From: a candidate division FCPU426 bacterium
Lineage (GTDB): Bacteria; Oederibacteriota; Muellerivitia; Muellerivitales; Muellerivitaceae
Direction: 5' to 3'
Assembly: GCA_963719085.1 (NCBI GenBank)
Contig: CAVRAL010000001.1
Coordinates: forward strand, 32,001 to 96,000
Length of the DNA: 64,000 nucleotides
Shown: positions 1 through 64,000 of the stretch, one piece after another
How positions within the stretch are numbered: position 1 is the first letter of the stretch
Layout of the letters: every line of letters begins with the position of its first letter
Made by a program: the position numbers and the translations under genes
The notes under the pieces: model-generated
What the model was told of the DNA's origin: nothing
Seen by the model: only the letters and a program-made list of their open reading frames with translations
Databases searched by the model: none

Positions 1-539
1 CTGGAACGCCTTGCCCCACCTGCCATGGGCAGGGGCGTTTGGAAAAAGAAAGAACGGTTTCGGTCAAGGTACCCGCCGGAGTGGATGAGGGTTCTCGTTT
101 AAGGATCCGGGGCGAAGGGGAAGCGGGACTTAACGGGGCGCCGGCGGGCGATTTGTATATTTTCCTGCACGTGGAACCTCATCCTATTTTTCACCGGGAT
201 GAGAGCAATTTGCTGTGCGAGATTCCCATTTCTTTCGTTCAGGCCGCTTTGGGAACCGAATTGGAAGTTCCCACGTTGGAAGGTCCGGTGAAAATGAAGG
301 TTCCGTCCGGGACCCAATCGGGAAAAGTTTTCCGCCTGCGCGAAAAGGGCCTCAAGAGCCCCCAGCGTTCCGGAGTGGGGGATTTGTTGGTGACGGTCCA
401 CGTGGAGACCCCCACGGACCTTAGCACCAAGCAGCGCAAACTGCTGGAGGACTTCGCCGCTTCCACCCAGGAAGAAAACCAGCCTGAATCAACCAAGTTC
501 CTGAATAAAATGCGGAATCTTTTCACCAAGAAAAAATAA
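1..539 (+). CDS. dnaJ: Chaperone DnaJ, C-terminal part (5' end outside window)
   Basis: Frame from nt 3 reads GTPCPTCHGQG (last CxxCxGxG zinc repeat), then VKVPAGVD...GDLYI...ISFVQAALG...PSGTQSG, the DnaJ C-terminal domain. Confidence 0.96.
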   Translation, partial: GTPCPTCHGQGRLEKERTVSVKVPAGVDEGSRLRIRGEGEAGLNGAPAGDLYIFLHVEPHPIFHRDESNLLCEIPISFVQAALGTELEVPTLEGPVKMKVPSGTQSGKVFRLREKGLKSPQRSGVGDLLVTVHVETPTDLSTKQRKLLEDFAASTQEENQPESTKFLNKMRNLFTKKK

Positions 540-560
540 GTCCATTTTGACAAGGCGCGA

Positions 561-1298
561 ATGAGCTCCGTTCCCCGAATCTTTTTGCAAGAAACCCCCT
601 TGGCGGGCTCCACGCTTTCACTCGACCCGGCTCTGTCCCATTACCTGGCCAAAGTTTTACGTTTAGAGGCGAACGCGCCTTTCGTGGGATTTGATCCTCA
701 AGGCTCCGAATATGAAATGATCCTGCTGAGCGCGAACGCCCAAGGATCGGAAGCGCGGGTTTTGCGCCAAACCCAACAGGCGCCGGCCCAATCACTCCAG
801 ATCGCTTTAGGTCAAGGGCTCCCGAAGGGATCCAAAATGGACCTGATTTTGCGCCAAGGCACCGAAATGGGAATCCATCAAATCATCCCCCTCTTGACCG
901 AAAGAAGCGTTTCTCGGCCGGAGCCAAGCCAATGGGCGCATAAAAGAGACCGCTGGCAAAAGATCCTGGTGGAAGCGTGCCGTCAATGCGGCCGGAGGGA
1001 TGTGCCTGAGCTAAAGCCGATGACGGACTGGGAAACGCTTTTGAGCTGTTTTAAGGATTATGACCTGGTTTTACTGCCTTATGAAAAAGAGGCGCCGTCT
1101 TTAAAGAGCGTGTTAGAATCCAACTCAGAGAGTCGGCGGATTTTGGTTTTGATCGGTCCCGAAGGGGGGTGGGCGCCCGGGGAAGTGGAGCAGGCCCAGG
1201 CGCACGGCGCTTGTGTGACGCATTTGCCGGTCCCGATCTTGCGGACCGAAACCGCCGGGTTGGCCGCCGCCGCGATGATTCAATTTTTTAAAAAATAA
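561..1298 (+). CDS. rsmE: 16S rRNA m3U1498 methyltransferase RsmE
   Basis: HYLAKVLRL, EACRQCGR, LIGPEGGW, ILRTETAG motifs; follows dnaJ. Confidence 0.95.
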   Translation: MSSVPRIFLQETPLAGSTLSLDPALSHYLAKVLRLEANAPFVGFDPQGSEYEMILLSANAQGSEARVLRQTQQAPAQSLQIALGQGLPKGSKMDLILRQGTEMGIHQIIPLLTERSVSRPEPSQWAHKRDRWQKILVEACRQCGRRDVPELKPMTDWETLLSCFKDYDLVLLPYEKEAPSLKSVLESNSESRRILVLIGPEGGWAPGEVEQAQAHGACVTHLPVPILRTETAGLAAAAMIQFFKK

Positions 1299-1324
1299 AC
1301 TATTTTAAATCTTAAGGAAGCTCC

Positions 1325-2188
1325 ATGGCGAGCTCAGCCAAAACCAAACCCTCTCCCGATAATCAAACTGTTTTTTTATTGGGAAAACCTGTGGCCCATT
1401 CGCTTTCGCCCCTCATGCAAAACGCCGCTTTTCGCGCTTTGAAACTCAAGACTTTTTACGCCCCCCTGGAATTGGAAGCTTGGCAGTTGGATTCCTTCTT
1501 TAAAGTTTTTAAAGGTCCCAATATTTGCGGCGCCAATGTCACAGTCCCTTATAAGGAGAAGGTGATAGCGCATTTGGACGGGGTGGAAAAAGACGCCCGG
1601 TGGTTGGGGTCGGTTAATACGATTTATAAGAAGGCCGGAAAACTTTGGGGCGCTTCCACCGATGGGGCCGGATTTCTACTGTCCTTGGGCACTTCGCGAA
1701 AAAAACTTAAGGGGACCGATGGTCTTCTATTGGGCGCCGGCGGCGCGGCCAAGGCGGTCGCCGGGGCTTTGACGGGATCCGGAATCAGGCGTCTTTTTAT
1801 CGCGAATCGATCGGTTCCCCGAGCCGCCCAATTAGCGAAGATCCTTCAAAAGAGTCATTCCCGTTTGGACGTGGGGGTTGTTTCCTTCGAGGAGTCGGAA
1901 AAGCTTTTACCCAGGATTCAGTGGATCGTTCAGGCCACTTCAATGGGGCTCGAACCGGGGGACCCTTCGCCGATTTCCCTGAAAAGAGCCCCAAAATCAA
2001 TTTGGGCGATGGACCTGATTTATAACCGACCCACGGTTTTCTTAAAAGAAGCCAAGCGTCAAAAAATGAAATCGATAGGCGGGTGGGGCATGTTGCTTTA
2101 CCAAGGGGCTTTAGCTTTTGAAAAATGGACGGGCCGCGAGGCTCCCTTGGAAGTCATGCGGGCGGTGTTGTTGAAGAACTTAAGTTGA
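1325..2188 (+). CDS. aroE: Shikimate dehydrogenase
   Basis: HSLSPLMQN, GANVTVPYKE, SVNT, LLGAGGAA, MLLYQG motifs. Confidence 0.95.
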   Translation: MASSAKTKPSPDNQTVFLLGKPVAHSLSPLMQNAAFRALKLKTFYAPLELEAWQLDSFFKVFKGPNICGANVTVPYKEKVIAHLDGVEKDARWLGSVNTIYKKAGKLWGASTDGAGFLLSLGTSRKKLKGTDGLLLGAGGAAKAVAGALTGSGIRRLFIANRSVPRAAQLAKILQKSHSRLDVGVVSFEESEKLLPRIQWIVQATSMGLEPGDPSPISLKRAPKSIWAMDLIYNRPTVFLKEAKRQKMKSIGGWGMLLYQGALAFEKWTGREAPLEVMRAVLLKNLS

Positions 2189-2212
2189 GTTTTGCCGGCT
2201 TTTTGACAAACG

Positions 2213-2241
2213 TTGACTTCGATTTTTTAAGACTCTATACT
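2213..2241 (+). promoter_or_regulatory. Putative sigma70 promoter of the pilB operon
   Basis: TTGACT-17 nt-TATACT upstream of pilB. Confidence 0.65.
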
Positions 2242-2312
2242 TCCTTGCCAGGGATTTTTGCCCCCTGTCAAGGGCCGCGCGGCCCGGTCGATTTCCTTCC
2301 TTGAGGTATTAA

Positions 2313-4061
2313 ATGCCTGAATCCATGAAAAAACGCCTGGGTGAGATGTTGGTTGATGAAGGAATCATTACGGAAGAACAGCTTCAAGAAGCCCTTCATG
2401 AGCAAAAAATTAAGGGTGGCCGCCTCGAAAAAATCCTGATCAGCCAGGGCTATGTCACCCAAGACGTCATCATGGCTTTTGTAGGAACCCAACTGGGTAT
2501 TCCCCACGTCAGTTTGGCCGAAATTGGCTCGATTCCTAACGATGTGGTTTTCTCGGTGCCTGAGTCGATCGCCTTGAACCACTGCCTGATTCCGATCGTA
2601 AAAAAAGATAAAAAATTAACCGTGGCTATGGCCGATCCGCTAAACGTTTTCGCCATTGACGACATCAAAATGATGACGGGTTTTGAGGTTGAGCCGGCGA
2701 TCGCCAGTGAAATTGAAATTAAGGCCATGCAGGCCAAGTACTATGGCGGGGCGTCCTCCGGCGGTGGTGGCGCTGAAGCCGGCTCGGACATGCAGGAAAT
2801 CATTGGCTCCATGGGCGGCGACAGCAATCTTGAGGTGATGGAAGAAAAACAAGAGGAGATGGATATCTCCAAACTGGAAGCGGCCGGCGAGGACGCTCCG
2901 GTCGTTCGTTTGGTGAACCTGATTTTAACGGAAGCCGTTCGTTCCGGCGCCAGCGATATTCATATTGAGCCTTACGAAAAGAGCATGCGGTGCCGTTACC
3001 GCATTGACGGTGTTTTACACGAGGTTCAATCGCCTCCGAAATCCATTTCGGCGGCCATGTCGTCCCGCCTTAAAATTATGTCATCTCTTGATATTTCCGA
3101 GCGCCGCCTCCCTCAGGACGGACGCATTAAGATTAAGGTTCTGGGTAAGGAAATCGACCTTCGTGTTTCGATTTGCCCTGTGCAATTCGGCGAAAAGATC
3201 GTCATGCGTATTTTGGACTCTTCAAACCTTTCTCTGGATCTTCCCAAGCTGGGGTTTGAGGAAGACGTGCTTCCCAAGTTTCAAAAAGCCATTGTGGAAC
3301 CTTACGGTCTGGTTTTGGTAACAGGTCCGACAGGATCGGGGAAATCCACGACCCTCTATTCCGCGCTTCATTATATTAATGATCCCGACACCAATATTTC
3401 CACGATCGAGGATCCGGTGGAATATAACCTTCCCGGAATCAATCAGGTGAACGCCAAGGCCGGCATCGGGCTGACCTTCGCGGCGGGATTAAGGTCCTTC
3501 TTGCGGCAGGATCCGGATGTGATCATGGTGGGTGAAATCCGTGATAAAGAAACCGGTGAAATCGCCATCAACGCGGCTTTGACGGGTCACTTGGTTTTTT
3601 CCACGCTTCATACCAACGACGCGCCAGGCGCGGTGACCCGCATGGGCAACATGGGCATTGAGCCCTTTTTGATTACCTCAACGGTTCATTGCGTGGTTGC
3701 CCAACGGTTGCTTCGACGAATTTGCAAGGATTGCAAGCAACCCTACGAAGGTACCCCGGAAGTGATTGAGGAAATGGGGCTTCAAGTCACGGGTGAGCCG
3801 GTGACCCTCTATAAAGGCGCGGGATGCGCGACTTGCTCAAACACCGGTTACAAAGGCCGCATGGCCATTCACGAGGTTCTGATCTTGAATGATGAGTTTA
3901 AAAAAGGGGTTTTGCAACGCAAGCCGTCTTCGGAGCTTAAAAAGCTCGCTCGCGAGGGCGGAATGCAAACTCTGCGTGAATGCGGGGTGCAAAAGGTTTT
4001 GAAGGGAATGACTTCGGTGGAAGAGCTATTCCGCGTGGCCCACGCGGACGAAGATGAATAA
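2313..4061 (+). CDS. pilB: Type IV pilus assembly ATPase PilB
   Basis: N-terminal RLGEMLV (MshEN-like), ASDIHIEP, Walker A GPTGSGKST, LRQDPDVIMVGEIRD, CxxC...CxxC zinc motif. Confidence 0.96.
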   Translation: MPESMKKRLGEMLVDEGIITEEQLQEALHEQKIKGGRLEKILISQGYVTQDVIMAFVGTQLGIPHVSLAEIGSIPNDVVFSVPESIALNHCLIPIVKKDKKLTVAMADPLNVFAIDDIKMMTGFEVEPAIASEIEIKAMQAKYYGGASSGGGGAEAGSDMQEIIGSMGGDSNLEVMEEKQEEMDISKLEAAGEDAPVVRLVNLILTEAVRSGASDIHIEPYEKSMRCRYRIDGVLHEVQSPPKSISAAMSSRLKIMSSLDISERRLPQDGRIKIKVLGKEIDLRVSICPVQFGEKIVMRILDSSNLSLDLPKLGFEEDVLPKFQKAIVEPYGLVLVTGPTGSGKSTTLYSALHYINDPDTNISTIEDPVEYNLPGINQVNAKAGIGLTFAAGLRSFLRQDPDVIMVGEIRDKETGEIAINAALTGHLVFSTLHTNDAPGAVTRMGNMGIEPFLITSTVHCVVAQRLLRRICKDCKQPYEGTPEVIEEMGLQVTGEPVTLYKGAGCATCSNTGYKGRMAIHEVLILNDEFKKGVLQRKPSSELKKLAREGGMQTLRECGVQKVLKGMTSVEELFRVAHADEDE

Positions 4062-4090
4062 ATCGCGGATCACGAGGAGAATAAAAGAAC

Positions 4091-5155
4091 ATGGTTAACA
4101 TCGATACTTTGCTACGCCTGATGTTTGAACGCGGCGCTTCGGATTTGCACATTACCGCGGGCGCCCCCCCTATGCTCCGGGTGGACGGCGTGATGACGGC
4201 CACCGAGTATGAGAAGTTGCGGCCTGAAACCACCCAACAGCTGATTTACAGTATTTTGACCGATGAACAAAAGGAAAAGTTCGAAAAAGACAATGAGTTG
4301 GACGTTTCATTCGGCGTGGAAGGCGTCGGCCGCGTTCGTATGAACGTTTTCCAACAACGCGGAGCCGTAGCCTCCGCTTTAAGAAATATTCCCACCAGCA
4401 TCCGTACCTTTGAGGACCTGAAATTACCGCAAGTCGTTCAGGACCTTGTGAAACTTCCCAAGGGATTGGTTCTCGTCACGGGTCCCACGGGATCCGGTAA
4501 GTCCACCACACTGGCGGCCATGTTGGATTGGATTAACACCAACCAGCAGCATCATATTATTACGATCGAAGACCCGATTGAGTATGTGCACACCCATAAG
4601 TCTTGCATCGTTAATCAACGGGAAGTCGGCACGGACACGCACAGTTTTACCGCGGCCCTCAAATACGCCTTGCGCCAAGATCCGGACGTGATTCTGATCG
4701 GGGAAATGCGCGACTTGGAAACCATCAACGCCGCTTTGACAATCGCGGAAACAGGTCACTTGGTTTTCGCCACGCTTCATACGGTCGACTCGATTCAAAC
4801 CATCAACCGTATCATCGACGTGTTCCCGGCGACTCAACAACAACAGATTCGGGCTCAAATTTCATTTGTCTTGCAAGGGGTCTTGTCCCAACAGTTGATT
4901 CCGAAAGCCTATGGATCAGGACGGGTGATCGCCACGGAAGTTTTGATTCCCAGCGCCGCCGTTCGGAACTTGATCCGGGAAGAAAAGGTTCATCAAATTT
5001 ATTCGGCCATGCAAACGGGGGCCGAATACGGTATGCAGACCATGAATCAATGTTTGTTTGAGTTGTACCAGAAACAAATCGTGAGCTATAACGAGATTTT
5101 TTCCCGAACGTTAGATCCCAAAGAGCTGCAAAGAATGGTAAAGGGTATTATCTGA
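4091..5155 (+). CDS. pilT: Type IV pilus retraction ATPase PilT
   Basis: GASDLH, GPTGSGKSTT, ALRQDPD, AVRNLIRE (PilT AIRNLIRE motif), GMQTM. Confidence 0.96.
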   Translation: MVNIDTLLRLMFERGASDLHITAGAPPMLRVDGVMTATEYEKLRPETTQQLIYSILTDEQKEKFEKDNELDVSFGVEGVGRVRMNVFQQRGAVASALRNIPTSIRTFEDLKLPQVVQDLVKLPKGLVLVTGPTGSGKSTTLAAMLDWINTNQQHHIITIEDPIEYVHTHKSCIVNQREVGTDTHSFTAALKYALRQDPDVILIGEMRDLETINAALTIAETGHLVFATLHTVDSIQTINRIIDVFPATQQQQIRAQISFVLQGVLSQQLIPKAYGSGRVIATEVLIPSAAVRNLIREEKVHQIYSAMQTGAEYGMQTMNQCLFELYQKQIVSYNEIFSRTLDPKELQRMVKGII

Positions 5156-5172
5156 ACTAAGGGAAGGTATTC

Positions 5173-6390
5173 ATGGCGCTTTTTAAATATAAGGCGAAGA
5201 CGAGCCTGGGGAAAGTGGTTGACGGCACCCTGGAGGTTGAAAGCGAAAACGCGCTCGGGTCGGCTTTGCGTCAAAAACGGCTTGAGCTCATTTCTTTTTC
5301 CAAAGCCAGTTCGTTCGAAGTTTACCTGAGCAAAGTTTTTCAAAAAGGCGGAAACGTCACGATGAGGGACGTTGTTATCTTCAGCCGCCAATTTTCCACC
5401 ATGGTGAACGCGGGATTGCCCATTATGCAAGGGCTGTCCATAGTGGCCGAGCAATCGGAGAACCCTAATTTCAGGGTGGTGATGGGCAGAATCCGAGATG
5501 ACATCGCCAACGGTGTGCCGCTTTCAGAAGCCATGGCCAAACATCCGAAAGCCTTCACGACGCTTTACATCAACATGGTGAAAGCCGGGGAGCAGGGCGG
5601 TATTTTGGACACCATTTTCGAGCGATTATCCGAATACTTGGAAAAAGCCGATGGAGTGACCCGGAAAGTGAAGTCGGCGCTCATGTATCCGATTGTCGTC
5701 ATGTCGGTGGCCTTTTTAGTCGTCATTTTTTTGATGGTGAAGGTCATCCCGACATTTCGGGATGTGTTTGACTCCTTTGGGGCAAAACTTCCTTTACCGA
5801 CGCAAATTGTCATCAATATCAGCGAATTTTTGCAAAGCAAGAAAGCTTTTCTATTAGTGGCTGGGATGATCGGACTCTGGTTACTTATCTCCGCTTACCG
5901 GAAAACGAAGGCGGGCGCTTATCAATGGGACAAGATGCTACTGGGGTTGCCCACCTTTGGCCCTTTGGTTCGTAAAGCGGCGGTCGCCAAGTTCGCCAGA
6001 ACTTTAGGCACCTTAATTAAGTCGGGCGTTCCCATTATGGACGCGTTGGAAACAGTAGGAAAAACAGCCGGAAATCTGGTTGTTGAGAGAGCGGTTCAAA
6101 ATTGCCGTGATTCGGTTCGGGAAGGTAAGACACTCACGCAACCCTTAAAAGACAGCGGTGTTTTCCCTCCCATGGTCATTCAAATGATCAACGTCGGGGA
6201 AGAGACGGGCGCCTTAGATCAAATGCTTTCAAAAGTGGCGGATTTTTATGAGGAAGAAGTGGATGTGGCGGTGGAAGGGTTGACCTCGATCATTGAGCCT
6301 ATTTTGATCGTTTTCCTTGGGGTCACCATCGGATTTATCGTTGTTGCGATGTTTATGCCGATGTTTGAACTGGGCAATATCGCCGGTTAA
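5173..6390 (+). CDS. pilC: Type IV pilus inner-membrane platform protein PilC
   Basis: Two T2SSF domains (FSRQFSTMVNAGLP; FARTLGTLIKSGVP), GEETGALD, C-terminal MFMPMF. Confidence 0.95.
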   Translation: MALFKYKAKTSLGKVVDGTLEVESENALGSALRQKRLELISFSKASSFEVYLSKVFQKGGNVTMRDVVIFSRQFSTMVNAGLPIMQGLSIVAEQSENPNFRVVMGRIRDDIANGVPLSEAMAKHPKAFTTLYINMVKAGEQGGILDTIFERLSEYLEKADGVTRKVKSALMYPIVVMSVAFLVVIFLMVKVIPTFRDVFDSFGAKLPLPTQIVINISEFLQSKKAFLLVAGMIGLWLLISAYRKTKAGAYQWDKMLLGLPTFGPLVRKAAVAKFARTLGTLIKSGVPIMDALETVGKTAGNLVVERAVQNCRDSVREGKTLTQPLKDSGVFPPMVIQMINVGEETGALDQMLSKVADFYEEEVDVAVEGLTSIIEPILIVFLGVTIGFIVVAMFMPMFELGNIAG

Positions 6391-6422
6391 GTAACGTGAA
6401 AATCAGTGTTTACCGTCTTTGA

Positions 6423-6451
6423 TTGACAAGGAGATTGTGGACAAGTAGAAT
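6423..6451 (+). promoter_or_regulatory. Putative sigma70 promoter of pilA
   Basis: TTGACA-17 nt-TAGAAT; GGAGG SD before ATG 6520. Confidence 0.7.
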
Positions 6452-6519
6452 CAATCTAGCTTAATAATTAAGGGGTCAAGACTTATTATTGGGCTGAAAT
6501 CAAATGGAGGTGTCGCAAT

Positions 6520-6978
6520 ATGGTTCGTAAAAATGCTAAAAAAGGGTTTACGCTCATTGAACTGATGATCGTTGTCGCGATCATTGGTATTTTGGCCGCT
6601 ATCGCTATCCCGCGTTTCGCTCAGATGCTTGAGAAATCGCGTGAGGGCGCTACCAAGGGAAACTTGGGTAGCTTGAAGTCAGCGTCTTCGATTTATTATG
6701 GAGACGTTCAAGGCGTGTGGCCGACGACTCTTAACTCCCAGTCCGTTTACTCCTTCAGCAAGTACCTGGATAACATCTATCCGGTGAAAGTCACGGGAGC
6801 TTTTGTGGCTGGCGCGAAGAGCCCGACGGGAACCCTCGTCAATGTTGTCGCTCAAGCGGTTGCTCCGACGGTCGCGAGCAGCGGTTGGATGTACGACAGC
6901 ACGGGCGGAACCGTTTATGTTAATAGCACGGTTCAAGATTCCAAGCAGATCCCGTATTCGTACTATGGGTTTGAATGA
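6520..6978 (+). CDS. pilA: Type IVa major pilin
   Basis: Class III signal KKG|FTLIELMIVVAIIGILAAIAIP (G-1, F1, E5); own promoter and terminator. Confidence 0.93.
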   Translation: MVRKNAKKGFTLIELMIVVAIIGILAAIAIPRFAQMLEKSREGATKGNLGSLKSASSIYYGDVQGVWPTTLNSQSVYSFSKYLDNIYPVKVTGAFVAGAKSPTGTLVNVVAQAVAPTVASSGWMYDSTGGTVYVNSTVQDSKQIPYSYYGFE

Positions 6979-7009
6979 TCGAAAGATCAAAAATATAGTT
7001 TAATGTAAA

Positions 7010-7042
7010 GTGGGCGGCATTTTTGCCGCCCATTGTTTTATT
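7010..7042 (+). terminator. Intrinsic terminator after pilA
   Basis: GTGGGCGGCA-TTTT-TGCCGCCCAT stem followed by TGTTTTATT. Confidence 0.75.
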
Positions 7043-7855
7043 CTCTGAGTTTAGAGGTGATTTTATTCTAAACTTACTCCATCTCTTCGCGGCTTTGTTT
7101 GGGGTTTGTGTTGGCAGCTTTTTAAATGTTTGTCTTCTTCGCTGGAAATCCGGCGAGAGTATTGTAATTCCCGCCTCCCACTGTCCTTCTTGTCATCATT
7201 TTCTTCGTTGGTATGAGAATATCCCAATCATTAGTTTTTTTGTCCTGAATGGAAAATGCCGTTATTGCAAGGCTTCAATTTCTTGGCAATATCCCATCGT
7301 TGAAATCGCGACCGCTTTTTTATTTTCGTTTTGCACCTACCGATTTTCAGATCCGGTGATGATCTTGAGCAGCTGTTTTTTTGTTGTTTTTTTAATCTTA
7401 TTGGTCGCCAGTGACATAAAATGGCGGTTGTTGCCGAATTTGTTTAACAATCTGTTGGTGGTTGCCGCTTTTTTTTTTCTTTTTTCAAATTGTTGCTTCA
7501 AAATGGAACGGGATTAGTCGATCCCTTTCAAGCGGTGGCTGGGTACATGTTCGCCGGGACTTTTTTCATGCTGATCAACCTATATCCTAAAGGAATAGGC
7601 GGGGGCGACGTGGTGATGGCGGCCGGGTTGGGAGCGTGGTTGGGTTTGGGACATGTTTGGGTCATGATTTTATTTGCTTTTGGGCTGGGCGGTTTATTCG
7701 CAATACCGATGCTTTTGACCGGCCGGCTTAAATTGAAGTCTTTCATCGCGTTTGGGCCTTATTTGGCCTTGAGCTCATTTTTTATTTGGTTTTTTCCTGG
7801 TTCGTTTCATTCGTTTTTTCTTTGGCTTTTTGGTGATTCATTCAATCCGTTTTAA
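7023..7855 (+). pseudogene. pilD: Prepilin peptidase PilD split by a frameshift at a T10 tract (phase-variable gene, pseudogene or sequencing error)
   Basis: ORF 7023-7517 has GSFLNV, CxxC...CxxC, ENIPI and SDIKWRLLPN; ORF 7490-7855 has GIGGGDV and IAFGPYL; one extra T in the run at 7469-7478 fuses them. Confidence 0.85.
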
Positions 7856-7867
7856 AGTGAGCGAGAA

Positions 7868-8971
7868 ATGTTTGGCTTATTAGGAAAAAATATAGTGGGG
7901 CTTGATTTGGGTTCTTCCTCGATCAAAGTCGTCCAGTTAAAGCAAAACGGCGGAAAATGGCACTTGGTCGCCCTGGGCATAGCGGATATTCCCGCCGAGG
8001 CGCAAGAAAGCAAAAATCCCGAACTCCAACGAGCCGCGCTTCTGGATACGATTAAGAGGGTTTTTAGAGAGAACAAAATCAAATCCAAGCACGTGGTCAC
8101 GTCCCTTTCCGGTGACGCGGTTATTATTCGATACGTTAAGTTGCCCTATGTTACCGCCGAGGAATTGCGGGGAAGCATTGGACGCGAGGCGGAACAATAT
8201 ATCCCTTTGAACATTGACCAAGTTATTCTTGATTTTCAAATATTGGGCGAGACCCAAGAAGAAGGGCAGAAAAAGGTGGATGTTCTTTTGATTGCCGCGA
8301 AAGTGGACGTTGTGGAACAACATCTTTCACTCTTGAAATCAGCCGGATTAACGCCGACGGTCATTGATGTCGACACCTTCGCCTTGGGGAACGCTTACGA
8401 GGTCAACCGATTGGAGTCGAGCGAAGAGACGATCGCCCTTATCAATATCGGAGCGACCCTTTCGACCATCAATATTCTTGAGGGCGGCGTCACGAGATTT
8501 ACGAGAGATATTCCGGTGGCTGGAAATGATTTTACCCGTGAGATTCAGAAGGAATTTAACTTAAAGTTTTCCGAGGCCGAAGAATTAAAGAAAACACATG
8601 GAACCATTTCAATGGAAGAAGATGATTTTAATCTTTCTTCCGTATCCCACAAGGATGATCGGGTCTTACGCATGTCGGATGTCATGACGCCGGTCCTCAA
8701 TAAGCTGTTAGGTGAAATTAGGCGCTCTTTTGACTATTACGAAACCCAGTCCCGTAAAAAGACGGTTGAACGGGTTGTCTTGTTGGGCGGAAGCGCTCGA
8801 TTGAAAAATGTGAACCGGTTTTTAGCCAACAAGTTGGGGATCCCGGTAGAGCATTTCGCCACTTTCCGAAATGTGGAAGTTGAAAAGGGCATTGATCCGG
8901 AATTCTTAAGCGAGAAGGAATTTCAGCTGGGTGTTTGCTTAGGGCTGGCCTTGCGAAAGGCCGAATCCTAA
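7868..8971 (+). CDS. pilM: Type IV pilus assembly protein PilM
   Basis: VGLDLGSSSIKVV, EAEQYIP, INIGA, LLGGSA, C-terminal GLALR. Confidence 0.95.
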   Translation: MFGLLGKNIVGLDLGSSSIKVVQLKQNGGKWHLVALGIADIPAEAQESKNPELQRAALLDTIKRVFRENKIKSKHVVTSLSGDAVIIRYVKLPYVTAEELRGSIGREAEQYIPLNIDQVILDFQILGETQEEGQKKVDVLLIAAKVDVVEQHLSLLKSAGLTPTVIDVDTFALGNAYEVNRLESSEETIALINIGATLSTINILEGGVTRFTRDIPVAGNDFTREIQKEFNLKFSEAEELKKTHGTISMEEDDFNLSSVSHKDDRVLRMSDVMTPVLNKLLGEIRRSFDYYETQSRKKTVERVVLLGGSARLKNVNRFLANKLGIPVEHFATFRNVEVEKGIDPEFLSEKEFQLGVCLGLALRKAES

Positions 8972-8973
8972 CC

Positions 8974-9534
8974 ATGATCAAAGTTAACCTTCTTCCGGTA
9001 ACCGAAAAGAAAAAAAGAAAACAGTTAATCATTATTGTGTTTGGCGTTTTTGTGGGTCTTATTTTGCTCGCGATCCTAGGTTGGATCTATGTGGGGCGTT
9101 TACAGGTTGAAAAAGATTTGGCGGATCAAATTAAACGGGTGGATCAGGAATCCCAGGGCTACAGCGACAAGATCGCGGAAATCAAGGACTTGGAAGCGAA
9201 AGAAACCAGCTTGGATGGTTTCCGAAAAACCCTTACCGGCATTTACGCCGTTCAAAAAAATGTCTTATTCGCTTTCGACCAAATCGCGTCGAATTTGCCG
9301 GGTGATATTTGGATCACCAAGATCACCCAGGGTCAAAAGCCGGATGAGAATAAATTCATTATTGACGGATATTCTTTCAGCAATTTATCGCTGCAAGCTT
9401 ACTTGAACGTTCTTCAAAAGCCGGGTAGCGGGTTTTCGGAGACGGTGTTGGATATCAAGAGCATCTCCGCGAGCGTTGGGAATAATAAACAAATTCAACA
9501 ATTTGAGATTACGACTCGGGCGGTCCCCCAATGA
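8974..9534 (+). CDS. pilN: Type IV pilus assembly protein PilN
   Basis: Starts MIKVNLLP (PilN INLLP motif), TM helix, coiled coil, LPGDIWI. Confidence 0.9.
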   Translation: MIKVNLLPVTEKKKRKQLIIIVFGVFVGLILLAILGWIYVGRLQVEKDLADQIKRVDQESQGYSDKIAEIKDLEAKETSLDGFRKTLTGIYAVQKNVLFAFDQIASNLPGDIWITKITQGQKPDENKFIIDGYSFSNLSLQAYLNVLQKPGSGFSETVLDIKSISASVGNNKQIQQFEITTRAVPQ

Positions 9535-10085
9535 AACTCTCCCCCCTTTATCAAGCTTTGATCATCGGCTTTTTACTTTTCGCCGGAGTTGTCGTTTTAT
9601 ATTACGAGTTTCTTTTGAAACCGGTGAATGTCCGGATTGGCCAATTGAGCGATCAGCTGGACCAAAAAAAGAAAGACTTGGATGAAGCCAAGAAAACCAT
9701 GGCGAAGTATGTCGAGTTTAAAAAACGATCGGATTCGGTCCAAAGGGAATTGGAGTGGATTCAAAATCGAATTCCAAAGCTGATTGATAAAAGCCAACTG
9801 CTGGACAGCCTCAATTTGGTCCAGAGTCGGTCGGGTATTGTCTTGACGAATTTTCAAATGTCGGCGCAAACGAACGCGCGAGACACCTATACCGAGATTC
9901 CGGTCAACTTGAAATTCACGACGAGTTATGACGGCCTCTTGAATTTTTTATATCAAACTTCAGTCTCGTCGCTTTTGATGACGGTGAATGGAATTGTAGT
10001 GACGCCGCTGGCGAATCCAGACCCCAGGTATCCCGATTTAACCTTGACGGCTCAAGTGGTCTTGAATGGAGTTCAAGCGAAATGA
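9531..10085 (+). CDS. pilO: Type IV pilus assembly protein PilO
   Basis: TM helix plus coiled coil, YTEIPVNL...SYDGLLNFL; position after pilN. Confidence 0.88.
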   Translation: MKLSPLYQALIIGFLLFAGVVVLYYEFLLKPVNVRIGQLSDQLDQKKKDLDEAKKTMAKYVEFKKRSDSVQRELEWIQNRIPKLIDKSQLLDSLNLVQSRSGIVLTNFQMSAQTNARDTYTEIPVNLKFTTSYDGLLNFLYQTSVSSLLMTVNGIVVTPLANPDPRYPDLTLTAQVVLNGVQAK

Positions 10086-10483
10086 AATTAAAAGCCCTCG
10101 TTTTTTTGGTTTTTTTAGCCTGTGTGACGGCTGCCCGCGCTCAGCAGCAGGATGTTCCGGAGCCCGTCTTTACCAGTTTTCCTATTCAACCACCCTACAC
10201 CCTCACTTATCATGGTCGGGATCCTTTCAAGCCGCTTGATAATATTGACCGTTCACCGGAGCTTTCGATCGCGGAATTGGACTATCGGGGTGTTATTCAA
10301 ATCGGAGATTCTGTATTGGCCTTGTTTACGTGGCGCGGAAACCCTCAGGTTCGTTACACGTTGAAATATAGAAAGCTATACGGGGGCAACGACAAGGCTT
10401 TGGATGGTGTGGTGGGCGAGGTTACTCAAGACGATGTTGTTTTGATCCAGGGTGATCAAAAAATAGTTTTTTCTAGAAAGTAG
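10082..10483 (+). CDS. pilP: PilP-like type IV pilus assembly protein
   Basis: Signal peptide, GRDPFKP motif, position between pilO and pilQ. Confidence 0.7.
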   Translation: MKLKALVFLVFLACVTAARAQQQDVPEPVFTSFPIQPPYTLTYHGRDPFKPLDNIDRSPELSIAELDYRGVIQIGDSVLALFTWRGNPQVRYTLKYRKLYGGNDKALDGVVGEVTQDDVVLIQGDQKIVFSRK

Positions 10484-10494
10484 AGGATTGAGCA

Positions 10495-12852
10495 ATGACA
10501 ACCTTTAGCATTAGGACTTATCACTTTATTCTTGGCGTCTTGATTTTCATGATGTCCGTTTGCTCGATCGCGGCGGCCGATAACATGACGTTTGATATGA
10601 ATAAAAATTCCTCCCCGCAGTCAACTCCGACCGTGACCGCGAAAACCACGGACACGCCCGCTGAAAATGCGAAGGTAATTAATAAGATCGATGTCTCAAA
10701 AGATGGCGCGGCCCTTAGTTTTCGGGGAACCGATTTGGTGACCCCGACGGCCAAAAACCAAAAGACCAAAATAGTCCTTATTTTTGAAAATACAAAACTG
10801 GCGATCCCCAAAACAATCGCGGGTGCGGGAGTGATTAAGGATATTCGTTCTTCCATTCACGGAACTTCGGCATGGGTTGTGATTGATGAGGACGGGATTA
10901 AAACTTTTGATTTCGCGGAGACCCCATCCGGACTGAACATGAGTTTGACGACCGGCGGCGTGGCGGTTCCCGCGGATACCACCTTGGCGAAGGCTCCGGC
11001 CGCGACGGCGGACAATTCGGCCTCGGCCCAGGCGATTGTGGACAAGTCGGCTTCAAGCCTGGATTCGACGGGCGCCGATTCCGGAGCGTTTGATAAAAAA
11101 ATATTTTCTCGGTTAATTGACGCTTCCTTAAGACCGGTGGACGGTTCTTTGAAGATTGTTTTAACGGCCGATAGCCCGGCCAAATACACGGTGCGAAAAT
11201 TATCAACCCCTGAAAAGCTCGTGGTTCGTTTCATCAACACCCATCTGGATGTGCCGGCTAACGAGCAAAAAATTCAAAGTGACGCCAACTTGACGGCGAA
11301 AAGCGGTCTTTTATCACTGGAAATCCGCCAAATTGGACAGGGTTTCGCGCCCATTTCGGAAGCCATTTTGACGATTGTGCCTGGAACTAACTATCAAATT
11401 GAGCGGAATTTAAACCAAATCGTTATTAATTTGACCCCTCCGCCGGTGGTGGAAAAACCCGTGGAAAAGACTGGAAACTTGAACCAGCTGATTTCTGCCG
11501 AGCTTGAGTCCGCAGATCTGGGCGCCGTGGTAAGGACTTTGGCCGATGAGTCCGGATTTGACGTGGATATGTCCAGCGCGCCGGTAACCGGGTTAGTGAC
11601 GGAAAAATTTAAAAATGTTCCGTTAAAAGATGTCTTGGCCGTTATTTTGGCCCCGGGCAACTATGTCTATGAAGTTCAAGGAAATATTTTGCGGATTGGG
11701 ACCCAAGCGACCTTAAGCGCCACCAAAAAAATTCTTCCTCAGATTACCGATGTTATCCAGCCGGCGGGCGGGATGACGCCAGCCCAATTGGATACTTTGG
11801 TTCGTCCTATTTTGAGCACCTCCAATGCGTCGAGTTCGGTGGTGGATACGACCCGCAATGTCCTGATTGTTCATGGAACGGTGTCGGATGTTGAAGAATA
11901 CAAGCAAGTGATGCGGGATTTGAAATTGGAGCCCGGTGAAGACACCAACCGTATTACCCGTGTGGTGAAGCTGAACTACGCGGATCCTGCTCAACTCGCG
12001 GTTATTTTAACCACTTATTTGACTCCGCTGGGGCATGTCCAAGTGGATCCGAGGACAGAAGACCTGATTATTTGGGAAGTTCCGGAAAACATGGGGGTTC
12101 TCCTGGAGTTGATAAAAGAAATCGACGTTAAGGCTCCTCAAGTATTGATCGAAGCCAACTTGATTCAAGTGTCCGATGAAAAGGACTTGAACATTGGTAT
12201 TAATTGGACCATCAATAAATCCACCGGTGATACCATCAATTCGACCGCCCAGATGCTGCCGACCAATTTGAATGGAAATGTCACGGCGGCCCCTCAATTT
12301 ACTTTTGGCACGGTTAAGGATAATACTTCCATTCAAGCCGAAATTCAGGCGTTGGAAACGAAAAAGAAAGGAAAAATCATATCCAGGCCGCGTATCGCGA
12401 CCGCCAGCGGAGTTCCGGCTGAAATCGACACAATACAAAACGTCATTGTCCAAACTGTTCAAAATACATTTGTCCAAGGCGTGGGCCAAAATCAAACGAT
12501 CACCTTTAGTCAGGTCCCGGTGCCCATTAATTTGAAAGTCACTCCCCGCATTACGGACGATGGAAGAATCACGACCCAAATGGCCGTCACCGTGACCTCC
12601 ATCACCGGCGCCGCCGCCGTAGGGTCGCCTCCGCCGACAAGCGTTGAGGAAGCTCAAACCACCATTACGACCAAAAATGGCGAAACCATCGTTATCGGGG
12701 GATTGGTTCAGGAAACCATAACGGATGAGGAAGACGGTGTTCCGCTCTTGGAAGACTTGCCTATCATTGGTTCTTTGTTCCAGTCCAAGGATCATGTCCA
12801 TCAAAAGCAAGAACTTATTATTTTCGTGACACCCACGCTGATCGAAGATTAA
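10495..12852 (+). CDS. pilQ: Type IV pilus secretin PilQ with N-terminal AMIN-like domains
   Basis: QVLIEA, LKVTPRIT, GETIVIGGL, GVPLLEDLPIIGSLF, ELIIFVTP secretin motifs. Confidence 0.94.
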   Translation: MTTFSIRTYHFILGVLIFMMSVCSIAAADNMTFDMNKNSSPQSTPTVTAKTTDTPAENAKVINKIDVSKDGAALSFRGTDLVTPTAKNQKTKIVLIFENTKLAIPKTIAGAGVIKDIRSSIHGTSAWVVIDEDGIKTFDFAETPSGLNMSLTTGGVAVPADTTLAKAPAATADNSASAQAIVDKSASSLDSTGADSGAFDKKIFSRLIDASLRPVDGSLKIVLTADSPAKYTVRKLSTPEKLVVRFINTHLDVPANEQKIQSDANLTAKSGLLSLEIRQIGQGFAPISEAILTIVPGTNYQIERNLNQIVINLTPPPVVEKPVEKTGNLNQLISAELESADLGAVVRTLADESGFDVDMSSAPVTGLVTEKFKNVPLKDVLAVILAPGNYVYEVQGNILRIGTQATLSATKKILPQITDVIQPAGGMTPAQLDTLVRPILSTSNASSSVVDTTRNVLIVHGTVSDVEEYKQVMRDLKLEPGEDTNRITRVVKLNYADPAQLAVILTTYLTPLGHVQVDPRTEDLIIWEVPENMGVLLELIKEIDVKAPQVLIEANLIQVSDEKDLNIGINWTINKSTGDTINSTAQMLPTNLNGNVTAAPQFTFGTVKDNTSIQAEIQALETKKKGKIISRPRIATASGVPAEIDTIQNVIVQTVQNTFVQGVGQNQTITFSQVPVPINLKVTPRITDDGRITTQMAVTVTSITGAAAVGSPPPTSVEEAQTTITTKNGETIVIGGLVQETITDEEDGVPLLEDLPIIGSLFQSKDHVHQKQELIIFVTPTLIED

Positions 12853-12872
12853 AGCAACTTAAAAGAATATTT

Positions 12873-12905
12873 TTAGCGCCTTGGTTCCAAGGCGCTAATT
12901 TTTTT
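12873..12905 (+). terminator. Intrinsic terminator after pilQ
   Basis: TTAGCGCCTTG-GTTC-CAAGGCGCTAA followed by T7. Confidence 0.8.
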
Positions 12906-12954
12906 ACCTTCTTTTTAAATCAAACGGTTTAAAAATAAACTCGGAGAATTAAAT

Positions 12955-14118
12955 TTGGCTATTCGCTACTTAACCGCCGGAGAATCGCACGGAAAAGGCG
13001 TCTTGGTTATTTTGGAGGGGTTTCCGGCGCATCTGGAAATTACAAAAACCGAAATTAACGACGAGCTTGCCAGGCGCCAGGGCGGTTATGGCCGCGGGGG
13101 CCGGATGGCGATTGAAAAGGATCAGGTTGAGATCCTTTCGGGAATTCGTAAGGGGCTGACGCTGGGGTCGCCGATTACCCTTTTGATTCGAAACAAGGAT
13201 TATGAAAATTGGGAAAAAATTATGTCGCCCGACTTGGATTTTAAGGAAAAGGGCAACCCTCTACAACGCCCCCGCCCCGGACACGCGGACTTACCCGGAG
13301 GCATCAAATACGATCATCGAGATTTAAGAAATATTCTGGAACGGGCGAGCGCGCGGGAAACCACCGCCCGGGTCGCCGCGGGAGCGGTCGCCAAAGTATT
13401 ATTGAAAAAATTTAATATCCGTGTTTTTAGCCATGTGCTTAAGTTGGGAAAAGTGGCTATTTCGACGTCGGAAAAAAACGCCGAAACCTTGCAGAAAAAA
13501 GCGGAAAAATCCCCGGTGCGAATGATCGATCCCCAAGCCGGGAAAAAAGCTATGGCGCTCATTGATCAGGCAAAGAAAAAAGGCGACACGCTTGGCGGAA
13601 TATTTGAGGTGATTATCACGGGTGTCCCCATCGGATTAGGAAGCCATGTTCAGTGGGACCGCAAGTTGGACGGCAAAATGGCCCAAGCGATCATGAGCAT
13701 GCAGGCGGTGAAGGGTGTTGAGATTGGAAATGGCTTTGAGAACGCCCAGTCCTTCGGCTCCCAGGTTCATGATGAAATCGGCTACCGAAAAGACAAAGGT
13801 TTTTTCCATTGGACCAATCACGCGGGCGGAATCGAGGGCGGGATGTCCAACGGAGAGCCCATTGTGGTTCGGGTCGCCAAAAAGCCCATTTCCACGCTCA
13901 AGACGCCTTTAAGATCGGTCAATATTGAGACCAAAGAAGAGGTCCGGGCAGCCTATGAACGATCGGACGTTTGCGCTCTTCCAGCGGCATCCGTCATCGG
14001 CGAGTCAATTTGCGCCTGGGTCATCGCCGACGCCTTTTTGGAAAAAATCGGCGGAGATTTTATTTCGGAAATTAACAAACGATACCAACTTTACGTGAAG
14101 CATATAAAAAGCTACTAG
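12955..14118 (+). CDS. aroC: Chorismate synthase
   Basis: TAGESHG, RPGHAD, ERASARET, GGIEGGMSNG, ERSD. Confidence 0.97.
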   Translation: MAIRYLTAGESHGKGVLVILEGFPAHLEITKTEINDELARRQGGYGRGGRMAIEKDQVEILSGIRKGLTLGSPITLLIRNKDYENWEKIMSPDLDFKEKGNPLQRPRPGHADLPGGIKYDHRDLRNILERASARETTARVAAGAVAKVLLKKFNIRVFSHVLKLGKVAISTSEKNAETLQKKAEKSPVRMIDPQAGKKAMALIDQAKKKGDTLGGIFEVIITGVPIGLGSHVQWDRKLDGKMAQAIMSMQAVKGVEIGNGFENAQSFGSQVHDEIGYRKDKGFFHWTNHAGGIEGGMSNGEPIVVRVAKKPISTLKTPLRSVNIETKEEVRAAYERSDVCALPAASVIGESICAWVIADAFLEKIGGDFISEINKRYQLYVKHIKSY

Positions 14119-14122
14119 ATCC

Positions 14123-14662
14123 ATGGGGAAAAGGTCCAACTTTTCATTAATTGGCTTCATGGGTTCGGGGAAGACTTCTTCGGGACAGGAATTGGCCCGG
14201 CTACTCAAGTTCGATTTTGTCGATTCGGACCAATTGATTCAAAATGAAATGGGGCTCACGGTCCGTGAAATTTTTGAAAAATACGGCGAAAAAAAATTCC
14301 GGGACCAGGAAAAGGCGCAGCTCGAGAAGATTAGAACAATGGGAAAGACGGTTTGGGCGACGGGAGGCGGGTCTTGGTTGAACCCTTTGATTCGTGAAAG
14401 TCTTTTGGAAAACAGTTGGTCGATTTGGCTCAAAGTTTCCGTGGATCAATCTTGGCAAAGAGTTTCCGCTCATTTATCCCAGCGTCCGCTTTTGTCGAAT
14501 GCCCTAAACCCGATTTCTGAAATTGACCAAAAGTTGAAAGAGAGAAACCCGGTCTATTCGTTGGCGAACTATAGCGTTTCCACGGATGACAAGACGCCAC
14601 GAGAAGTGGCGGGTGAAATTTTTGATATTATTAAAAGAGATAACTTGGTGGATTTGTCCTGA
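14123..14662 (+). CDS. aroK: Shikimate kinase
   Basis: LIGFMGSGKTS, DSD, ATGGG, RPLL. Confidence 0.93.
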   Translation: MGKRSNFSLIGFMGSGKTSSGQELARLLKFDFVDSDQLIQNEMGLTVREIFEKYGEKKFRDQEKAQLEKIRTMGKTVWATGGGSWLNPLIRESLLENSWSIWLKVSVDQSWQRVSAHLSQRPLLSNALNPISEIDQKLKERNPVYSLANYSVSTDDKTPREVAGEIFDIIKRDNLVDLS

Positions 14663-14718
14663 TTTTAGGGTCGGTTGAGGCCGAGGATTTTCTTTTTTTG
14701 GAAATTAAAAGGCGAAAG

Positions 14719-15831
14719 ATGAATAACGAAATAAAGGTAAATCTTAAGGAACGCGGTTATCAGATCCACGTTCGCCGCGGTCTTTTGAAAAAAATTGGGC
14801 CTGAAATTAAGCGCGTTTCGAAAGCGGAGAAAATTCTCTTATTGACGATCCCAAAGGTATGGGAAAAATACGGCCGGACGGTTTTAAAACAACTTTCCAA
14901 AAGTTTTAAACAAGCCGATGTTTTTTTGATTCCGGACGGCGAAATCCACAAGAACGAAAAAGTTCTTTTTTCAGTGTTCAAAAAATTAAAAGATCTAAAA
15001 TTTCAAAAGGATTCCTGTTTAGTCGCGCTGGGGGGAGGCGTGGCGGGGGATTTGGGGGGGTTGGCGGCCTCGCTTTATATGCGGGGCATCGATTTTGTCC
15101 AAGTTCCGACCACCCTGCTGGCGCAAGTTGACGCGAGTATCGGAGGGAAAACAGCGGTCGATTTTCAAGGGATTAAAAATCTCATTGGCGCCTTCTATCA
15201 GCCAAAAGTTGTCTTGATTGATCCGGACACGCTTAAAACTTTGGATGACCGCCAAATGCGGACGGGATTGGCTGAAATCATCAAGTGCGGGATTATTCAA
15301 GACGAAAAATTGTTTGAATCCCTTGAGATGAACATGAGCTTATTCTTTGACCGCGATCCCGAATTTTTAAGTTCCCTCATTTATCGTTCGGGCCTCATCA
15401 AGGCTCGTATTATTTCCGAAGATGAAAGAGAAAGCGGGAAGCGGATGTGGCTGAATTACGGCCATACGTTGGGCCATGCGCTTGAGTCTTATTATGGTTA
15501 TCAACAACTGACGCATGGCGAGGCGATCGCTTATGGAATGTGGGCCGCCGGCCTCATGTCCCATTGGATGGGTTTTTGCACCGCCGAGACGGAACGCCGT
15601 CAATACGCCTTGTTGAAGGTCGCGGGCTTATTCAAACCAGTTCCTAAATTTGAAAAAGAACGTGTTTATCAAAAGATGCTTCTTGATAAAAAGGCGCGGT
15701 CGGGTCAAATCCAATTTGTGTTGACAAGAAAAATAGGTCTTGTTACCATTCAAAAAAATGTTGAAAAATCTTTGATTTTTTCGGCCCTTAATCGTCTCCA
15801 AACTGAAATGACCCAACCATCATTTAATTGA
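14719..15831 (+). CDS. aroB: 3-dehydroquinate synthase
   Basis: LGGGVAGDL, PTTLLAQVDASIGGKT, LNYGHTLGHALE, HGEAIA. Confidence 0.96.
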   Translation: MNNEIKVNLKERGYQIHVRRGLLKKIGPEIKRVSKAEKILLLTIPKVWEKYGRTVLKQLSKSFKQADVFLIPDGEIHKNEKVLFSVFKKLKDLKFQKDSCLVALGGGVAGDLGGLAASLYMRGIDFVQVPTTLLAQVDASIGGKTAVDFQGIKNLIGAFYQPKVVLIDPDTLKTLDDRQMRTGLAEIIKCGIIQDEKLFESLEMNMSLFFDRDPEFLSSLIYRSGLIKARIISEDERESGKRMWLNYGHTLGHALESYYGYQQLTHGEAIAYGMWAAGLMSHWMGFCTAETERRQYALLKVAGLFKPVPKFEKERVYQKMLLDKKARSGQIQFVLTRKIGLVTIQKNVEKSLIFSALNRLQTEMTQPSFN

Positions 15832-15892
15832 AGGATTTTTTACGTCAGAAATCATCGACCTTAAAAAGAAATTAGACACCGATCCAGATTCT

Positions 15893-17149
15893 TTGGTTTT
15901 CGCTCCCCTGGCCGACGCTTACCGAAAGGAAGGCGATTTAAAGGAAGCGTTTGCGGTTTGTAAAAAAGGTTTGGAGCGCCACCCGGCTTATACCAGCGCG
16001 CGCGTCGTTCTTGGGCGTATTTTTCAAGAACAGGGCAAGAGCGAGGACGCGGTCACTGAGTTTAAAAAAGTTTTAGAAGTCGATTCAGAAAACTTAATGG
16101 CCCATTCCCTGTTGGGGAGTATCTATCTCTCCCGGGGCGACTATCAAACGGCGATCGAAGAATATCAAAAAATTCTTTCCCTGAATCCGGATGACGATAA
16201 CGCTCAGTCGTCGTTGAAACAAGCCATTGAAAAAGCCGCTGGAGACTCCAAGGCCAAAGAGCCGGCCAAAAGCACCGCTGAAAGTGAGCCGACGGGAAAA
16301 GAAAATCAATCGACGACTTCCATTACCATAGCGGAACTTTATTTGAAACAAGGGCATTTTGACAAAGCCATTGAGGTTTTCCAAGAATTGCTGGCTAAGG
16401 ATCCTCAGAATTTAATGATCCGGCAAAAATTATCCGATGTGATGGAAAAACAGCAAAAGGACGCGGCTTTGGGAGGCGGTTCGACCTCCAAGCTTAAGAA
16501 AAATGAATTTACCCAACCTCCTGATCAGAAGGAAGATGTTATTACGGAGGAAGTGAAAGTCGATAGCAAGCGTCAGAGCCGCAACAAAAAAGAAGACGAT
16601 TCAAAATTCACCAGTGAGGATATCCTTCAAGTGATGCGCCGGGGCAGCAAGGATGACGCCGTTGTGGAGGAAAAAAAGCCGCTGGAAGCCCCTAAAAATC
16701 CTGAGACCAAAAATAATAATCCTCCCGACAAGCCCGTGAAACCGGAAGAAGTAAAATCGTCCGCGCCGGAAAAAAGTTCTCTCGTGTTGAAACCGGATCA
16801 GGTCGATCGATTTAAGGATATTTTGGCTGAATTGGGCACAATTGAGGGAATTCAAAGATGCTTTTTGATCGGCAACGATGGAATAAACGTTGTTTCAATA
16901 GGTGAAACAAGTAATAATGCGGACCTGGGAAAACAAGCCGTCGCCATTTTTCAAAGTACCCATGCCTCTGTCAGCCAGTTAAATCAGGGAAAGCTTCAAC
17001 AGGTTTTGGTGACCGCTGATTCGGGAAATATTCTTTTGGTTTCCTTGGATCAGCTTGTGCTGATCGTTTTGGCGAATGACAAGATTAATTTGGGTCTTTT
17101 GAGAATCACATTGGACTCCGTTTTGAAAAAAATGGGAAAAATTCTTTAG
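15893..17149 (+). CDS. TPR-repeat protein with C-terminal Roadblock/LC7 (MglB-like) domain; true start probably upstream
   Basis: FAPLADAYRK and tandem TPRs, TIAELYLKQG TPR, low-complexity linker, then IEGIQRCFLIGNDG...NLGLLRI Roadblock-like domain. Confidence 0.75.
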   Translation: MVFAPLADAYRKEGDLKEAFAVCKKGLERHPAYTSARVVLGRIFQEQGKSEDAVTEFKKVLEVDSENLMAHSLLGSIYLSRGDYQTAIEEYQKILSLNPDDDNAQSSLKQAIEKAAGDSKAKEPAKSTAESEPTGKENQSTTSITIAELYLKQGHFDKAIEVFQELLAKDPQNLMIRQKLSDVMEKQQKDAALGGGSTSKLKKNEFTQPPDQKEDVITEEVKVDSKRQSRNKKEDDSKFTSEDILQVMRRGSKDDAVVEEKKPLEAPKNPETKNNNPPDKPVKPEEVKSSAPEKSSLVLKPDQVDRFKDILAELGTIEGIQRCFLIGNDGINVVSIGETSNNADLGKQAVAIFQSTHASVSQLNQGKLQQVLVTADSGNILLVSLDQLVLIVLANDKINLGLLRITLDSVLKKMGKIL

Positions 17150-17198
17150 CTGGAATTTAGTCGGATCGTTAATCGTCTTTATCGGGGAATAAGCAAGT

Positions 17199-17558
17199 AT
17201 GGATTTTAAGAAAATTTTGGAAGAAACCTTATCAAACGTCGAGGGTTCCATTGGCGCCGGCTTAGTCGGCATGGATGGAATCGTTATCGACCAAATTTCC
17301 CATAACGCTTCTTTTGATATTAATGTGGTGGGTGCCGAATATTCGAGCATCATTAAAAACGCCTCCCGCGCTTCCACCAATTTTGGTCTTGGAAACACCA
17401 ACGAGATTTTAATCACGACCGATAAAGCCACCATGATTATGATGATGGTCGGCAACGCCTATTTTGTCACCTTGGCCATTAATCTCGACGGAAATCTTGG
17501 AAGGGGCCGGCTTGAGTTGAAAAAAGCCATCCCCAAATTTGAAAAAGAACTGACCTAA
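17199..17558 (+). CDS. Roadblock/LC7 domain protein (MglB/MglC-like)
   Basis: VEGSIGAGLVGMDGIVI...GNLGRGRLELKK; 119 aa. Confidence 0.85.
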   Translation: MDFKKILEETLSNVEGSIGAGLVGMDGIVIDQISHNASFDINVVGAEYSSIIKNASRASTNFGLGNTNEILITTDKATMIMMMVGNAYFVTLAINLDGNLGRGRLELKKAIPKFEKELT

Positions 17559-17567
17559 AAATTTCCA

Positions 17568-18398
17568 ATGAGTTTGGAAAACGGTTTCGAAACCTCCTCC
17601 GAAGAAATTCAAAGAATAAGCGCTTTTCCCGCGGTCGTTAAGTCCTGGTTTTGCCGGTATTACGACCATCTCCTCCTGCTGGTGTTCTTGAACGTTCTTT
17701 GGGCCTTTGCGTGTTTGGGCCCCACCTTCGTTTTATTTCATTTTGGGTTTTTATTCAAAGCGGGGCAGTGGAACGCCGGAGGACTCGCGGGGATTGGATT
17801 TTGGGACGCCAATGTTTCCATCCTAACGGCCCGCGTTGTTTTTCTGGTTTTGAATGAAGGTGATTTTTCTTGGGGAGTTTTTCGAGAAGGATTAGGGGCT
17901 GCCTGGTTAAAGGCGCTGGGGCTTTTTTTAATTTGGGCCGGTGTGATCGGTTGGTTGGGTTATAATTTTTATTTTTACACCCATTGGAGCCCTTTGGGAG
18001 AACCCTGGAAATGGCTCTTGAGTGGGTTGATTCTTTGGCTTTGTGTCTTTTGGTTGTCCTGCTTTTTCTATCTTTGGCCGATCCTTTTCTTTCAGAACCC
18101 CCCCTTTTTTAGGATATTTTATAAGTCGGCTCTTTTGGTTTTTGAGAATCAGTTCTTTTTGCTTTTTTGTTTAACCTTGTTTTTAGCTCTCTTTTTTTTG
18201 TTTTCCCTGATTCCGGTCGGATGGCTGATTTTAGGCTTTACTTTTTTCTTTTCAATTCAATGCATGGTGCTTGAAAAGCATTTTTTAAGGTATAAAATAA
18301 TATATAAGAACAAGGACTATTCGTCTTTTCTGACCTTTTTAATGGTAGAGAATAAAAGAGATTGGAAGTACTTCTTGAGGCCTTGGGAGAACAAATGA
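17568..18398 (+). CDS. Integral membrane protein (DUF624/YesL-like)
   Basis: About 6 TM helices, NVLW motif, KSALL pattern. Confidence 0.55.
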   Translation: MSLENGFETSSEEIQRISAFPAVVKSWFCRYYDHLLLLVFLNVLWAFACLGPTFVLFHFGFLFKAGQWNAGGLAGIGFWDANVSILTARVVFLVLNEGDFSWGVFREGLGAAWLKALGLFLIWAGVIGWLGYNFYFYTHWSPLGEPWKWLLSGLILWLCVFWLSCFFYLWPILFFQNPPFFRIFYKSALLVFENQFFLLFCLTLFLALFFLFSLIPVGWLILGFTFFFSIQCMVLEKHFLRYKIIYKNKDYSSFLTFLMVENKRDWKYFLRPWENK

Positions 18399-18676
18399 GA
18401 TTGGGTAATCGATGGAAAGGGCTTTTGGTGGGCCTTATTTTGGCTTATCTTTTTGTCTGCGGAAACCGCGGGCTTTTTCGCCTTTATCAACTTCACCAGG
18501 ACAAGTCCTCGCTGACCGAGCAAATATCCCAGCTCCAAGCGCAAGTCGTAAACTATCAAAATGAGTACAAGCGGTTTGACCAAGATCCCACGGCGATTGA
18601 AAAAAGGGCGAGGGAAGAACTGAACCTGGTGAAACCGGGCGAAATGGTGTACCGTTTTGAATCTTCCCCGCGCTAA
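18395..18676 (+). CDS. ftsB: Septum formation initiator FtsB/DivIC
   Basis: TM helix, GNRGL, coiled coil, IEKRAREELNLVKPGE. Confidence 0.88.
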   Translation: MRLGNRWKGLLVGLILAYLFVCGNRGLFRLYQLHQDKSSLTEQISQLQAQVVNYQNEYKRFDQDPTAIEKRAREELNLVKPGEMVYRFESSPR

Positions 18677-18695
18677 AAGGCCGCTTTAAACTTAG

Positions 18696-18724
18696 TTGAC
18701 TTCTGCATCTCGGGTGACTATTCT
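18696..18724 (+). promoter_or_regulatory. Putative sigma70 promoter of the tRNA cluster
   Basis: TTGACT-17 nt-TATTCT. Confidence 0.6.
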
Positions 18725-18823
18725 ACCCCTCCTTGTAAGGCCATCCGGTTAGTTCCACGTTGGGATCCAAGGTTCGTGGTAATTTTCAAGCTTATAAGGT
18801 CGGCCTGCCGAGTGTTGGGGAAT

Positions 18824-18911
18824 GCCGAGATGGCGGAATTGGCAGACGCAAGGGACTTAAAATCCCTCGGGCCTAAAGCCCGTCCCGGTTCGACCCCGGG
18901 TCTCGGCACCA
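18824..18911 (+). tRNA. tRNA-Leu(TAA)
   Basis: GCCGAGA/TCTCGGC acceptor stem, AGGGA-CT TAA AA-TCCCT anticodon arm, long variable arm, TTCGA loop, encoded CCA. Confidence 0.96.
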
Positions 18912-18951
18912 ATTTAGATGTTTTTTAGGTTTGGCTTTTCTTTTAACTACA

Positions 18952-19028
<77 letters not shown>

Positions 19029-19052
19029 TTTTCCCGCCTCAAGGTTTATTCT

Positions 19053-19286
19053 TTGGAAACCATTCTTATTCGTCTTGAAACCCATGGTCGCCGCGGAAAA
19101 ACAGTCACTACCCTGCAGGGATTTACGCATCGACTTGAATATTTAGAAGACCTGACCCGAAAAATCAAAATGAAATGTGGTTCCGGTGGAACCCTTAAAG
19201 ACGGTATTATTGAGATCCAAGGCGACGCGAGGGTCAAAATTAAGGATCTTTTGATCGCCGAAGGATTTCAAGTAAAAGGGTTCTGA
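19053..19286 (+). CDS. yciH: SUI1/YciH translation initiation factor homolog
   Basis: GRRGKTVT, KCGSGGT, IEIQGD. Confidence 0.9.
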   Translation: METILIRLETHGRRGKTVTTLQGFTHRLEYLEDLTRKIKMKCGSGGTLKDGIIEIQGDARVKIKDLLIAEGFQVKGF

Positions 19287-19287
19287 T

Positions 19288-20088
19288 TTGCGCGCCTCCG
19301 CTTCTGTTTCGCCTTGGCTTCCCTGGCTAAAACCTTTTCTTCCGTCCATGGTCCTTTTGGGCGGAAACGCGGCTGAGCTTTATCACAGTTCGCTTTTGGG
19401 CCGTCCCATTCCCCCCTTGCTCATCAAAGACACTATTTTTGGAGTGGAAAAAGCCGGCAAAAAATCAGCCGCGCTTCATGAGCATTTAATTAAATTGGGA
19501 TTTCAAAAGAAAAACGAAAAAACAGAAGTTCCCGAGGCCTCGGTCCCTGTTTACCGCCGAGGGGATTTGGGGACCATCCGATTTGTTTTTCCCCAGAAAA
19601 AATCGGGACAGCCCGCCGCCTCCGCCGGATTGGCCGCGGCGCCTGAAAAAGGTTTAGAGATTCTTTTGGAAAATCCCCATTCGGTCGAGGTTAAATACCT
19701 GGACCAAAGTTACGATGTTTATATTCCCCAGATCGGGCGGTTTGTTTTAGCGAATGGTTTAAAGGTGAAAATTTTAAAAAAATCGGATCCGCGGGATATT
19801 TACCGGGCCGCCATGCATTTTATCCATATATTGGACTTGCTGGTGGAAAACGAGGACTTTGAGGAGGAGGCCCTGAATGATTTTTTGGAGATAAGGCCGC
19901 CGGCGTTGCTCAGGGAATTCCGGGATAATTTAAAAGAAAACGGGCCGGGCTCCATCTTGTGGGAATCGGCGCAGAAGCTTTACCTTAATCTTTATCCGAA
20001 CGTAAAAGCGGTTAAACTAACGTCGTGGCACTGGAAGTTTCAAAAAAAAATATCCAAAACTATTTTGGACTCTAAAACAACGGATTAA
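19288..20088 (+). CDS. Hypothetical protein, possibly a degenerate nucleotidyltransferase fold (GSU2403-like)
   Basis: 266-aa ORF coupled to its neighbours; N-terminal MVLLGGNAAELY resembles the hhhGG.A NTase motif. Confidence 0.45.
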   Translation: MRASASVSPWLPWLKPFLPSMVLLGGNAAELYHSSLLGRPIPPLLIKDTIFGVEKAGKKSAALHEHLIKLGFQKKNEKTEVPEASVPVYRRGDLGTIRFVFPQKKSGQPAASAGLAAAPEKGLEILLENPHSVEVKYLDQSYDVYIPQIGRFVLANGLKVKILKKSDPRDIYRAAMHFIHILDLLVENEDFEEEALNDFLEIRPPALLREFRDNLKENGPGSILWESAQKLYLNLYPNVKAVKLTSWHWKFQKKISKTILDSKTTD

Positions 20089-20093
20089 ATCGA

Positions 20094-20843
20094 ATGAAAA
20101 AAATCTCTCAAAAAAAACGCCGCCTCAACCCCGCCGCGTTTGTCACGGGCGGCGCCAGTACCTTGGGACGAGTCATCAGTTTGTCCTTAGCCCATGCGGG
20201 CTATGATCTCATTCTTCATTACGGTCGATCCCTGGACCTGACCCGAAAGCTACAGGCGGAACTGAAGTCGATGGGGTGTGAATCCACAGCGGTTCAAGCC
20301 GATTTGGGGCGTCCGGGAAGCCTGGCCAAGGCGGTTGTAAAAGCTCCCGGTTATTTAAAGCGGCTGAAGCTTCTGGTCCATAACGCCTCAATATTTGATA
20401 AGACGTCGTCGGAGGTTTTTGACGAAAAAGATTGGAAAAGAATTCTCGGAATTAATTTGTTGTCTCCCTACGCGTTGAGCTGCGCACTTCATCCGTTCCT
20501 CAAAAAAAACAGCGGCAATATTGTCCATATCGCCGATATCTATGGGGAGCATCCGGCCTTGAAAGGGCATTCGGCTTATTGTGTTTCCAAAGGCGGGTTG
20601 ATCACGCTGACGAAATTTTTGGCCGGGGAATGGGGTCCGCGGATCCGGGTCAACGCCGTTTCGCCGGGAGTCATCTCTTTTCCCGAAAACTATAGCGCCA
20701 GTAAAAAGAAGCATCTGGCCCAAAAATCGGCTTTGAAGAGGGGCGGGAAACCCGAAGATATCGCAGAAGCGGTTTTATTTTTATCCCAAAGCGCTTTCAT
20801 TACGGGTCAGGTTTTGAATGTGGATGGCGGACGGTTTCTCTAA
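20094..20843 (+). CDS. SDR oxidoreductase, pteridine reductase/FolM-like
   Basis: VTGGASTLG, LHY, HNASIF, IADI, YCVSK, VNAVSPG, ITGQVLNVDGG; converges on folBK. Confidence 0.8.
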   Translation: MKKISQKKRRLNPAAFVTGGASTLGRVISLSLAHAGYDLILHYGRSLDLTRKLQAELKSMGCESTAVQADLGRPGSLAKAVVKAPGYLKRLKLLVHNASIFDKTSSEVFDEKDWKRILGINLLSPYALSCALHPFLKKNSGNIVHIADIYGEHPALKGHSAYCVSKGGLITLTKFLAGEWGPRIRVNAVSPGVISFPENYSASKKKHLAQKSALKRGGKPEDIAEAVLFLSQSAFITGQVLNVDGGRFL

Positions 20844-20863
20844 GAGGGAAAGGCCATCCCGCT

Positions 20864-21757
20864 TTAGCCTATCCAATCACCCAGGGGAAAAGCCGGCAAA
20901 CTCTCCATCGGCAACATCCTTATCTTTTGATTCGGATCATTAAATCGCGCGGCCATCTCCAAATAACTGAGATTTAATTTCGGGTGTTTTAGGCTGGGGA
21001 AAATCTCGGTGAGGGGAAAGAGCACGAATGCTTTTTGGGCGATGTCCGGGTGCGGGATCGAAAATTTTGAGTTTGTCACCAAGGACTCGTTCCAGAGGAT
21101 GAGGTCCACATCTAAAGTTCGAGGGCCATTGGGGTCTCCTTTTCGGACTCGCCCCCCCTTTTTTTCCAGTCTCGTCAGCCATTTTTTGATTTTGGCGGGC
21201 GAATCATCCGTTTCGACCGCCGCGACCATATTCCAAAACGCCGGTTGCTTCTTCAAATTGACGGGAGAAGTTTCGTAAACATGGGAAACTTTTACCAAAC
21301 CGTATTTTTTATCAATCTCGTTCAAAGCATAAGCCAAATGCGGGGCGGGGTGAATATTGGAGCCTAGGCTGAAAACTACCCAACTGTCCTGAGGAGGCCG
21401 GGCTCCGCGTTGGATGTTGACGCCGACGGTTTGAGAGCCGCGGATCGCGCCGGGTTTATGAACCGAAAGGGATAAATCGCGCAAATGAAATTGTGTGAGT
21501 AAAAGCGCGGCCAAGCGCTCCGCCAGGGTCTCCACCAGCTGAAAACGGCTATTTTCAACATATTGAATCGTGGCTTTGGCTATTTTTTTGTAATCGATGG
21601 TGTCCTTGATTTTGTCCTGACGCGACGCTTTCCGGATATTGCAAGAAAATTTCAGGTCAATCAACACGTCCTGTTTTCGCCGGCGTTCCCAGTCAAAGAT
21701 GCCGATGATGCATTTAATTTTCAGGCCGGTGAGGGTGATATAATCCTTCGAAGCCAA
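20864..21757 (-). CDS. folBK: Bifunctional dihydroneopterin aldolase / HPPK (FolB-FolK fusion)
   Basis: N-terminal IGIFDWER...IDY...LVETLAE...KPGA; C-terminal SLGSNI, YETSPV, PRTLDVDL, IPHP; TTG start at 21757 with GGAG SD. Confidence 0.92.
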   Translation of the reverse strand: MASKDYITLTGLKIKCIIGIFDWERRRKQDVLIDLKFSCNIRKASRQDKIKDTIDYKKIAKATIQYVENSRFQLVETLAERLAALLLTQFHLRDLSLSVHKPGAIRGSQTVGVNIQRGARPPQDSWVVFSLGSNIHPAPHLAYALNEIDKKYGLVKVSHVYETSPVNLKKQPAFWNMVAAVETDDSPAKIKKWLTRLEKKGGRVRKGDPNGPRTLDVDLILWNESLVTNSKFSIPHPDIAQKAFVLFPLTEIFPSLKHPKLNLSYLEMAARFNDPNQKIRMLPMESLPAFPLGDWIG

Positions 21758-21841
21758 GTTGGTTCTCCGCGAGTTGAGTTGGTACAGCTGGGAAATCAAA
21801 AACCTCGAGACCGCCCCATTTCAACAGAAACCCGAGTTCAA

Positions 21842-24211
21842 TTGAAGGATGTTTTTAAAGGAGGGAAGGGTTTTAAGCGTTGGGGGTCCTCGCGATCAAG
21901 GACCTTCATCAACGGCCACCTAGCGGCTTGTTTTTTTCTTATTTTCCTCAATATCGTTATGTTTGCGGACTTGTTTTGGACGGGCGGATCCCAAGTGATT
22001 TCCAGCCCCTTGGGCGACATCGCCCAACATTTTTTAGCCTGGCGTCAATTTTACGCGGATCAATTAAGGGCGGGAATCATTCCGCTTTGGACTCCCGCAT
22101 ATTTGTGCGGGGTTCCCTTTATGGGCGGTTTTGAATCCGCTGTTTTTTATCCTTTTAATTTGTTGTTCCTGGTTTTTTCCCTTCCTACCGCCGTTAATCT
22201 TGAGGTCTTTTTACATGCGCTGATGGCCGGGCTTTTCAGCTACGGGTGGGCGGCTTCACGTGGTTGGAGGCCTTTGGCTTGTTTATTGACGGCTTGCGGC
22301 GTCACTTTCGGCGGCCCCTTTTTTTTACAAGTCTATGCCGGGCATCTTTCCAACTTGTGCGCCATGGCTTGGATTCCACTGATTTTTTGGGCCTTGGAAG
22401 AATTGGCAAAGAAAATCTCAATCCGCTGGTGCGGCTGGGCGACTTTCGCTGTTTGCCTGCAAGGCCTGGCGGGGCATCCTCAATATTTTTATTACACGGC
22501 CTTGATGATTTTTGTTTATGGATTGATTTTGAGTTTAAAGACCTCCGAGTTATTTAAAAAAATGTGGATTCTGGGATTGGTTTATGGCGCCGGATTGTGT
22601 CTTTCGGCGCCCCAATGGCTGACGGGACTGGAGGCGGTCGGGGAATCCGCGCGAGGGAATTTAAACGATTTCAAAACATCCGGATTATTTTCACTTCCGC
22701 CGGAAAATTTCATCACCTTATTTATGCCGGATTTTTTGGGGCCCGTGGGAAGCAATCAATATTGGGGACGCTGGTATTTGTGGGATGTCTCGCTTTTCAC
22801 GGGGTCGATTCTGTTATTTTTGTGCTTTTACGCATTGACCAAAAATCGAATGAAAAACTTAGGCGAGATTTTTATGATCGGAATCGCTTTTTTAATGGCG
22901 TGGGGACAATCGACCCCGCTTTTTCGAGTTTTGTTCGATGCGCTTCCGGGTTTCAAAAGCTTTCGGGGCACCTGCAAGTTCGATATTTTTATCACGCTTT
23001 TCATCGCGCTTTTGGCCGGTTCGGGGCTGGACCGCCTTCTGACGAAAAAACGCTTGGAAGCCGGGGTGTGGAAGGGATTGCTCGCGGCCGCGTTTCTATC
23101 GGCGGGACTGGGTTGGGTCATTCAAGGGTCCGCCCAAAAGGGATTGGCGGGCGCGTGGGGAACTTGGCTCCTGTCGGTGCATTGGTTGAAAGCGGAATTG
23201 GCGCCGCTGGATCAACAAACCTTAAGTGATTTCGCGCAGAAAGCCGGCCTTCAATCGGCTCAAAGCCTTTTCCTTTTTTCGATAATGATTTTGATCATGG
23301 CGGGGTGCGCCTGGTGGAGCCGGTTCAATCCCAAAGGGGTGTTGGCGCTTGGGTTGATCGCGATTTTGGAACTGTTTTTATTCGCCCATTCCCATCGTCC
23401 CACTTTTGAGTGGGGATCCTTAAGCGCGAAATTCGAGACGATTAAAAATTTTTATCAATCCCATCCGGGGGATTACCGGGTCATGGGGACCGGAAGCGAC
23501 TCGGTTTTGGAAGGGGGGGTGGATATTTGGGAGGGACAGCCGCTCATTCTTTCCCGTTATGGGCGCTTTGTGGCTAAAAGCCAGGGATTTCCCGAGGCGG
23601 AGTTGTTTCGCACCTCGCCGATTTTCAGACGCTTTGACCCGGTTTATTCCATCGTTCGGCTTCGGTATCTCTTGAGCGATGAGAGCGGGAACCGGGTTCA
23701 GGCGCTTGAGCTTCCTTTTAAGCCTTTCCCCCAGGTTAAAATTTATCACCAAGCCGCCATCGCCTCCTCGGCGGAGGAGGCACTTTCTTTTTTATTAACC
23801 CCCGGATTTGACATTAAAAATCGCATCATCTTGGAGCAAAAGCCTTCCTTTGTCCCTCGGCCAGCCATGGCGCCGGAACAGGCGGTCGGGTCAGATCTTT
23901 CAGTTAATCAAATGGGGATTCAAGCCCATCTCTCCTCACCGGGTTTTTTGCTCATTACGGATAATTATGGACTGGGCTGGAAAGTGCGATCGGCCGGGGG
24001 AGACTTTTGGCCGGGAGTGCGGGTGGAACCAGCGGACGGATTTTTAAGGGCGATTCCGCTGGAGGCCGGGGTTTACGATCTGAGACTGGTTTACGCCCCG
24101 GATTCTTTTCGGGTGGGCCTGTGGATTTCACTGCTTTCGTGGATGTTTTATATTGCTATACTGACCTGCGTTTTTCGCCGCCCCCTATCGCCCGCACTTA
24201 AAAGGAAGTGA
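21842..24211 (+). CDS. YfhO-family (GT-C-like) polytopic membrane protein
   Basis: IPLWTP..CGVPF, FYPFN, GHPQ, many TM helices, C-terminal NYGLGWK...GFLRAIPLEAG...Y.P; start uncertain (upstream extension overlaps folBK). Confidence 0.8.
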   Translation: MKDVFKGGKGFKRWGSSRSRTFINGHLAACFFLIFLNIVMFADLFWTGGSQVISSPLGDIAQHFLAWRQFYADQLRAGIIPLWTPAYLCGVPFMGGFESAVFYPFNLLFLVFSLPTAVNLEVFLHALMAGLFSYGWAASRGWRPLACLLTACGVTFGGPFFLQVYAGHLSNLCAMAWIPLIFWALEELAKKISIRWCGWATFAVCLQGLAGHPQYFYYTALMIFVYGLILSLKTSELFKKMWILGLVYGAGLCLSAPQWLTGLEAVGESARGNLNDFKTSGLFSLPPENFITLFMPDFLGPVGSNQYWGRWYLWDVSLFTGSILLFLCFYALTKNRMKNLGEIFMIGIAFLMAWGQSTPLFRVLFDALPGFKSFRGTCKFDIFITLFIALLAGSGLDRLLTKKRLEAGVWKGLLAAAFLSAGLGWVIQGSAQKGLAGAWGTWLLSVHWLKAELAPLDQQTLSDFAQKAGLQSAQSLFLFSIMILIMAGCAWWSRFNPKGVLALGLIAILELFLFAHSHRPTFEWGSLSAKFETIKNFYQSHPGDYRVMGTGSDSVLEGGVDIWEGQPLILSRYGRFVAKSQGFPEAELFRTSPIFRRFDPVYSIVRLRYLLSDESGNRVQALELPFKPFPQVKIYHQAAIASSAEEALSFLLTPGFDIKNRIILEQKPSFVPRPAMAPEQAVGSDLSVNQMGIQAHLSSPGFLLITDNYGLGWKVRSAGGDFWPGVRVEPADGFLRAIPLEAGVYDLRLVYAPDSFRVGLWISLLSWMFYIAILTCVFRRPLSPALKRK

Positions 24212-24215
24212 AGCT

Positions 24216-25091
24216 TTGAAGATCATTGAACTTTTCAAGCGCCCGGAAAAATTGTTTTCATTCGAGCTTTTTCCGCCCAAACGGGATGGAAATTTGGAGG
24301 CGCTTTTTGAGACCGTTGAGGTTCTTAAAAAAATGAATCCGGGTTATATCTCGATTACCTATGGAGCGGGCGGTTCCACCCGGGATATGACTTATGACAT
24401 CGCTTTGCGTTTGAAAAATCTCGACATCACTCCCTTGGTTCATTTCACCTGCGTGGGTCATTCGCAAAACGAGATCCGCGAGCTACTCATCCGGCTGAAG
24501 GCCGCCGGCATCGAGAATTTATTGGCGCTGCGGGGGGATCCCCCGAAGGGCCAGTCCGCTTTTATCCCGGCCCCGGATGGGTTTCGGCACGCCAATGAGC
24601 TGGTTTCTTATATCCGAAAAGAGGGATTCGATTTTTGTTTGGGGGTGGCCGGTTATCCGGAGGTTCATCCGGAGGCTCCCAGCGCCGACGCGGATCTGAA
24701 TAATTTAAAAAAGAAGGTCGACGCGGGCGGTCAATTTATCGTGACCCAGCTTTTTTTCGACAATCGCGATTACTTTTCCTATGTTGAAAAATTAAAGGCC
24801 ATGGGCGTGAGGGTCCCGGTTCAACCGGGCATTTGGCTTTTGACCGATTACGCCCAGATTGAAAGGTTCCAGTCTTTGTCCGGGGCCAAGATCCCCCCGG
24901 CCTTGGCTGAACAAGTCGAGCGGGTCAAAGAAGATAAGGCCGCGGTTACCGCCATTGGCATCGATTACGCCACCCGCCAATGCGCCGAGCTTTTGAGCCA
25001 AGGCGCGCCCGGAATTCACTTTTATGTGATGAATAAAAGTCATTCCGTCGGTTTGGTGCTTGGGAACTTAAGCGCCCTCGGTTTACGGTAA
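24216..25091 (+). CDS. metF: 5,10-methylenetetrahydrofolate reductase
   Basis: SFELFPPK, SITYGAGGST, LALRGDPP, AGYPEVH, TQLFFD. Confidence 0.96.
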   Translation: MKIIELFKRPEKLFSFELFPPKRDGNLEALFETVEVLKKMNPGYISITYGAGGSTRDMTYDIALRLKNLDITPLVHFTCVGHSQNEIRELLIRLKAAGIENLLALRGDPPKGQSAFIPAPDGFRHANELVSYIRKEGFDFCLGVAGYPEVHPEAPSADADLNNLKKKVDAGGQFIVTQLFFDNRDYFSYVEKLKAMGVRVPVQPGIWLLTDYAQIERFQSLSGAKIPPALAEQVERVKEDKAAVTAIGIDYATRQCAELLSQGAPGIHFYVMNKSHSVGLVLGNLSALGLR

Positions 25092-25191
25092 GCGTTTCCT
25101 CGAATCCGAACCCCCACTTCAAGGTTGTGGCGCCCCGCTGAACCCGATATACTTTCGTAACGCCTTATTTCCCTTAATTCCGGAGTGATTC

Positions 25192-25635
25192 ATGTCAGAC
25201 GCCGCTTCCATTTTTAATCGGCTTCGAAGTGTGCTCCAGAATACTTATTTTTTCCAAGCCCTGAAATTAAACGAGTTGGATGAGTTGATCGGCCATTTAC
25301 GGATGGTCCGGGTCCAAAAGGGTTATGAAATCGTGAAGCAGGGCGATCCGGGCGACGCTTTTTACCTGATCGCGGCCGGCAAGGTTTCAGTTTGGATGAA
25401 AAAAGGTTTTGGGAAATCGAAGGTGGCGGATTTGGGGCCGGACGAGTTTTTCGGCGAAATGGCTTTGCTGTCTAACGAGCCCCGGAACGCGACGGTGGTG
25501 GCCGAGGAAGTAGCGGAGCTTTTTATTCTGCAAAAGTATGATTTTGAAAAGATTTTAATGAAAAATCCGGTCATTGTGGATCAGTTAAAAAAATCTTTTG
25601 ATGAACGCCAAGAAAAAAATAAATTCGGGGTTTGA
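25192..25635 (+). CDS. Stand-alone cyclic nucleotide-binding domain protein
   Basis: QGDPGDAFYLI..G.V, FFGEMALL, PRNATV. Confidence 0.9.
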   Translation: MSDAASIFNRLRSVLQNTYFFQALKLNELDELIGHLRMVRVQKGYEIVKQGDPGDAFYLIAAGKVSVWMKKGFGKSKVADLGPDEFFGEMALLSNEPRNATVVAEEVAELFILQKYDFEKILMKNPVIVDQLKKSFDERQEKNKFGV

Positions 25636-25645
25636 TGAAAGTGAA

Positions 25646-25674
25646 TTGACAAGCCCTCCAAAGATTGGCATATT
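25646..25674 (+). promoter_or_regulatory. Putative sigma70 promoter for tRNA(CAT)-tilS-ftsH
   Basis: TTGACA-17 nt-CATATT with TG extension. Confidence 0.6.
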
Positions 25675-25698
25675 CACACCTCCGTTTTTAATCCAATC

Positions 25699-25775
25699 GG
25701 CGGGGTAGCTCAGCTGGCTAGAGCAACGGTTTCATAATCCGTAGGTCGAGAGTTCGAGTCTCTCCCCCGCTACCA
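25699..25775 (+). tRNA. tRNA(CAT), probably elongator Met (Ile2 not excluded)
   Basis: GGCGGGGTAGCTCAGCTGGCTAGAGC...TT CAT AA...TTCGAGT...CCCCGCTACCA. Confidence 0.93.
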
Positions 25776-25806
25776 TTTTCCCCTTTTTAGACCCCAAGGA
25801 TTCCGG

Positions 25807-26832
25807 ATGAAAGCCTCCCAGAAGCTGAATCCCATTTTGGTTTTACCCCCGGCGCCTTTTTCAAAAAAGTCCCGTCTTCTCGTCGGTCTTTCGGGCGGGA
25901 GCGACTCCACCGCTCTTTTATCCCTTCTTTTAAAACAAACGGCGTCCCAAGGCGCGGTGATTGAGGCGGCCCATGTGAATTATCATTTGAGGGGCCGGGA
26001 GTCCTTGCGGGATGAGGTTTTTGTGAAGGACTTATGTGAAAAGTTAAAGGTGCGATTGAGTCTTTTGCGTTTGAAAAACGCCCGGCTTGAGGCTCGGCGC
26101 CAAAAAAAATCCCTTCAAGATTGGGCCCGGGACCGCCGATACGTTTTTTTTGCCCAATTGTGCCGCGAACGCCGGGCTTGGGGAGCGGTCGTGGCCCATC
26201 AGGCCGACGACCAGGCCGAGACCGTGATGGACCGGCTTTTGCGCGGGGCCGGCTCCCGGGGGCTCACGGGTCTGAGGGCGGTTCAAGAACTGCGGTTTTC
26301 AAAACCCAAAGCCCGGATTAATATCTGGCGCCCCCTTCTTTATTTTTCCCGGGAAGAATTAAAAAATTATCTAAGCGGCCAGGGCCTTTCTTGGCGGGAG
26401 GATTCGAGCAATCAGAAAACCGACTACCGGCGAAACCAAATCCGGCATCAGGTTCTTCCTTTTCTGGCCCGGTGGAATCCACAAATTTCCAAAAGCCTTT
26501 CCAAGATCGGGGAAGTGACGGCGGCCCAGGACCTTTTTCTGGCCCAGTCGCTTGAAAAGCTTAGCCGGCGGATGAAGTTTCGTTTCATCCGTTCCGCCGG
26601 CTATCGGGGATTAAAATCGGAGTTTGTTCGGATGCCCTTAGCCCTTCAAAGGCTCTGGGTCCGGGAAGTGGCCGAAAGACTATCTCCCGGCGCCCGGGGA
26701 CTCTCCTTTGATCGTTTGGAGGATGTTTTACGCGTTTGGAAGGGCCTTAAAAAGGGGCCTTGCGATTTGGGGCAGGGTCTTTTAGCGGATTGCCGGGATG
26801 GAAGCGTTTTTATGACATCGGGGAGTTTTTGA
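25807..26832 (+). CDS. tilS: tRNA(Ile)-lysidine synthetase
   Basis: SGGSDS PP-loop, HVNYHLRG, AHQADDQAET, RPLL, EDSSN, RNQIRH. Confidence 0.95.
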   Translation: MKASQKLNPILVLPPAPFSKKSRLLVGLSGGSDSTALLSLLLKQTASQGAVIEAAHVNYHLRGRESLRDEVFVKDLCEKLKVRLSLLRLKNARLEARRQKKSLQDWARDRRYVFFAQLCRERRAWGAVVAHQADDQAETVMDRLLRGAGSRGLTGLRAVQELRFSKPKARINIWRPLLYFSREELKNYLSGQGLSWREDSSNQKTDYRRNQIRHQVLPFLARWNPQISKSLSKIGEVTAAQDLFLAQSLEKLSRRMKFRFIRSAGYRGLKSEFVRMPLALQRLWVREVAERLSPGARGLSFDRLEDVLRVWKGLKKGPCDLGQGLLADCRDGSVFMTSGSF

Positions 26833-26979
26833 CCCCCGAAGGGTATTTACCTGGCTTGTTATTGATGATTCCTTATATTTTTTTTGGATTCTTTATGGAA
26901 TTTCAGCCAATTCAGGGTTGAAATATCGACCCTTCGGACGGATATTCATTGAGCAGCTTATCGCGAGAGGAGTTTTCCC

Positions 26980-28917
26980 TTGAACCAGTTTTTCAAAAAC
27001 TCGGCCGGATTGCTTTTGATCGTCATCCTTGTCCTTTATTTTTGCCAACAGATTCAGGCCCCCAGCAAAAAAAGCGAAAAATGGGACTATTCCAAGTTTG
27101 TCACCCAAGTTGAGGCGGGGTTGGTTCAAAAAGTCCAGACTCAACCGGATGAGCGGATGATCACGGGAACCGGTAAGGATGGAAATGATTTTTCCGTGAT
27201 TGATCCGGGGGACCCCAATTTAGTGAAGATGCTCTTGGACAAAAACGTTGTCTTGGACTCCCAACTCCCCAAACAAAATAATTGGTTCCAAATTTTGGTG
27301 AGCTTTGGCCCCATCGTGCTGCTCCTGGGCTGGTTCTTTTTCATGATGCGCCAAAGCCAGGGCGGCGGCGGGGGGGCGTTGGCCTTCGGAAAAAGCCGGG
27401 CGCGGCTTATGGCGACGGGTCAGCAAAAAGTGACCTTTCAGGATGTGGCCGGCGTGGAAGAGGCTAAGACCGAATTAATGGAAGTCGTTGATTTCCTCAA
27501 AGACCCCAAGAAATACCAATCCCTCGGCGGAAAAATTCCGAAGGGCGTTATTTTACTGGGCCCTCCGGGCACAGGCAAAACCCTTTTGGCTAAGGCCGTG
27601 GCGGGGGAGGCGGGAGTTCCTTTCTTCTCAATCTCGGGCTCCGATTTCGTGGAAATGTTCGTGGGGGTCGGCGCGGCCCGGGTCCGGGATTTATTTGAGC
27701 AAGGAAAGAAACACGCGCCTTGCATCATCTTTATTGATGAGATCGACGCGGTGGGCCGCCAGCGCGGCGCGGGACTCGGCGGGGGCCACGATGAACGGGA
27801 ACAAACCTTGAACGCCCTGCTGGTGGAGATGGACGGATTTAACACAAACTCGGGCGTTATTTTGATCGCCGCCACCAACCGTTTGGACGTTTTAGATCCC
27901 GCCTTGCTTCGCCCGGGCCGTTTTGACCGCCAAGTGGTGGTGGACCGCCCCGATCTCGGTGGACGGGAAGCCATTCTCAAGGTCCATTCCAAGGTCGTTA
28001 AGCTGGCGGACCAAGTGGACCTGTCCATCATCGCCCGCCGCACGCCCGGATTTTCAGGAGCAGACCTGGCCAATCTCATCAACGAAGCGGCGCTTTTGGC
28101 CGCCCGGCGAAATAAAAAAGTGGTCGAGATCGCCGAATTGGAAGAAGCCATTGACCGCGTCATGGCGGGCCCCGAACGCCGCACCCGGGTTATTTCAGAA
28201 GAAGAGAAGAAAATCGTGGCCTATCACGAATCCGGCCATACGATCGTGGGCAAAATGATCGACAAGTCCCACACGGTCCATAAGGTCTCCATTATTCCTC
28301 GGGGGCACGCGGCTTTGGGCGCCACTTGGTACCTGCCGAACGAGGAAAAATTCTTATCGTCCAAGACCGAGCTTTTGAACCAAATCACCTCGCTTTTGGG
28401 CGGGCGCACGGCGGAAGAACTCATTTTCGGCGACGTCACCACGGGCGCGGGCAACGATTTGGAGCGGGCCACGGCCATCGCCCGGGCCATGATCTGCCAG
28501 TATGGAATGAGCGAAAAACTGGGCGCTTTGACCTTGGGCGGCAAGGATGACGCGGTTTTCATTGGCCGGGATTTAATGAAAGAAAAGAATTATTCCGAAA
28601 GCACGGCTCAAATGATCGACACCGAAACCAAACGCATGGTGGAAGATTGCCACAAGCGGGCGGCCGTCATTTTGAAAAAGAACAAAAAGTTTTTAAAAAC
28701 CATGGCGGAAGCCCTTTTGGAAAGGGAAGTATTGGACAGCTCCGAGGTGGATGATATTTTGGCGGGCCGAAAAATAACCGCTAAAACGCCTCCGGCCGCG
28801 ACTCCAAGCAATCCGCCCGCGCCGCCTTCGGCCGCGCCGGCTTCCACCCCGGATATTGTGCTCAAACCCTCCCCCGCGCCTTCGCAGGCCATCCAGGGCG
28901 GAGGCCCGATTGGATAA
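26980..28917 (+). CDS. ftsH: ATP-dependent zinc metalloprotease FtsH
   Basis: Two TM helices, [27 protein letters not shown]; Pro/Ala-rich tail. Confidence 0.98.
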
Positions 28918-29467
28918 GAAACGCATCGAGCGGGCGGTTCGAGAGATTCTCTCGGCCATCGGCGAGAATCCCAACCGGGAGGGCCTGAAGGACACGCCTA
29001 AACGCGTGGCCAAGATGTACGAGGAAGTTTTCTCCGGGCTCAAGGTCGATCCCAAGAAACTCGTCACCATCTTCGAGACCGAAGGCCATGAGGAGATGGT
29101 AATCCTCCGGGACATTCCTTTTTATTCCATGTGCGAGCATCACTTGCTGCCTTTTTACGGCAAGGCCCATATCGCCTATATCCCGACCCGGGAAAGGCTT
29201 TCGGGGCTTTCCAAATTGGCCCGGGTGGTGGAAGCGGTTTCCCGCAGGCCCCAGTTGCAGGAGCGCATCACCACCCAGGTCGCCGATACCTTAATGAAAG
29301 TCTTGAAACCCTTCGGCGTATTGGTCATCGTGGAAGCCGAGCATTTGTGCATGACCATGCGGGGCGTGAAAAAGCCCGGTTCCAAAATGACCACGTCCGC
29401 GGTCCGGGGGGTCTTCCAAGACCGGGAAGCCACCCGCATGGAAGCGCTGCACCTGATCGGAAAATAA
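28910..29467 (+). CDS. folE: GTP cyclohydrolase I
   Basis: [40 protein letters not shown] start overlapping the ftsH stop. Confidence 0.97.
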
Positions 29468-29468
29468 C

Positions 29469-30365
29469 TTGCCCGCCCGGATTTTGCCGGCGGCCCGCAC
29501 TCGGGGCTTTCGTCTGCCCGGTCCCGACCACTCTTCTTTCCACTGGAAAAACCGAACCCAAGTTATGGGCGTTTTGAATGTCACCCCCGACTCTTTTTCC
29601 GATGGCGGTAAATTCCTCGATGCCCCCAAGGCTCTCGATCAAGCCCTGCGTCTTGAGGCCCAGGGCGCGGATTGGATTGATGTGGGCGGCGAGTCCACCC
29701 GTCCGGGGGCCAAAAAACTTTCGGCTGCCGATGAAAAAAAGCGCGTACTGCCCGTGGTCCGTGCCTTAGCGAAAGCGCTCAAGATCCCCCTGTCGATTGA
29801 TACGTATAAAGCCGAGGTGGCCCGCGCCGCTGTGGGGGAAGGCGCCCAAATGGTGAATGACGTTGGAGCCCTGCGGCTAGATCCGGCGATGGCCCCCACC
29901 CTGGCCAAACTCAAGGTCCCCGTGGTGCTCATGCACATGAAGGGACGTCCCCGGACCATGCAAAAAAATCCCGTCTATGCCGATCTAATCGGGGAAATTC
30001 TTGCCTTTTTCCAGGAGCGGATGGCCTTCGCCAAACGCCAGGGGATTGAGGAGAAACGCCTATTGCTGGACCCGGGATTCGGTTTTGGGAAAGGCGCTTG
30101 GCACAATATCGAACTGACCCGCAAATTGGGAGAGTTCAGGCGCTTAGGTCGCCCCCTCGTTTTCGGGCCTTCACGCAAAAACACCTTAGGGGCCCTCTTG
30201 GGAGGGCTGCCTCCCGAGGAGCGCCTGGAAGCCACCTTGGCGGCGGTGACGGCGGGGATCTTGAATGGCGCGGATATGGTGCGGGTTCATGACGTGAAAA
30301 ACGTCGTTCGAGCGGTTAAAATAGCGGATGCCTTGCGATATGACCGAGGACTGAAACGCCCATGA
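29469..30365 (+). CDS. folP: Dihydropteroate synthase
   Basis: MGVLNVTPDSFSDGG, GGESTRPG, DPGFGFGK, SRK, RVHDV. Confidence 0.97.
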   Translation: MPARILPAARTRGFRLPGPDHSSFHWKNRTQVMGVLNVTPDSFSDGGKFLDAPKALDQALRLEAQGADWIDVGGESTRPGAKKLSAADEKKRVLPVVRALAKALKIPLSIDTYKAEVARAAVGEGAQMVNDVGALRLDPAMAPTLAKLKVPVVLMHMKGRPRTMQKNPVYADLIGEILAFFQERMAFAKRQGIEEKRLLLDPGFGFGKGAWHNIELTRKLGEFRRLGRPLVFGPSRKNTLGALLGGLPPEERLEATLAAVTAGILNGADMVRVHDVKNVVRAVKIADALRYDRGLKRP

Positions 30366-31126
30366 ATAATTTGGTCACCCTCTTAAGCAATTTCCGCTTG
30401 AACGACCTATTCGATATCCTGATCGTTACTTTTCTGATTTACCAATTGCTTCTTTTAATCCGGGAAGCCCGGGCCATCCGGATTGTGGTCGGGTTCGTGA
30501 TTTTGTTTTTATCCGCGGTCCTGGCCGGGCAGTTTCATTTATTGACCATTGACTGGATTCTTTCCAGTTTGGGGCCCTTTTTATTGGTCGCTTTTGTGAT
30601 CATCTTCCAATCGGACCTTCGGCGCATCATCTCCCAAATCGGCCGGGGCGGTTTTTGGGGAGGTGTCTTCCGGGGCGAGCCCCCGGCCTTCAAAGAAATC
30701 AGCCAAGCGGCCCGGGAACTCGTGAAGAGCCGGCGGGGCGCGCTTATTGTGTTGGAGCGCGACGATAGTTTACAGGGGGTCATTGAGACGGGAACCCCGA
30801 TTGGCGCGGAGGTGAGCGCGGAACTTTTGATCACTTTTTTCGTGCCCCATTCGCCCCTGCATGACGGAGCGGTGGTGATTCGCGACGGAAAAATCGCCGC
30901 TGCCGGCTGTATTTTGCCCTTGAGTCAAAATCCCAATTTAAGTAAAAGCTACGGCACCCGACACCGGGCGGCGCTGGGTGTGACCGAGGAAACGGACGCG
31001 TTGGTCATTGTGCTTTCGGAAGAAAACCACACCATTTCTTTCGCCATGGCGGGAAAAATGACGCCTGAAATCGACGCGGCGACTTTGGAAGAGATGCTTA
31101 CCCTTTACGGGACTAAGGTTGATTGA
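30362..31126 (+). CDS. cdaA: Diadenylate cyclase CdaA
   Basis: Three TM helices, PLHDGAV and GTRHRAA catalytic motifs. Confidence 0.95.
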   Translation: MNNLVTLLSNFRLNDLFDILIVTFLIYQLLLLIREARAIRIVVGFVILFLSAVLAGQFHLLTIDWILSSLGPFLLVAFVIIFQSDLRRIISQIGRGGFWGGVFRGEPPAFKEISQAARELVKSRRGALIVLERDDSLQGVIETGTPIGAEVSAELLITFFVPHSPLHDGAVVIRDGKIAAAGCILPLSQNPNLSKSYGTRHRAALGVTEETDALVIVLSEENHTISFAMAGKMTPEIDAATLEEMLTLYGTKVD

Positions 31127-31127
31127 T

Positions 31128-31259
31128 ATGAAACGATGGCTGCGCCGCTTTTTGTAAAAGTTTGCGCAAAGCGGTATGGCGCATCGTTCGAGTAATGGCC
31201 GCAAGCCTGCGGGTACACCCTACGGCTTCCGGCAAAGGACTGATATGAAACGATGGCTG
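31128..31259 (+). repeat. Start-duplicating two-hairpin element, copy 1 (before cdaR)
   Basis: TGATATGAAACGATGGCTG repeated at 31124-31142 and 31241-31259 around two hairpins; homologous to 35970-36103. Confidence 0.8.
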
Positions 31260-31664
31260 TTTGATAATTTAGGGTTAAAAATTTCCGCTTTTCTCATCGC
31301 CCTTTGTCTTTGGGCCTATGTGGGGTCGCGCCAGGTTCTGGATACCCGGGTCATCGTGCACCTGCAACTGACCGATATTCCGGTGGGCATGACGGTTGAC
31401 TCAAACGTGAAGACCGCCATTCCGGTCATTTTGACGGGCCGAAAAGAAAGCATTCTGGACCTGGACCCGGACGATCTTTCGGCCATCGTGAGTTTGCGCG
31501 GTTACGTCCCGGGCAAGCAAGATCTGCCGGTTCATCCCGTGATCAAACCCTTGCCAATCGGGGTCACGGCCAACACGCCTGATGTTACCATCCATTTGAT
31601 TCCGGTCGTGGTGAAACCGCCGGCCCCGCCCACCCGGGATCGCCATCGAAAGGGAGCTAAATAA
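31245..31664 (+). CDS. cdaR: CdaR/YbbR-like protein (single YbbR domain)
   Basis: MKRWLFDNLGLKISAFLIALCLWAYV, typical CdaR N-terminus; follows cdaA. Confidence 0.8.
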   Translation: MKRWLFDNLGLKISAFLIALCLWAYVGSRQVLDTRVIVHLQLTDIPVGMTVDSNVKTAIPVILTGRKESILDLDPDDLSAIVSLRGYVPGKQDLPVHPVIKPLPIGVTANTPDVTIHLIPVVVKPPAPPTRDRHRKGAK

Positions 31665-31667
31665 CTT

Positions 31668-32405
31668 ATGGCCAATCTTTGCGTGAATATCGACCATGTC
31701 GCCACCTTGCGGCAAGCCCGCTTAGAAGAGGATCCGGATCCGCTCCAGGCGGCCCGGTTAGTGGAAAAAGCCGGGGCCCACGGCATTACGGTTCATTTAA
31801 GGGAAGACCGCCGTCATATTCAGGATCGGGATGTGCTGGGTCTTCGTAAAATCGTTCGAACCAAGCTGAATCTGGAAATGGCCGCCACGGAAGAAATGAT
31901 CCGGTTCGCGCTTCAAGTAAAGCCGGATCAGGTCACCTTGGTCCCTGAAAAAAGAAAGGAACTCACTACCGAAGGCGGGCTCGCCCTGGAGGGGGCTTTT
32001 CATCGCTATGAGAAGGCGATGGATCGTCTCCAGTCAAAAGGAATCCCCGTTTCATTGTTTATTGATCCTGCACCCCGGTCGGTCCAAGTTTCGGCCCGGT
32101 TAGGCGCGACTTATATTGAGATCCACACCGGCGCTTACAGCCGAGCTTTTCGATTAAAAAAATCCGCCCTGGTGAAAAAAGAATGGTTGAAAGTGGTTTA
32201 CGCCGCCAAGTTGGGGGCCGGCTTAGGGCTTCGGGTTCACGCGGGACATGGTTTGACCTATCAAAATACCGCCGCGATCGCGCGGATTCCGGAAATCGAG
32301 GATTTGAACACAGGCCACAATATCGTGGCCCGGGCGACCCTGGTGGGGATGGAAAAAGCCGTCCGGGAGATGCTTCAAATTATGCGTTCGGCCCAAAAGC
32401 GGTAG
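31668..32405 (+). CDS. pdxJ: Pyridoxine 5'-phosphate synthase
   Basis: VNIDHVATLRQAR, HLREDRRHI, LTTEGG, AGHGL. Confidence 0.96.
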   Translation: MANLCVNIDHVATLRQARLEEDPDPLQAARLVEKAGAHGITVHLREDRRHIQDRDVLGLRKIVRTKLNLEMAATEEMIRFALQVKPDQVTLVPEKRKELTTEGGLALEGAFHRYEKAMDRLQSKGIPVSLFIDPAPRSVQVSARLGATYIEIHTGAYSRAFRLKKSALVKKEWLKVVYAAKLGAGLGLRVHAGHGLTYQNTAAIARIPEIEDLNTGHNIVARATLVGMEKAVREMLQIMRSAQKR

Positions 32406-32446
32406 AATTAAGCAACGGGGTTTATCTCGATTTGAGGGAGGCGGGT

Positions 32447-32764
32447 ATGGGAAAACTTATTTTGTTCGCGGTGGTCTTGGCGGTCGGCTCGATTGGATAC
32501 CTCTTGTGGAACACCAAGCCCGATACGCCGCCCCAACAAACTTTGACGGGCTATACCCAAGGGCTGCAATCTTCCGAACAAAAGGCCGAAGCGGCGGCCT
32601 CCGGCGCCAATCTTGAGAATGTGAGGATGGCGGTGGAAAAGTATAAAAATGAAAAGGGCGCCTCTCCCGCGTCCTTGCAGGATCTGGTGCCCAATTACCT
32701 GGATCACGTGCCGGGCGGGGTCCAATATGACCCGGCCACCGGTACGGTCTCCACGGCGCCTTGA
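32447..32764 (+). CDS. Small membrane-anchored pilin/GspG-like protein
   Basis: GGAGG SD; N-terminal TM helix; NLENVRMAVEKY..EKG..PASLQDLVPNYL...YDPATG resembles a pseudopilin globular domain. Confidence 0.55.
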   Translation: MGKLILFAVVLAVGSIGYLLWNTKPDTPPQQTLTGYTQGLQSSEQKAEAAASGANLENVRMAVEKYKNEKGASPASLQDLVPNYLDHVPGGVQYDPATGTVSTAP

Positions 32765-32774
32765 TCCGCCTCCG

Positions 32775-33290
32775 TTGAAAAAATCAAAACCCCTGATCGA
32801 CGAGGCCCAGGCCTATCGTTATGCCCTCTGGCTTTTAAATCGAAGGCCCCACAGCAGCGGTGAATTGCTTGAAAAATTTCATCGTCGGACCTTGCCGGTG
32901 GAAATCGCCCATAAGGTTTTGGCCAAGCTTCAGCAAAAAAAATTCGTGGATGACGCGGCCTTCGCGGAAGGATTCGCCCATTCCCGCGCTAAGCGCAGCT
33001 GGGGACCCGGCAAAATAAGGGTGGCCCTCCAGAAAAAGAAAATTCCACGGGATTTGGCCGGGAAATCGGTGGCCTCGGCTTTCCCCGAGCAAGCGGAAGC
33101 CCAAAAGGCCTTGGAATTGTTAGAAAGACAAAAACAAAGATTTTTGCGCAAAAAAGAGAAGAAAAAAGGCCAAAGGCCCGCTTGGGCCTTCGATTATCTG
33201 GTGCGAAAGGGCTATTCTTTTCAATCGGCCCGTCTCGCCGTGAAGGAGGTTTTCAGCTATAATTCCGGCCTTCCTGAGGAAGAAACTTAA
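32775..33290 (+). CDS. recX: Regulatory protein RecX
   Basis: ALWLLNRRPHS..EL, VDDAAFA, GPGKIRVALQKK, YLVRKGY; precedes alaS; start uncertain. Confidence 0.88.
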   Translation: MKKSKPLIDEAQAYRYALWLLNRRPHSSGELLEKFHRRTLPVEIAHKVLAKLQQKKFVDDAAFAEGFAHSRAKRSWGPGKIRVALQKKKIPRDLAGKSVASAFPEQAEAQKALELLERQKQRFLRKKEKKKGQRPAWAFDYLVRKGYSFQSARLAVKEVFSYNSGLPEEET

Positions 33291-33302
33291 CTGAGGTTTT
33301 TT

Positions 33303-35969
33303 ATGAGCGTGCCCACAAGCGGAAGTGAAATTCGAAAAGCCTACCTGGATTTTTTTAAGTCCAAAAACCACAAAATTGTCCCTTCGTCTTCCTTAGTGCC
33401 GGAAAATGACCCCACCCTGCTACTTTCGAACGCCGGAATGAATCAGTTCAAACCTTATTTTTTAGGGACGATCCCTTTTCCCAACAGCGTGCCTTACGCC
33501 GCTTCCTGCCAAAAATGTTTCCGCACGGGCGATCTGGAGCGCGTGGGTTATACGGCCCGGCACCATACCTTTTTCGAGATGTTGGGTAATTTTTCTTTCG
33601 GTGGTTATTTTAAAAAAGAAGCCATTGAGTGGGCCTGGGAATTCGTGACCGCTATTTTAAAATTGGATCCCTCGCTTTTGTGGGTGACGGTTTTTGAGAA
33701 TGACGATGAGGCCATTGAGCTTTGGAAAAAGACGGCCAATCTTCCCCCGGAGCGCATCCGGCGCATGGGCGCCGATTCCAACTTTTGGACCATGGGGCCA
33801 ACGGGCCCCTGCGGCCCTTGCTCGGAAATTTACGTCGACTTGAAGCCGGAGCTGGGCCCGACGAAGAATTTTGAGGCGGACGCCGAGGCCGGCCGCTACC
33901 TTGAAATTTGGAACCTGGTTTTTACCCAGTTTGATAAACAAGAAGACGGAAGCTTGAAGCCCCTTCCCAAACCCAATATCGACACCGGGATGGGATTGGA
34001 ACGGGTGGCCAGCGTCATGCAAAAGGTCCCTTCCAACTTTGAGACGGACCTTTTAACCCCTTTGGTAGCGGCAATCGCCAATAGGTTGGGTGTTTCCAAC
34101 GCGGTTGATTCGGCCGCTTATACCTCCCTGAAAGTTATCAGCGATCACTTGCGGGCCATGACCTTCTTGATCGCGGATGGCGTTTTACCCTCCAATGAAG
34201 GCCGCGGGTATGTTCTGAGGCGTATTCTTCGCCGGGCGGTTCGCCATGGGAAAATGTTGGGGGCGTCCAAGCCGTTTTTAAACGCCCTGGTCCCCGAAGT
34301 CGGAAAAGTAATGGGCGCGATTTACCCCGAAGTAACGGATCGCCAGGCGCATATTATGAATGTGGTCAAGGCCGAGGAAGAGCGCTTCCTTGAGACACTG
34401 GACGCGGGACTGGAAAGATTAACTCAAAAAATGGAAGCTTTGGGAAAAGCCGGAACCCACACCCTGCCGGGTGAGGACGCTTTTATGCTTTATGACACCT
34501 ATGGTTTTCCTTTGGACTCCACGAAAGAGTTTTTAAAGGAAAATGGCTGGAAAGTCGATGAGGCGGGTTTTCAAAAGGCCATGGAAGGCCAAAAGGAAAA
34601 GGCTCGATCCGCCTGGAAGGGAAGCAGTGACGGAGTGTTGCCTCCCCTCTACAAAGAAATGGAGTCGAAGCTCGGCGCGACCGTGTTCAAAGGCTATGAA
34701 AAGATAAAAGATTTGGGTCAAGTTTCGCTTTTGGTCCGGGTAAAGGATAAAAAGCACGAAGTCGTGGAAACCTTGGCGGAAGGCGATTACGGGTTTGTGA
34801 TTCTCAATCAAACACCCTTCTACGCCGAAAAAGGCGGACAGGTAGGGGATAAGGGCGCCCTGCAAGGCTTTAACTCCTCCGAGGTTTCCTGGGCGGACGT
34901 ATTAGACACCCAAATGGTTTCAGACACGCTGATTGGACATTGGGTTTTCATGAAGCGGGGAAAATTGGCTGTCGGCCAAAAGGTGGAAGCCACGGTGGAA
35001 GAAAGCGAGCGCCGCGCCACTATGCGCAACCACACCGCCACCCATCTTTTACACGCGGCTTTGCGGAGGGTTTTGGGCGCCCATGTGGGCCAGGCCGGCA
35101 GTTATGTGGGTCCGGACCGTTTGCGATTCGATTTCACCCATTTCGAGGGCTTGAAGCCTGAGGAAGTCCGCATAATTGAGAAGATGGTCAACCAGCAGGT
35201 CCTCGACAACATCGAACTCACCAAACAAGAAATGACTTTTGATGAGGCCAAGAAAAAGGGCGCATTGGCTTTCTTCAGCGAAAAATACGGTGAGAAGGTG
35301 CGGGTGGTGGATGTTCCCGGCTTTTCCATGGAACTTTGCGGCGGGACCCATGTCAATCGCACGGGCGACATCGGACTTTTTAAAATACTCAGCGAGTCTT
35401 CCGTGGCCTCGGGAGTGAGGCGCATTGAGGCGGTTACCGGCGAAGGCTCGATCGAAAGGGTCTATCAAGAAGAGGGAATTCTCCAACAAGTGGGCCAACT
35501 TTTAAAAAGCTCGGAAGTGGATTTAAGCGGCCGGGTGGAAGCCCTGCTTTTAGAAATGAAAACCAAGGATAAGGAATTGGCCTCGTTGAAATCAAAACTC
35601 GCCGGAAGCTTGGTTGATGAAATTCTGGAAAAGAAAAAAGAAGTAAAGGGGATTTCGGTGGTCGTGGCCCGAACCGACGAGCTGGATCCCGAAGGCATGC
35701 GTCAATTGATCGATGCAGTGAAAGAAAAAATCGGCAGCGGCGTGATCGTTTTGGCCAGCGGCAAGCCATCCATCGCCTTTATCGCCGGTGTGACCAAAGA
35801 CCTGACAGGAAAAGTAAAGGCCGGGGATTTGGTGAAGGAAGTGGCCAAGGTGGCGGGCGGCGGCGGCGGTGGACGGCCGGATTTGGCCCAAGCCGGCGGT
35901 AAAGACGCCTCCAAAGTCGATGAAGCCTTGCGCCAAGTCATCCCGTTTATTGAAAAGACCCTTTCTTAA
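33303..35969 (+). CDS. alaS: Alanine--tRNA ligase
   Basis: NAGMNQFK, HHTFFEMLGNFSFG, IDTGMGLER, NHTATHLLH, ELCGGTH, GGGGGRPDLAQAGG. Confidence 0.99.
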   Translation: MSVPTSGSEIRKAYLDFFKSKNHKIVPSSSLVPENDPTLLLSNAGMNQFKPYFLGTIPFPNSVPYAASCQKCFRTGDLERVGYTARHHTFFEMLGNFSFGGYFKKEAIEWAWEFVTAILKLDPSLLWVTVFENDDEAIELWKKTANLPPERIRRMGADSNFWTMGPTGPCGPCSEIYVDLKPELGPTKNFEADAEAGRYLEIWNLVFTQFDKQEDGSLKPLPKPNIDTGMGLERVASVMQKVPSNFETDLLTPLVAAIANRLGVSNAVDSAAYTSLKVISDHLRAMTFLIADGVLPSNEGRGYVLRRILRRAVRHGKMLGASKPFLNALVPEVGKVMGAIYPEVTDRQAHIMNVVKAEEERFLETLDAGLERLTQKMEALGKAGTHTLPGEDAFMLYDTYGFPLDSTKEFLKENGWKVDEAGFQKAMEGQKEKARSAWKGSSDGVLPPLYKEMESKLGATVFKGYEKIKDLGQVSLLVRVKDKKHEVVETLAEGDYGFVILNQTPFYAEKGGQVGDKGALQGFNSSEVSWADVLDTQMVSDTLIGHWVFMKRGKLAVGQKVEATVEESERRATMRNHTATHLLHAALRRVLGAHVGQAGSYVGPDRLRFDFTHFEGLKPEEVRIIEKMVNQQVLDNIELTKQEMTFDEAKKKGALAFFSEKYGEKVRVVDVPGFSMELCGGTHVNRTGDIGLFKILSESSVASGVRRIEAVTGEGSIERVYQEEGILQQVGQLLKSSEVDLSGRVEALLLEMKTKDKELASLKSKLAGSLVDEILEKKKEVKGISVVVARTDELDPEGMRQLIDAVKEKIGSGVIVLASGKPSIAFIAGVTKDLTGKVKAGDLVKEVAKVAGGGGGGRPDLAQAGGKDASKVDEALRQVIPFIEKTLS

Positions 35970-36103
35970 ATGAAACGTTGGCTGCGCCGCTCTTTTTTAA
36001 GGACATCAATGAAGGCGGCATGGCGCCAACTTGACCGTAATAGCCGGATATTGAAACTCGGGGTTCAATATCCGGCCAAGGATACGCCATGAAGCGTTGG
36101 CTG
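35970..36103 (+). repeat. Start-duplicating two-hairpin element, copy 2 (before yqgF)
   Basis: ATGAA(A/G)CGTTGGCTG at 35970-35984 and 36089-36103 around two hairpins; homologous to 31128-31259. Confidence 0.8.
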
Positions 36104-36523
36104 GCTCTCGACTTGGGGCGGGTGCGCATTGGAGTGGCCCTGTCCGATCCATTGGGATTGACCGCTCAGCCTCTGATGGTTTTAAAATCGGAAGGAACCC
36201 AAAAAGATATCATTGCCATCGGGCAGTTGGTGGATGAGAAACAAGTCACTCAAATTATCGTGGGGCTTCCTTTTAATATGGACGGAAGCGAAAGCGCCAC
36301 CACCCAAAAGGTGCGGGACTTCACGGCCAAGCTGGCCGATCGTTTAAACGTGCCGGTTTTTTATGTGGATGAGCGTTTGACCAGCAAACAAGCCGAACGG
36401 GCCATGATTGAGGGCGGGGCCCGCCGGGAAAAGCGCAAAGAGAAAATCGATCAAGTCGCGGCGGCGCTCATTTTGCAATCCGCTTTAGAAGGGGCGCCCT
36501 TGAGGGCGGTGGAAAAATCATGA
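36089..36523 (+). CDS. yqgF: YqgF/RuvX pre-16S rRNA nuclease
   Basis: LALDLGRVRIGVALSD, VGLP, DERLTS, IDQVAAALILQ. Confidence 0.95.
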   Translation: MKRWLALDLGRVRIGVALSDPLGLTAQPLMVLKSEGTQKDIIAIGQLVDEKQVTQIIVGLPFNMDGSESATTQKVRDFTAKLADRLNVPVFYVDERLTSKQAERAMIEGGARREKRKEKIDQVAAALILQSALEGAPLRAVEKS

Positions 36524-37593
36524 AAAAAATCAAGAGGCGACAACTCATTCAACTGGGCGCCCTGACTTTAGGTTTGGGATTGGCCTGTCTTTTTTATATT
36601 TTTTTTCCGCCTTTTTTTAAGTCCCGTCAGCTTTCGGATATTCCGGTTTATTCCAAAAGCACCACCCGTCAGATCGCCCGGGAACTAAAAGAAAAAGGAA
36701 TTGTCTCCTTTTCTTTTCCTTTTAAAGTTCTGGCCAAGCTCACCCGGGTGGACCGCAGTCTTAAGTCCGGGCTTTACCAGCTGTCGCCTTCCATGAGCCT
36801 TTGGCAGGTTTTGCGGACGCTTTCTTCAGGCAAAAGCGAGCTTTTAACCCTCCGGATACCGGAAGGTTATACGGCCGCTCAAATTGGCGCTGAACTGCAA
36901 AAGATGGGGGTGGTGTCCGAAGCGGATTTCTTAAAGGCTATTCAGGATCCGGCGCTTACCGGAAAATTGGGAATCCATGGACCGAGCTTGGAAGGTTTTC
37001 TTTTCCCCCAAACTTACCGGGTGCCCCTGGGCGCCAGTGTGACGGACTTGGCGGGATTACTGTCCGAACAATTCTCCCAAAGCGTGGGGGATGATTACGC
37101 GCGCCGCTGCATCGGCCGTAACCTGAACCTTTACCAAGCGGTGATTCTTGCGTCGATCGTGGAAAAAGAAGCCAGGACCCCGGAAGATCAGGCGATCGTG
37201 GCCGGTATTCTTTACAACCGCATGCGTTTGAAAATGCGGCTCGAGGTCAACGCCACCCTGAATTACGTGCTCAATAATAAAAATCCCTGGCTTCAAGAAG
37301 ACCAATTGGGGACGCAGTCGCCTTATAACACGTATTTACACCGGGGGCTGCCGCCCACGCCCATCTGTAATCCCGGCCTCACGGCCCTCACGGCGGTGGC
37401 GCAACCCGCCGACGTGCCTTACCTTTATTACGTGGCCAAGGGAGACGGTACCAACCTTTACGCCGTGACCTTCGCGGATCATCAAAAAAACGTTATCGCG
37501 GCCAAACATATCCGGCATCTCAAACGGGTGCGGCAAGCCTTGGAAGATAAGGCCGCCGCTCAGGCCAAACCCGGGGCATCGCCCACGCCTTAG
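36520..37593 (+). CDS. mltG: Endolytic murein transglycosylase MltG
   Basis: IPEG, LEGFLFPQTY, LASIVEKEA, SPYNTY, GLPPTPICNPG. Confidence 0.95.
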   Translation: MKKIKRRQLIQLGALTLGLGLACLFYIFFPPFFKSRQLSDIPVYSKSTTRQIARELKEKGIVSFSFPFKVLAKLTRVDRSLKSGLYQLSPSMSLWQVLRTLSSGKSELLTLRIPEGYTAAQIGAELQKMGVVSEADFLKAIQDPALTGKLGIHGPSLEGFLFPQTYRVPLGASVTDLAGLLSEQFSQSVGDDYARRCIGRNLNLYQAVILASIVEKEARTPEDQAIVAGILYNRMRLKMRLEVNATLNYVLNNKNPWLQEDQLGTQSPYNTYLHRGLPPTPICNPGLTALTAVAQPADVPYLYYVAKGDGTNLYAVTFADHQKNVIAAKHIRHLKRVRQALEDKAAAQAKPGASPTP

Positions 37594-37649
37594 TCTTTCA
37601 GCTTCCTTTCTTCTTGCGGGAAGCCCCATCCTGCTTTAACTTAAGCCCC

Positions 37650-38339
37650 ATGATGATTCAACTCTTCCACCTGACGAAGATCCATTCCTCGGGCGTCAAG
37701 GTCCTGGATAACGCCTTTTTAACGGTCGCCGAAGGGGCTTTCGTGGTGGTGGCGGGTGAGAACCGGGCCGGAAAAAGCACTTTGCTTCGGATTTTAGCCG
37801 GAGAGGACAAACCCACCTCCGGGACTGTTCTCATCTATCAAAAATCGATCTACGACCTTGGACCGAGAGAAAAGCGGGAATGGCTTGCCCAAACCGGCTT
37901 TATTTTCCCCGACTTAAAACTTTTCCCCGATAAGACCGTGGAAGAAAACGTGCTTTTTCCTTTGCGGGTCCGGGGTTCCTTTGAGGAAGATCAAAAAATA
38001 CCCGTGGGAAAGCTGCTTCAAAGGGCGGGCCTTGAGGCCAAGGTCCATCAGAAGCCTTCCGATCTTTCGGCCGTGGAACAGCGCATGGGAGTGGCTTTGA
38101 GGGCCATGGTATTTAAACCACAACTTCTTTTGGCTGATGATCCTTTCTTGGGAATGGATGAAAAATCAACCCTGGCGCTTTGGCGTCTTTTTATCGAGTT
38201 GAATAAATCAGGGAGCACGGTTTTGATTTCTTTGCAACGGAGCGAGGATTTGGCCGTCGCCGTTGACACCTTAAAAGAAACCCCGCTTCAAATGGTTCAA
38301 CTCAAGGATGGCCAATTGTCTCCCGTGGAGGCTTCTTAA
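37650..38339 (+). CDS. ftsE: FtsE-like ABC nucleotide-binding protein with degenerate catalytic motifs
   Basis: GENRAGKST Walker A, TVEENV; immediately upstream of ftsX-envC. Confidence 0.8.
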   Translation: MMIQLFHLTKIHSSGVKVLDNAFLTVAEGAFVVVAGENRAGKSTLLRILAGEDKPTSGTVLIYQKSIYDLGPREKREWLAQTGFIFPDLKLFPDKTVEENVLFPLRVRGSFEEDQKIPVGKLLQRAGLEAKVHQKPSDLSAVEQRMGVALRAMVFKPQLLLADDPFLGMDEKSTLALWRLFIELNKSGSTVLISLQRSEDLAVAVDTLKETPLQMVQLKDGQLSPVEAS

Positions 38340-38340
38340 A

Positions 38341-39243
38341 ATGAACGCGATCGCCAGGTTCTTTTATGTGATTCAGGAGGGTATCCGGCAAATGATCCGG
38401 GCCAAGGGCCTGTCGGTGGCGGTGGTGATCACGGTGGCGGCAGCCCTTTTCCAGCTTTCCATTTTTTTAGGGATCGACCGGGTTTTGGATCGGGCGCTCT
38501 CTTCCGCCCAGGAAAATTTTGAGTTGGTGGTGTTTCTGTCGCCCTCGGCGAAAGGCGCGGACCGGGACCGGATCCAATCGCTCTTGAACGCCGATCCCCA
38601 AGTGGCTTCCGTCAAGGTGGTGACCCGGGACGAGGCCTTGGCCGAGTTCCGCAAGGACCCGGAAATTGACCAGATGATCCAGGCCCTGGGTGAAAATCCA
38701 TTGCCCGACTCCTTTGACGTGACCTTGAAAAAAGACGCCGCGGGCCACGTGAACGACCTCGTCACCCGTCTTCAAAAAGACCCCCAGGTGGATGAGGTCA
38801 ATTACGGCAAAGGCCAATGGGAAGCCTTGTCGAAGCTTTTGAATTTGGTGCGCTGGGTGGGAGCGGGCTTGGGAGGATTTATTTTTCTGGCGGCCCTTTT
38901 TATCATTTCCAACACCCTCACCCTTTCGCTTTGGGCCCGCCGGGAAGACTTGGCTCTCATGGCGCGGTTAGGCGCGCCTTCGTGGATGCGTTGGGGCCCC
39001 TATTTATGGGAAGGCCTGCTTCAAGGTTTTTTTGGCGCCGTTTTGGTTTGTGTCTTTCTTTGGGTTTTTCATTTCAGCGCGGGGTGGCTATTAAGCGCTT
39101 ATGGCGGCTTTTCCGGAATCCTGGACCTTCCACTCAATGATTGGATGAACCTCGACTTGACCCTTTGTTTTTTGGGCGCCGTCCTGGGCGCTTTAGGCGC
39201 CTCCTTGGCCCTGCGCAAAAAATGGGTTTGGGAATTTCAGTGA
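38341..39243 (+). CDS. ftsX: Cell division protein FtsX
   Basis: 1+3 TM layout, ENPLPDSF, ISNTLTLSLWARRE...LGA...PYLWEG. Confidence 0.92.
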   Translation: MNAIARFFYVIQEGIRQMIRAKGLSVAVVITVAAALFQLSIFLGIDRVLDRALSSAQENFELVVFLSPSAKGADRDRIQSLLNADPQVASVKVVTRDEALAEFRKDPEIDQMIQALGENPLPDSFDVTLKKDAAGHVNDLVTRLQKDPQVDEVNYGKGQWEALSKLLNLVRWVGAGLGGFIFLAALFIISNTLTLSLWARREDLALMARLGAPSWMRWGPYLWEGLLQGFFGAVLVCVFLWVFHFSAGWLLSAYGGFSGILDLPLNDWMNLDLTLCFLGAVLGALGASLALRKKWVWEFQ

Positions 39244-40490
39244 AGCTTTTGAGACCCGCGCTTTTCACGGGAGTGATTTTTCTTTTGTCCTGGCCCGGCA
39301 CCCCCTTGGGGGCGCAAACCCCGGCCCCGGTGTCCACGACGGCTTTAGCGCCGGCGGATGCCCGCAAAATCCAGAAAAAAATCCAAACGAATAAAAAAAG
39401 CCTCGGTGAGATTGAGAAAAAACTGGCGGAAGAAAAACGCCGGCAGGCGCTTGACGCGCTTCGGGAACAAAACGTGTTGAACCGCCTCCAGCAAGCCGAC
39501 CAGAGACTGAATCAGCTCAAACGGGAGAAACAAGCCAACCAAAAGGACCTGAACCAGACCCAGGCCCAGACCCGCTTGCTTCACGTGGAAGTGGAATTGA
39601 GCCGTTCCCAATTGGATCAAAGCCGTCAATTGATGCGCCAACGCCTGCGGGACCTTTACCGCATGTCCTTTCAAGAACCTTTTTTGGGAGGGTGGCTGGA
39701 CGCGGGAAATTTCGCTGACTTGGCGCGTAAATTGAAATTCGAGATGCTCTTAGCCCAAAGTAACGAGAAACTTCTATCCCAAACCCAGCGTCAAAACGAT
39801 GAGTTGACCCAATCCTCCAGCCAGTTGGACGAGCAGGAGCGACATAAAAAACGCGTGGTGGACGCGCTGGGGCACCAAGAAAAAAACTACACGCATCAGC
39901 AAAGAAACCGCGCGTTGTTTCTGGCCACGATCCGCCGGCAGCAATCCCTTCGGGAACAAACGATCGCCGAGCTCAACCAGGCCGCGGAAGACTTGAAGTC
40001 GAAAGTTTCCACCTTGCTTCAACAGTCCGAGGCGGCCAAACAACAGCCCTCTTATATCCCGGCGGGGAACGGATTGGCGGTCGTGCGGGGACGGATTCCT
40101 TGGCCGGTCTCCGGGACCATCGTGTCTTTTTTCGGTCCCCAGCACAGCCGGGAGTTCAACGCCACGGTGGTTAATACGGGCATTCAAATTCAGGCACCGA
40201 CCGGCACGCCTTTCAAGGCGGTGGCCGCAGGCACCGTGCGCTACGCCGATTGGTTTAAAGGTTATGGAAAACTAGTGATTTTGGATCACGGACAAGGGTA
40301 TTATTCTCTCTACGCCCAAGCCTCCGAATTGAGCGTTTCCACGGGGCAAACGGTGGCCGCGGGACAACCCTTAGGGTTGGTCGGGGATACGGGTTCGCTT
40401 TTGGACTCGAGCAGCCTTTATTTTGAGATCCGCAAGGATGGGCAACCGGAAGACCCGGTCCGCTGGCTTAAACACCAGTCCCAAAACTAA
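39240..40490 (+). CDS. envC: Murein hydrolase activator EnvC (coiled coil plus degenerate M23)
   Basis: Long coiled coil, IPWPVSG, GYGKLVILDHG, LYFEIR; zinc ligands absent (YAQ) as expected for EnvC. Confidence 0.9.
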   Translation: MKLLRPALFTGVIFLLSWPGTPLGAQTPAPVSTTALAPADARKIQKKIQTNKKSLGEIEKKLAEEKRRQALDALREQNVLNRLQQADQRLNQLKREKQANQKDLNQTQAQTRLLHVEVELSRSQLDQSRQLMRQRLRDLYRMSFQEPFLGGWLDAGNFADLARKLKFEMLLAQSNEKLLSQTQRQNDELTQSSSQLDEQERHKKRVVDALGHQEKNYTHQQRNRALFLATIRRQQSLREQTIAELNQAAEDLKSKVSTLLQQSEAAKQQPSYIPAGNGLAVVRGRIPWPVSGTIVSFFGPQHSREFNATVVNTGIQIQAPTGTPFKAVAAGTVRYADWFKGYGKLVILDHGQGYYSLYAQASELSVSTGQTVAAGQPLGLVGDTGSLLDSSSLYFEIRKDGQPEDPVRWLKHQSQN

Positions 40491-40555
40491 GATAAAAATC
40501 ATAAACCAGGGTCTTGGCCGTTGATGGTTTCCAAAAAACAAGTCGTGGAGGATCT

Positions 40556-42094
40556 ATGAATCGCCGTTTCTCAATGCTGACTTTCGCCATTTTACTCGTG
40601 TGTCTTTCGGCCATTAGTTTCGCCGCCGGCGCCGCCACCCAGTCCCCGCAAGGGGGGCCGGCTCAATCCGAGGAAGTCTACAAGTATCTCAAGCCCTTCA
40701 CTGATGTCCTGGCCATCATTCAGGAAAAATACGTGGATGAGGATAAAACCCACACGAAGGATCTCATTTATGGCGCCATCCAAGGCATGGTGGGCACGCT
40801 CGATCCCTTCAGCCAATTCATGACCCCGGATGATTACAAAGATATGGAAACCGAAACCTCCGGCAAGTTCGGGGGGTTGGGTATCGAGATTTCGATTAAG
40901 GACGACCGTTTGACCGTGGTCACGCCCATTGAGGGAACCCCGGCGGAGAAAGCCGGTATCCACTCAGGCGACAAGATCGTGAAAATTGACGATAAGCCCA
41001 CCGATGGAATGGGCATTAATGACGCGGTCAAGCTTTTGCGGGGAAAGGTCGGGACTTCGGTGAAGGTCACTTTGCTCCGGGAAGGCCTGAACGATCCTTT
41101 TGACGTGACCCTGACCCGGGATTTTATCAAGATTCAGAGCGTCCGTTCTTACCTGCTGCCGGGCAATATCGGTTACGTGCGGGTCTCGGAATTTATCGAC
41201 AATACCACGGACGATTTCGTGAGCGCGGTGGACGACTTGAAAAAACAGGCGCCTTTGAAGGGCTTGATCGTGGATCTGCGCAACGATCCAGGCGGTTTAT
41301 TGCAAGAGGCGGTGGGCGTCTCGGACTATTTCACGCCCAAAGACAAATTGATTGTTTCCACGAAGGGACGCAACGCGGACCAGGATGAGACCTTTACGGC
41401 CAAGGACGACGAGAAGTTTGACCCTAAAAAACCCGTTGTGCTTATGGTCAACGGGGGAAGCGCGTCGGGCTCCGAGATCGTCTCGGGCTGCCTAAAAGAT
41501 TGGAAGCGGGCGGTGTTAATCGGTGAAAAGACCTTTGGAAAAGGGTCGGTTCAAACCATTTTGCCGCTGGATGACAGCGATGGCGCGGCGCTTCGGCTGA
41601 CGATGGCCAAATATTACACGCCCTCGGGCGTTTGTATCCATGGGATCGGGATTGAGCCGGACCTTGATTTGCGCGACGAGGACTTAAGTGAGTCCACCTT
41701 GAAGGTTTACAGCAAACAAGACGTGGAAAAATACGCCCAGACGCTTAAAAAAGAAGGCGTTACGGCGTCCGCGGACGCGCCCCTTTCGGACAAAGTCGTG
41801 GAAGGTTTCTTCGACTATTGCTTGAAGACGGAAAAGAAACTGGATCGGGACGAGCTGGAAAAAGACAAGAGCTACCTCAAGGACAGCCTGACGGTGGAAC
41901 TGATCAGCGACTTGAGCGGCGAGCCGGCGGCGCGCCAAGCGGCGGTGTTGATTGATCCCCAGGTGGCGATCGCCGAGGAGTTGATCAACGACAACAACAA
42001 GATTCCGGCGGCCCTTTTGGCCAAATATCCGCCCAAGAAGCTGGATACCTCGAAGGAAGCCAAGCTGAATAAAGCCGATGATACGCAAGAGTAG
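40556..42094 (+). CDS. ctpA: C-terminal processing protease (S41, PDZ)
   Basis: LDPFS, GGLGIEI, DLRNDPGG, SASGSEI, TFGKGSVQ. Confidence 0.93.
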   Translation: MNRRFSMLTFAILLVCLSAISFAAGAATQSPQGGPAQSEEVYKYLKPFTDVLAIIQEKYVDEDKTHTKDLIYGAIQGMVGTLDPFSQFMTPDDYKDMETETSGKFGGLGIEISIKDDRLTVVTPIEGTPAEKAGIHSGDKIVKIDDKPTDGMGINDAVKLLRGKVGTSVKVTLLREGLNDPFDVTLTRDFIKIQSVRSYLLPGNIGYVRVSEFIDNTTDDFVSAVDDLKKQAPLKGLIVDLRNDPGGLLQEAVGVSDYFTPKDKLIVSTKGRNADQDETFTAKDDEKFDPKKPVVLMVNGGSASGSEIVSGCLKDWKRAVLIGEKTFGKGSVQTILPLDDSDGAALRLTMAKYYTPSGVCIHGIGIEPDLDLRDEDLSESTLKVYSKQDVEKYAQTLKKEGVTASADAPLSDKVVEGFFDYCLKTEKKLDRDELEKDKSYLKDSLTVELISDLSGEPAARQAAVLIDPQVAIAEELINDNNKIPAALLAKYPPKKLDTSKEAKLNKADDTQE

Positions 42095-42097
42095 TTT

Positions 42098-43246
42098 TTG
42101 AGAAGCCACCGGCTTAACTCCAAGGGACAAGCCGGGTTTCTGATCCTGGCGGTTTTTCTTTTGTTGGTGGCCGCCGGAGGTCTGTGGTTTTTTTGGGCCT
42201 CGAAAAATGGGGAACCGGTTTCGGTTCCCGCCCTGTTCACCTCGCCCGGCGCCTTTAAAGGCGACGCTTCCCAGGCCACAACCCAATTGGTGAGCGCGCT
42301 GAACCATCAGTTGGAATCACTGGACGTATTGAAACTATTGTCGGAGCCGGTGGATGTGGAGCCGGTGACGGCCCAGGGAAAAATTTTTCCGGGTTATCAT
42401 GAAACCTTCCGCCTGCCCGCCCGCTTTTCTCCTGATGGTTTAGCCTCCCTTTTGGCCCAGACCGCCGCGCCTCTGGGCGCCAAGATCTTAAGCCAGTCCA
42501 CCGAAGGGACGACAACCGACTATTGCTTTGGCTATGAACCCGGTTGGGTTCCGGTGAAAATCTCTTTGGCCGAAGTTAAAAGCCCCAAGGTCTGCCTCAT
42601 TATCGATGACGGGGGATACCAGAAGGGCGCGGCTTTAGAGGCGCTTTATCAGTTTAAAGTTCCCGTGACGGTTTCCGTTATCCCGGATGTGCTTTATTCC
42701 AGGGTCTTGGCCCTTCAGATGCCGGAACATGGCATCGAGGTGATGTGCCACATGCCCATGCAGGGTCATGAGGAGGCCCAAAAAGACGACTACAAGGAAT
42801 TTTTAAAACTCGGCATGCGGGTGGAGGATGTGGAACAAATCGTGGGCCGGGCCTTGGACGCCTTGCCCGGATGCGTGGGGCTCAACAATCACATGGGCAG
42901 CCAAGCGACCGCCGACGAGGACTTGATGCTGAAGGTTTGCCAAGTGCTCAAAGCGCGGGGACTTTACCTGATCGATTCGCGCACCACGCCCCAATCCGTG
43001 GAAGCCGATGAGGCGGTGAAGGTTCATTTGCTGCACGCGAAACGGGACGTGTTTTTGGACAATGTGGAGACACCCGAGGCGATCCTGATTGAACTCAACC
43101 GGCTGGTGCGCTTGGCCCAAAAACGGGGCACGGCTGTTGGGATCGGGCACTTTAAAGTCGTGACACTCCAAACTTTGCGGGACGCCATTCCGGGGCTTCG
43201 CGCCGAAGGCATCCAGTTTGTTTACGCTTCCGAGGTTGTTCAATAG
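42098..43246 (+). CDS. Divergent polysaccharide deacetylase (YibQ-like)
   Basis: LIIDDGG, HMPM, GLNNHMGS, DSRT, RDVFLD, IGH. Confidence 0.9.
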   Translation: MRSHRLNSKGQAGFLILAVFLLLVAAGGLWFFWASKNGEPVSVPALFTSPGAFKGDASQATTQLVSALNHQLESLDVLKLLSEPVDVEPVTAQGKIFPGYHETFRLPARFSPDGLASLLAQTAAPLGAKILSQSTEGTTTDYCFGYEPGWVPVKISLAEVKSPKVCLIIDDGGYQKGAALEALYQFKVPVTVSVIPDVLYSRVLALQMPEHGIEVMCHMPMQGHEEAQKDDYKEFLKLGMRVEDVEQIVGRALDALPGCVGLNNHMGSQATADEDLMLKVCQVLKARGLYLIDSRTTPQSVEADEAVKVHLLHAKRDVFLDNVETPEAILIELNRLVRLAQKRGTAVGIGHFKVVTLQTLRDAIPGLRAEGIQFVYASEVVQ

Positions 43247-43400
43247 GACGGATTAGGTAAATCGATAAATCATGATAAAAAGCTTCCGGCCTTTTAATCT
43301 TTTGCGTTTTTAAGGCCCGAACCCGCCCGCTTTTTTTGAAGAAGGGTACAATAAACGGGTCTTATTGGAACCGATGCTTTCCCCATTTTTGGAGGCGTTC

Positions 43401-46400
43401 ATGAAGCCGGCTTTTCACCGCTTGAAGGTCCTGGCTTTGTTGGTTTTATTTTGGAATCATCCGCTTTTCGCCCAAAACGCCGTCACTCTCACGAATAGTT
43501 CGGGCGATGAGTCCACGGGGTCTTTTGAGGCCGGCGTCACCTATTTGAACGCCAACGGCGGCGGGAACCTTGTCACCCAACTTTCCAATTCTAATCCGAT
43601 TACTTTATCGAATCCCCTGCCGGTTGTTTCCCAAAATGTGACTTTACTTGGCGCCGCGGGATTTTCCTTGCCCGCGGTAAATATCATCGCCCAAACCGGA
43701 AATCCTGTTTCGCTTGTCTTTCAAAATAACTTCAGTTTAGGGGCGAATACCGGACTTTTGCTTCATGGTGCTGGGTCCGACTTGGACGCGGCCGTTTCGG
43801 CCGGATCCTTCAATATGAGTTCGGGTTCGGGAATCGGTTTTTTCGGGGGAGGGGGAAACAGTATCACAATAGCCGGCGGTAGTTCACAAACGGGCGGCAC
43901 GGGGGGGGACGGTTTGATGACCGTGGCCAACTTGATCAATATGGATTCCGCTGGTGGGCAACTTTTTGGCGGCGCGGGCGGTTCCATGTCGAGCGGTGGT
44001 GGTGGCGTCAATGACACGGGTGGACTGGGCGGGAACGCCTTGGCACAGTCGTCCACTTGGACACTTTCGGACTCTAATTATTCCATTTTAGGCGGCAACG
44101 GCGGAAGCGCCGATGGTACGAGCAATATCCTGGGAGGGCAGGGCGGCGGCGTGAATGTTTCCGTTAATAATTGGGCGGTCACCAATAGTTCGGGCTTTAC
44201 CATGTCGGGCGGAAATGGCGGGGCCGCCGTGACGGGAACTTTTGGCGGGACGGCCTTGACGGGCGGTGCGGGCGGGGGGGCCACGGTGGCGGCAGGGGCC
44301 TTGACGGTCTCGACTTCCCAATGGTTCTTAAATGGGGGAAATGGCGGCATGGGCACCGATACAGGCGGTTTGGGCGGCGCGGTAAGTGTTCATTGGAATT
44401 CCTTGAATGAAACCCAGGGCGCGGATGTGAATGTGGTGGCCGGGAATGGCGGCGATGGTTCCCAGTTAGGCGGTCAAGGGGGCGGCGCGGCGGTGGCTGG
44501 TGTGTCGATCGTTGAATCGGGCTCCTCCTCCAACTTGAATGTGTCCGGCGGCACGGGCGGCGGATTGTCGTCATTGGGCGGCGGAGCCAACACGGCGGGG
44601 AACGGCGGCAGCGCGGGCATGACCATGGCCTTTATCCAATTGACCGCCGGCACCGGTATGGATTTTTTCGGGGGCAGCGGGGGCAACGGCTTTTCTCTTT
44701 CACAAGGAACGGGGGGCAATGGGGGCAACGCCTCGGTTTCCATTGGAGCGATCGATATTGAAAGCCAATCCGCCTTGAATTTATCCGGAGGCGCGGGCGG
44801 TAACGGCGGGACCAGCGGCAACGGGGGAACCGCCCTCGTACTAGCCAACTCGGTCACTTTGGACACGGGCGGTAATTTGACCCTGGAAGGCGGGAATGCC
44901 GGGGCGTCCTCGGTCTCCGTTGGGGCGGCCGGCGGCGTGGGAGTTGGGTTCCAAACCGCCTTTATCGGGACGAATGCCTCCTTGAATTTGTTGAGCGGGA
45001 CGACGGGCAGCGTGGTGGCCTCGATCGATGATTTAACGGGCGCAGGGTCGATTGAGGAAACGGGGTCCAATAGCGTTCTGGAGTTGGGCACGGGTTCTTT
45101 TAGCGGAACGATTTCAGGGACGGGAAGCCTGATTCAAAATGGCGCTTCCGGAGCCCTCACCCTGTCCGGCAACAACGGTTATACCGGGGGCACGGTTGTG
45201 GAAGGCACCTTGGTTGTCGACACCGGGGGAAGCTTAGGATCGGGCGGGGTCTCGGTTGAGAACTCCAAGACGCTGGAATACGTCCATTCGGCCTCGGCTG
45301 GAAACGCTTCGGTGACCAGCAGCGGGACCGTGGATTTTGAAAACACTTCGACCGCGGGAGCGGCGACCTTTACCTTGGTCCCGGGCGGTTACGCCAACTT
45401 TTCCAATGCCGCCCAAGGCGGGACGGCCAGTTTCAACCTGGCAGGCGGTTCGGCCTTCGATGTTTCCACCAGCACGGCGGGGGTGGTGACCGTTGGATCC
45501 ATCGCTAGTTCGGGTGGATCGGTTTCATTGGGGGGGGCGGCGGGTACGGGATTGGCGGTCGGGATCAACGATCTTTCAACGACGATTTCCGGGGTTATTT
45601 CCGATGTTGGCTTAGGCGGCGCGCTGATTAAGCAAGGCACTGGAATTTTGGCTTTAAACCAATTGAACACTTACCAAGGCGGAACCCTCTTACAACAAGG
45701 ACGGTTGGAAGTGGCTGACGCGACCTCGCTGGGCTCGGGATCGGTTTCGGTGATGGGGGGTACACTTTCATCGATGGGAAGCGCGGTTTCTTTAAACGTA
45801 GGCGGGAATTACGTTCAAGGCCCCGGCGGGACGATTCAGCTCGGACTCTATGGCACCAATGCCACGGGGGTCGATTGGTTGAATGTCAATGGAAGCGCCA
45901 AGTTAGGCGGCACGCTGGATTTGGCCGCCGGGAGCGGTTTTACGCCGATGTCCATTGGGAACGCGGTGGTATTGATCGACACGGATAACGGCCTTACCGG
46001 CAACTTTCAAACGATCGAGGAATCCTTTCCCGGTATGCGGCTTTTGCCGATCTATCAGCCGGGCCTTTTCGAAGTCGAGTCCATTGATCTTTCCTTCGCG
46101 GCCGCCGGACAAACCCTGAATGAAAAGGCGATCGGCGCGGATCTGGACGTGGTTTATCTTTCGCCGGGAGTTCAAAACTTAATGGTGGCCTTGGGCACCC
46201 AATCCGACGCCGTGCTTAAAAACGCTTATGACCAGCTTTCCCCGGAAGGGTACAGCGTATTGTACCAATCCGCTTTTGAGGGGGTCCAACTCCAAGCTTC
46301 CGAGGTCGATGACCGCTTGGCTGAATTAAGAGACGCCTCTCAAACGCCCGCGCTTCCTACGCCGCGCCGCCGAGGCGCGTCGAGCGGCGGCGAAACGGCG

Positions 46401-47285
46401 CTTTTCGCGGGCAATTTATCGGTGGCTGATGAAATGGCCATGCTGGTCCGTCCGCAATCCGATGGTCCCAGTTCCTGGGGCGGATTTTTTTCAGGGAATG
46501 GCGGGGTCTTTACCGTTGGCGATACGAGCAACGCGGAGGGATTCAAAGATACTTCTTACGGTCTTTCGGCGGCGGGCGCCGATTACCGGATTTCCAACCA
46601 GTTGGCCTTGGGCGTTTTGGCCGGTTACGCCGAGTCCGATGTGAGTTTGAACGGGGGTGGATCCGTCACTGAAACCGGAGGTCAGTTGGGCGTTTATGGA
46701 ACCTGGTATCCCAACCAGTTCTATTTTAACGCCTTGTTGGAGGGCGGGATTAACCACTACAGCTCCCAGCGGCAAAGTTATCAAGGCGACGCCGGGGGAA
46801 AGACCCAAGGCTTTTTATTCAGCTCCCGTTTAGGCGTGGGCTACGATTGGAAGGGAAGCGGCTGGGTCGTTGGTCCCTTGGCCGCCATCCAATGGACCCA
46901 ATTATCCATCGACGGTTTTACCGAACAAGGCCCCTTGGCCTCCCTAGCGATCGCGTCCCAGACACAAAGCTCTTGGATGAGCCAGATGGGGGCCCATGCC
47001 CAATGGTGTTTGAACTTGGGCGGGATTCAAATTCAGCCGGGCGCTAAAATTTCCTGGGAGCATGAGTTCACTTATCAAGGCGGGATCGTTCAAGCGGGAT
47101 TTGGCCAGGGCGACAGCTTTACGGTGGAGGGACCGGCGGTGGGTCAGGACGGCTTTTTAGCCCGAGGGAGTTTGGACACGTCCTTTTCGAAACAATTGAC
47201 GGTTTCCCTGGGGTATCAAGGGGAGTTAGGCCGCGCCAATCTTACTTCCGCCCAGTTCGATGCTGGAATGAGATTCGGTTTTTAA
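43401..47285 (+). CDS. Autotransporter with Gly-rich passenger and PATR repeats
   Basis: Signal peptide after GGAGG SD; GGxGG repeats; LTLSGNNGYTGGT and GTGILALNQLNTYQGGT PATR repeats; C-terminal beta-barrel ending in F. Confidence 0.9.
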   Translation: MKPAFHRLKVLALLVLFWNHPLFAQNAVTLTNSSGDESTGSFEAGVTYLNANGGGNLVTQLSNSNPITLSNPLPVVSQNVTLLGAAGFSLPAVNIIAQTGNPVSLVFQNNFSLGANTGLLLHGAGSDLDAAVSAGSFNMSSGSGIGFFGGGGNSITIAGGSSQTGGTGGDGLMTVANLINMDSAGGQLFGGAGGSMSSGGGGVNDTGGLGGNALAQSSTWTLSDSNYSILGGNGGSADGTSNILGGQGGGVNVSVNNWAVTNSSGFTMSGGNGGAAVTGTFGGTALTGGAGGGATVAAGALTVSTSQWFLNGGNGGMGTDTGGLGGAVSVHWNSLNETQGADVNVVAGNGGDGSQLGGQGGGAAVAGVSIVESGSSSNLNVSGGTGGGLSSLGGGANTAGNGGSAGMTMAFIQLTAGTGMDFFGGSGGNGFSLSQGTGGNGGNASVSIGAIDIESQSALNLSGGAGGNGGTSGNGGTALVLANSVTLDTGGNLTLEGGNAGASSVSVGAAGGVGVGFQTAFIGTNASLNLLSGTTGSVVASIDDLTGAGSIEETGSNSVLELGTGSFSGTISGTGSLIQNGASGALTLSGNNGYTGGTVVEGTLVVDTGGSLGSGGVSVENSKTLEYVHSASAGNASVTSSGTVDFENTSTAGAATFTLVPGGYANFSNAAQGGTASFNLAGGSAFDVSTSTAGVVTVGSIASSGGSVSLGGAAGTGLAVGINDLSTTISGVISDVGLGGALIKQGTGILALNQLNTYQGGTLLQQGRLEVADATSLGSGSVSVMGGTLSSMGSAVSLNVGGNYVQGPGGTIQLGLYGTNATGVDWLNVNGSAKLGGTLDLAAGSGFTPMSIGNAVVLIDTDNGLTGNFQTIEESFPGMRLLPIYQPGLFEVESIDLSFAAAGQTLNEKAIGADLDVVYLSPGVQNLMVALGTQSDAVLKNAYDQLSPEGYSVLYQSAFEGVQLQASEVDDRLAELRDASQTPALPTPRRRGASSGGETALFAGNLSVADEMAMLVRPQSDGPSSWGGFFSGNGGVFTVGDTSNAEGFKDTSYGLSAAGADYRISNQLALGVLAGYAESDVSLNGGGSVTETGGQLGVYGTWYPNQFYFNALLEGGINHYSSQRQSYQGDAGGKTQGFLFSSRLGVGYDWKGSGWVVGPLAAIQWTQLSIDGFTEQGPLASLAIASQTQSSWMSQMGAHAQWCLNLGGIQIQPGAKISWEHEFTYQGGIVQAGFGQGDSFTVEGPAVGQDGFLARGSLDTSFSKQLTVSLGYQGELGRANLTSAQFDAGMRFGF

Positions 47286-47340
47286 AATTCGCGGTTGGAA
47301 GCAATCTGGCCTGCCCGGATTCGGTTCATTGGCCCGGGGC

Positions 47341-47378
47341 AAAAAAAAACACCGCCGGGGCTGTGCCCAGCGGTGTTG
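47341..47378 (-). terminator. Intrinsic terminator between convergent genes
   Basis: AACACCGCCGGG...CCCAGCGGTGTT stem preceded by A9 (U-tract on the minus strand). Confidence 0.7.
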
Positions 47379-47391
47379 AAGCTTAAAGCTT

Positions 47392-47697
47392 TTACTTTTG
47401 AGCGCAGATTCTCAATTGGTCCAGGGCTCCGTTGATGGCGTTGATGGCGTCCATCTTGTGGCCATTGAAATCATCCGCGGCGCCGTAAAGCGTGTGTTTG
47501 GCGGCCTGTAACTGTTGAGCGGCTTTCCAGATCATGGGGTGGTAATGACGCCGGCCGGCCTTGAAGTCGAAATGGGCCTGATCATCGGCGTTAATATTAA
47601 AGCTCACCGCAACGCTGTCCGCCTTAACGGCCATCGGCATCGCCATGAGAACCAGGATCCCGGCGCAAGCCGCGAATTTCATCCAATTCTTTTTCAT
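47392..47697 (-). CDS. Small secreted His-containing helical protein
   Basis: AAGGAG SD; signal peptide ending AVKA; HPMI..A...L..A...L..AADDFNGHK.DAI.AI..A..QL..C. Confidence 0.7.
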   Translation of the reverse strand: MKKNWMKFAACAGILVLMAMPMAVKADSVAVSFNINADDQAHFDFKAGRRHYHPMIWKAAQQLQAAKHTLYGAADDFNGHKMDAINAINGALDQLRICAQK

Positions 47698-47965
47698 AGT
47701 CTTCTCCTTGAATTTAATCGAGATAAAAACCCTATTGTTTAGACGATCCAAAAGCGTGATGGTTGCGGACAAAAAAGGTTTTTTTGTTGTGTTTGGGGGA
47801 TTCCTGACGGGAAGGATGGGTTTGGGGACTTTTCGTAAAGACTTGGTGGAAACCAATTGATTTCGGCCTTTCGGCTTTTCCCAGGCGCTAATCCCCGCTA
47901 GGAAAAAGTCCGCCGCTCCGGTAAAATCCACGCTCTCGCACTCCGTCACATCCATCCACTTTTCC

Positions 47966-49003
47966 ATGGAGTTTGTCTTGAAAAGCTTAGTTTTGGGAAT
48001 CGAATCTTCCTGTGACGAAACATCGGTCGCCATTGTGGCCGACCATCGCCGCGTCTTGGCCAATGAGGTGGCGTCCCAAATGGACCTGCATCGCCGTTAT
48101 GGCGGAGTGGTGCCCGAAGTGGCTTCCCGCCAACATTTACACGACCTGCCGCTTCTCATTAAAGAAGCCTTGGATAAATCTAAAACCAGCTATGACGACT
48201 TAACCGGAGTGGCGGTTACGGCCGCGCCGGGTTTAATCGGCGCTCTTTTGGTAGGGCTTTCGGCGGCTAAAGGAATAGCTTTCCGCCTGCGCTTGCCCAT
48301 GGTGGCGGTCCATCATATTGAGGCGCATCTTTACGCGGCGGAATTGGACGCCGATCCCGTCTCATTTCCGGCTCTGGGGCTGGTGGTTTCCGGCGGGCAT
48401 ACGGAGCTTTATAAAATGGAAAGCTGGGGGCAGTATGGGCTTCTGGCCTCGACCCGGGATGACGCGGCCGGGGAAGCTTTTGACAAGGTCGCCAAATTAA
48501 TGGGGTTGGGCTATCCGGGGGGGCCGATCATTGAGAAGCTGGCTTTGAAATTCGATCAGGAAAAAGGAAACTTTCCCCTGGCCCGGATGAAAGACAAAAG
48601 TCTGGACTTTTCTTTTAGCGGCATGAAGACCGCGGTGGGGATTGAGATAAAAAAGAAACCCCTTGAGGCGGAAGAAGACTTGGCGCGTTTGGCGGGAAAG
48701 TTTCAGCGCACGGTTTTGGCCGAGATTAAATGGCGGGTGAGAAGCTGTTTGGATGCGTTAAAACCCAAAAGCCTGGTCATGGGCGGGGGCGTGGCTTGTA
48801 ATCAAACCCTGCGCCGGGTACTGGAACAAGAATGCCAAATCACCGGGGTGGTCTTTCGTGTTCCACCGGCCCAATATTGCTCGGATAACGCGGCCATGAT
48901 CGCGGGGTTGGGCTCCCATCACCTTTCCCAAGGCCGCACCACCCCCTTTTCAGCCACCGCCCTCGCTTCGCCTTCCGGCGCCCAGCCCTTCTTGCTACAA
49001 TAA
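47966..49003 (+). CDS. tsaD: tRNA t6A transferase TsaD
   Basis: LGIESSCDET, GGVVPEVASR, HHIEAH, VSGGHT, DDAAGEAFDK, DNAAMI. Confidence 0.97.
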   Translation: MEFVLKSLVLGIESSCDETSVAIVADHRRVLANEVASQMDLHRRYGGVVPEVASRQHLHDLPLLIKEALDKSKTSYDDLTGVAVTAAPGLIGALLVGLSAAKGIAFRLRLPMVAVHHIEAHLYAAELDADPVSFPALGLVVSGGHTELYKMESWGQYGLLASTRDDAAGEAFDKVAKLMGLGYPGGPIIEKLALKFDQEKGNFPLARMKDKSLDFSFSGMKTAVGIEIKKKPLEAEEDLARLAGKFQRTVLAEIKWRVRSCLDALKPKSLVMGGGVACNQTLRRVLEQECQITGVVFRVPPAQYCSDNAAMIAGLGSHHLSQGRTTPFSATALASPSGAQPFLLQ

Positions 49004-49007
49004 AGCC

Positions 49008-49679
49008 ATGTCCCTTCTCCCCTTAACCACCCCCGATGTCATCCTGCGCCTTTTCATCACCTTGGCTCTGGCCGGCATTATCGGTTTTGACCGGGAGCGC
49101 CTTCGCAAGCCCGCCGGGATCCGAACCCATATCATGGTGGGTTTGGGCGGCGCCCTTTTAATGATGCTTTCCATTTTTACCAGCCCCGTGGTGGCCGGGC
49201 AGGTTCAGTTCGATCCCCGGATTGTGGCCAATGTGGTGACGGGTATCGGTTTTTTGGGCGCGGGCACCATCTTGCGGATGCGGGAGGGAATTATTACGGG
49301 GCTTACCACGGCGGCCACCCTTTGGATCGTTTCAGCCATCGGCATGGCGGTAGGGTGCGGTTTTTATACGGGCGCGGCTTTGTCGACGGCTTTTGTGATG
49401 TTGGTGCTTTATTTTATGGCTTTGGTCGATGACTTTCTGGAAGGCCGGGTTTACCAGACCCTGACGCTCCATGCTAAAATGAGCCACGCGATTTCCGAGG
49501 AAGCCAAGGCGCTTTTAAGGTCGGTGGGGATCAAGGTTTTTAAAGCCGAGGTTCAGACCCTCAGCCCGACGGAAAGATATGTGGTAATCCATTTCGCCCC
49601 GGTGCGCATTACCAAAGTGAAGCCGATTATCACCAAGCTTGGAAAATTGTCCGGCGTGAAGGAAGCGACGTTTAATTAA
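49008..49679 (+). CDS. MgtC/SapB family membrane protein
   Basis: IGFDRE..KPAGIRTH, VVTGIGFLGAG, GLTTAATLW. Confidence 0.92.
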   Translation: MSLLPLTTPDVILRLFITLALAGIIGFDRERLRKPAGIRTHIMVGLGGALLMMLSIFTSPVVAGQVQFDPRIVANVVTGIGFLGAGTILRMREGIITGLTTAATLWIVSAIGMAVGCGFYTGAALSTAFVMLVLYFMALVDDFLEGRVYQTLTLHAKMSHAISEEAKALLRSVGIKVFKAEVQTLSPTERYVVIHFAPVRITKVKPIITKLGKLSGVKEATFN

Positions 49680-49698
49680 GTTTAAGAGAAAGTAGATC

Positions 49699-50805
49699 AT
49701 GAGCGTATTGCCTCGAGAAAATAAAGAAGCCATTGACCAGACGCCCGCATCCGCCGAGAACGCCCCGTTGGAAGGCAAGCCCATGGGCCAAGGTGCGCGC
49801 GAACTGAAGGTGGGAAACCTCACCTTAAACGGCCGGGTCTTTTTGGCTCCCATGGCCGGTTATACGGACACGGCTTTCCGGCGGCTGGCCCGTCGTTATG
49901 GCGCGGCCATGGTGATTACCGAAATGGTCAGCTCGAGGGCGCTTCTGGAAGGAAGCGATAAGAGCGATGAGCTGATGGCTTTTACCGAGCCCGAGCGGCC
50001 TGTGGGAGTCCAGCTTTTCGGGGGCGATCCCGGCATCATGGGCGAAGCGGCTTTGCAAGTACTCGAGAAGGTCCATCCCGATGTCATCGACATTAACTTT
50101 GGCTGTCCGGTCGGCAAAATTCTTAAATGTGATTCCGGCGCGGCCGTTTTAAAAGAACCCCAAAGAGCAGGTTGGATTGTGAAGGCCATGATCGAGGCTA
50201 CCGGCGGAAGGGTTCCCATCACGGTTAAGACCCGGGCCGGTTATGACGCCATGGACAACGCCGTGTTTGAACTCTTGGACGCCGTGACCGAGGCGGGCGC
50301 TTCCGCGCTGGCCGTTCACGCCCGCACCCGAAATCAAATGTTCGAGGGCAAGGCGAATTGGGAAGTCATCGCCAAACTCAAAGAAAAAGCCCGCATCCCC
50401 ATCATCGGCAACGGCGACGTGAAATGCGCGGCCGACGCTTGGCGGCTTTTTCAACAGACGAATTGCGACGGCATCATGATCGGCCGGGCCAGCATGGGCT
50501 CGCCTTGGATTTTTGAGGAGATCAACCATTACCTGGAAACCGGGGAGCCCATGCCGACGCTTTCGCTCAAAGCGCGCTTTGGAATCGCCTTGGAGCAGCT
50601 GAAATGCTCCATTGAGGTAAAGGGAGAGCGGTTGGGATTGCTGGAGATGCGCAAACACCTGACGCATTACTTCAAGGGGTTTGAGGGCGCGCGGGAAATG
50701 CGTCAACAGCTGCTGACTTCCACCGACGCCGATTGGGTGGTGAAGACCCTGGGTGAAATCCACGAAACCCTGTCCGAAGACGCTCAGACCACCAAGGTGG
50801 CCTAA
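49699..50805 (+). CDS. dusB: tRNA-dihydrouridine synthase DusB
   Basis: LAPMAG, DINFGCP, VHART, IGNGDV, IGRA, RKH. Confidence 0.93.
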   Translation: MSVLPRENKEAIDQTPASAENAPLEGKPMGQGARELKVGNLTLNGRVFLAPMAGYTDTAFRRLARRYGAAMVITEMVSSRALLEGSDKSDELMAFTEPERPVGVQLFGGDPGIMGEAALQVLEKVHPDVIDINFGCPVGKILKCDSGAAVLKEPQRAGWIVKAMIEATGGRVPITVKTRAGYDAMDNAVFELLDAVTEAGASALAVHARTRNQMFEGKANWEVIAKLKEKARIPIIGNGDVKCAADAWRLFQQTNCDGIMIGRASMGSPWIFEEINHYLETGEPMPTLSLKARFGIALEQLKCSIEVKGERLGLLEMRKHLTHYFKGFEGAREMRQQLLTSTDADWVVKTLGEIHETLSEDAQTTKVA

Positions 50806-50808
50806 GGC

Positions 50809-51426
50809 TTGGACGATTTTTTTTATTCCCTCGATGTCTCGATTTTTCGCTGGATCAACGAAGGTTGGTCCAATCCTTTTCTCGACAAATTTTTTTCCTT
50901 TATCACGAACATCCACAACTTTTATCCGGTTCTTCTCTTATTAGCGATCGCTCTTTTGATCCGGGGGAAAGCCAAGGGCCGTTGGATGGTTTTGGCGCTG
51001 GTCGTGACGGTCATTCTGACCGACCAAATCTCCGCCCATGTGCTCAAAGAGTTGGTGGGGCGGGTAAGGCCTTGTAACGCTTTAACCGGGGTTTTGACGC
51101 CGTTGGGGCCCAGCGGGTCCTATTCTTTTCCTTCCAGCCACGCCACTAATATGGGCGGCTCCATGCTGCTTTTAACCCTGGCTTATCCGGTTTGGGGTTG
51201 GTTTTGGGGGCTTTGGGCCTTGTTGGTCGGGCTTTCCCGGATTTATTTGGGCCTGCATTACCCGTCGGATGTATTGGGAGGGTATCTTTTAGGAATGGCC
51301 ATCGGTTGGGGGGTGTGGATGGCTCTTCGCAAATGGGCGGGGGCTTCCTTTCGTAAAACCGCGCCCGTTCCTGTTAAAGTAAAGAAAATCGCGGGGAAAA
51401 GAATTGTCCGAAAAAAGCGCCGATAA
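50809..51426 (+). CDS. PAP2-family phosphatase
   Basis: KxxxxRxRP, SFPSSH, SRIYLGLHYPSDV. Confidence 0.92.
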   Translation: MDDFFYSLDVSIFRWINEGWSNPFLDKFFSFITNIHNFYPVLLLLAIALLIRGKAKGRWMVLALVVTVILTDQISAHVLKELVGRVRPCNALTGVLTPLGPSGSYSFPSSHATNMGGSMLLLTLAYPVWGWFWGLWALLVGLSRIYLGLHYPSDVLGGYLLGMAIGWGVWMALRKWAGASFRKTAPVPVKVKKIAGKRIVRKKRR

Positions 51427-52336
51427 AAATTCCGTAAAGCCCCAAACCCTTTATCTGGTGGCCACGCCCATCGGGAACCTGGACGACATCACTTTCCGGG
51501 CCTTGAAGGTTTTGAAGGAGGCGGACCTCATCGCCGCGGAAGACACCCGCCACAGCTTGAAACTTTTAACCCATTTCGGCATCCAGCCTAAAAAATTAAT
51601 TTCCTGCTTTGAGCACAACGAGGTCAAACGGGTCTCGGAAATTTTGGAAACCCTGGAGGCCGGCGGGTCGGTGGCCCTGGTGACCGACGCGGGAATGCCG
51701 GCCATCTCGGATCCGGGTTATCAAGTCGTGAAGGCGGTTTCGGAAAAAGGATTCACGGTGACACCCGTGCCTGGAGCCTCGGCGGTTTTAGCCGCTTTGG
51801 CGGTCTCGGGTTTTCCGGCCACGCCCTTTACCTTTATCGGGTTCCTGCCGCCTAAGGCGGGAGACCGGAAGTCGGCCTTGCTTCGAGTGCGGTCCGAGGA
51901 ACGCACCCTGGTTTTTTTTGAGTCGCCCCACCGCCTTCGTCAAAGTTTAAAAGATATGCTCAGTGTTTTTGGAAGCCGTCAAGCGGCTGTGGCCCGGGAG
52001 CTGACCAAACTGCACGAGGAATTCGTGCGGGGAAACTTGCAAGACATCGGGAAACATTTTAAGGATAAAGAACCTCTGGGCGAGTTTGTCATTGTGGTGG
52101 AGCCCGGGGAGCGGGTCGATCATTCCCAGCAGGAAAAATGGGCGGGTGTTTCGATCGAGGCCCAATTGATTCAGCTGATGCGGGACCAAAAACTTTCCAA
52201 GACCGAGGCGGTCAAGGCGGTTTGTCAATCGCGGGGGCTTCCCCGGGAAGTGGTGTATCAAATCGCGACCAGTCTCCCGGCCCGGGGGCCCGGTGACCAG
52301 CCGCCCGAGGACAGCGAGGATTCGGATCTGTTATGA
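51404..52336 (+). CDS. rsmI: 16S rRNA C1402 2'-O-methyltransferase RsmI
   Basis: LYLVATPIGNL, AEDTR, DAGMPAISDPG, ESPHR, RELTKLHEE. Confidence 0.96.
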   Translation: MSEKSADKNSVKPQTLYLVATPIGNLDDITFRALKVLKEADLIAAEDTRHSLKLLTHFGIQPKKLISCFEHNEVKRVSEILETLEAGGSVALVTDAGMPAISDPGYQVVKAVSEKGFTVTPVPGASAVLAALAVSGFPATPFTFIGFLPPKAGDRKSALLRVRSEERTLVFFESPHRLRQSLKDMLSVFGSRQAAVARELTKLHEEFVRGNLQDIGKHFKDKEPLGEFVIVVEPGERVDHSQQEKWAGVSIEAQLIQLMRDQKLSKTEAVKAVCQSRGLPREVVYQIATSLPARGPGDQPPEDSEDSDLL

Positions 52337-53025
52337 AAAAAACCATCACCGGGTTTTTCGTCAAAATAGTGATCGGGATCCTGATGGTTTGGATCGGCGC
52401 CGGGGTATGCTGTTTGGTGGGCGAGAGCCTGCTGCGGCTCACCTGGGCTTCGCCCTTGGCTGTCGCCTTTACCCTGGGTTTCGTGATTTATTTTCCCATC
52501 CACTTCCTGCTTTATAAGCCGGTTTTAAGCCATGTGATGGCTCATGAAGTGACCCACGCCTTGGCGGCCTTGGCCATGGGCGGCAAAGTGACCGAGATCC
52601 ATGCCACCCATTCGGGAGGCTCCACGCTCACCAATAAGTCCCATTTTTTCATCAGTATGGCCCCTTATGTGGTGCCGCTTTACACCCTTTTGGCCTTGGG
52701 GCTTTACGCCATCGCCGCGCCGGTCTTTAAAATTTACCTTATGGGACTTATCGGGTTTACCTACTCGTTTCATTGGGTGCTTACGGTTTACTCGCTTTCC
52801 CATCATCAGCCGGACCTGGACGAGGGCGGGGTTGTGTTCTCCTTGATTTTCATTTTTACCGTAAATATGATTGTCTTGATGCTTCTTTTCTCCCTGGTCT
52901 GGCCCGACGTCCTGTCTTTCGGCGGAGCCCTATCGGGGACGACTCATTGGTGCCTGCGCTTAGCTCAAGCCTTGTTTCATCTTTTGCATCCCATTTCTTC
53001 CCCCCCGGAGGGCAAACCCGCATGA
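52333..53025 (+). CDS. M50B-like membrane metallopeptidase
   Basis: HEVTH (HExxH) in a TM context, ISMAPY, QPD. Confidence 0.7.
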   Translation: MKKTITGFFVKIVIGILMVWIGAGVCCLVGESLLRLTWASPLAVAFTLGFVIYFPIHFLLYKPVLSHVMAHEVTHALAALAMGGKVTEIHATHSGGSTLTNKSHFFISMAPYVVPLYTLLALGLYAIAAPVFKIYLMGLIGFTYSFHWVLTVYSLSHHQPDLDEGGVVFSLIFIFTVNMIVLMLLFSLVWPDVLSFGGALSGTTHWCLRLAQALFHLLHPISSPPEGKPA

Positions 53026-54350
53026 AAAAAACCTTCGTCCTGGACACAAACGTCCTGATCCACAATCCCAAGGCGCTGGAGTCCTTTGAGGACAACACCG
53101 TGGTGGTTCCCTTGGCGGTGATTGAGGAACTGGATACTTTTAAAAAAAGCCAGGATGAAAAGGGCCGCAACGCGCGCGAAGTGGCGCGGATGCTGGATGA
53201 GATGCGACAAAAGGGAAAACTGCAGGAAGGCGTCAACCTGCCCAACGGCGGGGTGCTTCGGGTAGAGACCAGCATGCTCAACGGTGAGTTGCCCGCCTCA
53301 CTGGCCCATTCCAAGGTGGACAATTATATCGTGGGGGTCGCCTTGGCCTTGAAGAACCGGGGCGAGAATGTGCGGTTCATTTCCAAAGACATCAATGTGC
53401 GCATCAAGGCCGACGCCCTCGGGCTTATCGCCGAGGATTTCGAGACCAATAAAATTAATATCGACGAGCTTTATTCCGGTTGGACCACGGTGACCGTCAA
53501 GGACGCCGAGGTGGATGAGTTTTATAAATCCGGCAGGATTTCGCTCGTTCCTTATCTTGAGCAACACGCGCTTTACGAGAACGAGTTTCTGTTGCTCAAA
53601 AGCGACATCCACGAGGGGAAGACGGCTTTAAGCGTTTATAACAGCGGTTTGAAACAGGCCCAGCCGCTTTGGTTTAAAGATCCGGAAGCCTGGGGCATCA
53701 AGGCGCTCAACCGCGAGCAGCATTTCGCTTTGAACTTGCTTTTGAATGACCGAATTTCCATGGTGACTCTGGTGGGATCGGCCGGAACGGGCAAGACGCT
53801 TTTGGCGCTGGCCGCGGGTTTGCTCAAGAGCTTGGATGAGAAAAAATACCGCCGGGTACTGGTTTCCCGGCCGATTGTCCCGATGGGAAAAGACATCGGA
53901 TACTTGCCGGGCACCAAAGACGAGAAGCTGATGAACTGGATGCAGCCTATTTTTGATAATTTGGAATTTATTTTGGATAAGGGCCACCTGCAAAATGACA
54001 CCGAGGAGGTGGACGACAAGGTGCAATATCTGCTGGATTCCCATAAGCTTGAATTGGAAGCCTTGACCTATATCCGGGGAAGGTCGATCCCCAAACAGTT
54101 TATGATCATCGACGAGGCGCAAAACCTCACGCCCCATGAAATTAAAACCATTGTTTCCCGGGCCGGCGTCGGCACCAAAATCATCATGACCGGGGACCCT
54201 TACCAGATTGATAATCCTTACCTAGACGCCTCGTCCAACGGTATCGTCTATTTGGCCGAGCGGTTTAAGGGCCAGGAAATATTCGGCCATATCACCCTTT
54301 CCAAGAGTGAAAGATCGCCGTTGGCCGCATTGGCCGCCAAGACACTTTAA
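53022..54350 (+). CDS. PIN-PhoH fusion (PhoH2/YlaK family)
   Basis: FVLDTNVL PIN domain; GSAGTGKT, YIRGRS, DEAQN, GDPYQID. Confidence 0.93.
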   Translation: MKKTFVLDTNVLIHNPKALESFEDNTVVVPLAVIEELDTFKKSQDEKGRNAREVARMLDEMRQKGKLQEGVNLPNGGVLRVETSMLNGELPASLAHSKVDNYIVGVALALKNRGENVRFISKDINVRIKADALGLIAEDFETNKINIDELYSGWTTVTVKDAEVDEFYKSGRISLVPYLEQHALYENEFLLLKSDIHEGKTALSVYNSGLKQAQPLWFKDPEAWGIKALNREQHFALNLLLNDRISMVTLVGSAGTGKTLLALAAGLLKSLDEKKYRRVLVSRPIVPMGKDIGYLPGTKDEKLMNWMQPIFDNLEFILDKGHLQNDTEEVDDKVQYLLDSHKLELEALTYIRGRSIPKQFMIIDEAQNLTPHEIKTIVSRAGVGTKIIMTGDPYQIDNPYLDASSNGIVYLAERFKGQEIFGHITLSKSERSPLAALAAKTL

Positions 54351-54353
54351 CCC

Positions 54354-55349
54354 GTGAGTTTTCACTCCCCTAAACCGCTGGTGGCCGTGACCCAAGGTGA
54401 TCCAGCTGGCATCGGCGGGGAAGTGGCGCTCAAGGCGCTTCAACATAAACTTTCCCGTTCGCCGGTTTCTTATCTGATGGTGGGCGGGTTTGATGAGCTT
54501 CAAAAAACTGCCCGAAAACTAAAGATTGATATTCCGTTGGTCCGGGTGGATTCTCCCCAAGCGGTTTCAGGAAAATTGGCTGTACTGGATTTGGGCGGTC
54601 CGCCCCATGTGAAGTGGGGAAAAATTTCCAAAGACTGCGGCGCCGCGGCGGTACGCTATATCGAGGCGGCGGCTCGTTTGGCCTTGGCGGGAGAGGCTCA
54701 AGCCATCGTCACAGCCCCGATCAATAAAGAAGCGATCCATCTTTCGGGCTCAAAGTTTCCAGGCCATACCGAGATGCTGGCGGACCTTTCGGAAGCCAAG
54801 AATTTCGCCATGATGATGGTGGGCGGCCCTTTTAAAATCACGCTTCAGTCCATTCATCTTTCGCTGGCGGACGCGGTTAAAAAAATAAAACCGGCGGCGG
54901 TCTTCGAAAAATTAGAACTGACCCATCGAACCATGACGACTTGGTTTAAGATCAAAAACCCCCGGATCGCTGTGGCGGGTTTAAACCCCCATGCCGGGGA
55001 AAACGGCGCTTTCGGCCGGGAAGAACTCACGGTTTTAAAACCCGTCATTCAAAAGGCGCGGGCCCGGGGCTGGAAGGTGAGCGGCCCCCATCCTCCGGAC
55101 ACGCTTTTTTATTGGGCGGCCCAGGGCCGCTATGACGCGATTCTTTGTATGTACCATGACCAGGGGCTTATTCCTTTAAAACTCACGGCGTTTGACTCGG
55201 GCGTTAATTTGACCTTGGGACTTCCTTTCGCGCGCACCTCGCCGGACCATGGAACGGCTTTTGACATCGCCGGTAAGGGCAAGGCGAGTCCGAACAGTAT
55301 GCTGGCGGCGCTGGATCTCGCGGAAAAACTGGCGGGCCAAAAGTCATGA
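54354..55349 (+). CDS. pdxA: 4-hydroxythreonine-4-phosphate dehydrogenase
   Basis: GDPAGIG, TAPINK, GHTE, LNPHAGE, MYHDQG, RTSPDHGTAFDIAG. Confidence 0.96.
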   Translation: MSFHSPKPLVAVTQGDPAGIGGEVALKALQHKLSRSPVSYLMVGGFDELQKTARKLKIDIPLVRVDSPQAVSGKLAVLDLGGPPHVKWGKISKDCGAAAVRYIEAAARLALAGEAQAIVTAPINKEAIHLSGSKFPGHTEMLADLSEAKNFAMMMVGGPFKITLQSIHLSLADAVKKIKPAAVFEKLELTHRTMTTWFKIKNPRIAVAGLNPHAGENGAFGREELTVLKPVIQKARARGWKVSGPHPPDTLFYWAAQGRYDAILCMYHDQGLIPLKLTAFDSGVNLTLGLPFARTSPDHGTAFDIAGKGKASPNSMLAALDLAEKLAGQKS

Positions 55350-56188
55350 ACTCCATTTCGGCTCTTTTTGAGGAGTTTTCTTATAAACCGCGAAAATCAG
55401 CCGGCCAAAACTTTCTGGTGGACGCCGGCGCCTTGGATGCGATTGAGGCGGTGATCGAATGCCCCCCCGAGGATTTACTTTTGGAAGTGGGCGGGGGCTA
55501 TGGTGTTTTGACCGACCGGCTCCACAAAAAAACAAAAAAATTGGCCGTGGTGGAAGTGGACCATAAACTTTTCGCCATGCTGGAGCGCCGCTTCGCCCTG
55601 GTTCCGGACGAGGTCAAGCTGGTGAAGGGCGACATCATGAAATTGGACGTGGAAACCTTCCGGCCTGCCCCGCCGGGCAAGATCACGGTAGCCGGCAATA
55701 TTCCTTATTACCTCACGACCCCCCTGATCACCCGCTTACTGACCCAATCGAACGCTTATGTACGGCGGATTTATTTGATGATCCAAAAGGAAGTCGCCGA
55801 CCGTTTGATCGCCGGGCCCGGGAGCAAGGCCTATGGGGCTTTAAGTCTTTGCGCCCAATATTATGGGCCCGCCCAAAAGAGGGTGACGGTGCCGGCTTCC
55901 AGTTTCAAACCCCAGCCCAAAGTGGACTCGGCTTTTGTCGAGCTCACCTTGCGGGAAAAACCTCTTTTAAATGAGGCTCAGGAAAAACTATTTTTTCAAT
56001 TGGCGCGTTCGATTTTTCAAAGCCGCCGCAAGGTTATTTCAAACTCATTAAAGTCGATGGGGAAGCCGGTGGACCAGATTAATTTGATGCTTGAAAAAAC
56101 CGGCGTGAAGCCGGGCATTCGAGGCGAGGAACTGGGTTTGGAAAAGTTTTTGGAAATGGCCCGGGTTTTGGATGAGGTTTCGTCTTAA
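55346..56188 (+). CDS. rsmA: 16S rRNA dimethyladenosine transferase
   Basis: GQNFL, EVGGGYG, GNIPYY, QKEVA, F.P.PKVDS. Confidence 0.95.
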   Translation: MNSISALFEEFSYKPRKSAGQNFLVDAGALDAIEAVIECPPEDLLLEVGGGYGVLTDRLHKKTKKLAVVEVDHKLFAMLERRFALVPDEVKLVKGDIMKLDVETFRPAPPGKITVAGNIPYYLTTPLITRLLTQSNAYVRRIYLMIQKEVADRLIAGPGSKAYGALSLCAQYYGPAQKRVTVPASSFKPQPKVDSAFVELTLREKPLLNEAQEKLFFQLARSIFQSRRKVISNSLKSMGKPVDQINLMLEKTGVKPGIRGEELGLEKFLEMARVLDEVSS

Positions 56189-56350
56189 ATCTCCCGTTTT
56201 TTTGCCAAGTCGCACCGTTCTTCTAAATAAAATCAAAAGGAGAACGGCAGGTCCCGCCAAGATTGGCCTTTGAAAGAGGCCGGCAGGGTGGTAAAAAGCT
56301 TTTTGTGTTAGCATGCTGTCCCCGAAGCGACATTCTTTATCGAGGTTTTT

Positions 56351-58201
56351 ATGTGCGGCATCGCCGGTTATACGGGTTCTAAACCCGCCGTTTCCATCCT
56401 GCTCAATGGCTTGGCCAAATTGGAATACCGTGGCTATGACTCCGCCGGGTTGGCTCTGTTGGACTCTTCCGGAAAAATGAAGATCCTGAAAAAAGCCGGC
56501 AAAATCGGGAACCTGGTGGCGGCGGTTAAGAAAGCCCACTTGGATCCGGCCATCCATTTTGGAATCGGCCATACGCGCTGGGCCACCCATGGACATCCGA
56601 CCGATCAAAACGCCCACCCCCACACGGATTGCGGGGGACATATCGCCGTGGTCCATAACGGCATTATTGAAAACTATCAAAAGCTCAAGAATGAACTAGT
56701 GGCCAAGGGCCACCGGTTTCGGTCGCAAACGGACTCGGAAGTTTTAGCGCATTTGATTGAGGAAGGACTTCAGAAGCGCTCCTGGATCGAGGCGGTGCGC
56801 TGGGGGCTGTCCAAGATTACGGGCAACTATTCGGTGGTGGCCATTTCGGACGCCGCTCCGGAGACGCTCATTGGCGCCCGGTCCGGGGGCGGCGCTTTAG
56901 TGGTGGGTTTGGGCCAGGGTGAAAATTTTATCGCTTCGGACGTCCCCGCCCTTTTGCAGCATACCCAAAAGGTCTATTACCTGGAGGATGACGAGATGGC
57001 GGTTGTGACGCCGCAAGAATCCCGTGTGTTGGGAATCGCCGATGGAAAGCCCCGTTTGAAAACCCCCGCGCGAATCGATTGGACGGCCGAACAAGCCGAA
57101 AAGGGCGGTTACGCGCATTTCATGCTGAAAGAAATTATGGAACAGCCCCGCGCCCTCCAGGACACCTTGACCGGACGTTTGGATCCCAGATCCGGCGAAG
57201 TTTATTTGGAAGGGGCTTTTTTGAAGGCTCCCTGGATAAAACAGTTTAAAAAGATAACGCTGCTGGCCTGCGGCACCTCTTATTACGCCGCTTTAGTCGG
57301 AAAGTTTTTGTTGGAAGAACATTTGAAGGTGCCGGTGGAGGTCGATTACGCCTCCGAGTTCAGGTATCGAAACCCGGTGATCGGCAAGGAACACTTGGCC
57401 ATCGTCATCACCCAAAGCGGCGAGACCGTGGATACCTTGGTCGCCTTAAGGGAAGCCCGGTTGAAAGGCGCGAAGATTGTCTCGATTTGCAACGTCATGG
57501 GAAGCTCAGCCACGCGGGAGGCGGACGCGGTTCTTTTAACCCGCGCGGGTCCTGAGATCGGCGTGGCGTCCACCAAGGCTTTTACCACCCAATTGGAAGC
57601 TCTTTGGCTTTTAACTTTGTTTTTCGCCCGGGTCCGCGGCGATTTGCCCTTAAAGGTTTTGTGCGCCAAAGGCCTGGCGCTCGCGCGGATTCCGGCCCTC
57701 GCGACGGCGGCTCTTCGTCAAAGAAAGGCCATTGAAAAGATCGCCAAAACCTTCGCGCCCCACTTCAACTTTCTTTATCTGGGCCGGGGCATCAATTACC
57801 CCATCGCTCTGGAAGGCGCGTTGAAGCTCAAGGAAATTTCTTATATTCACGCGGAGGGTTACCCCGGAGGCGAGATGAAGCACGGGCCGATCGCTTTGAT
57901 TGACGCGCGGATGCCCGTGGTGGCCATCGCGTTGAAATCCTCCGGCGTTTACGAAAAGATGCTTAACAATATGGAGGAAGTGAAGGCGCGGTCGGGAAAA
58001 CTGATCGCCGTCGTTGAAAAGGGGGACAAAATCGCGGCCCGCAAAGCCGACGCGGTATTGGAAATTCCGGCGTCGCACGAGTCGCTTTCACCGATTTTAT
58101 CCGTCCTGCCGTTGCAGCTTTTGGCTTATGAAATCGCCAGGATCAAGGGCCGGGAAATCGATCAGCCCCGTAACCTGGCTAAAAGTGTGACGGTCGAGTA
58201 A
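56351..58201 (+). CDS. glmS: Glutamine--fructose-6-phosphate aminotransferase
   Basis: MCGI, LEYRGYDSAG, HTRWATHG, ASTKAF, PRNLAKSVTVE. Confidence 0.99.
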   Translation: MCGIAGYTGSKPAVSILLNGLAKLEYRGYDSAGLALLDSSGKMKILKKAGKIGNLVAAVKKAHLDPAIHFGIGHTRWATHGHPTDQNAHPHTDCGGHIAVVHNGIIENYQKLKNELVAKGHRFRSQTDSEVLAHLIEEGLQKRSWIEAVRWGLSKITGNYSVVAISDAAPETLIGARSGGGALVVGLGQGENFIASDVPALLQHTQKVYYLEDDEMAVVTPQESRVLGIADGKPRLKTPARIDWTAEQAEKGGYAHFMLKEIMEQPRALQDTLTGRLDPRSGEVYLEGAFLKAPWIKQFKKITLLACGTSYYAALVGKFLLEEHLKVPVEVDYASEFRYRNPVIGKEHLAIVITQSGETVDTLVALREARLKGAKIVSICNVMGSSATREADAVLLTRAGPEIGVASTKAFTTQLEALWLLTLFFARVRGDLPLKVLCAKGLALARIPALATAALRQRKAIEKIAKTFAPHFNFLYLGRGINYPIALEGALKLKEISYIHAEGYPGGEMKHGPIALIDARMPVVAIALKSSGVYEKMLNNMEEVKARSGKLIAVVEKGDKIAARKADAVLEIPASHESLSPILSVLPLQLLAYEIARIKGREIDQPRNLAKSVTVE

Positions 58202-58245
58202 AATCCGGCCGGCTGGTTTAAAATTCAAAACTTGAAGGAGACTTT

Positions 58246-58566
58246 ATGGATTCCGCTTTCGCTCAAACCACGGCCGCCGCGGCGGCGGCGCCGGATTCGC
58301 CTCTGGGAGGCTTGCTTTCGCTGGCGCCCATGCTTTTGATCTTAGTGGCCTTTTACGTTATTTTTATGCTTCCCCAAAACAAGGAGCGCAAAAAAAAGGA
58401 AGAAATGCTTAAAAACATCCAGCGCGGCGACCGGGTTCTGACCCGCGGCGGGCTTTACGCCACTGTGGCCGATATTAAGGAAAATGTTTTGGTTTTAAAG
58501 ATCAACGAAAACAGCAAAGTCGAAGTCGATCGGGCTTATATTGACTCGATTGAAAAGGCCTCCTGA
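58246..58566 (+). CDS. yajC: Preprotein translocase subunit YajC
   Basis: TM helix, PQNK..K, GDRVLTRGGL. Confidence 0.92.
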   Translation: MDSAFAQTTAAAAAAPDSPLGGLLSLAPMLLILVAFYVIFMLPQNKERKKKEEMLKNIQRGDRVLTRGGLYATVADIKENVLVLKINENSKVEVDRAYIDSIEKAS

Positions 58567-58878
58567 CGAGTTTGGAATTTAGGTGCGTGTGCGCCTATAA
58601 AAATCCTCGAAAAGGCCCTTTTTTACCCGGGGGCTTTTCAGCGGGGATCGGTCTTGTCTCCTTTTTTGGCGATGCGAAAATCGTATTTCGCCCGATAGAT
58701 ACTGGATTTTCCAAGATAAAGTAAAAAACAAAAAAACGTCCCGCCAACTTCTTGTCTTCAATTATTTTTTCCTCAATTTTTAAATTAAAGGCCCTTTGGC
58801 TTCAAGAGTTGGGATATAATTGGCCCAGTTGCGAGTCATAAATGTTGCAATCTTGATTCCCATGAAACGGGTTCTTTT

Positions 58879-59418
58879 ATGAGCGATATCCTGACAGCCC
58901 AAGAACTTTCTTCCTACTTGAAAATCACCACGACCACGATCTATAAGCTCGCGCAACAGGGCAAACTTCCTTCTTTCAAAATTGGCAGTGAATGGCGCTT
59001 CAAAAAAGAACTGATTGACCGTTGGCTGGAAAAAGGCGTCCAAACGGCGGCCAAGCGGGTTTTGGTGGTGGATGATGAGCCGGGGATCTGTGATCTTTAC
59101 GTGAAGGCCTTGGACCGACGCCATTATTGGGTGGAAGTCGTTCATTCGGGCGAAGCCGCGCTGGAAGCGGTTTCCCGGCAGAATTACGATTTCATTTTTC
59201 TGGATTTAAAAATGCCGGGCTTCAGCGGCGTGGATACCTTTAAAGAGCTCAAGCTGCGCAATGTGCAATCGCTTATCATTATCGTGACCGGCTATCCGGA
59301 CAGCGAATTGCTGGTGGAAGCCATGCGATTGGGCCCTCTCACGGTGATTTTAAAACCCTTCGACTTGGCGGAAATTAAGAAGTCGGTGGAATCCCTCGTT
59401 CAAATGACTTCGAAGTAA
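58879..59418 (+). CDS. Excisionase-type HTH (HTH_17) fused to a receiver domain
   Basis: LTAQELSSYLKI...TIYKL...GKLP..KIG.EWRF; VLVVDDE, FLDLKMP, VTG, KPF. Confidence 0.9.
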   Translation: MSDILTAQELSSYLKITTTTIYKLAQQGKLPSFKIGSEWRFKKELIDRWLEKGVQTAAKRVLVVDDEPGICDLYVKALDRRHYWVEVVHSGEAALEAVSRQNYDFIFLDLKMPGFSGVDTFKELKLRNVQSLIIIVTGYPDSELLVEAMRLGPLTVILKPFDLAEIKKSVESLVQMTSK

Positions 59419-59501
59419 ATTTTCCCTTTTTTCCATAAAAAATCAGGCCCCGAACCAGAAACCGCCAAAAGGGCTGGCGTCTTGAGCCGGCCTTTGTTTC
59501 A

Positions 59502-60884
59502 ATGTCGGCCATGAGTGAATCCAAGCGATCCTCCCATCCTTTATCCGCCGCGCCGGGTCTCGCGCTCAAGGCCTCGGGGACCTACGAGGCCTCCTGGAAT
59601 TGGAAGGAAATTTGGGGCGGCTTGGCGTCCCAAGGGACCGCCGTTTATTTAGAAAGCGCGGGTCCGGTGACCGAGGCGAGCCGCTGGTGTCTTTTGGCGG
59701 GAATGCCCCAAGCGGAAGTTTGGGGAAGCGGGACCCAAGTGCGAGGCGCCCGCCCCGGTTCTTTTCAAAAAGAAATCGGCGGCTTTTTTGATTTTTTAGA
59801 CCTGGTGGCTAAAAAAACAAATTCTTTCGGAGTCTTTCCCCAAAGTTTAAGCCAGGCCTGGTTTGGGGCCTTTAGCTACGAGTTCGCCAATCCTTCGCCC
59901 GGCTCCGCGCCGGCCCAACGGCCTGATTTTTATTTTTTTAAACCCGGAAAACTTTGGGTGATCGACCGCCTTCGCCGCGAATGGACCGAATGGGGAGACG
60001 CCGAAGGAATCGGCGCCGGCCCGGCCATGTCAAAACCTTTTCGGGTGAACGGCCTTCAAGCCCACCTAGACGCCGTTTCTTACGGTCGATTAGTGGAAAA
60101 AGCCAAAGCTTACATTGCCCAGGGGGATATTTATCAAGCGAACCTGGCCCAAAAATTCACGGCGCGTTGGGAAGGGGATCCGCTTTCCTTATATGGATTG
60201 CTGGGCGCGGTAAACCCGGGTCCTTTTATGGGCCTGTTTAAAACGCCGCTTTTTACCCTGGTCTCCTCATCACCGGAGAGGCTTCTGCGCGGCCGAGGGA
60301 CCCTTTTGGAAACCCGTCCTATCGCCGGGACCCGTCCCCGGGGATTGAGCCCGGAAGAGGATGTGCGGCTCAAGCAAGAGCTTCAAACTCACCCCAAAGA
60401 ATTGGCCGAGCATCTAATGCTGGTGGATCTCATGCGAAATGATTTGGGGAGGGTGGCCCGCTATGGAACCGTGGAGGTCAAAGATTACGCCCGGGTGGAA
60501 AGTTACGCCAAGGTCCATCATTTGGTTTCGACGGTGGAAGCCCAAACGCGGGAAAAGGTTAAATTTTCCGAGACTTTCAGGTCGATTTTTCCGGGAGGGA
60601 CTATCACGGGTTGCCCCAAAATTCGGTGTATGCAGATTATCGACGAATTGGAAAAAACTCCGCGCCATTTTTATACCGGAAGCCTGGGATATTTGGCGCC
60701 GGGACCGGTCTTCGATTTTAACATCCTCATCCGAAGCTTTACCCTTTGGCCCGAGGGAGACCTTGAGTTTTTCGCGGGGGCCGGTATTGTGGCCGACTCC
60801 GACCCCGAACGGGAGTATCTAGAGACGCTTCATAAAGTGGAGGCCCTGGCCCAAGCCTTGGGCACCTCATTGGTTCCCGCATGA
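59502..60884 (+). CDS. pabB: Chorismate-binding enzyme, aminodeoxychorismate synthase component I-like
   Basis: GDIYQANL, SSSPER, PIAGT, EHLMLVDL.RND, FPGGTITGCPK, GAGIV; coupled to a class IV aminotransferase. Confidence 0.8.
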   Translation: MSAMSESKRSSHPLSAAPGLALKASGTYEASWNWKEIWGGLASQGTAVYLESAGPVTEASRWCLLAGMPQAEVWGSGTQVRGARPGSFQKEIGGFFDFLDLVAKKTNSFGVFPQSLSQAWFGAFSYEFANPSPGSAPAQRPDFYFFKPGKLWVIDRLRREWTEWGDAEGIGAGPAMSKPFRVNGLQAHLDAVSYGRLVEKAKAYIAQGDIYQANLAQKFTARWEGDPLSLYGLLGAVNPGPFMGLFKTPLFTLVSSSPERLLRGRGTLLETRPIAGTRPRGLSPEEDVRLKQELQTHPKELAEHLMLVDLMRNDLGRVARYGTVEVKDYARVESYAKVHHLVSTVEAQTREKVKFSETFRSIFPGGTITGCPKIRCMQIIDELEKTPRHFYTGSLGYLAPGPVFDFNILIRSFTLWPEGDLEFFAGAGIVADSDPEREYLETLHKVEALAQALGTSLVPA

Positions 60885-61762
60885 GCCATCTCCTTTTTAT
60901 AGAAGGGCGACTTCAGCCCGCGGATCAAGCAAAGATTTCTCCTTTAAACGGAAGCACGCTTTTTGGCGAGGGGCTTTTCGAAAGCCTGCCGGTTTACGCG
61001 GGCAAAGCCCTGTTTTTAAAGGATCACTTGGAAAGGCTCCGAAAGGGGTGCCGGTTTTTGGGTTGGCCCATGCCGTCGTTTGGGATTTTCGCGCGGGCGA
61101 TCAGGCTTTTTTACTCCGTTCATTCTTCTGATTTTGTGATTCGCTTCAACCTGACTCAAGAATTTAAAATGCCGGTTCATCCCCGGAGCCGGGGGGAAAA
61201 GACGCCTAAGCTTTGGGCTTTTATCAGGCCCCTCGTCCATGGCGCCGGGGATTTTTGGCCCTTACTGGGCGACGTCGGGATCAGTCCCTGGACCGTTCCT
61301 GCCCCCCAAAGCGCGCCGAACCAATTTAAGTGGGCTTTCTATATGATGACCCGGCAGGCCTACCGAAAAAACTCAAAATGGCGGGAAATGGTTCGAGTCA
61401 ATGGACAAGGTTATGCCGTGGACGGAGGGGGTTCCTCGGTTTTGTGGTTTGACGGCCGCCAAGTTCAGGTGCCGCCCCGCGCCTGGGTGGGGCTGGAAGG
61501 CGTGACTCAGAAAAAAATGACGGCGCTTTGCCGGCAATTGGGAATTAAAGTAGTTGAAAAACCTTGGCGTCCCGACTGGGTACTTCGCCGGGGGGAGCTT
61601 ATTTTCGCGGGCTCCGGAGTGGGGATATTGGGCGCCACTAAGCTTCAAGGAAAAAGCCTCAAGTCGTCCCATTCCCTGGCGCTTCGACTTTGGCAACATT
61701 ACCGTCAATGGGCCCTCCGCCCTGATCGCTTTGAAGGCCTAAAGTTGATCGAAAAACCCTAA
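60881..61762 (+). CDS. pabC: Class IV aminotransferase, aminodeoxychorismate lyase-like
   Basis: FGEGLFE, HLERL, LEGVT; follows pabB. Confidence 0.7.
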   Translation: MSHLLFIEGRLQPADQAKISPLNGSTLFGEGLFESLPVYAGKALFLKDHLERLRKGCRFLGWPMPSFGIFARAIRLFYSVHSSDFVIRFNLTQEFKMPVHPRSRGEKTPKLWAFIRPLVHGAGDFWPLLGDVGISPWTVPAPQSAPNQFKWAFYMMTRQAYRKNSKWREMVRVNGQGYAVDGGGSSVLWFDGRQVQVPPRAWVGLEGVTQKKMTALCRQLGIKVVEKPWRPDWVLRRGELIFAGSGVGILGATKLQGKSLKSSHSLALRLWQHYRQWALRPDRFEGLKLIEKP

Positions 61763-61880
61763 TAAAAGCCTAGGGACCTAAGGTCCCCGAAAAAGCCTGA
61801 GATTCTTGCCTTGTTTAGCAAGGCGGGATGGCTAGAATGACCCGCGGACCATACCGATTTAATAAGGCCAGGGGTGACCT

Positions 61881-62729
61881 ATGTCTTTGATTTTGGACGG
61901 GAAAATCGCCGCCCAAGCCGTAAAAGACGCTTTGAAAAGAGACTTGGGAAAGATCAACGGCGGCGCTGTTCCAGGGCTTGCCGTGGTTTTGGTCGGCGAT
62001 AATCCCGCCTCAATTGTTTATGTGGGAATGAAAAAAAAAGCTTGCGAGGCCCTGGGCTATTACTCGCGGGAAATCAAACTTCCCCGGGAAACCAGCTTGG
62101 ACGAACTGCTTCAAGCGGTCTCCGGGCTTAACGCGGATCCTCAAATCCACGGAATCCTGGTTCAGCTTCCCTTGCCGCCGCATCTTGACGCGGACCGGGT
62201 GATTAACGCTTTGGATCCCCGCAAGGATGTGGATGGGCTGCATCCCTCGAATTTGGGAAAACTATTGGCTGGGGAAAAAGGATTGAGGCCCTGTACCCCT
62301 TTAGGCGTCATGGTCTTACTCGATCATTTTAAAATTCCCGTGGCCGGGAAAAGGGCGGTGGTGATCGGGCGCAGTAATTTGGTGGGAAAGCCGGTGGGAC
62401 TTTTACTTTTGGAAGCCAATGCCTCGGTTACTTTTTGCCATAGTAAAACATCGGATTTGACCGAAGTGGTCCGTCAAGCCGAAATCGTGGTGGCGGCCAT
62501 CGGAAAGCCGTTGTTTGTGAAAGCGGAAATGATCAAACCAGGCGCGGTGGTGGTGGATGTGGGAACTTCCAAGGGAAGTGATGGTAAATTATTAGGGGAT
62601 GTGGATTACGGGCCGGTTTCCCAAGTGGCCTCGGCGATCAGTCCCGTTCCGGGAGGGGTGGGGCCCATGACTATCGCCCTTCTTTTAAAGAACACTTTTC
62701 AAGCTTTCCGGGAGCAAACAGGCTTTTGA
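61881..62729 (+). CDS. folD: Methylenetetrahydrofolate dehydrogenase/cyclohydrolase
   Basis: GILVQLPLP, KDVDG, PCTP, GRSNLVGKP, PVPGGVGPMT. Confidence 0.97.
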   Translation: MSLILDGKIAAQAVKDALKRDLGKINGGAVPGLAVVLVGDNPASIVYVGMKKKACEALGYYSREIKLPRETSLDELLQAVSGLNADPQIHGILVQLPLPPHLDADRVINALDPRKDVDGLHPSNLGKLLAGEKGLRPCTPLGVMVLLDHFKIPVAGKRAVVIGRSNLVGKPVGLLLLEANASVTFCHSKTSDLTEVVRQAEIVVAAIGKPLFVKAEMIKPGAVVVDVGTSKGSDGKLLGDVDYGPVSQVASAISPVPGGVGPMTIALLLKNTFQAFREQTGF

Positions 62730-63373
62730 ATCCCAAGCGGCGAAGGAACAAACCAATCCCACGTTTGATCACCCGAGTGGTGGGATTGACTGGCGGGATG
62801 GGGGCCGGTAAAAGCGAGGTTCTTCGGATTCTTAGCGGAATGGGCGCGTCTGTTTTGCAGGCGGACCAGGTGGGGCACGCGCTTTTAAGGGACCGACGGT
62901 TTTCAAAAATTTTGGCGGCTCGGTTTGGGAAAAGTATATTGGACGCCCAGGGCTTGGTAGACCGCCAAAAATTGGGCGCGATTGTTTTTAAAAGCGCGGG
63001 CAAAAGAAAAACGCTTAACCAACTTTTACACCCAGCGATACGTCAAAAAATAAAGCGTTGGGCGGTTGATCGTCAAAGATTGGGAAGCCGGCCGCCTTTT
63101 TTAGCCGTGGTTGAAATACCCTTGTTGTTCGAGGGAAAGGGATATCCTTATCTGGAAGGGGTCTTGAGCGTTTCCGCCCCTTCCAACGTGCGGCACCGAA
63201 GGTTATTGGGCCGGGGTTGGAACAAAAGCGAGATTTTAAGGCGGGAAAAAGGTCAATGGGCCCAGGCGCGAAAAGACAAGCGGGCCCATTGGGTTATCCA
63301 AAACAACGGAAGCCTTCCGGAGTTGAGGAAAAAAGTGAAGTCGTGGCTGAGGCAAATCGAGAAAAAAACGTAA
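62726..63373 (+). CDS. coaE: Dephospho-CoA kinase
   Basis: GLTGGMGAGKS, DRQKLG.IVF, LHPAI, EIPLLFE. Confidence 0.94.
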   Translation: MNPKRRRNKPIPRLITRVVGLTGGMGAGKSEVLRILSGMGASVLQADQVGHALLRDRRFSKILAARFGKSILDAQGLVDRQKLGAIVFKSAGKRKTLNQLLHPAIRQKIKRWAVDRQRLGSRPPFLAVVEIPLLFEGKGYPYLEGVLSVSAPSNVRHRRLLGRGWNKSEILRREKGQWAQARKDKRAHWVIQNNGSLPELRKKVKSWLRQIEKKT

Positions 63374-63379
63374 AGGCCG

Positions 63380-64000
63380 ATGGAACCAATATTAAACCGT
63401 CTTAATCAATTAAATGGTCCCCAGCGCTGGATCCTGGTTCTTTTGGCGGCCTTGGCCGCTACCTTGGCCTTCGTGACCATGGCCTTGCACGAGGGGAACC
63501 CGGTCCCGGCTTTCCTATTGTTTTATCTTCCTTTGGGATTGTCGGCCATCCTGCTTAATTTGAACGTGGCCATGGTTCTTTCGGGGATTGTGGCGTTGGT
63601 TTTAACCGTCAATAATTCGGTGACGTCCGCCCCGACTTGGGTTCTTTTTATTTTTCTCGTCAGCCTGGCCCTCAACTTTTTTTTACTTAAAAAATGGACC
63701 CGGGCGTTGGAAGTGGACCGGTTTCAATACCAGAAAAACTTGGATCTGCTGGACTTGGAGCGCAATGACGGCCAGATCGCTTTCGACAAAATCCAGAAGG
63801 CCTATCAATCCAACCAGATCAAAATCCAGCGCTATACGGCCCTCAATGAGTTGGCCCGCAGCTTGGCAGTTACCTTTAAGAGCCAGGATGTCATCATCCT
63901 GCTGGTGGAAACCATCTCCAAAACCTTCATGGTGCAGGGCGGCGTCTATACCTTGCTGCTTTTCGACAGCAGTATCGGCAAGGCGGTTCATGTGGTGCGC
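63380..64000 (+). CDS. Membrane sensor protein, partial (about 4 TM, coiled coil, start of a GAF-like domain); not in the ORF track
   Basis: ATG 63380 opens MEPILNRLNQ... with no stop to the window end; hydrophobic helices, then RYTALNELARSL... Confidence 0.7.
   Translation, partial: MEPILNRLNQLNGPQRWILVLLAALAATLAFVTMALHEGNPVPAFLLFYLPLGLSAILLNLNVAMVLSGIVALVLTVNNSVTSAPTWVLFIFLVSLALNFFLLKKWTRALEVDRFQYQKNLDLLDLERNDGQIAFDKIQKAYQSNQIKIQRYTALNELARSLAVTFKSQDVIILLVETISKTFMVQGGVYTLLLFDSSIGKAVHVVR

Follow-up and report, generated by a model that had tools for sequence, protein, structure and literature searches.

Two related structured inserts flanked by duplicated gene starts in a candidate division FCPU426 bacterium

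Classical bacterial MITEs and intergenic repeats such as ERIC, RUP, BOX and Correia are bounded by terminal inverted repeats and by short target duplications of constant length, and are present in many copies. Some ICEs insert at the 5' end of their target gene, as SXT does in prfC, and IS200/IS605 elements use targets of 4–5 nt and leave no duplication. The targets of IS200/IS605 elements are recognised through pairing with a short internal guide beside a hairpin (PMC3201880; PMC5934647). Unusually long target duplications, of 16–28 bp, are found in the IS1202 group, whose members are 1.5-kb elements with 24–26-bp terminal inverted repeats and a DDE transposase; no target specificity was seen for this long-duplication group (PMC10132070). 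REPs are 20–40-bp palindromes, one end of which carries a GTAG or CGTC tag that stays unpaired (PMC3733652), and they usually number more than 100 copies per genome (PMC2817692). They often occur as inverted pairs, alongside a RAYT gene.

In a candidate division FCPU426 bacterium, two related inserts lie 4.8 kb apart within the 64-kb stretch of DNA that we analysed (the window; all features are on its + strand). One, of 98 nt, sits at the junction of cdaA and a YbbR-like gene (copy 1, 31143–31240, CGCCGC through AAAGGAC) and the other, of 104 nt, at the junction of alaS and ruvX (copy 2, 35985–36088), both being delimited by alignments and a homology test. The start of the downstream gene brackets each insert as a direct repeat. 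The 19-nt left repeat of copy 1 (TGATATGAAACGATGGCTG, 31124–31142) is made up of the cdaA stop TGA (31124–31126), a T and ATGAAACGATGGCTG, with its ATG at 31128, 1 nt past the stop, and it matches at 19/19 positions the right repeat (31241–31259), where the YbbR-like gene natively starts (ATG at 31245; gene 31245–31664). The 15-nt left repeat of copy 2 (ATGAAACGTTGGCTG, 35970–35984) directly follows the alaS stop TAA (35967–35969), its ATG at 35970 lying 0 nt past the stop, and 14/15 positions are identical to the native ruvX start (ATGAAGCGTTGGCTG, 36089–36103; gene 36089–36523). An earlier sequence-only reading of this DNA had described two homologous structured inserts with a duplicated downstream start, the upstream start copy falling 0–1 nt past the preceding stop, and both points are borne out. 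Each pair of repeats has bases peculiar to its locus, namely CGA and the extra TGAT in both halves of copy 1 and CGT in both halves of copy 2, as predicted for duplication of local target sequence. Measured from the listed long ORFs between 28856 and 36523, the occupied junctions are ~118 nt long and the other junctions of the gene run are −62 to +12 nt. The YbbR-like gene, previously labelled 'cdaR', encodes a protein of only 139 aa with no Pfam match at E ≤ 0.1; its YbbR name comes solely from the JGI naming of relatives (YbbR-domain protein) and from Atlas features.

The homology of the two copies reaches beyond the repeats into the interiors. When the repeats and CGCCGC are removed, the interiors still align with a global score of 44.5, against 18.2 ± 4.8 for shuffles, a value reached by 1 of 2000 shuffles and by none of 1961 random segments of the window. 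Even with three mismatches allowed, the 64 kb contain exactly two occurrences of the 21-mer ATGAAACGWTGGCTGCGCCGC (0 of 100 shuffles matched), and each copy has all three blocks that had been claimed as shared, GCGG(T/C)ATGGCGC, GTAAT(G/A)GCCG and CCGGC(A/C)AAGGA. The interiors, though significantly homologous, have diverged strongly, and the repeats are nearly perfect, a combination that would fit recent insertion from diverged master copies. Features common to both copies reflect shared ancestry and are not independent observations.

The two downstream genes are unrelated and both begin with MKRWL, and the sequence-only reading held that the element rebuilds this start. The relatives of the two proteins speak against that claim. 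The N-terminus reads [KR]RWL in 116 of 120 RuvX relatives, 32–35 of 48 YbbR-like relatives have an MKRWL start, and this start is kept down to ~72% identity in RuvX and ~51% identity in the YbbR-like proteins. Across an uncultured lineage, then, both families had MKRWL as their ancestral N-terminus; the right-hand copy is the ancestral start, the element did not donate it, and the target sequence pre-dated the element. The common MKRWL is likely a cause of the insertions, as target or microhomology, and not their consequence. Between the two native starts 13/15 nt are shared, and the four ATGAA(A/G)-Arg-TGG sites of the window all lie at these two loci, with both native sites (2/2) occupied. 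Empty sites can be inferred from the relatives' protein N-termini only; in the RuvX relatives P0007 (95% identity) and P0009 (89%) the residues just upstream of KRWL differ.

For both copies the predicted fold runs from hairpin A through a GTAAT linker to hairpin B, followed by an AAGGA Shine-Dalgarno. This order had already been proposed and is upheld, with the refinement that hairpin A takes in the 3' two-thirds of the left repeat: its 5' arm combines the duplicated start with the first element bases CGCCGC, and its 3' arm holds a segment complementary to the start (the anti-start). In copy 1 (31132–31188; RNA, consensus and DNA folds) the left-repeat bases AACGATGGCTG together with CGCCGCTTT pair with AAAGCGGT, ATGG and CATCGTT, the 3' arm containing the block GCGGTATGGCGC at 31171–31182 and the anti-start CATCGTT at 31182–31188. 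In copy 2 (35977–36030; the same three folds) the left-repeat GTTGGC and GCCGC pair with GCGGC and GCCAAC, the block GCGGCATGGCGC lying at 36015–36026 and the anti-start GCCAAC at 36025–36030. The anti-start occupies a matching interior position (34 and 35), and one compensatory pair, which is A-U or U-A depending on the copy and is drawn from two sequences only, tracks the A/T difference of the repeats. Both repeats of a copy retain the same base (A or T), and the anti-start has its complement. Individually the complementarity is weak, since 58 of 2000 shuffles equal or exceed the 7-mer and 316 of 2000 the 6-mer. Hairpin A has two conserved G-U pairs, which are consistent with the sense strand.

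The linker and hairpin B together span 31192–31233 in copy 1 (hairpin 31198–31233) and 36037–36076 in copy 2, where the perfect 13-bp stem noticed earlier (36043–36076) is confirmed and is the longest perfect hairpin stem of the window in a scan with loops of 3–12 nt; perfect stems of at least 9 bp occur at only four loci of the window. Conserved blocks coincide with stem bases and loops vary. The earlier statement that stem bases are conserved and interiors diverged is correct overall and narrower for hairpin B, in which only the basal GCCG/CGGC is conserved and the inner stems are wholly different, yet pair in both copies. Such conservation is the pattern of a structure-constrained repeat family. 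The fold of copy 1 is of modest significance (z −1.85; equalled by 8 of 200 shuffles), that of copy 2 of better significance (z −2.71; 1 of 200). In either copy, hairpins A and B are predicted for RNA and for each of the two DNA strands.

The AAGGA Shine-Dalgarno stands 5 nt ahead of the native ATG in copy 1 (31235–31239) and 6 nt ahead in copy 2 (36078–36082). The leftover start opens a putative uORF, which in copy 1 has 9 codons (MKRWLRRFL and a stop, 31128–31157, 1 nt past the cdaA stop) and in copy 2 has 40 (35970–36092), its TGA overlapping the ruvX ATG as ATGA; a homologue search with the 40-aa peptide gave no credible match. A leader peptide or uORF attenuator, which needs a conserved uORF with a fixed stop–start relation, is rejected because uORF length and stop position are not conserved (9 and 40 codons, with only copy 2 overlapping the next ATG).

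Searches for further copies and for known relatives were negative within their scope. There is no third copy in the 64-kb window; an exact 21-mer scan of 185,579 species-representative genomes returned no copy of the element and only three unrelated protein starts, and blastn found none in plasmids (both copies queried) or phages (copy 2 queried). No transposase, integrase, recombinase or reverse transcriptase is encoded among the 59 ORFs scanned, out of the 64 window ORFs of at least 80 aa, in agreement with the sequence-only reading, which had seen no transposase. Rfam release 15 at gathering thresholds gave two tRNAs only for the whole window, and at E ≤ 10 the region 30900–36400 gave three chance-level matches, all ≤ 16 bits, one of them inside copy 1 (COG2908 RNA, 15.6 bits, gathering score 58.7). 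With no covariance-model match near a gathering score, membership of any Rfam family (release 15) is rejected, and the earlier impression that this is not a known RNA family holds. Terminal inverted repeats, likewise reported absent before, were not seen when the element ends (CGCCGC... vs ...AAGGAC/...GGATACGCC) were compared by eye, and the ends do not occur in the 25 longest of the 97 inverted-repeat pairs of the window.

Set beside the described systems, the inserts share with IS200/IS605-type elements and their miniature derivatives that hairpins A and B are subterminal imperfect palindromes near both ends and that no terminal inverted repeats are seen. An internal segment beside hairpin A is complementary to the flanking target, as a guide would be, but the flank is duplicated over 15–19 nt, unlike in those elements, and there is no Y1 transposase among the scanned window ORFs. 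Hairpin B resembles the RAYT-mobilised REPs and REPINs, being a palindrome of 34–36 nt with a GC foot after an unpaired GTAAT, and it lies between genes of the same direction and is probably transcribed, as described for REPs (PMC3733652). The tag, however, is GTAA in both copies instead of GTAG, GTAATRGCCG occurs only twice in 64 kb, and the unit is larger, with hairpin A and direct repeats; a GTAG/CGTC-tagged REP is rejected on the GTAAT tag, the two copies and the lack of a Y1/RAYT domain in the window. ICEs and prophages with an att core are similar in that the insert is flanked by direct repeats shared with the target, here a core recurring at both junctions (19/19 and 14/15 nt), and the interrupted gene stays functional, but a 100-nt insert cannot encode a recombinase, none is found in the window, and two different genes are targeted. 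The long duplications recall the IS1202 group, whereas the inserts are only ~100 nt long and have no inverted termini that we could see. Bacterial MITEs and intergenic repeats (ERIC, RUP, BOX, Correia) are of similar size, lie between operon genes, are structured and can supply expression signals; in contrast, the inserts show no terminal inverted repeats, no fixed-length duplication and, in the window, no high copy number. A MITE is rejected on the absence of visible terminal inverted repeats and on flanking repeats of 19 and 15 nt that are not of short fixed length; the window has two copies in 64 kb and no transposase in the scanned ORFs.

We tentatively read the inserts, with rather less than even confidence, as two copies of a small (~100 nt), non-autonomous, sequence-directed and putatively mobile insertion element, and the comparisons suggest that it matches no described type. 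Each copy lies between the ancestral start (ATGAARCGWTGGCTG) and a duplicate that now abuts the stop codon of the upstream gene, and the element would have entered two pre-existing sites sharing this 15-nt start sequence. Entry may have relied on a process supplied in trans that recognises this 15-nt sequence, candidates being site-specific recombination on the common core and guide-like pairing of the internal anti-start with the target, and would have left a 15–19-nt duplication of local sequence. Insertion would be harmless, and the element tolerated, because it carries its own Shine-Dalgarno, now 5–6 nt from the native start, and leaves that start intact; the leftover start would become a short uORF with codons 3–7 locked in hairpin A. 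We count for an insertion element the ~118-nt occupied junctions in a gene run otherwise at −62 to +12 nt, the occupation of both native target sites, the anti-start at the same interior position with its compensatory pair, the differing residues upstream of KRWL in P0007 and P0009, and the absence of the exact 21-mer from the species-representative genomes, bar the three unrelated protein starts, which argues against an old, widely conserved leader. Counted against it are the confinement to two copies 4.8 kb apart with no third in 64 kb, the lack of a transposase, recombinase or reverse transcriptase in the window, the searches of genomes (21-mer), plasmids and phages that gave no copy, the absence of visible terminal inverted repeats, the unequal repeats (19 vs 15 nt), and an anti-start whose complementarity is weak and whose compensatory pair comes from two sequences. 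We also know of no described mechanism by which a 100-nt element would duplicate 15–19 nt at a specific 15-nt target. A more specific version, which we regard as quite improbable, is a new type of miniature mobile element whose internal guide, complementary to ~7–11 nt of the 15-nt translation-start target, captures it by base pairing and integrates with a 15–19-nt duplication, target and element end jointly making hairpin A.

The short distance between the copies, the lack of any other in the window, of a mobility gene there, and of any hit by exact 21-mer in species-representative genomes or by blastn in plasmids (both copies) and phages (copy 2) would also suit an insert that arose once and was then copied to the other junction, with no mobile family involved. 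Replication template switching or short-homology recombination could have run through the shared start, of which 13/15 nt are native to both genes, and copying by this route would automatically leave the insert flanked by that sequence. We think it unlikely: the strongly diverged interiors imply that the copying is old, yet the left repeats still match the native starts at 19/19 and 14/15 positions, which would call for extra selection or gene conversion, and both the first copy's own duplicated start and the TGAT extension of copy 1 are left unexplained. Selection, whatever the origin of the insert, is the substance of a 'decoy start' leader acting in cis, in which the 3' arm of hairpin A would pair with either the left (decoy) start or the real one. 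Held by the decoy, the arm would leave the real start and its Shine-Dalgarno free; ribosomes finishing the upstream gene would melt hairpin A and release the arm onto the real start, so that upstream translation would modulate downstream initiation. When the left arm is blocked, the 3' arm is indeed predicted to pair with the native start in both copies (duplex energies −14.0 and −16.1 kcal/mol, vs −24.4 and −22.8 for the left partner), and the A/T base kept in both repeats with its complement in the anti-start, the two G-U pairs fitting the sense strand and the conserved stems with variable loops all agree with such a switch. The alternative pairing, however, is automatic from the identity of the repeats and hence no independent evidence, uORF length is not conserved (9 vs 40 codons, only copy 2 overlapping the next start), the repeat's 5' portion (TGATATGAA) is identical in copy 1 although the helix does not include it, the structure also folds as DNA on both strands, and the exact 21-mer gave no copy in related species. 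We think a decoy-start leader unlikely too.

Translational bypassing is extremely improbable. Ribosomes would initiate at the left ATG through coupling to the upstream stop, leave the message at CTG, the fifth codon, within hairpin A, and resume at the corresponding CTG in the right repeat, having skipped ~117 nt. Take-off and landing sequences do match, the take-off site has a hairpin, and the gap contains an AAGGA that resembles a Shine-Dalgarno. In gene 60-type bypass, however, a stop directly follows the take-off codon and the coding gap is ~50 nt. Here CGC CGC follows CTG in both copies, with no stop, the gap of 117–119 nt exceeds that of gene 60 (50 nt) more than twofold, and the native start has its own well-spaced Shine-Dalgarno, making a bypass unneeded; gene 60-type bypass is rejected on the codon after CTG and on the gap. 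We count for bypassing the report that the T4 gene 60 bypass insert is part of a mobile element (bioRxiv 10.1101/2022.08.31.505936).

Whichever reading holds, annotation pipelines should not take the upstream ATG that adjoins the stop codon at these junctions for the gene start. A maintained regulatory leader would be a decoy-start switch linking the translation of neighbouring genes, of which we know of no described example. The guide-element version, if true, would unite guide-based target choice of the IS200/IS605 kind with a long target duplication in one element, residing silently at gene starts thanks to its own ribosome-binding site. If the inserts belong to a mobile family, they would be selfish DNA that colonises without harm the tightest places of a compact genome, the stop–start junctions of translationally coupled genes, and a target chosen by sequence, possibly through base pairing, may be of interest for programmable insertion.

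The inserts interrupt a same-strand run of housekeeping genes that comprises tilS, ftsH, folE, folP, cdaA, a short YbbR-like gene, pdxJ, a recX-like gene, alaS, ruvX, mltG, ftsE and ftsX. Neighboring long ORFs in it overlap or are separated by a few bases (junctions of -62 to +12 nt, as listed for 28856-36523), with the exception of the cdaA/ybbR-like and alaS/ruvX junctions, each of about 118 nt. These junctions hold a 98-nt insert (copy 1, 31143-31240) and a 104-nt insert (copy 2, 35985-36088), respectively. At both, the 21-mer ATGAAACG(A/T)TGGCTGCGCCGC begins directly behind the upstream stop codon (1 nt after it in copy 1, 0 nt in copy 2), and its first 15 nt recur 117 or 119 nt downstream, where the native gene begins. 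In copy 1 all 19 nt of the direct repeat are identical (31124-31142 = 31241-31259), the cdaA stop codon among them, while in copy 2 the two halves agree at 14 of 15 nt. The 21-mer is confined to these two loci in the 64 kb even if 3 mismatches are tolerated, and shuffles gave none.

The sequence-only reading regarded the two inserts as homologous, and this is borne out by their interiors. Once the repeats and CGCCGC had been stripped, global alignment of the remaining 92 and 98 nt scored 44.5 against 18.2 +/- 4.8 for shuffles, a value reached by 1 of 2000 shuffles and by none of 1961 random window segments. Three blocks are conserved between the copies, GCGG(T/C)ATGGCGC, GTAAT(G/A)GCCG and CCGGC(A/C)AAGGA, with AAGGA placed 5 nt (copy 1) or 6 nt (copy 2) before the native ATG. 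Six-frame translation gave no shared coding potential beyond MKRWLRR, and a promoter and terminator scan of both elements found none inside them, save one 9-of-12 promoter-like site across the right repeat of copy 1.

Both copies are predicted to fold into two hairpins, A and B. Hairpin A extends outside the insert: in its 5' arm the left repeat contributes its 3' two-thirds, followed by CGCCGC, and in its 3' arm the GCGG.ATGGCG block is joined by the anti-start segment (CATCGTT in copy 1, GCCAAC in copy 2), a complement of the start sequence. The RNAalifold consensus of hairpin A retains 14 pairs, and the A/T difference between the repeats is answered by a U/A change in the pairing partner. 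The anti-start complementarity was equalled or exceeded in 58 of 2000 shuffles for copy 1 and 316 of 2000 for copy 2, and is thus weakly significant when taken alone; its place within the interior is, however, the same in the two copies (34 and 35). In hairpin B the GCCG/CGGC foot alone is conserved, and the inner stems do not resemble each other in sequence, yet pair in both copies; copy 2 has, at 13 bp, the longest perfect stem of the window by the scan used. Fold z-scores of the full units were -1.85 (copy 1) and -2.71 (copy 2). Hairpins A and B reappear on both strands when folded with DNA parameters, and RNA and DNA function are therefore indistinguishable from the fold alone, although two conserved G-U pairs in the predicted hairpin A slightly favor the sense strand.

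The sequence-only reading further proposed that the element rebuilds or donates the MKRWL start, a view that is at odds with the relatives of both downstream genes. Among the 120 RuvX relatives listed (100-72% identity), 74 begin with exact MKRWL, 98 begin with [MLV]KRWL and 116 have [KR]RWL within the first 25 residues, the four exceptions being proteins called from a later start, at the conserved VRIGVALSD or immediately ahead of it. For the 48 YbbR-like relatives listed (95-51% identity) the corresponding counts are 32, 32 and 35. MKRWL is therefore ancestral in both families and was common to both genes long before the inserts; the right-hand repeat is the original start and not a product of the element. 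The common 15 nt are best seen as the reason why both sites were hit. All four ATGAA(A/G)-Arg-TGG sites of the window lie at the two insert loci, and both of its native sites of this kind are therefore occupied. RuvX and the short YbbR-like protein belong to unrelated families, and the same N-terminal MKRWL is kept in both across the whole uncultured lineage, followed by similar motifs (L-D-L-G in RuvX, N-L-G-L in YbbR-like). Either coincidence or a joint constraint on the mRNA start could account for this.

In two near relatives of RuvX the gene call extends upstream and the start differs. P0007 (95% identity) reads LFFGCPK-V-KRWL, initiating at GTG and with unrelated residues ahead of KRWL, whereas P0009 (89% identity) reads MKRPLPNP-KRWL from the start MKRPLPNPKRWL, its MKR start lying seven codons further upstream and Pro standing in place of the native Met. 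The upstream residues of neither match the in-frame translation of the window's insert, which is suggestive of an alaS/ruvX junction that varies among near relatives. The P0009 start may be a collapsed remnant of a duplicated-start arrangement.

Comparison with known families supports several points of the earlier reading. Rfam returned no family for either insert at gathering thresholds or at E <= 10, in keeping with that reading, which recognised no known RNA family. Its statements that transposases and terminal inverted repeats are lacking also stand: no transposase, recombinase or reverse-transcriptase domain was found by Pfam among 59 ORFs of the window, and no terminal inverted repeats were seen at the element ends. 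Hairpin B, as GTAAT plus a palindrome, resembles tagged REPs, but its tag is neither GTAG nor CGTC (PMC3733652). Unlike REPs, the GTAAT-palindrome motif also occurs just twice in the window. IS200/IS605 elements are not known to leave a long duplication. Their likeness to the inserts lies in subterminal hairpins and in a possible guide-to-target pairing (PMC3201880, PMC5934647). IS1202-group elements have 16-28-bp duplications but are 1.5 kb long with inverted termini (PMC10132070). Integrative elements are alike in having an identical core at both junctions and unlike in size. The inserts are a real, unusual feature that we could place in no described family.

Further copies were sought at several scales. 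Neither blastn-short nor nhmmer --max with both copies found anything in the window outside the two loci, and a repeat search across it returned the known pair alone (family D19). The earlier reading had looked to a covariance model for additional members; R1, built from both copies (147 positions, 14 pairs) and run with filters off, recovered only the known two within the 64-kb window (164 and 156 bits; next best 12.5 bits, E 0.7). The exact 21-mer occurred at 3 loci in 185,579 species-representative genomes, among which the source genome evidently is not; no element lies behind any of them, and all three are N-termini of ordinary unrelated proteins starting MKRWLRR. Blastn gave no match for either copy among plasmids or for copy 2 among phages. 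The 40-aa reading frame from the left ATG of copy 2 found no candidate of 22-70 aa among 5.8 billion proteins; a 1.84-billion representative search gave one weak match to a 792-aa protein (E 5.8e-4, 30% identity), which we regard as chance. This frame has no credible counterpart among the predicted proteins searched.

Across the window as a whole (1-64000), the + strand carries 59 of 64 chosen ORFs of at least 80 aa, a strong bias, and the few on the minus strand are short and probably spurious. An autotransporter of 1306 aa (43365-47285), with a beta-domain and a passenger-associated repeat, sits amid the housekeeping genes. Even at E <= 0.1, Pfam matched neither an 882-aa ORF (21563-24211) nor two ORFs of about 270 aa each (17568-18398 and 19288-20088). 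The prepilin peptidase gene (7023-7855) is apparently broken into two ORFs that overlap and differ in frame, 7023-7517 with the A24 N-terminal domain and 7490-7855 matching only Peptidase_A24 profile positions 44-104 (26.1 bits, cutoff 26.5); the type IV pilus cluster around it (2313-12852) is otherwise complete. A frameshift, a pseudogene or an error of sequencing could explain the split.

Several explanations were set aside. Tandem duplication of local coding sequence was rejected, as the interiors are by inspection unlike both the downstream codons and the upstream gene's 3' end, and neither blastn-short nor nhmmer found a significant local match. Ectopic insertion of CRISPR-like spacers fails because the "spacers" are homologous to one another and each measure about 100 nt. 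Size and motifs argue against integron attC sites, dif/Xer sites and remnants of group II introns, and an assembly artefact was dismissed since the copies differ and the gene context is coherent.

Every explanation requires a duplicative event by which homologous DNA arrived at both sites and the local start was doubled. The combination of near-perfect repeats carrying locus-specific bases with diverged, structure-preserving interiors fits best with recent insertions directed to a specific sequence, which would have come from diverged members of a structure-constrained family; we favor this tentatively, at somewhat under even chances. One microhomology-mediated copying between the two neighboring sites would need extra selection to hold the repeats perfect, and we consider it rather improbable. 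Maintenance as a decoy-start regulatory leader draws on the predicted alternative pairing of the hairpin A 3' arm with the real start, but such pairing follows automatically from repeat identity and the origin of the inserts is left unexplained; we consider it similarly unlikely. Translational bypassing is very improbable, there being no stop after the take-off codon and no need for it given the native Shine-Dalgarno sequence. With two copies as its basis, the case for mobility is circumstantial.

The conserved GGTATGGCGC block of copy 1 also contains an in-frame ATG from which the YbbR-like protein (then 31176-31664) would be 23 residues longer, an N-terminal extension absent from all listed YbbR-like relatives. 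Gene callers could still mis-annotate the start of this gene.
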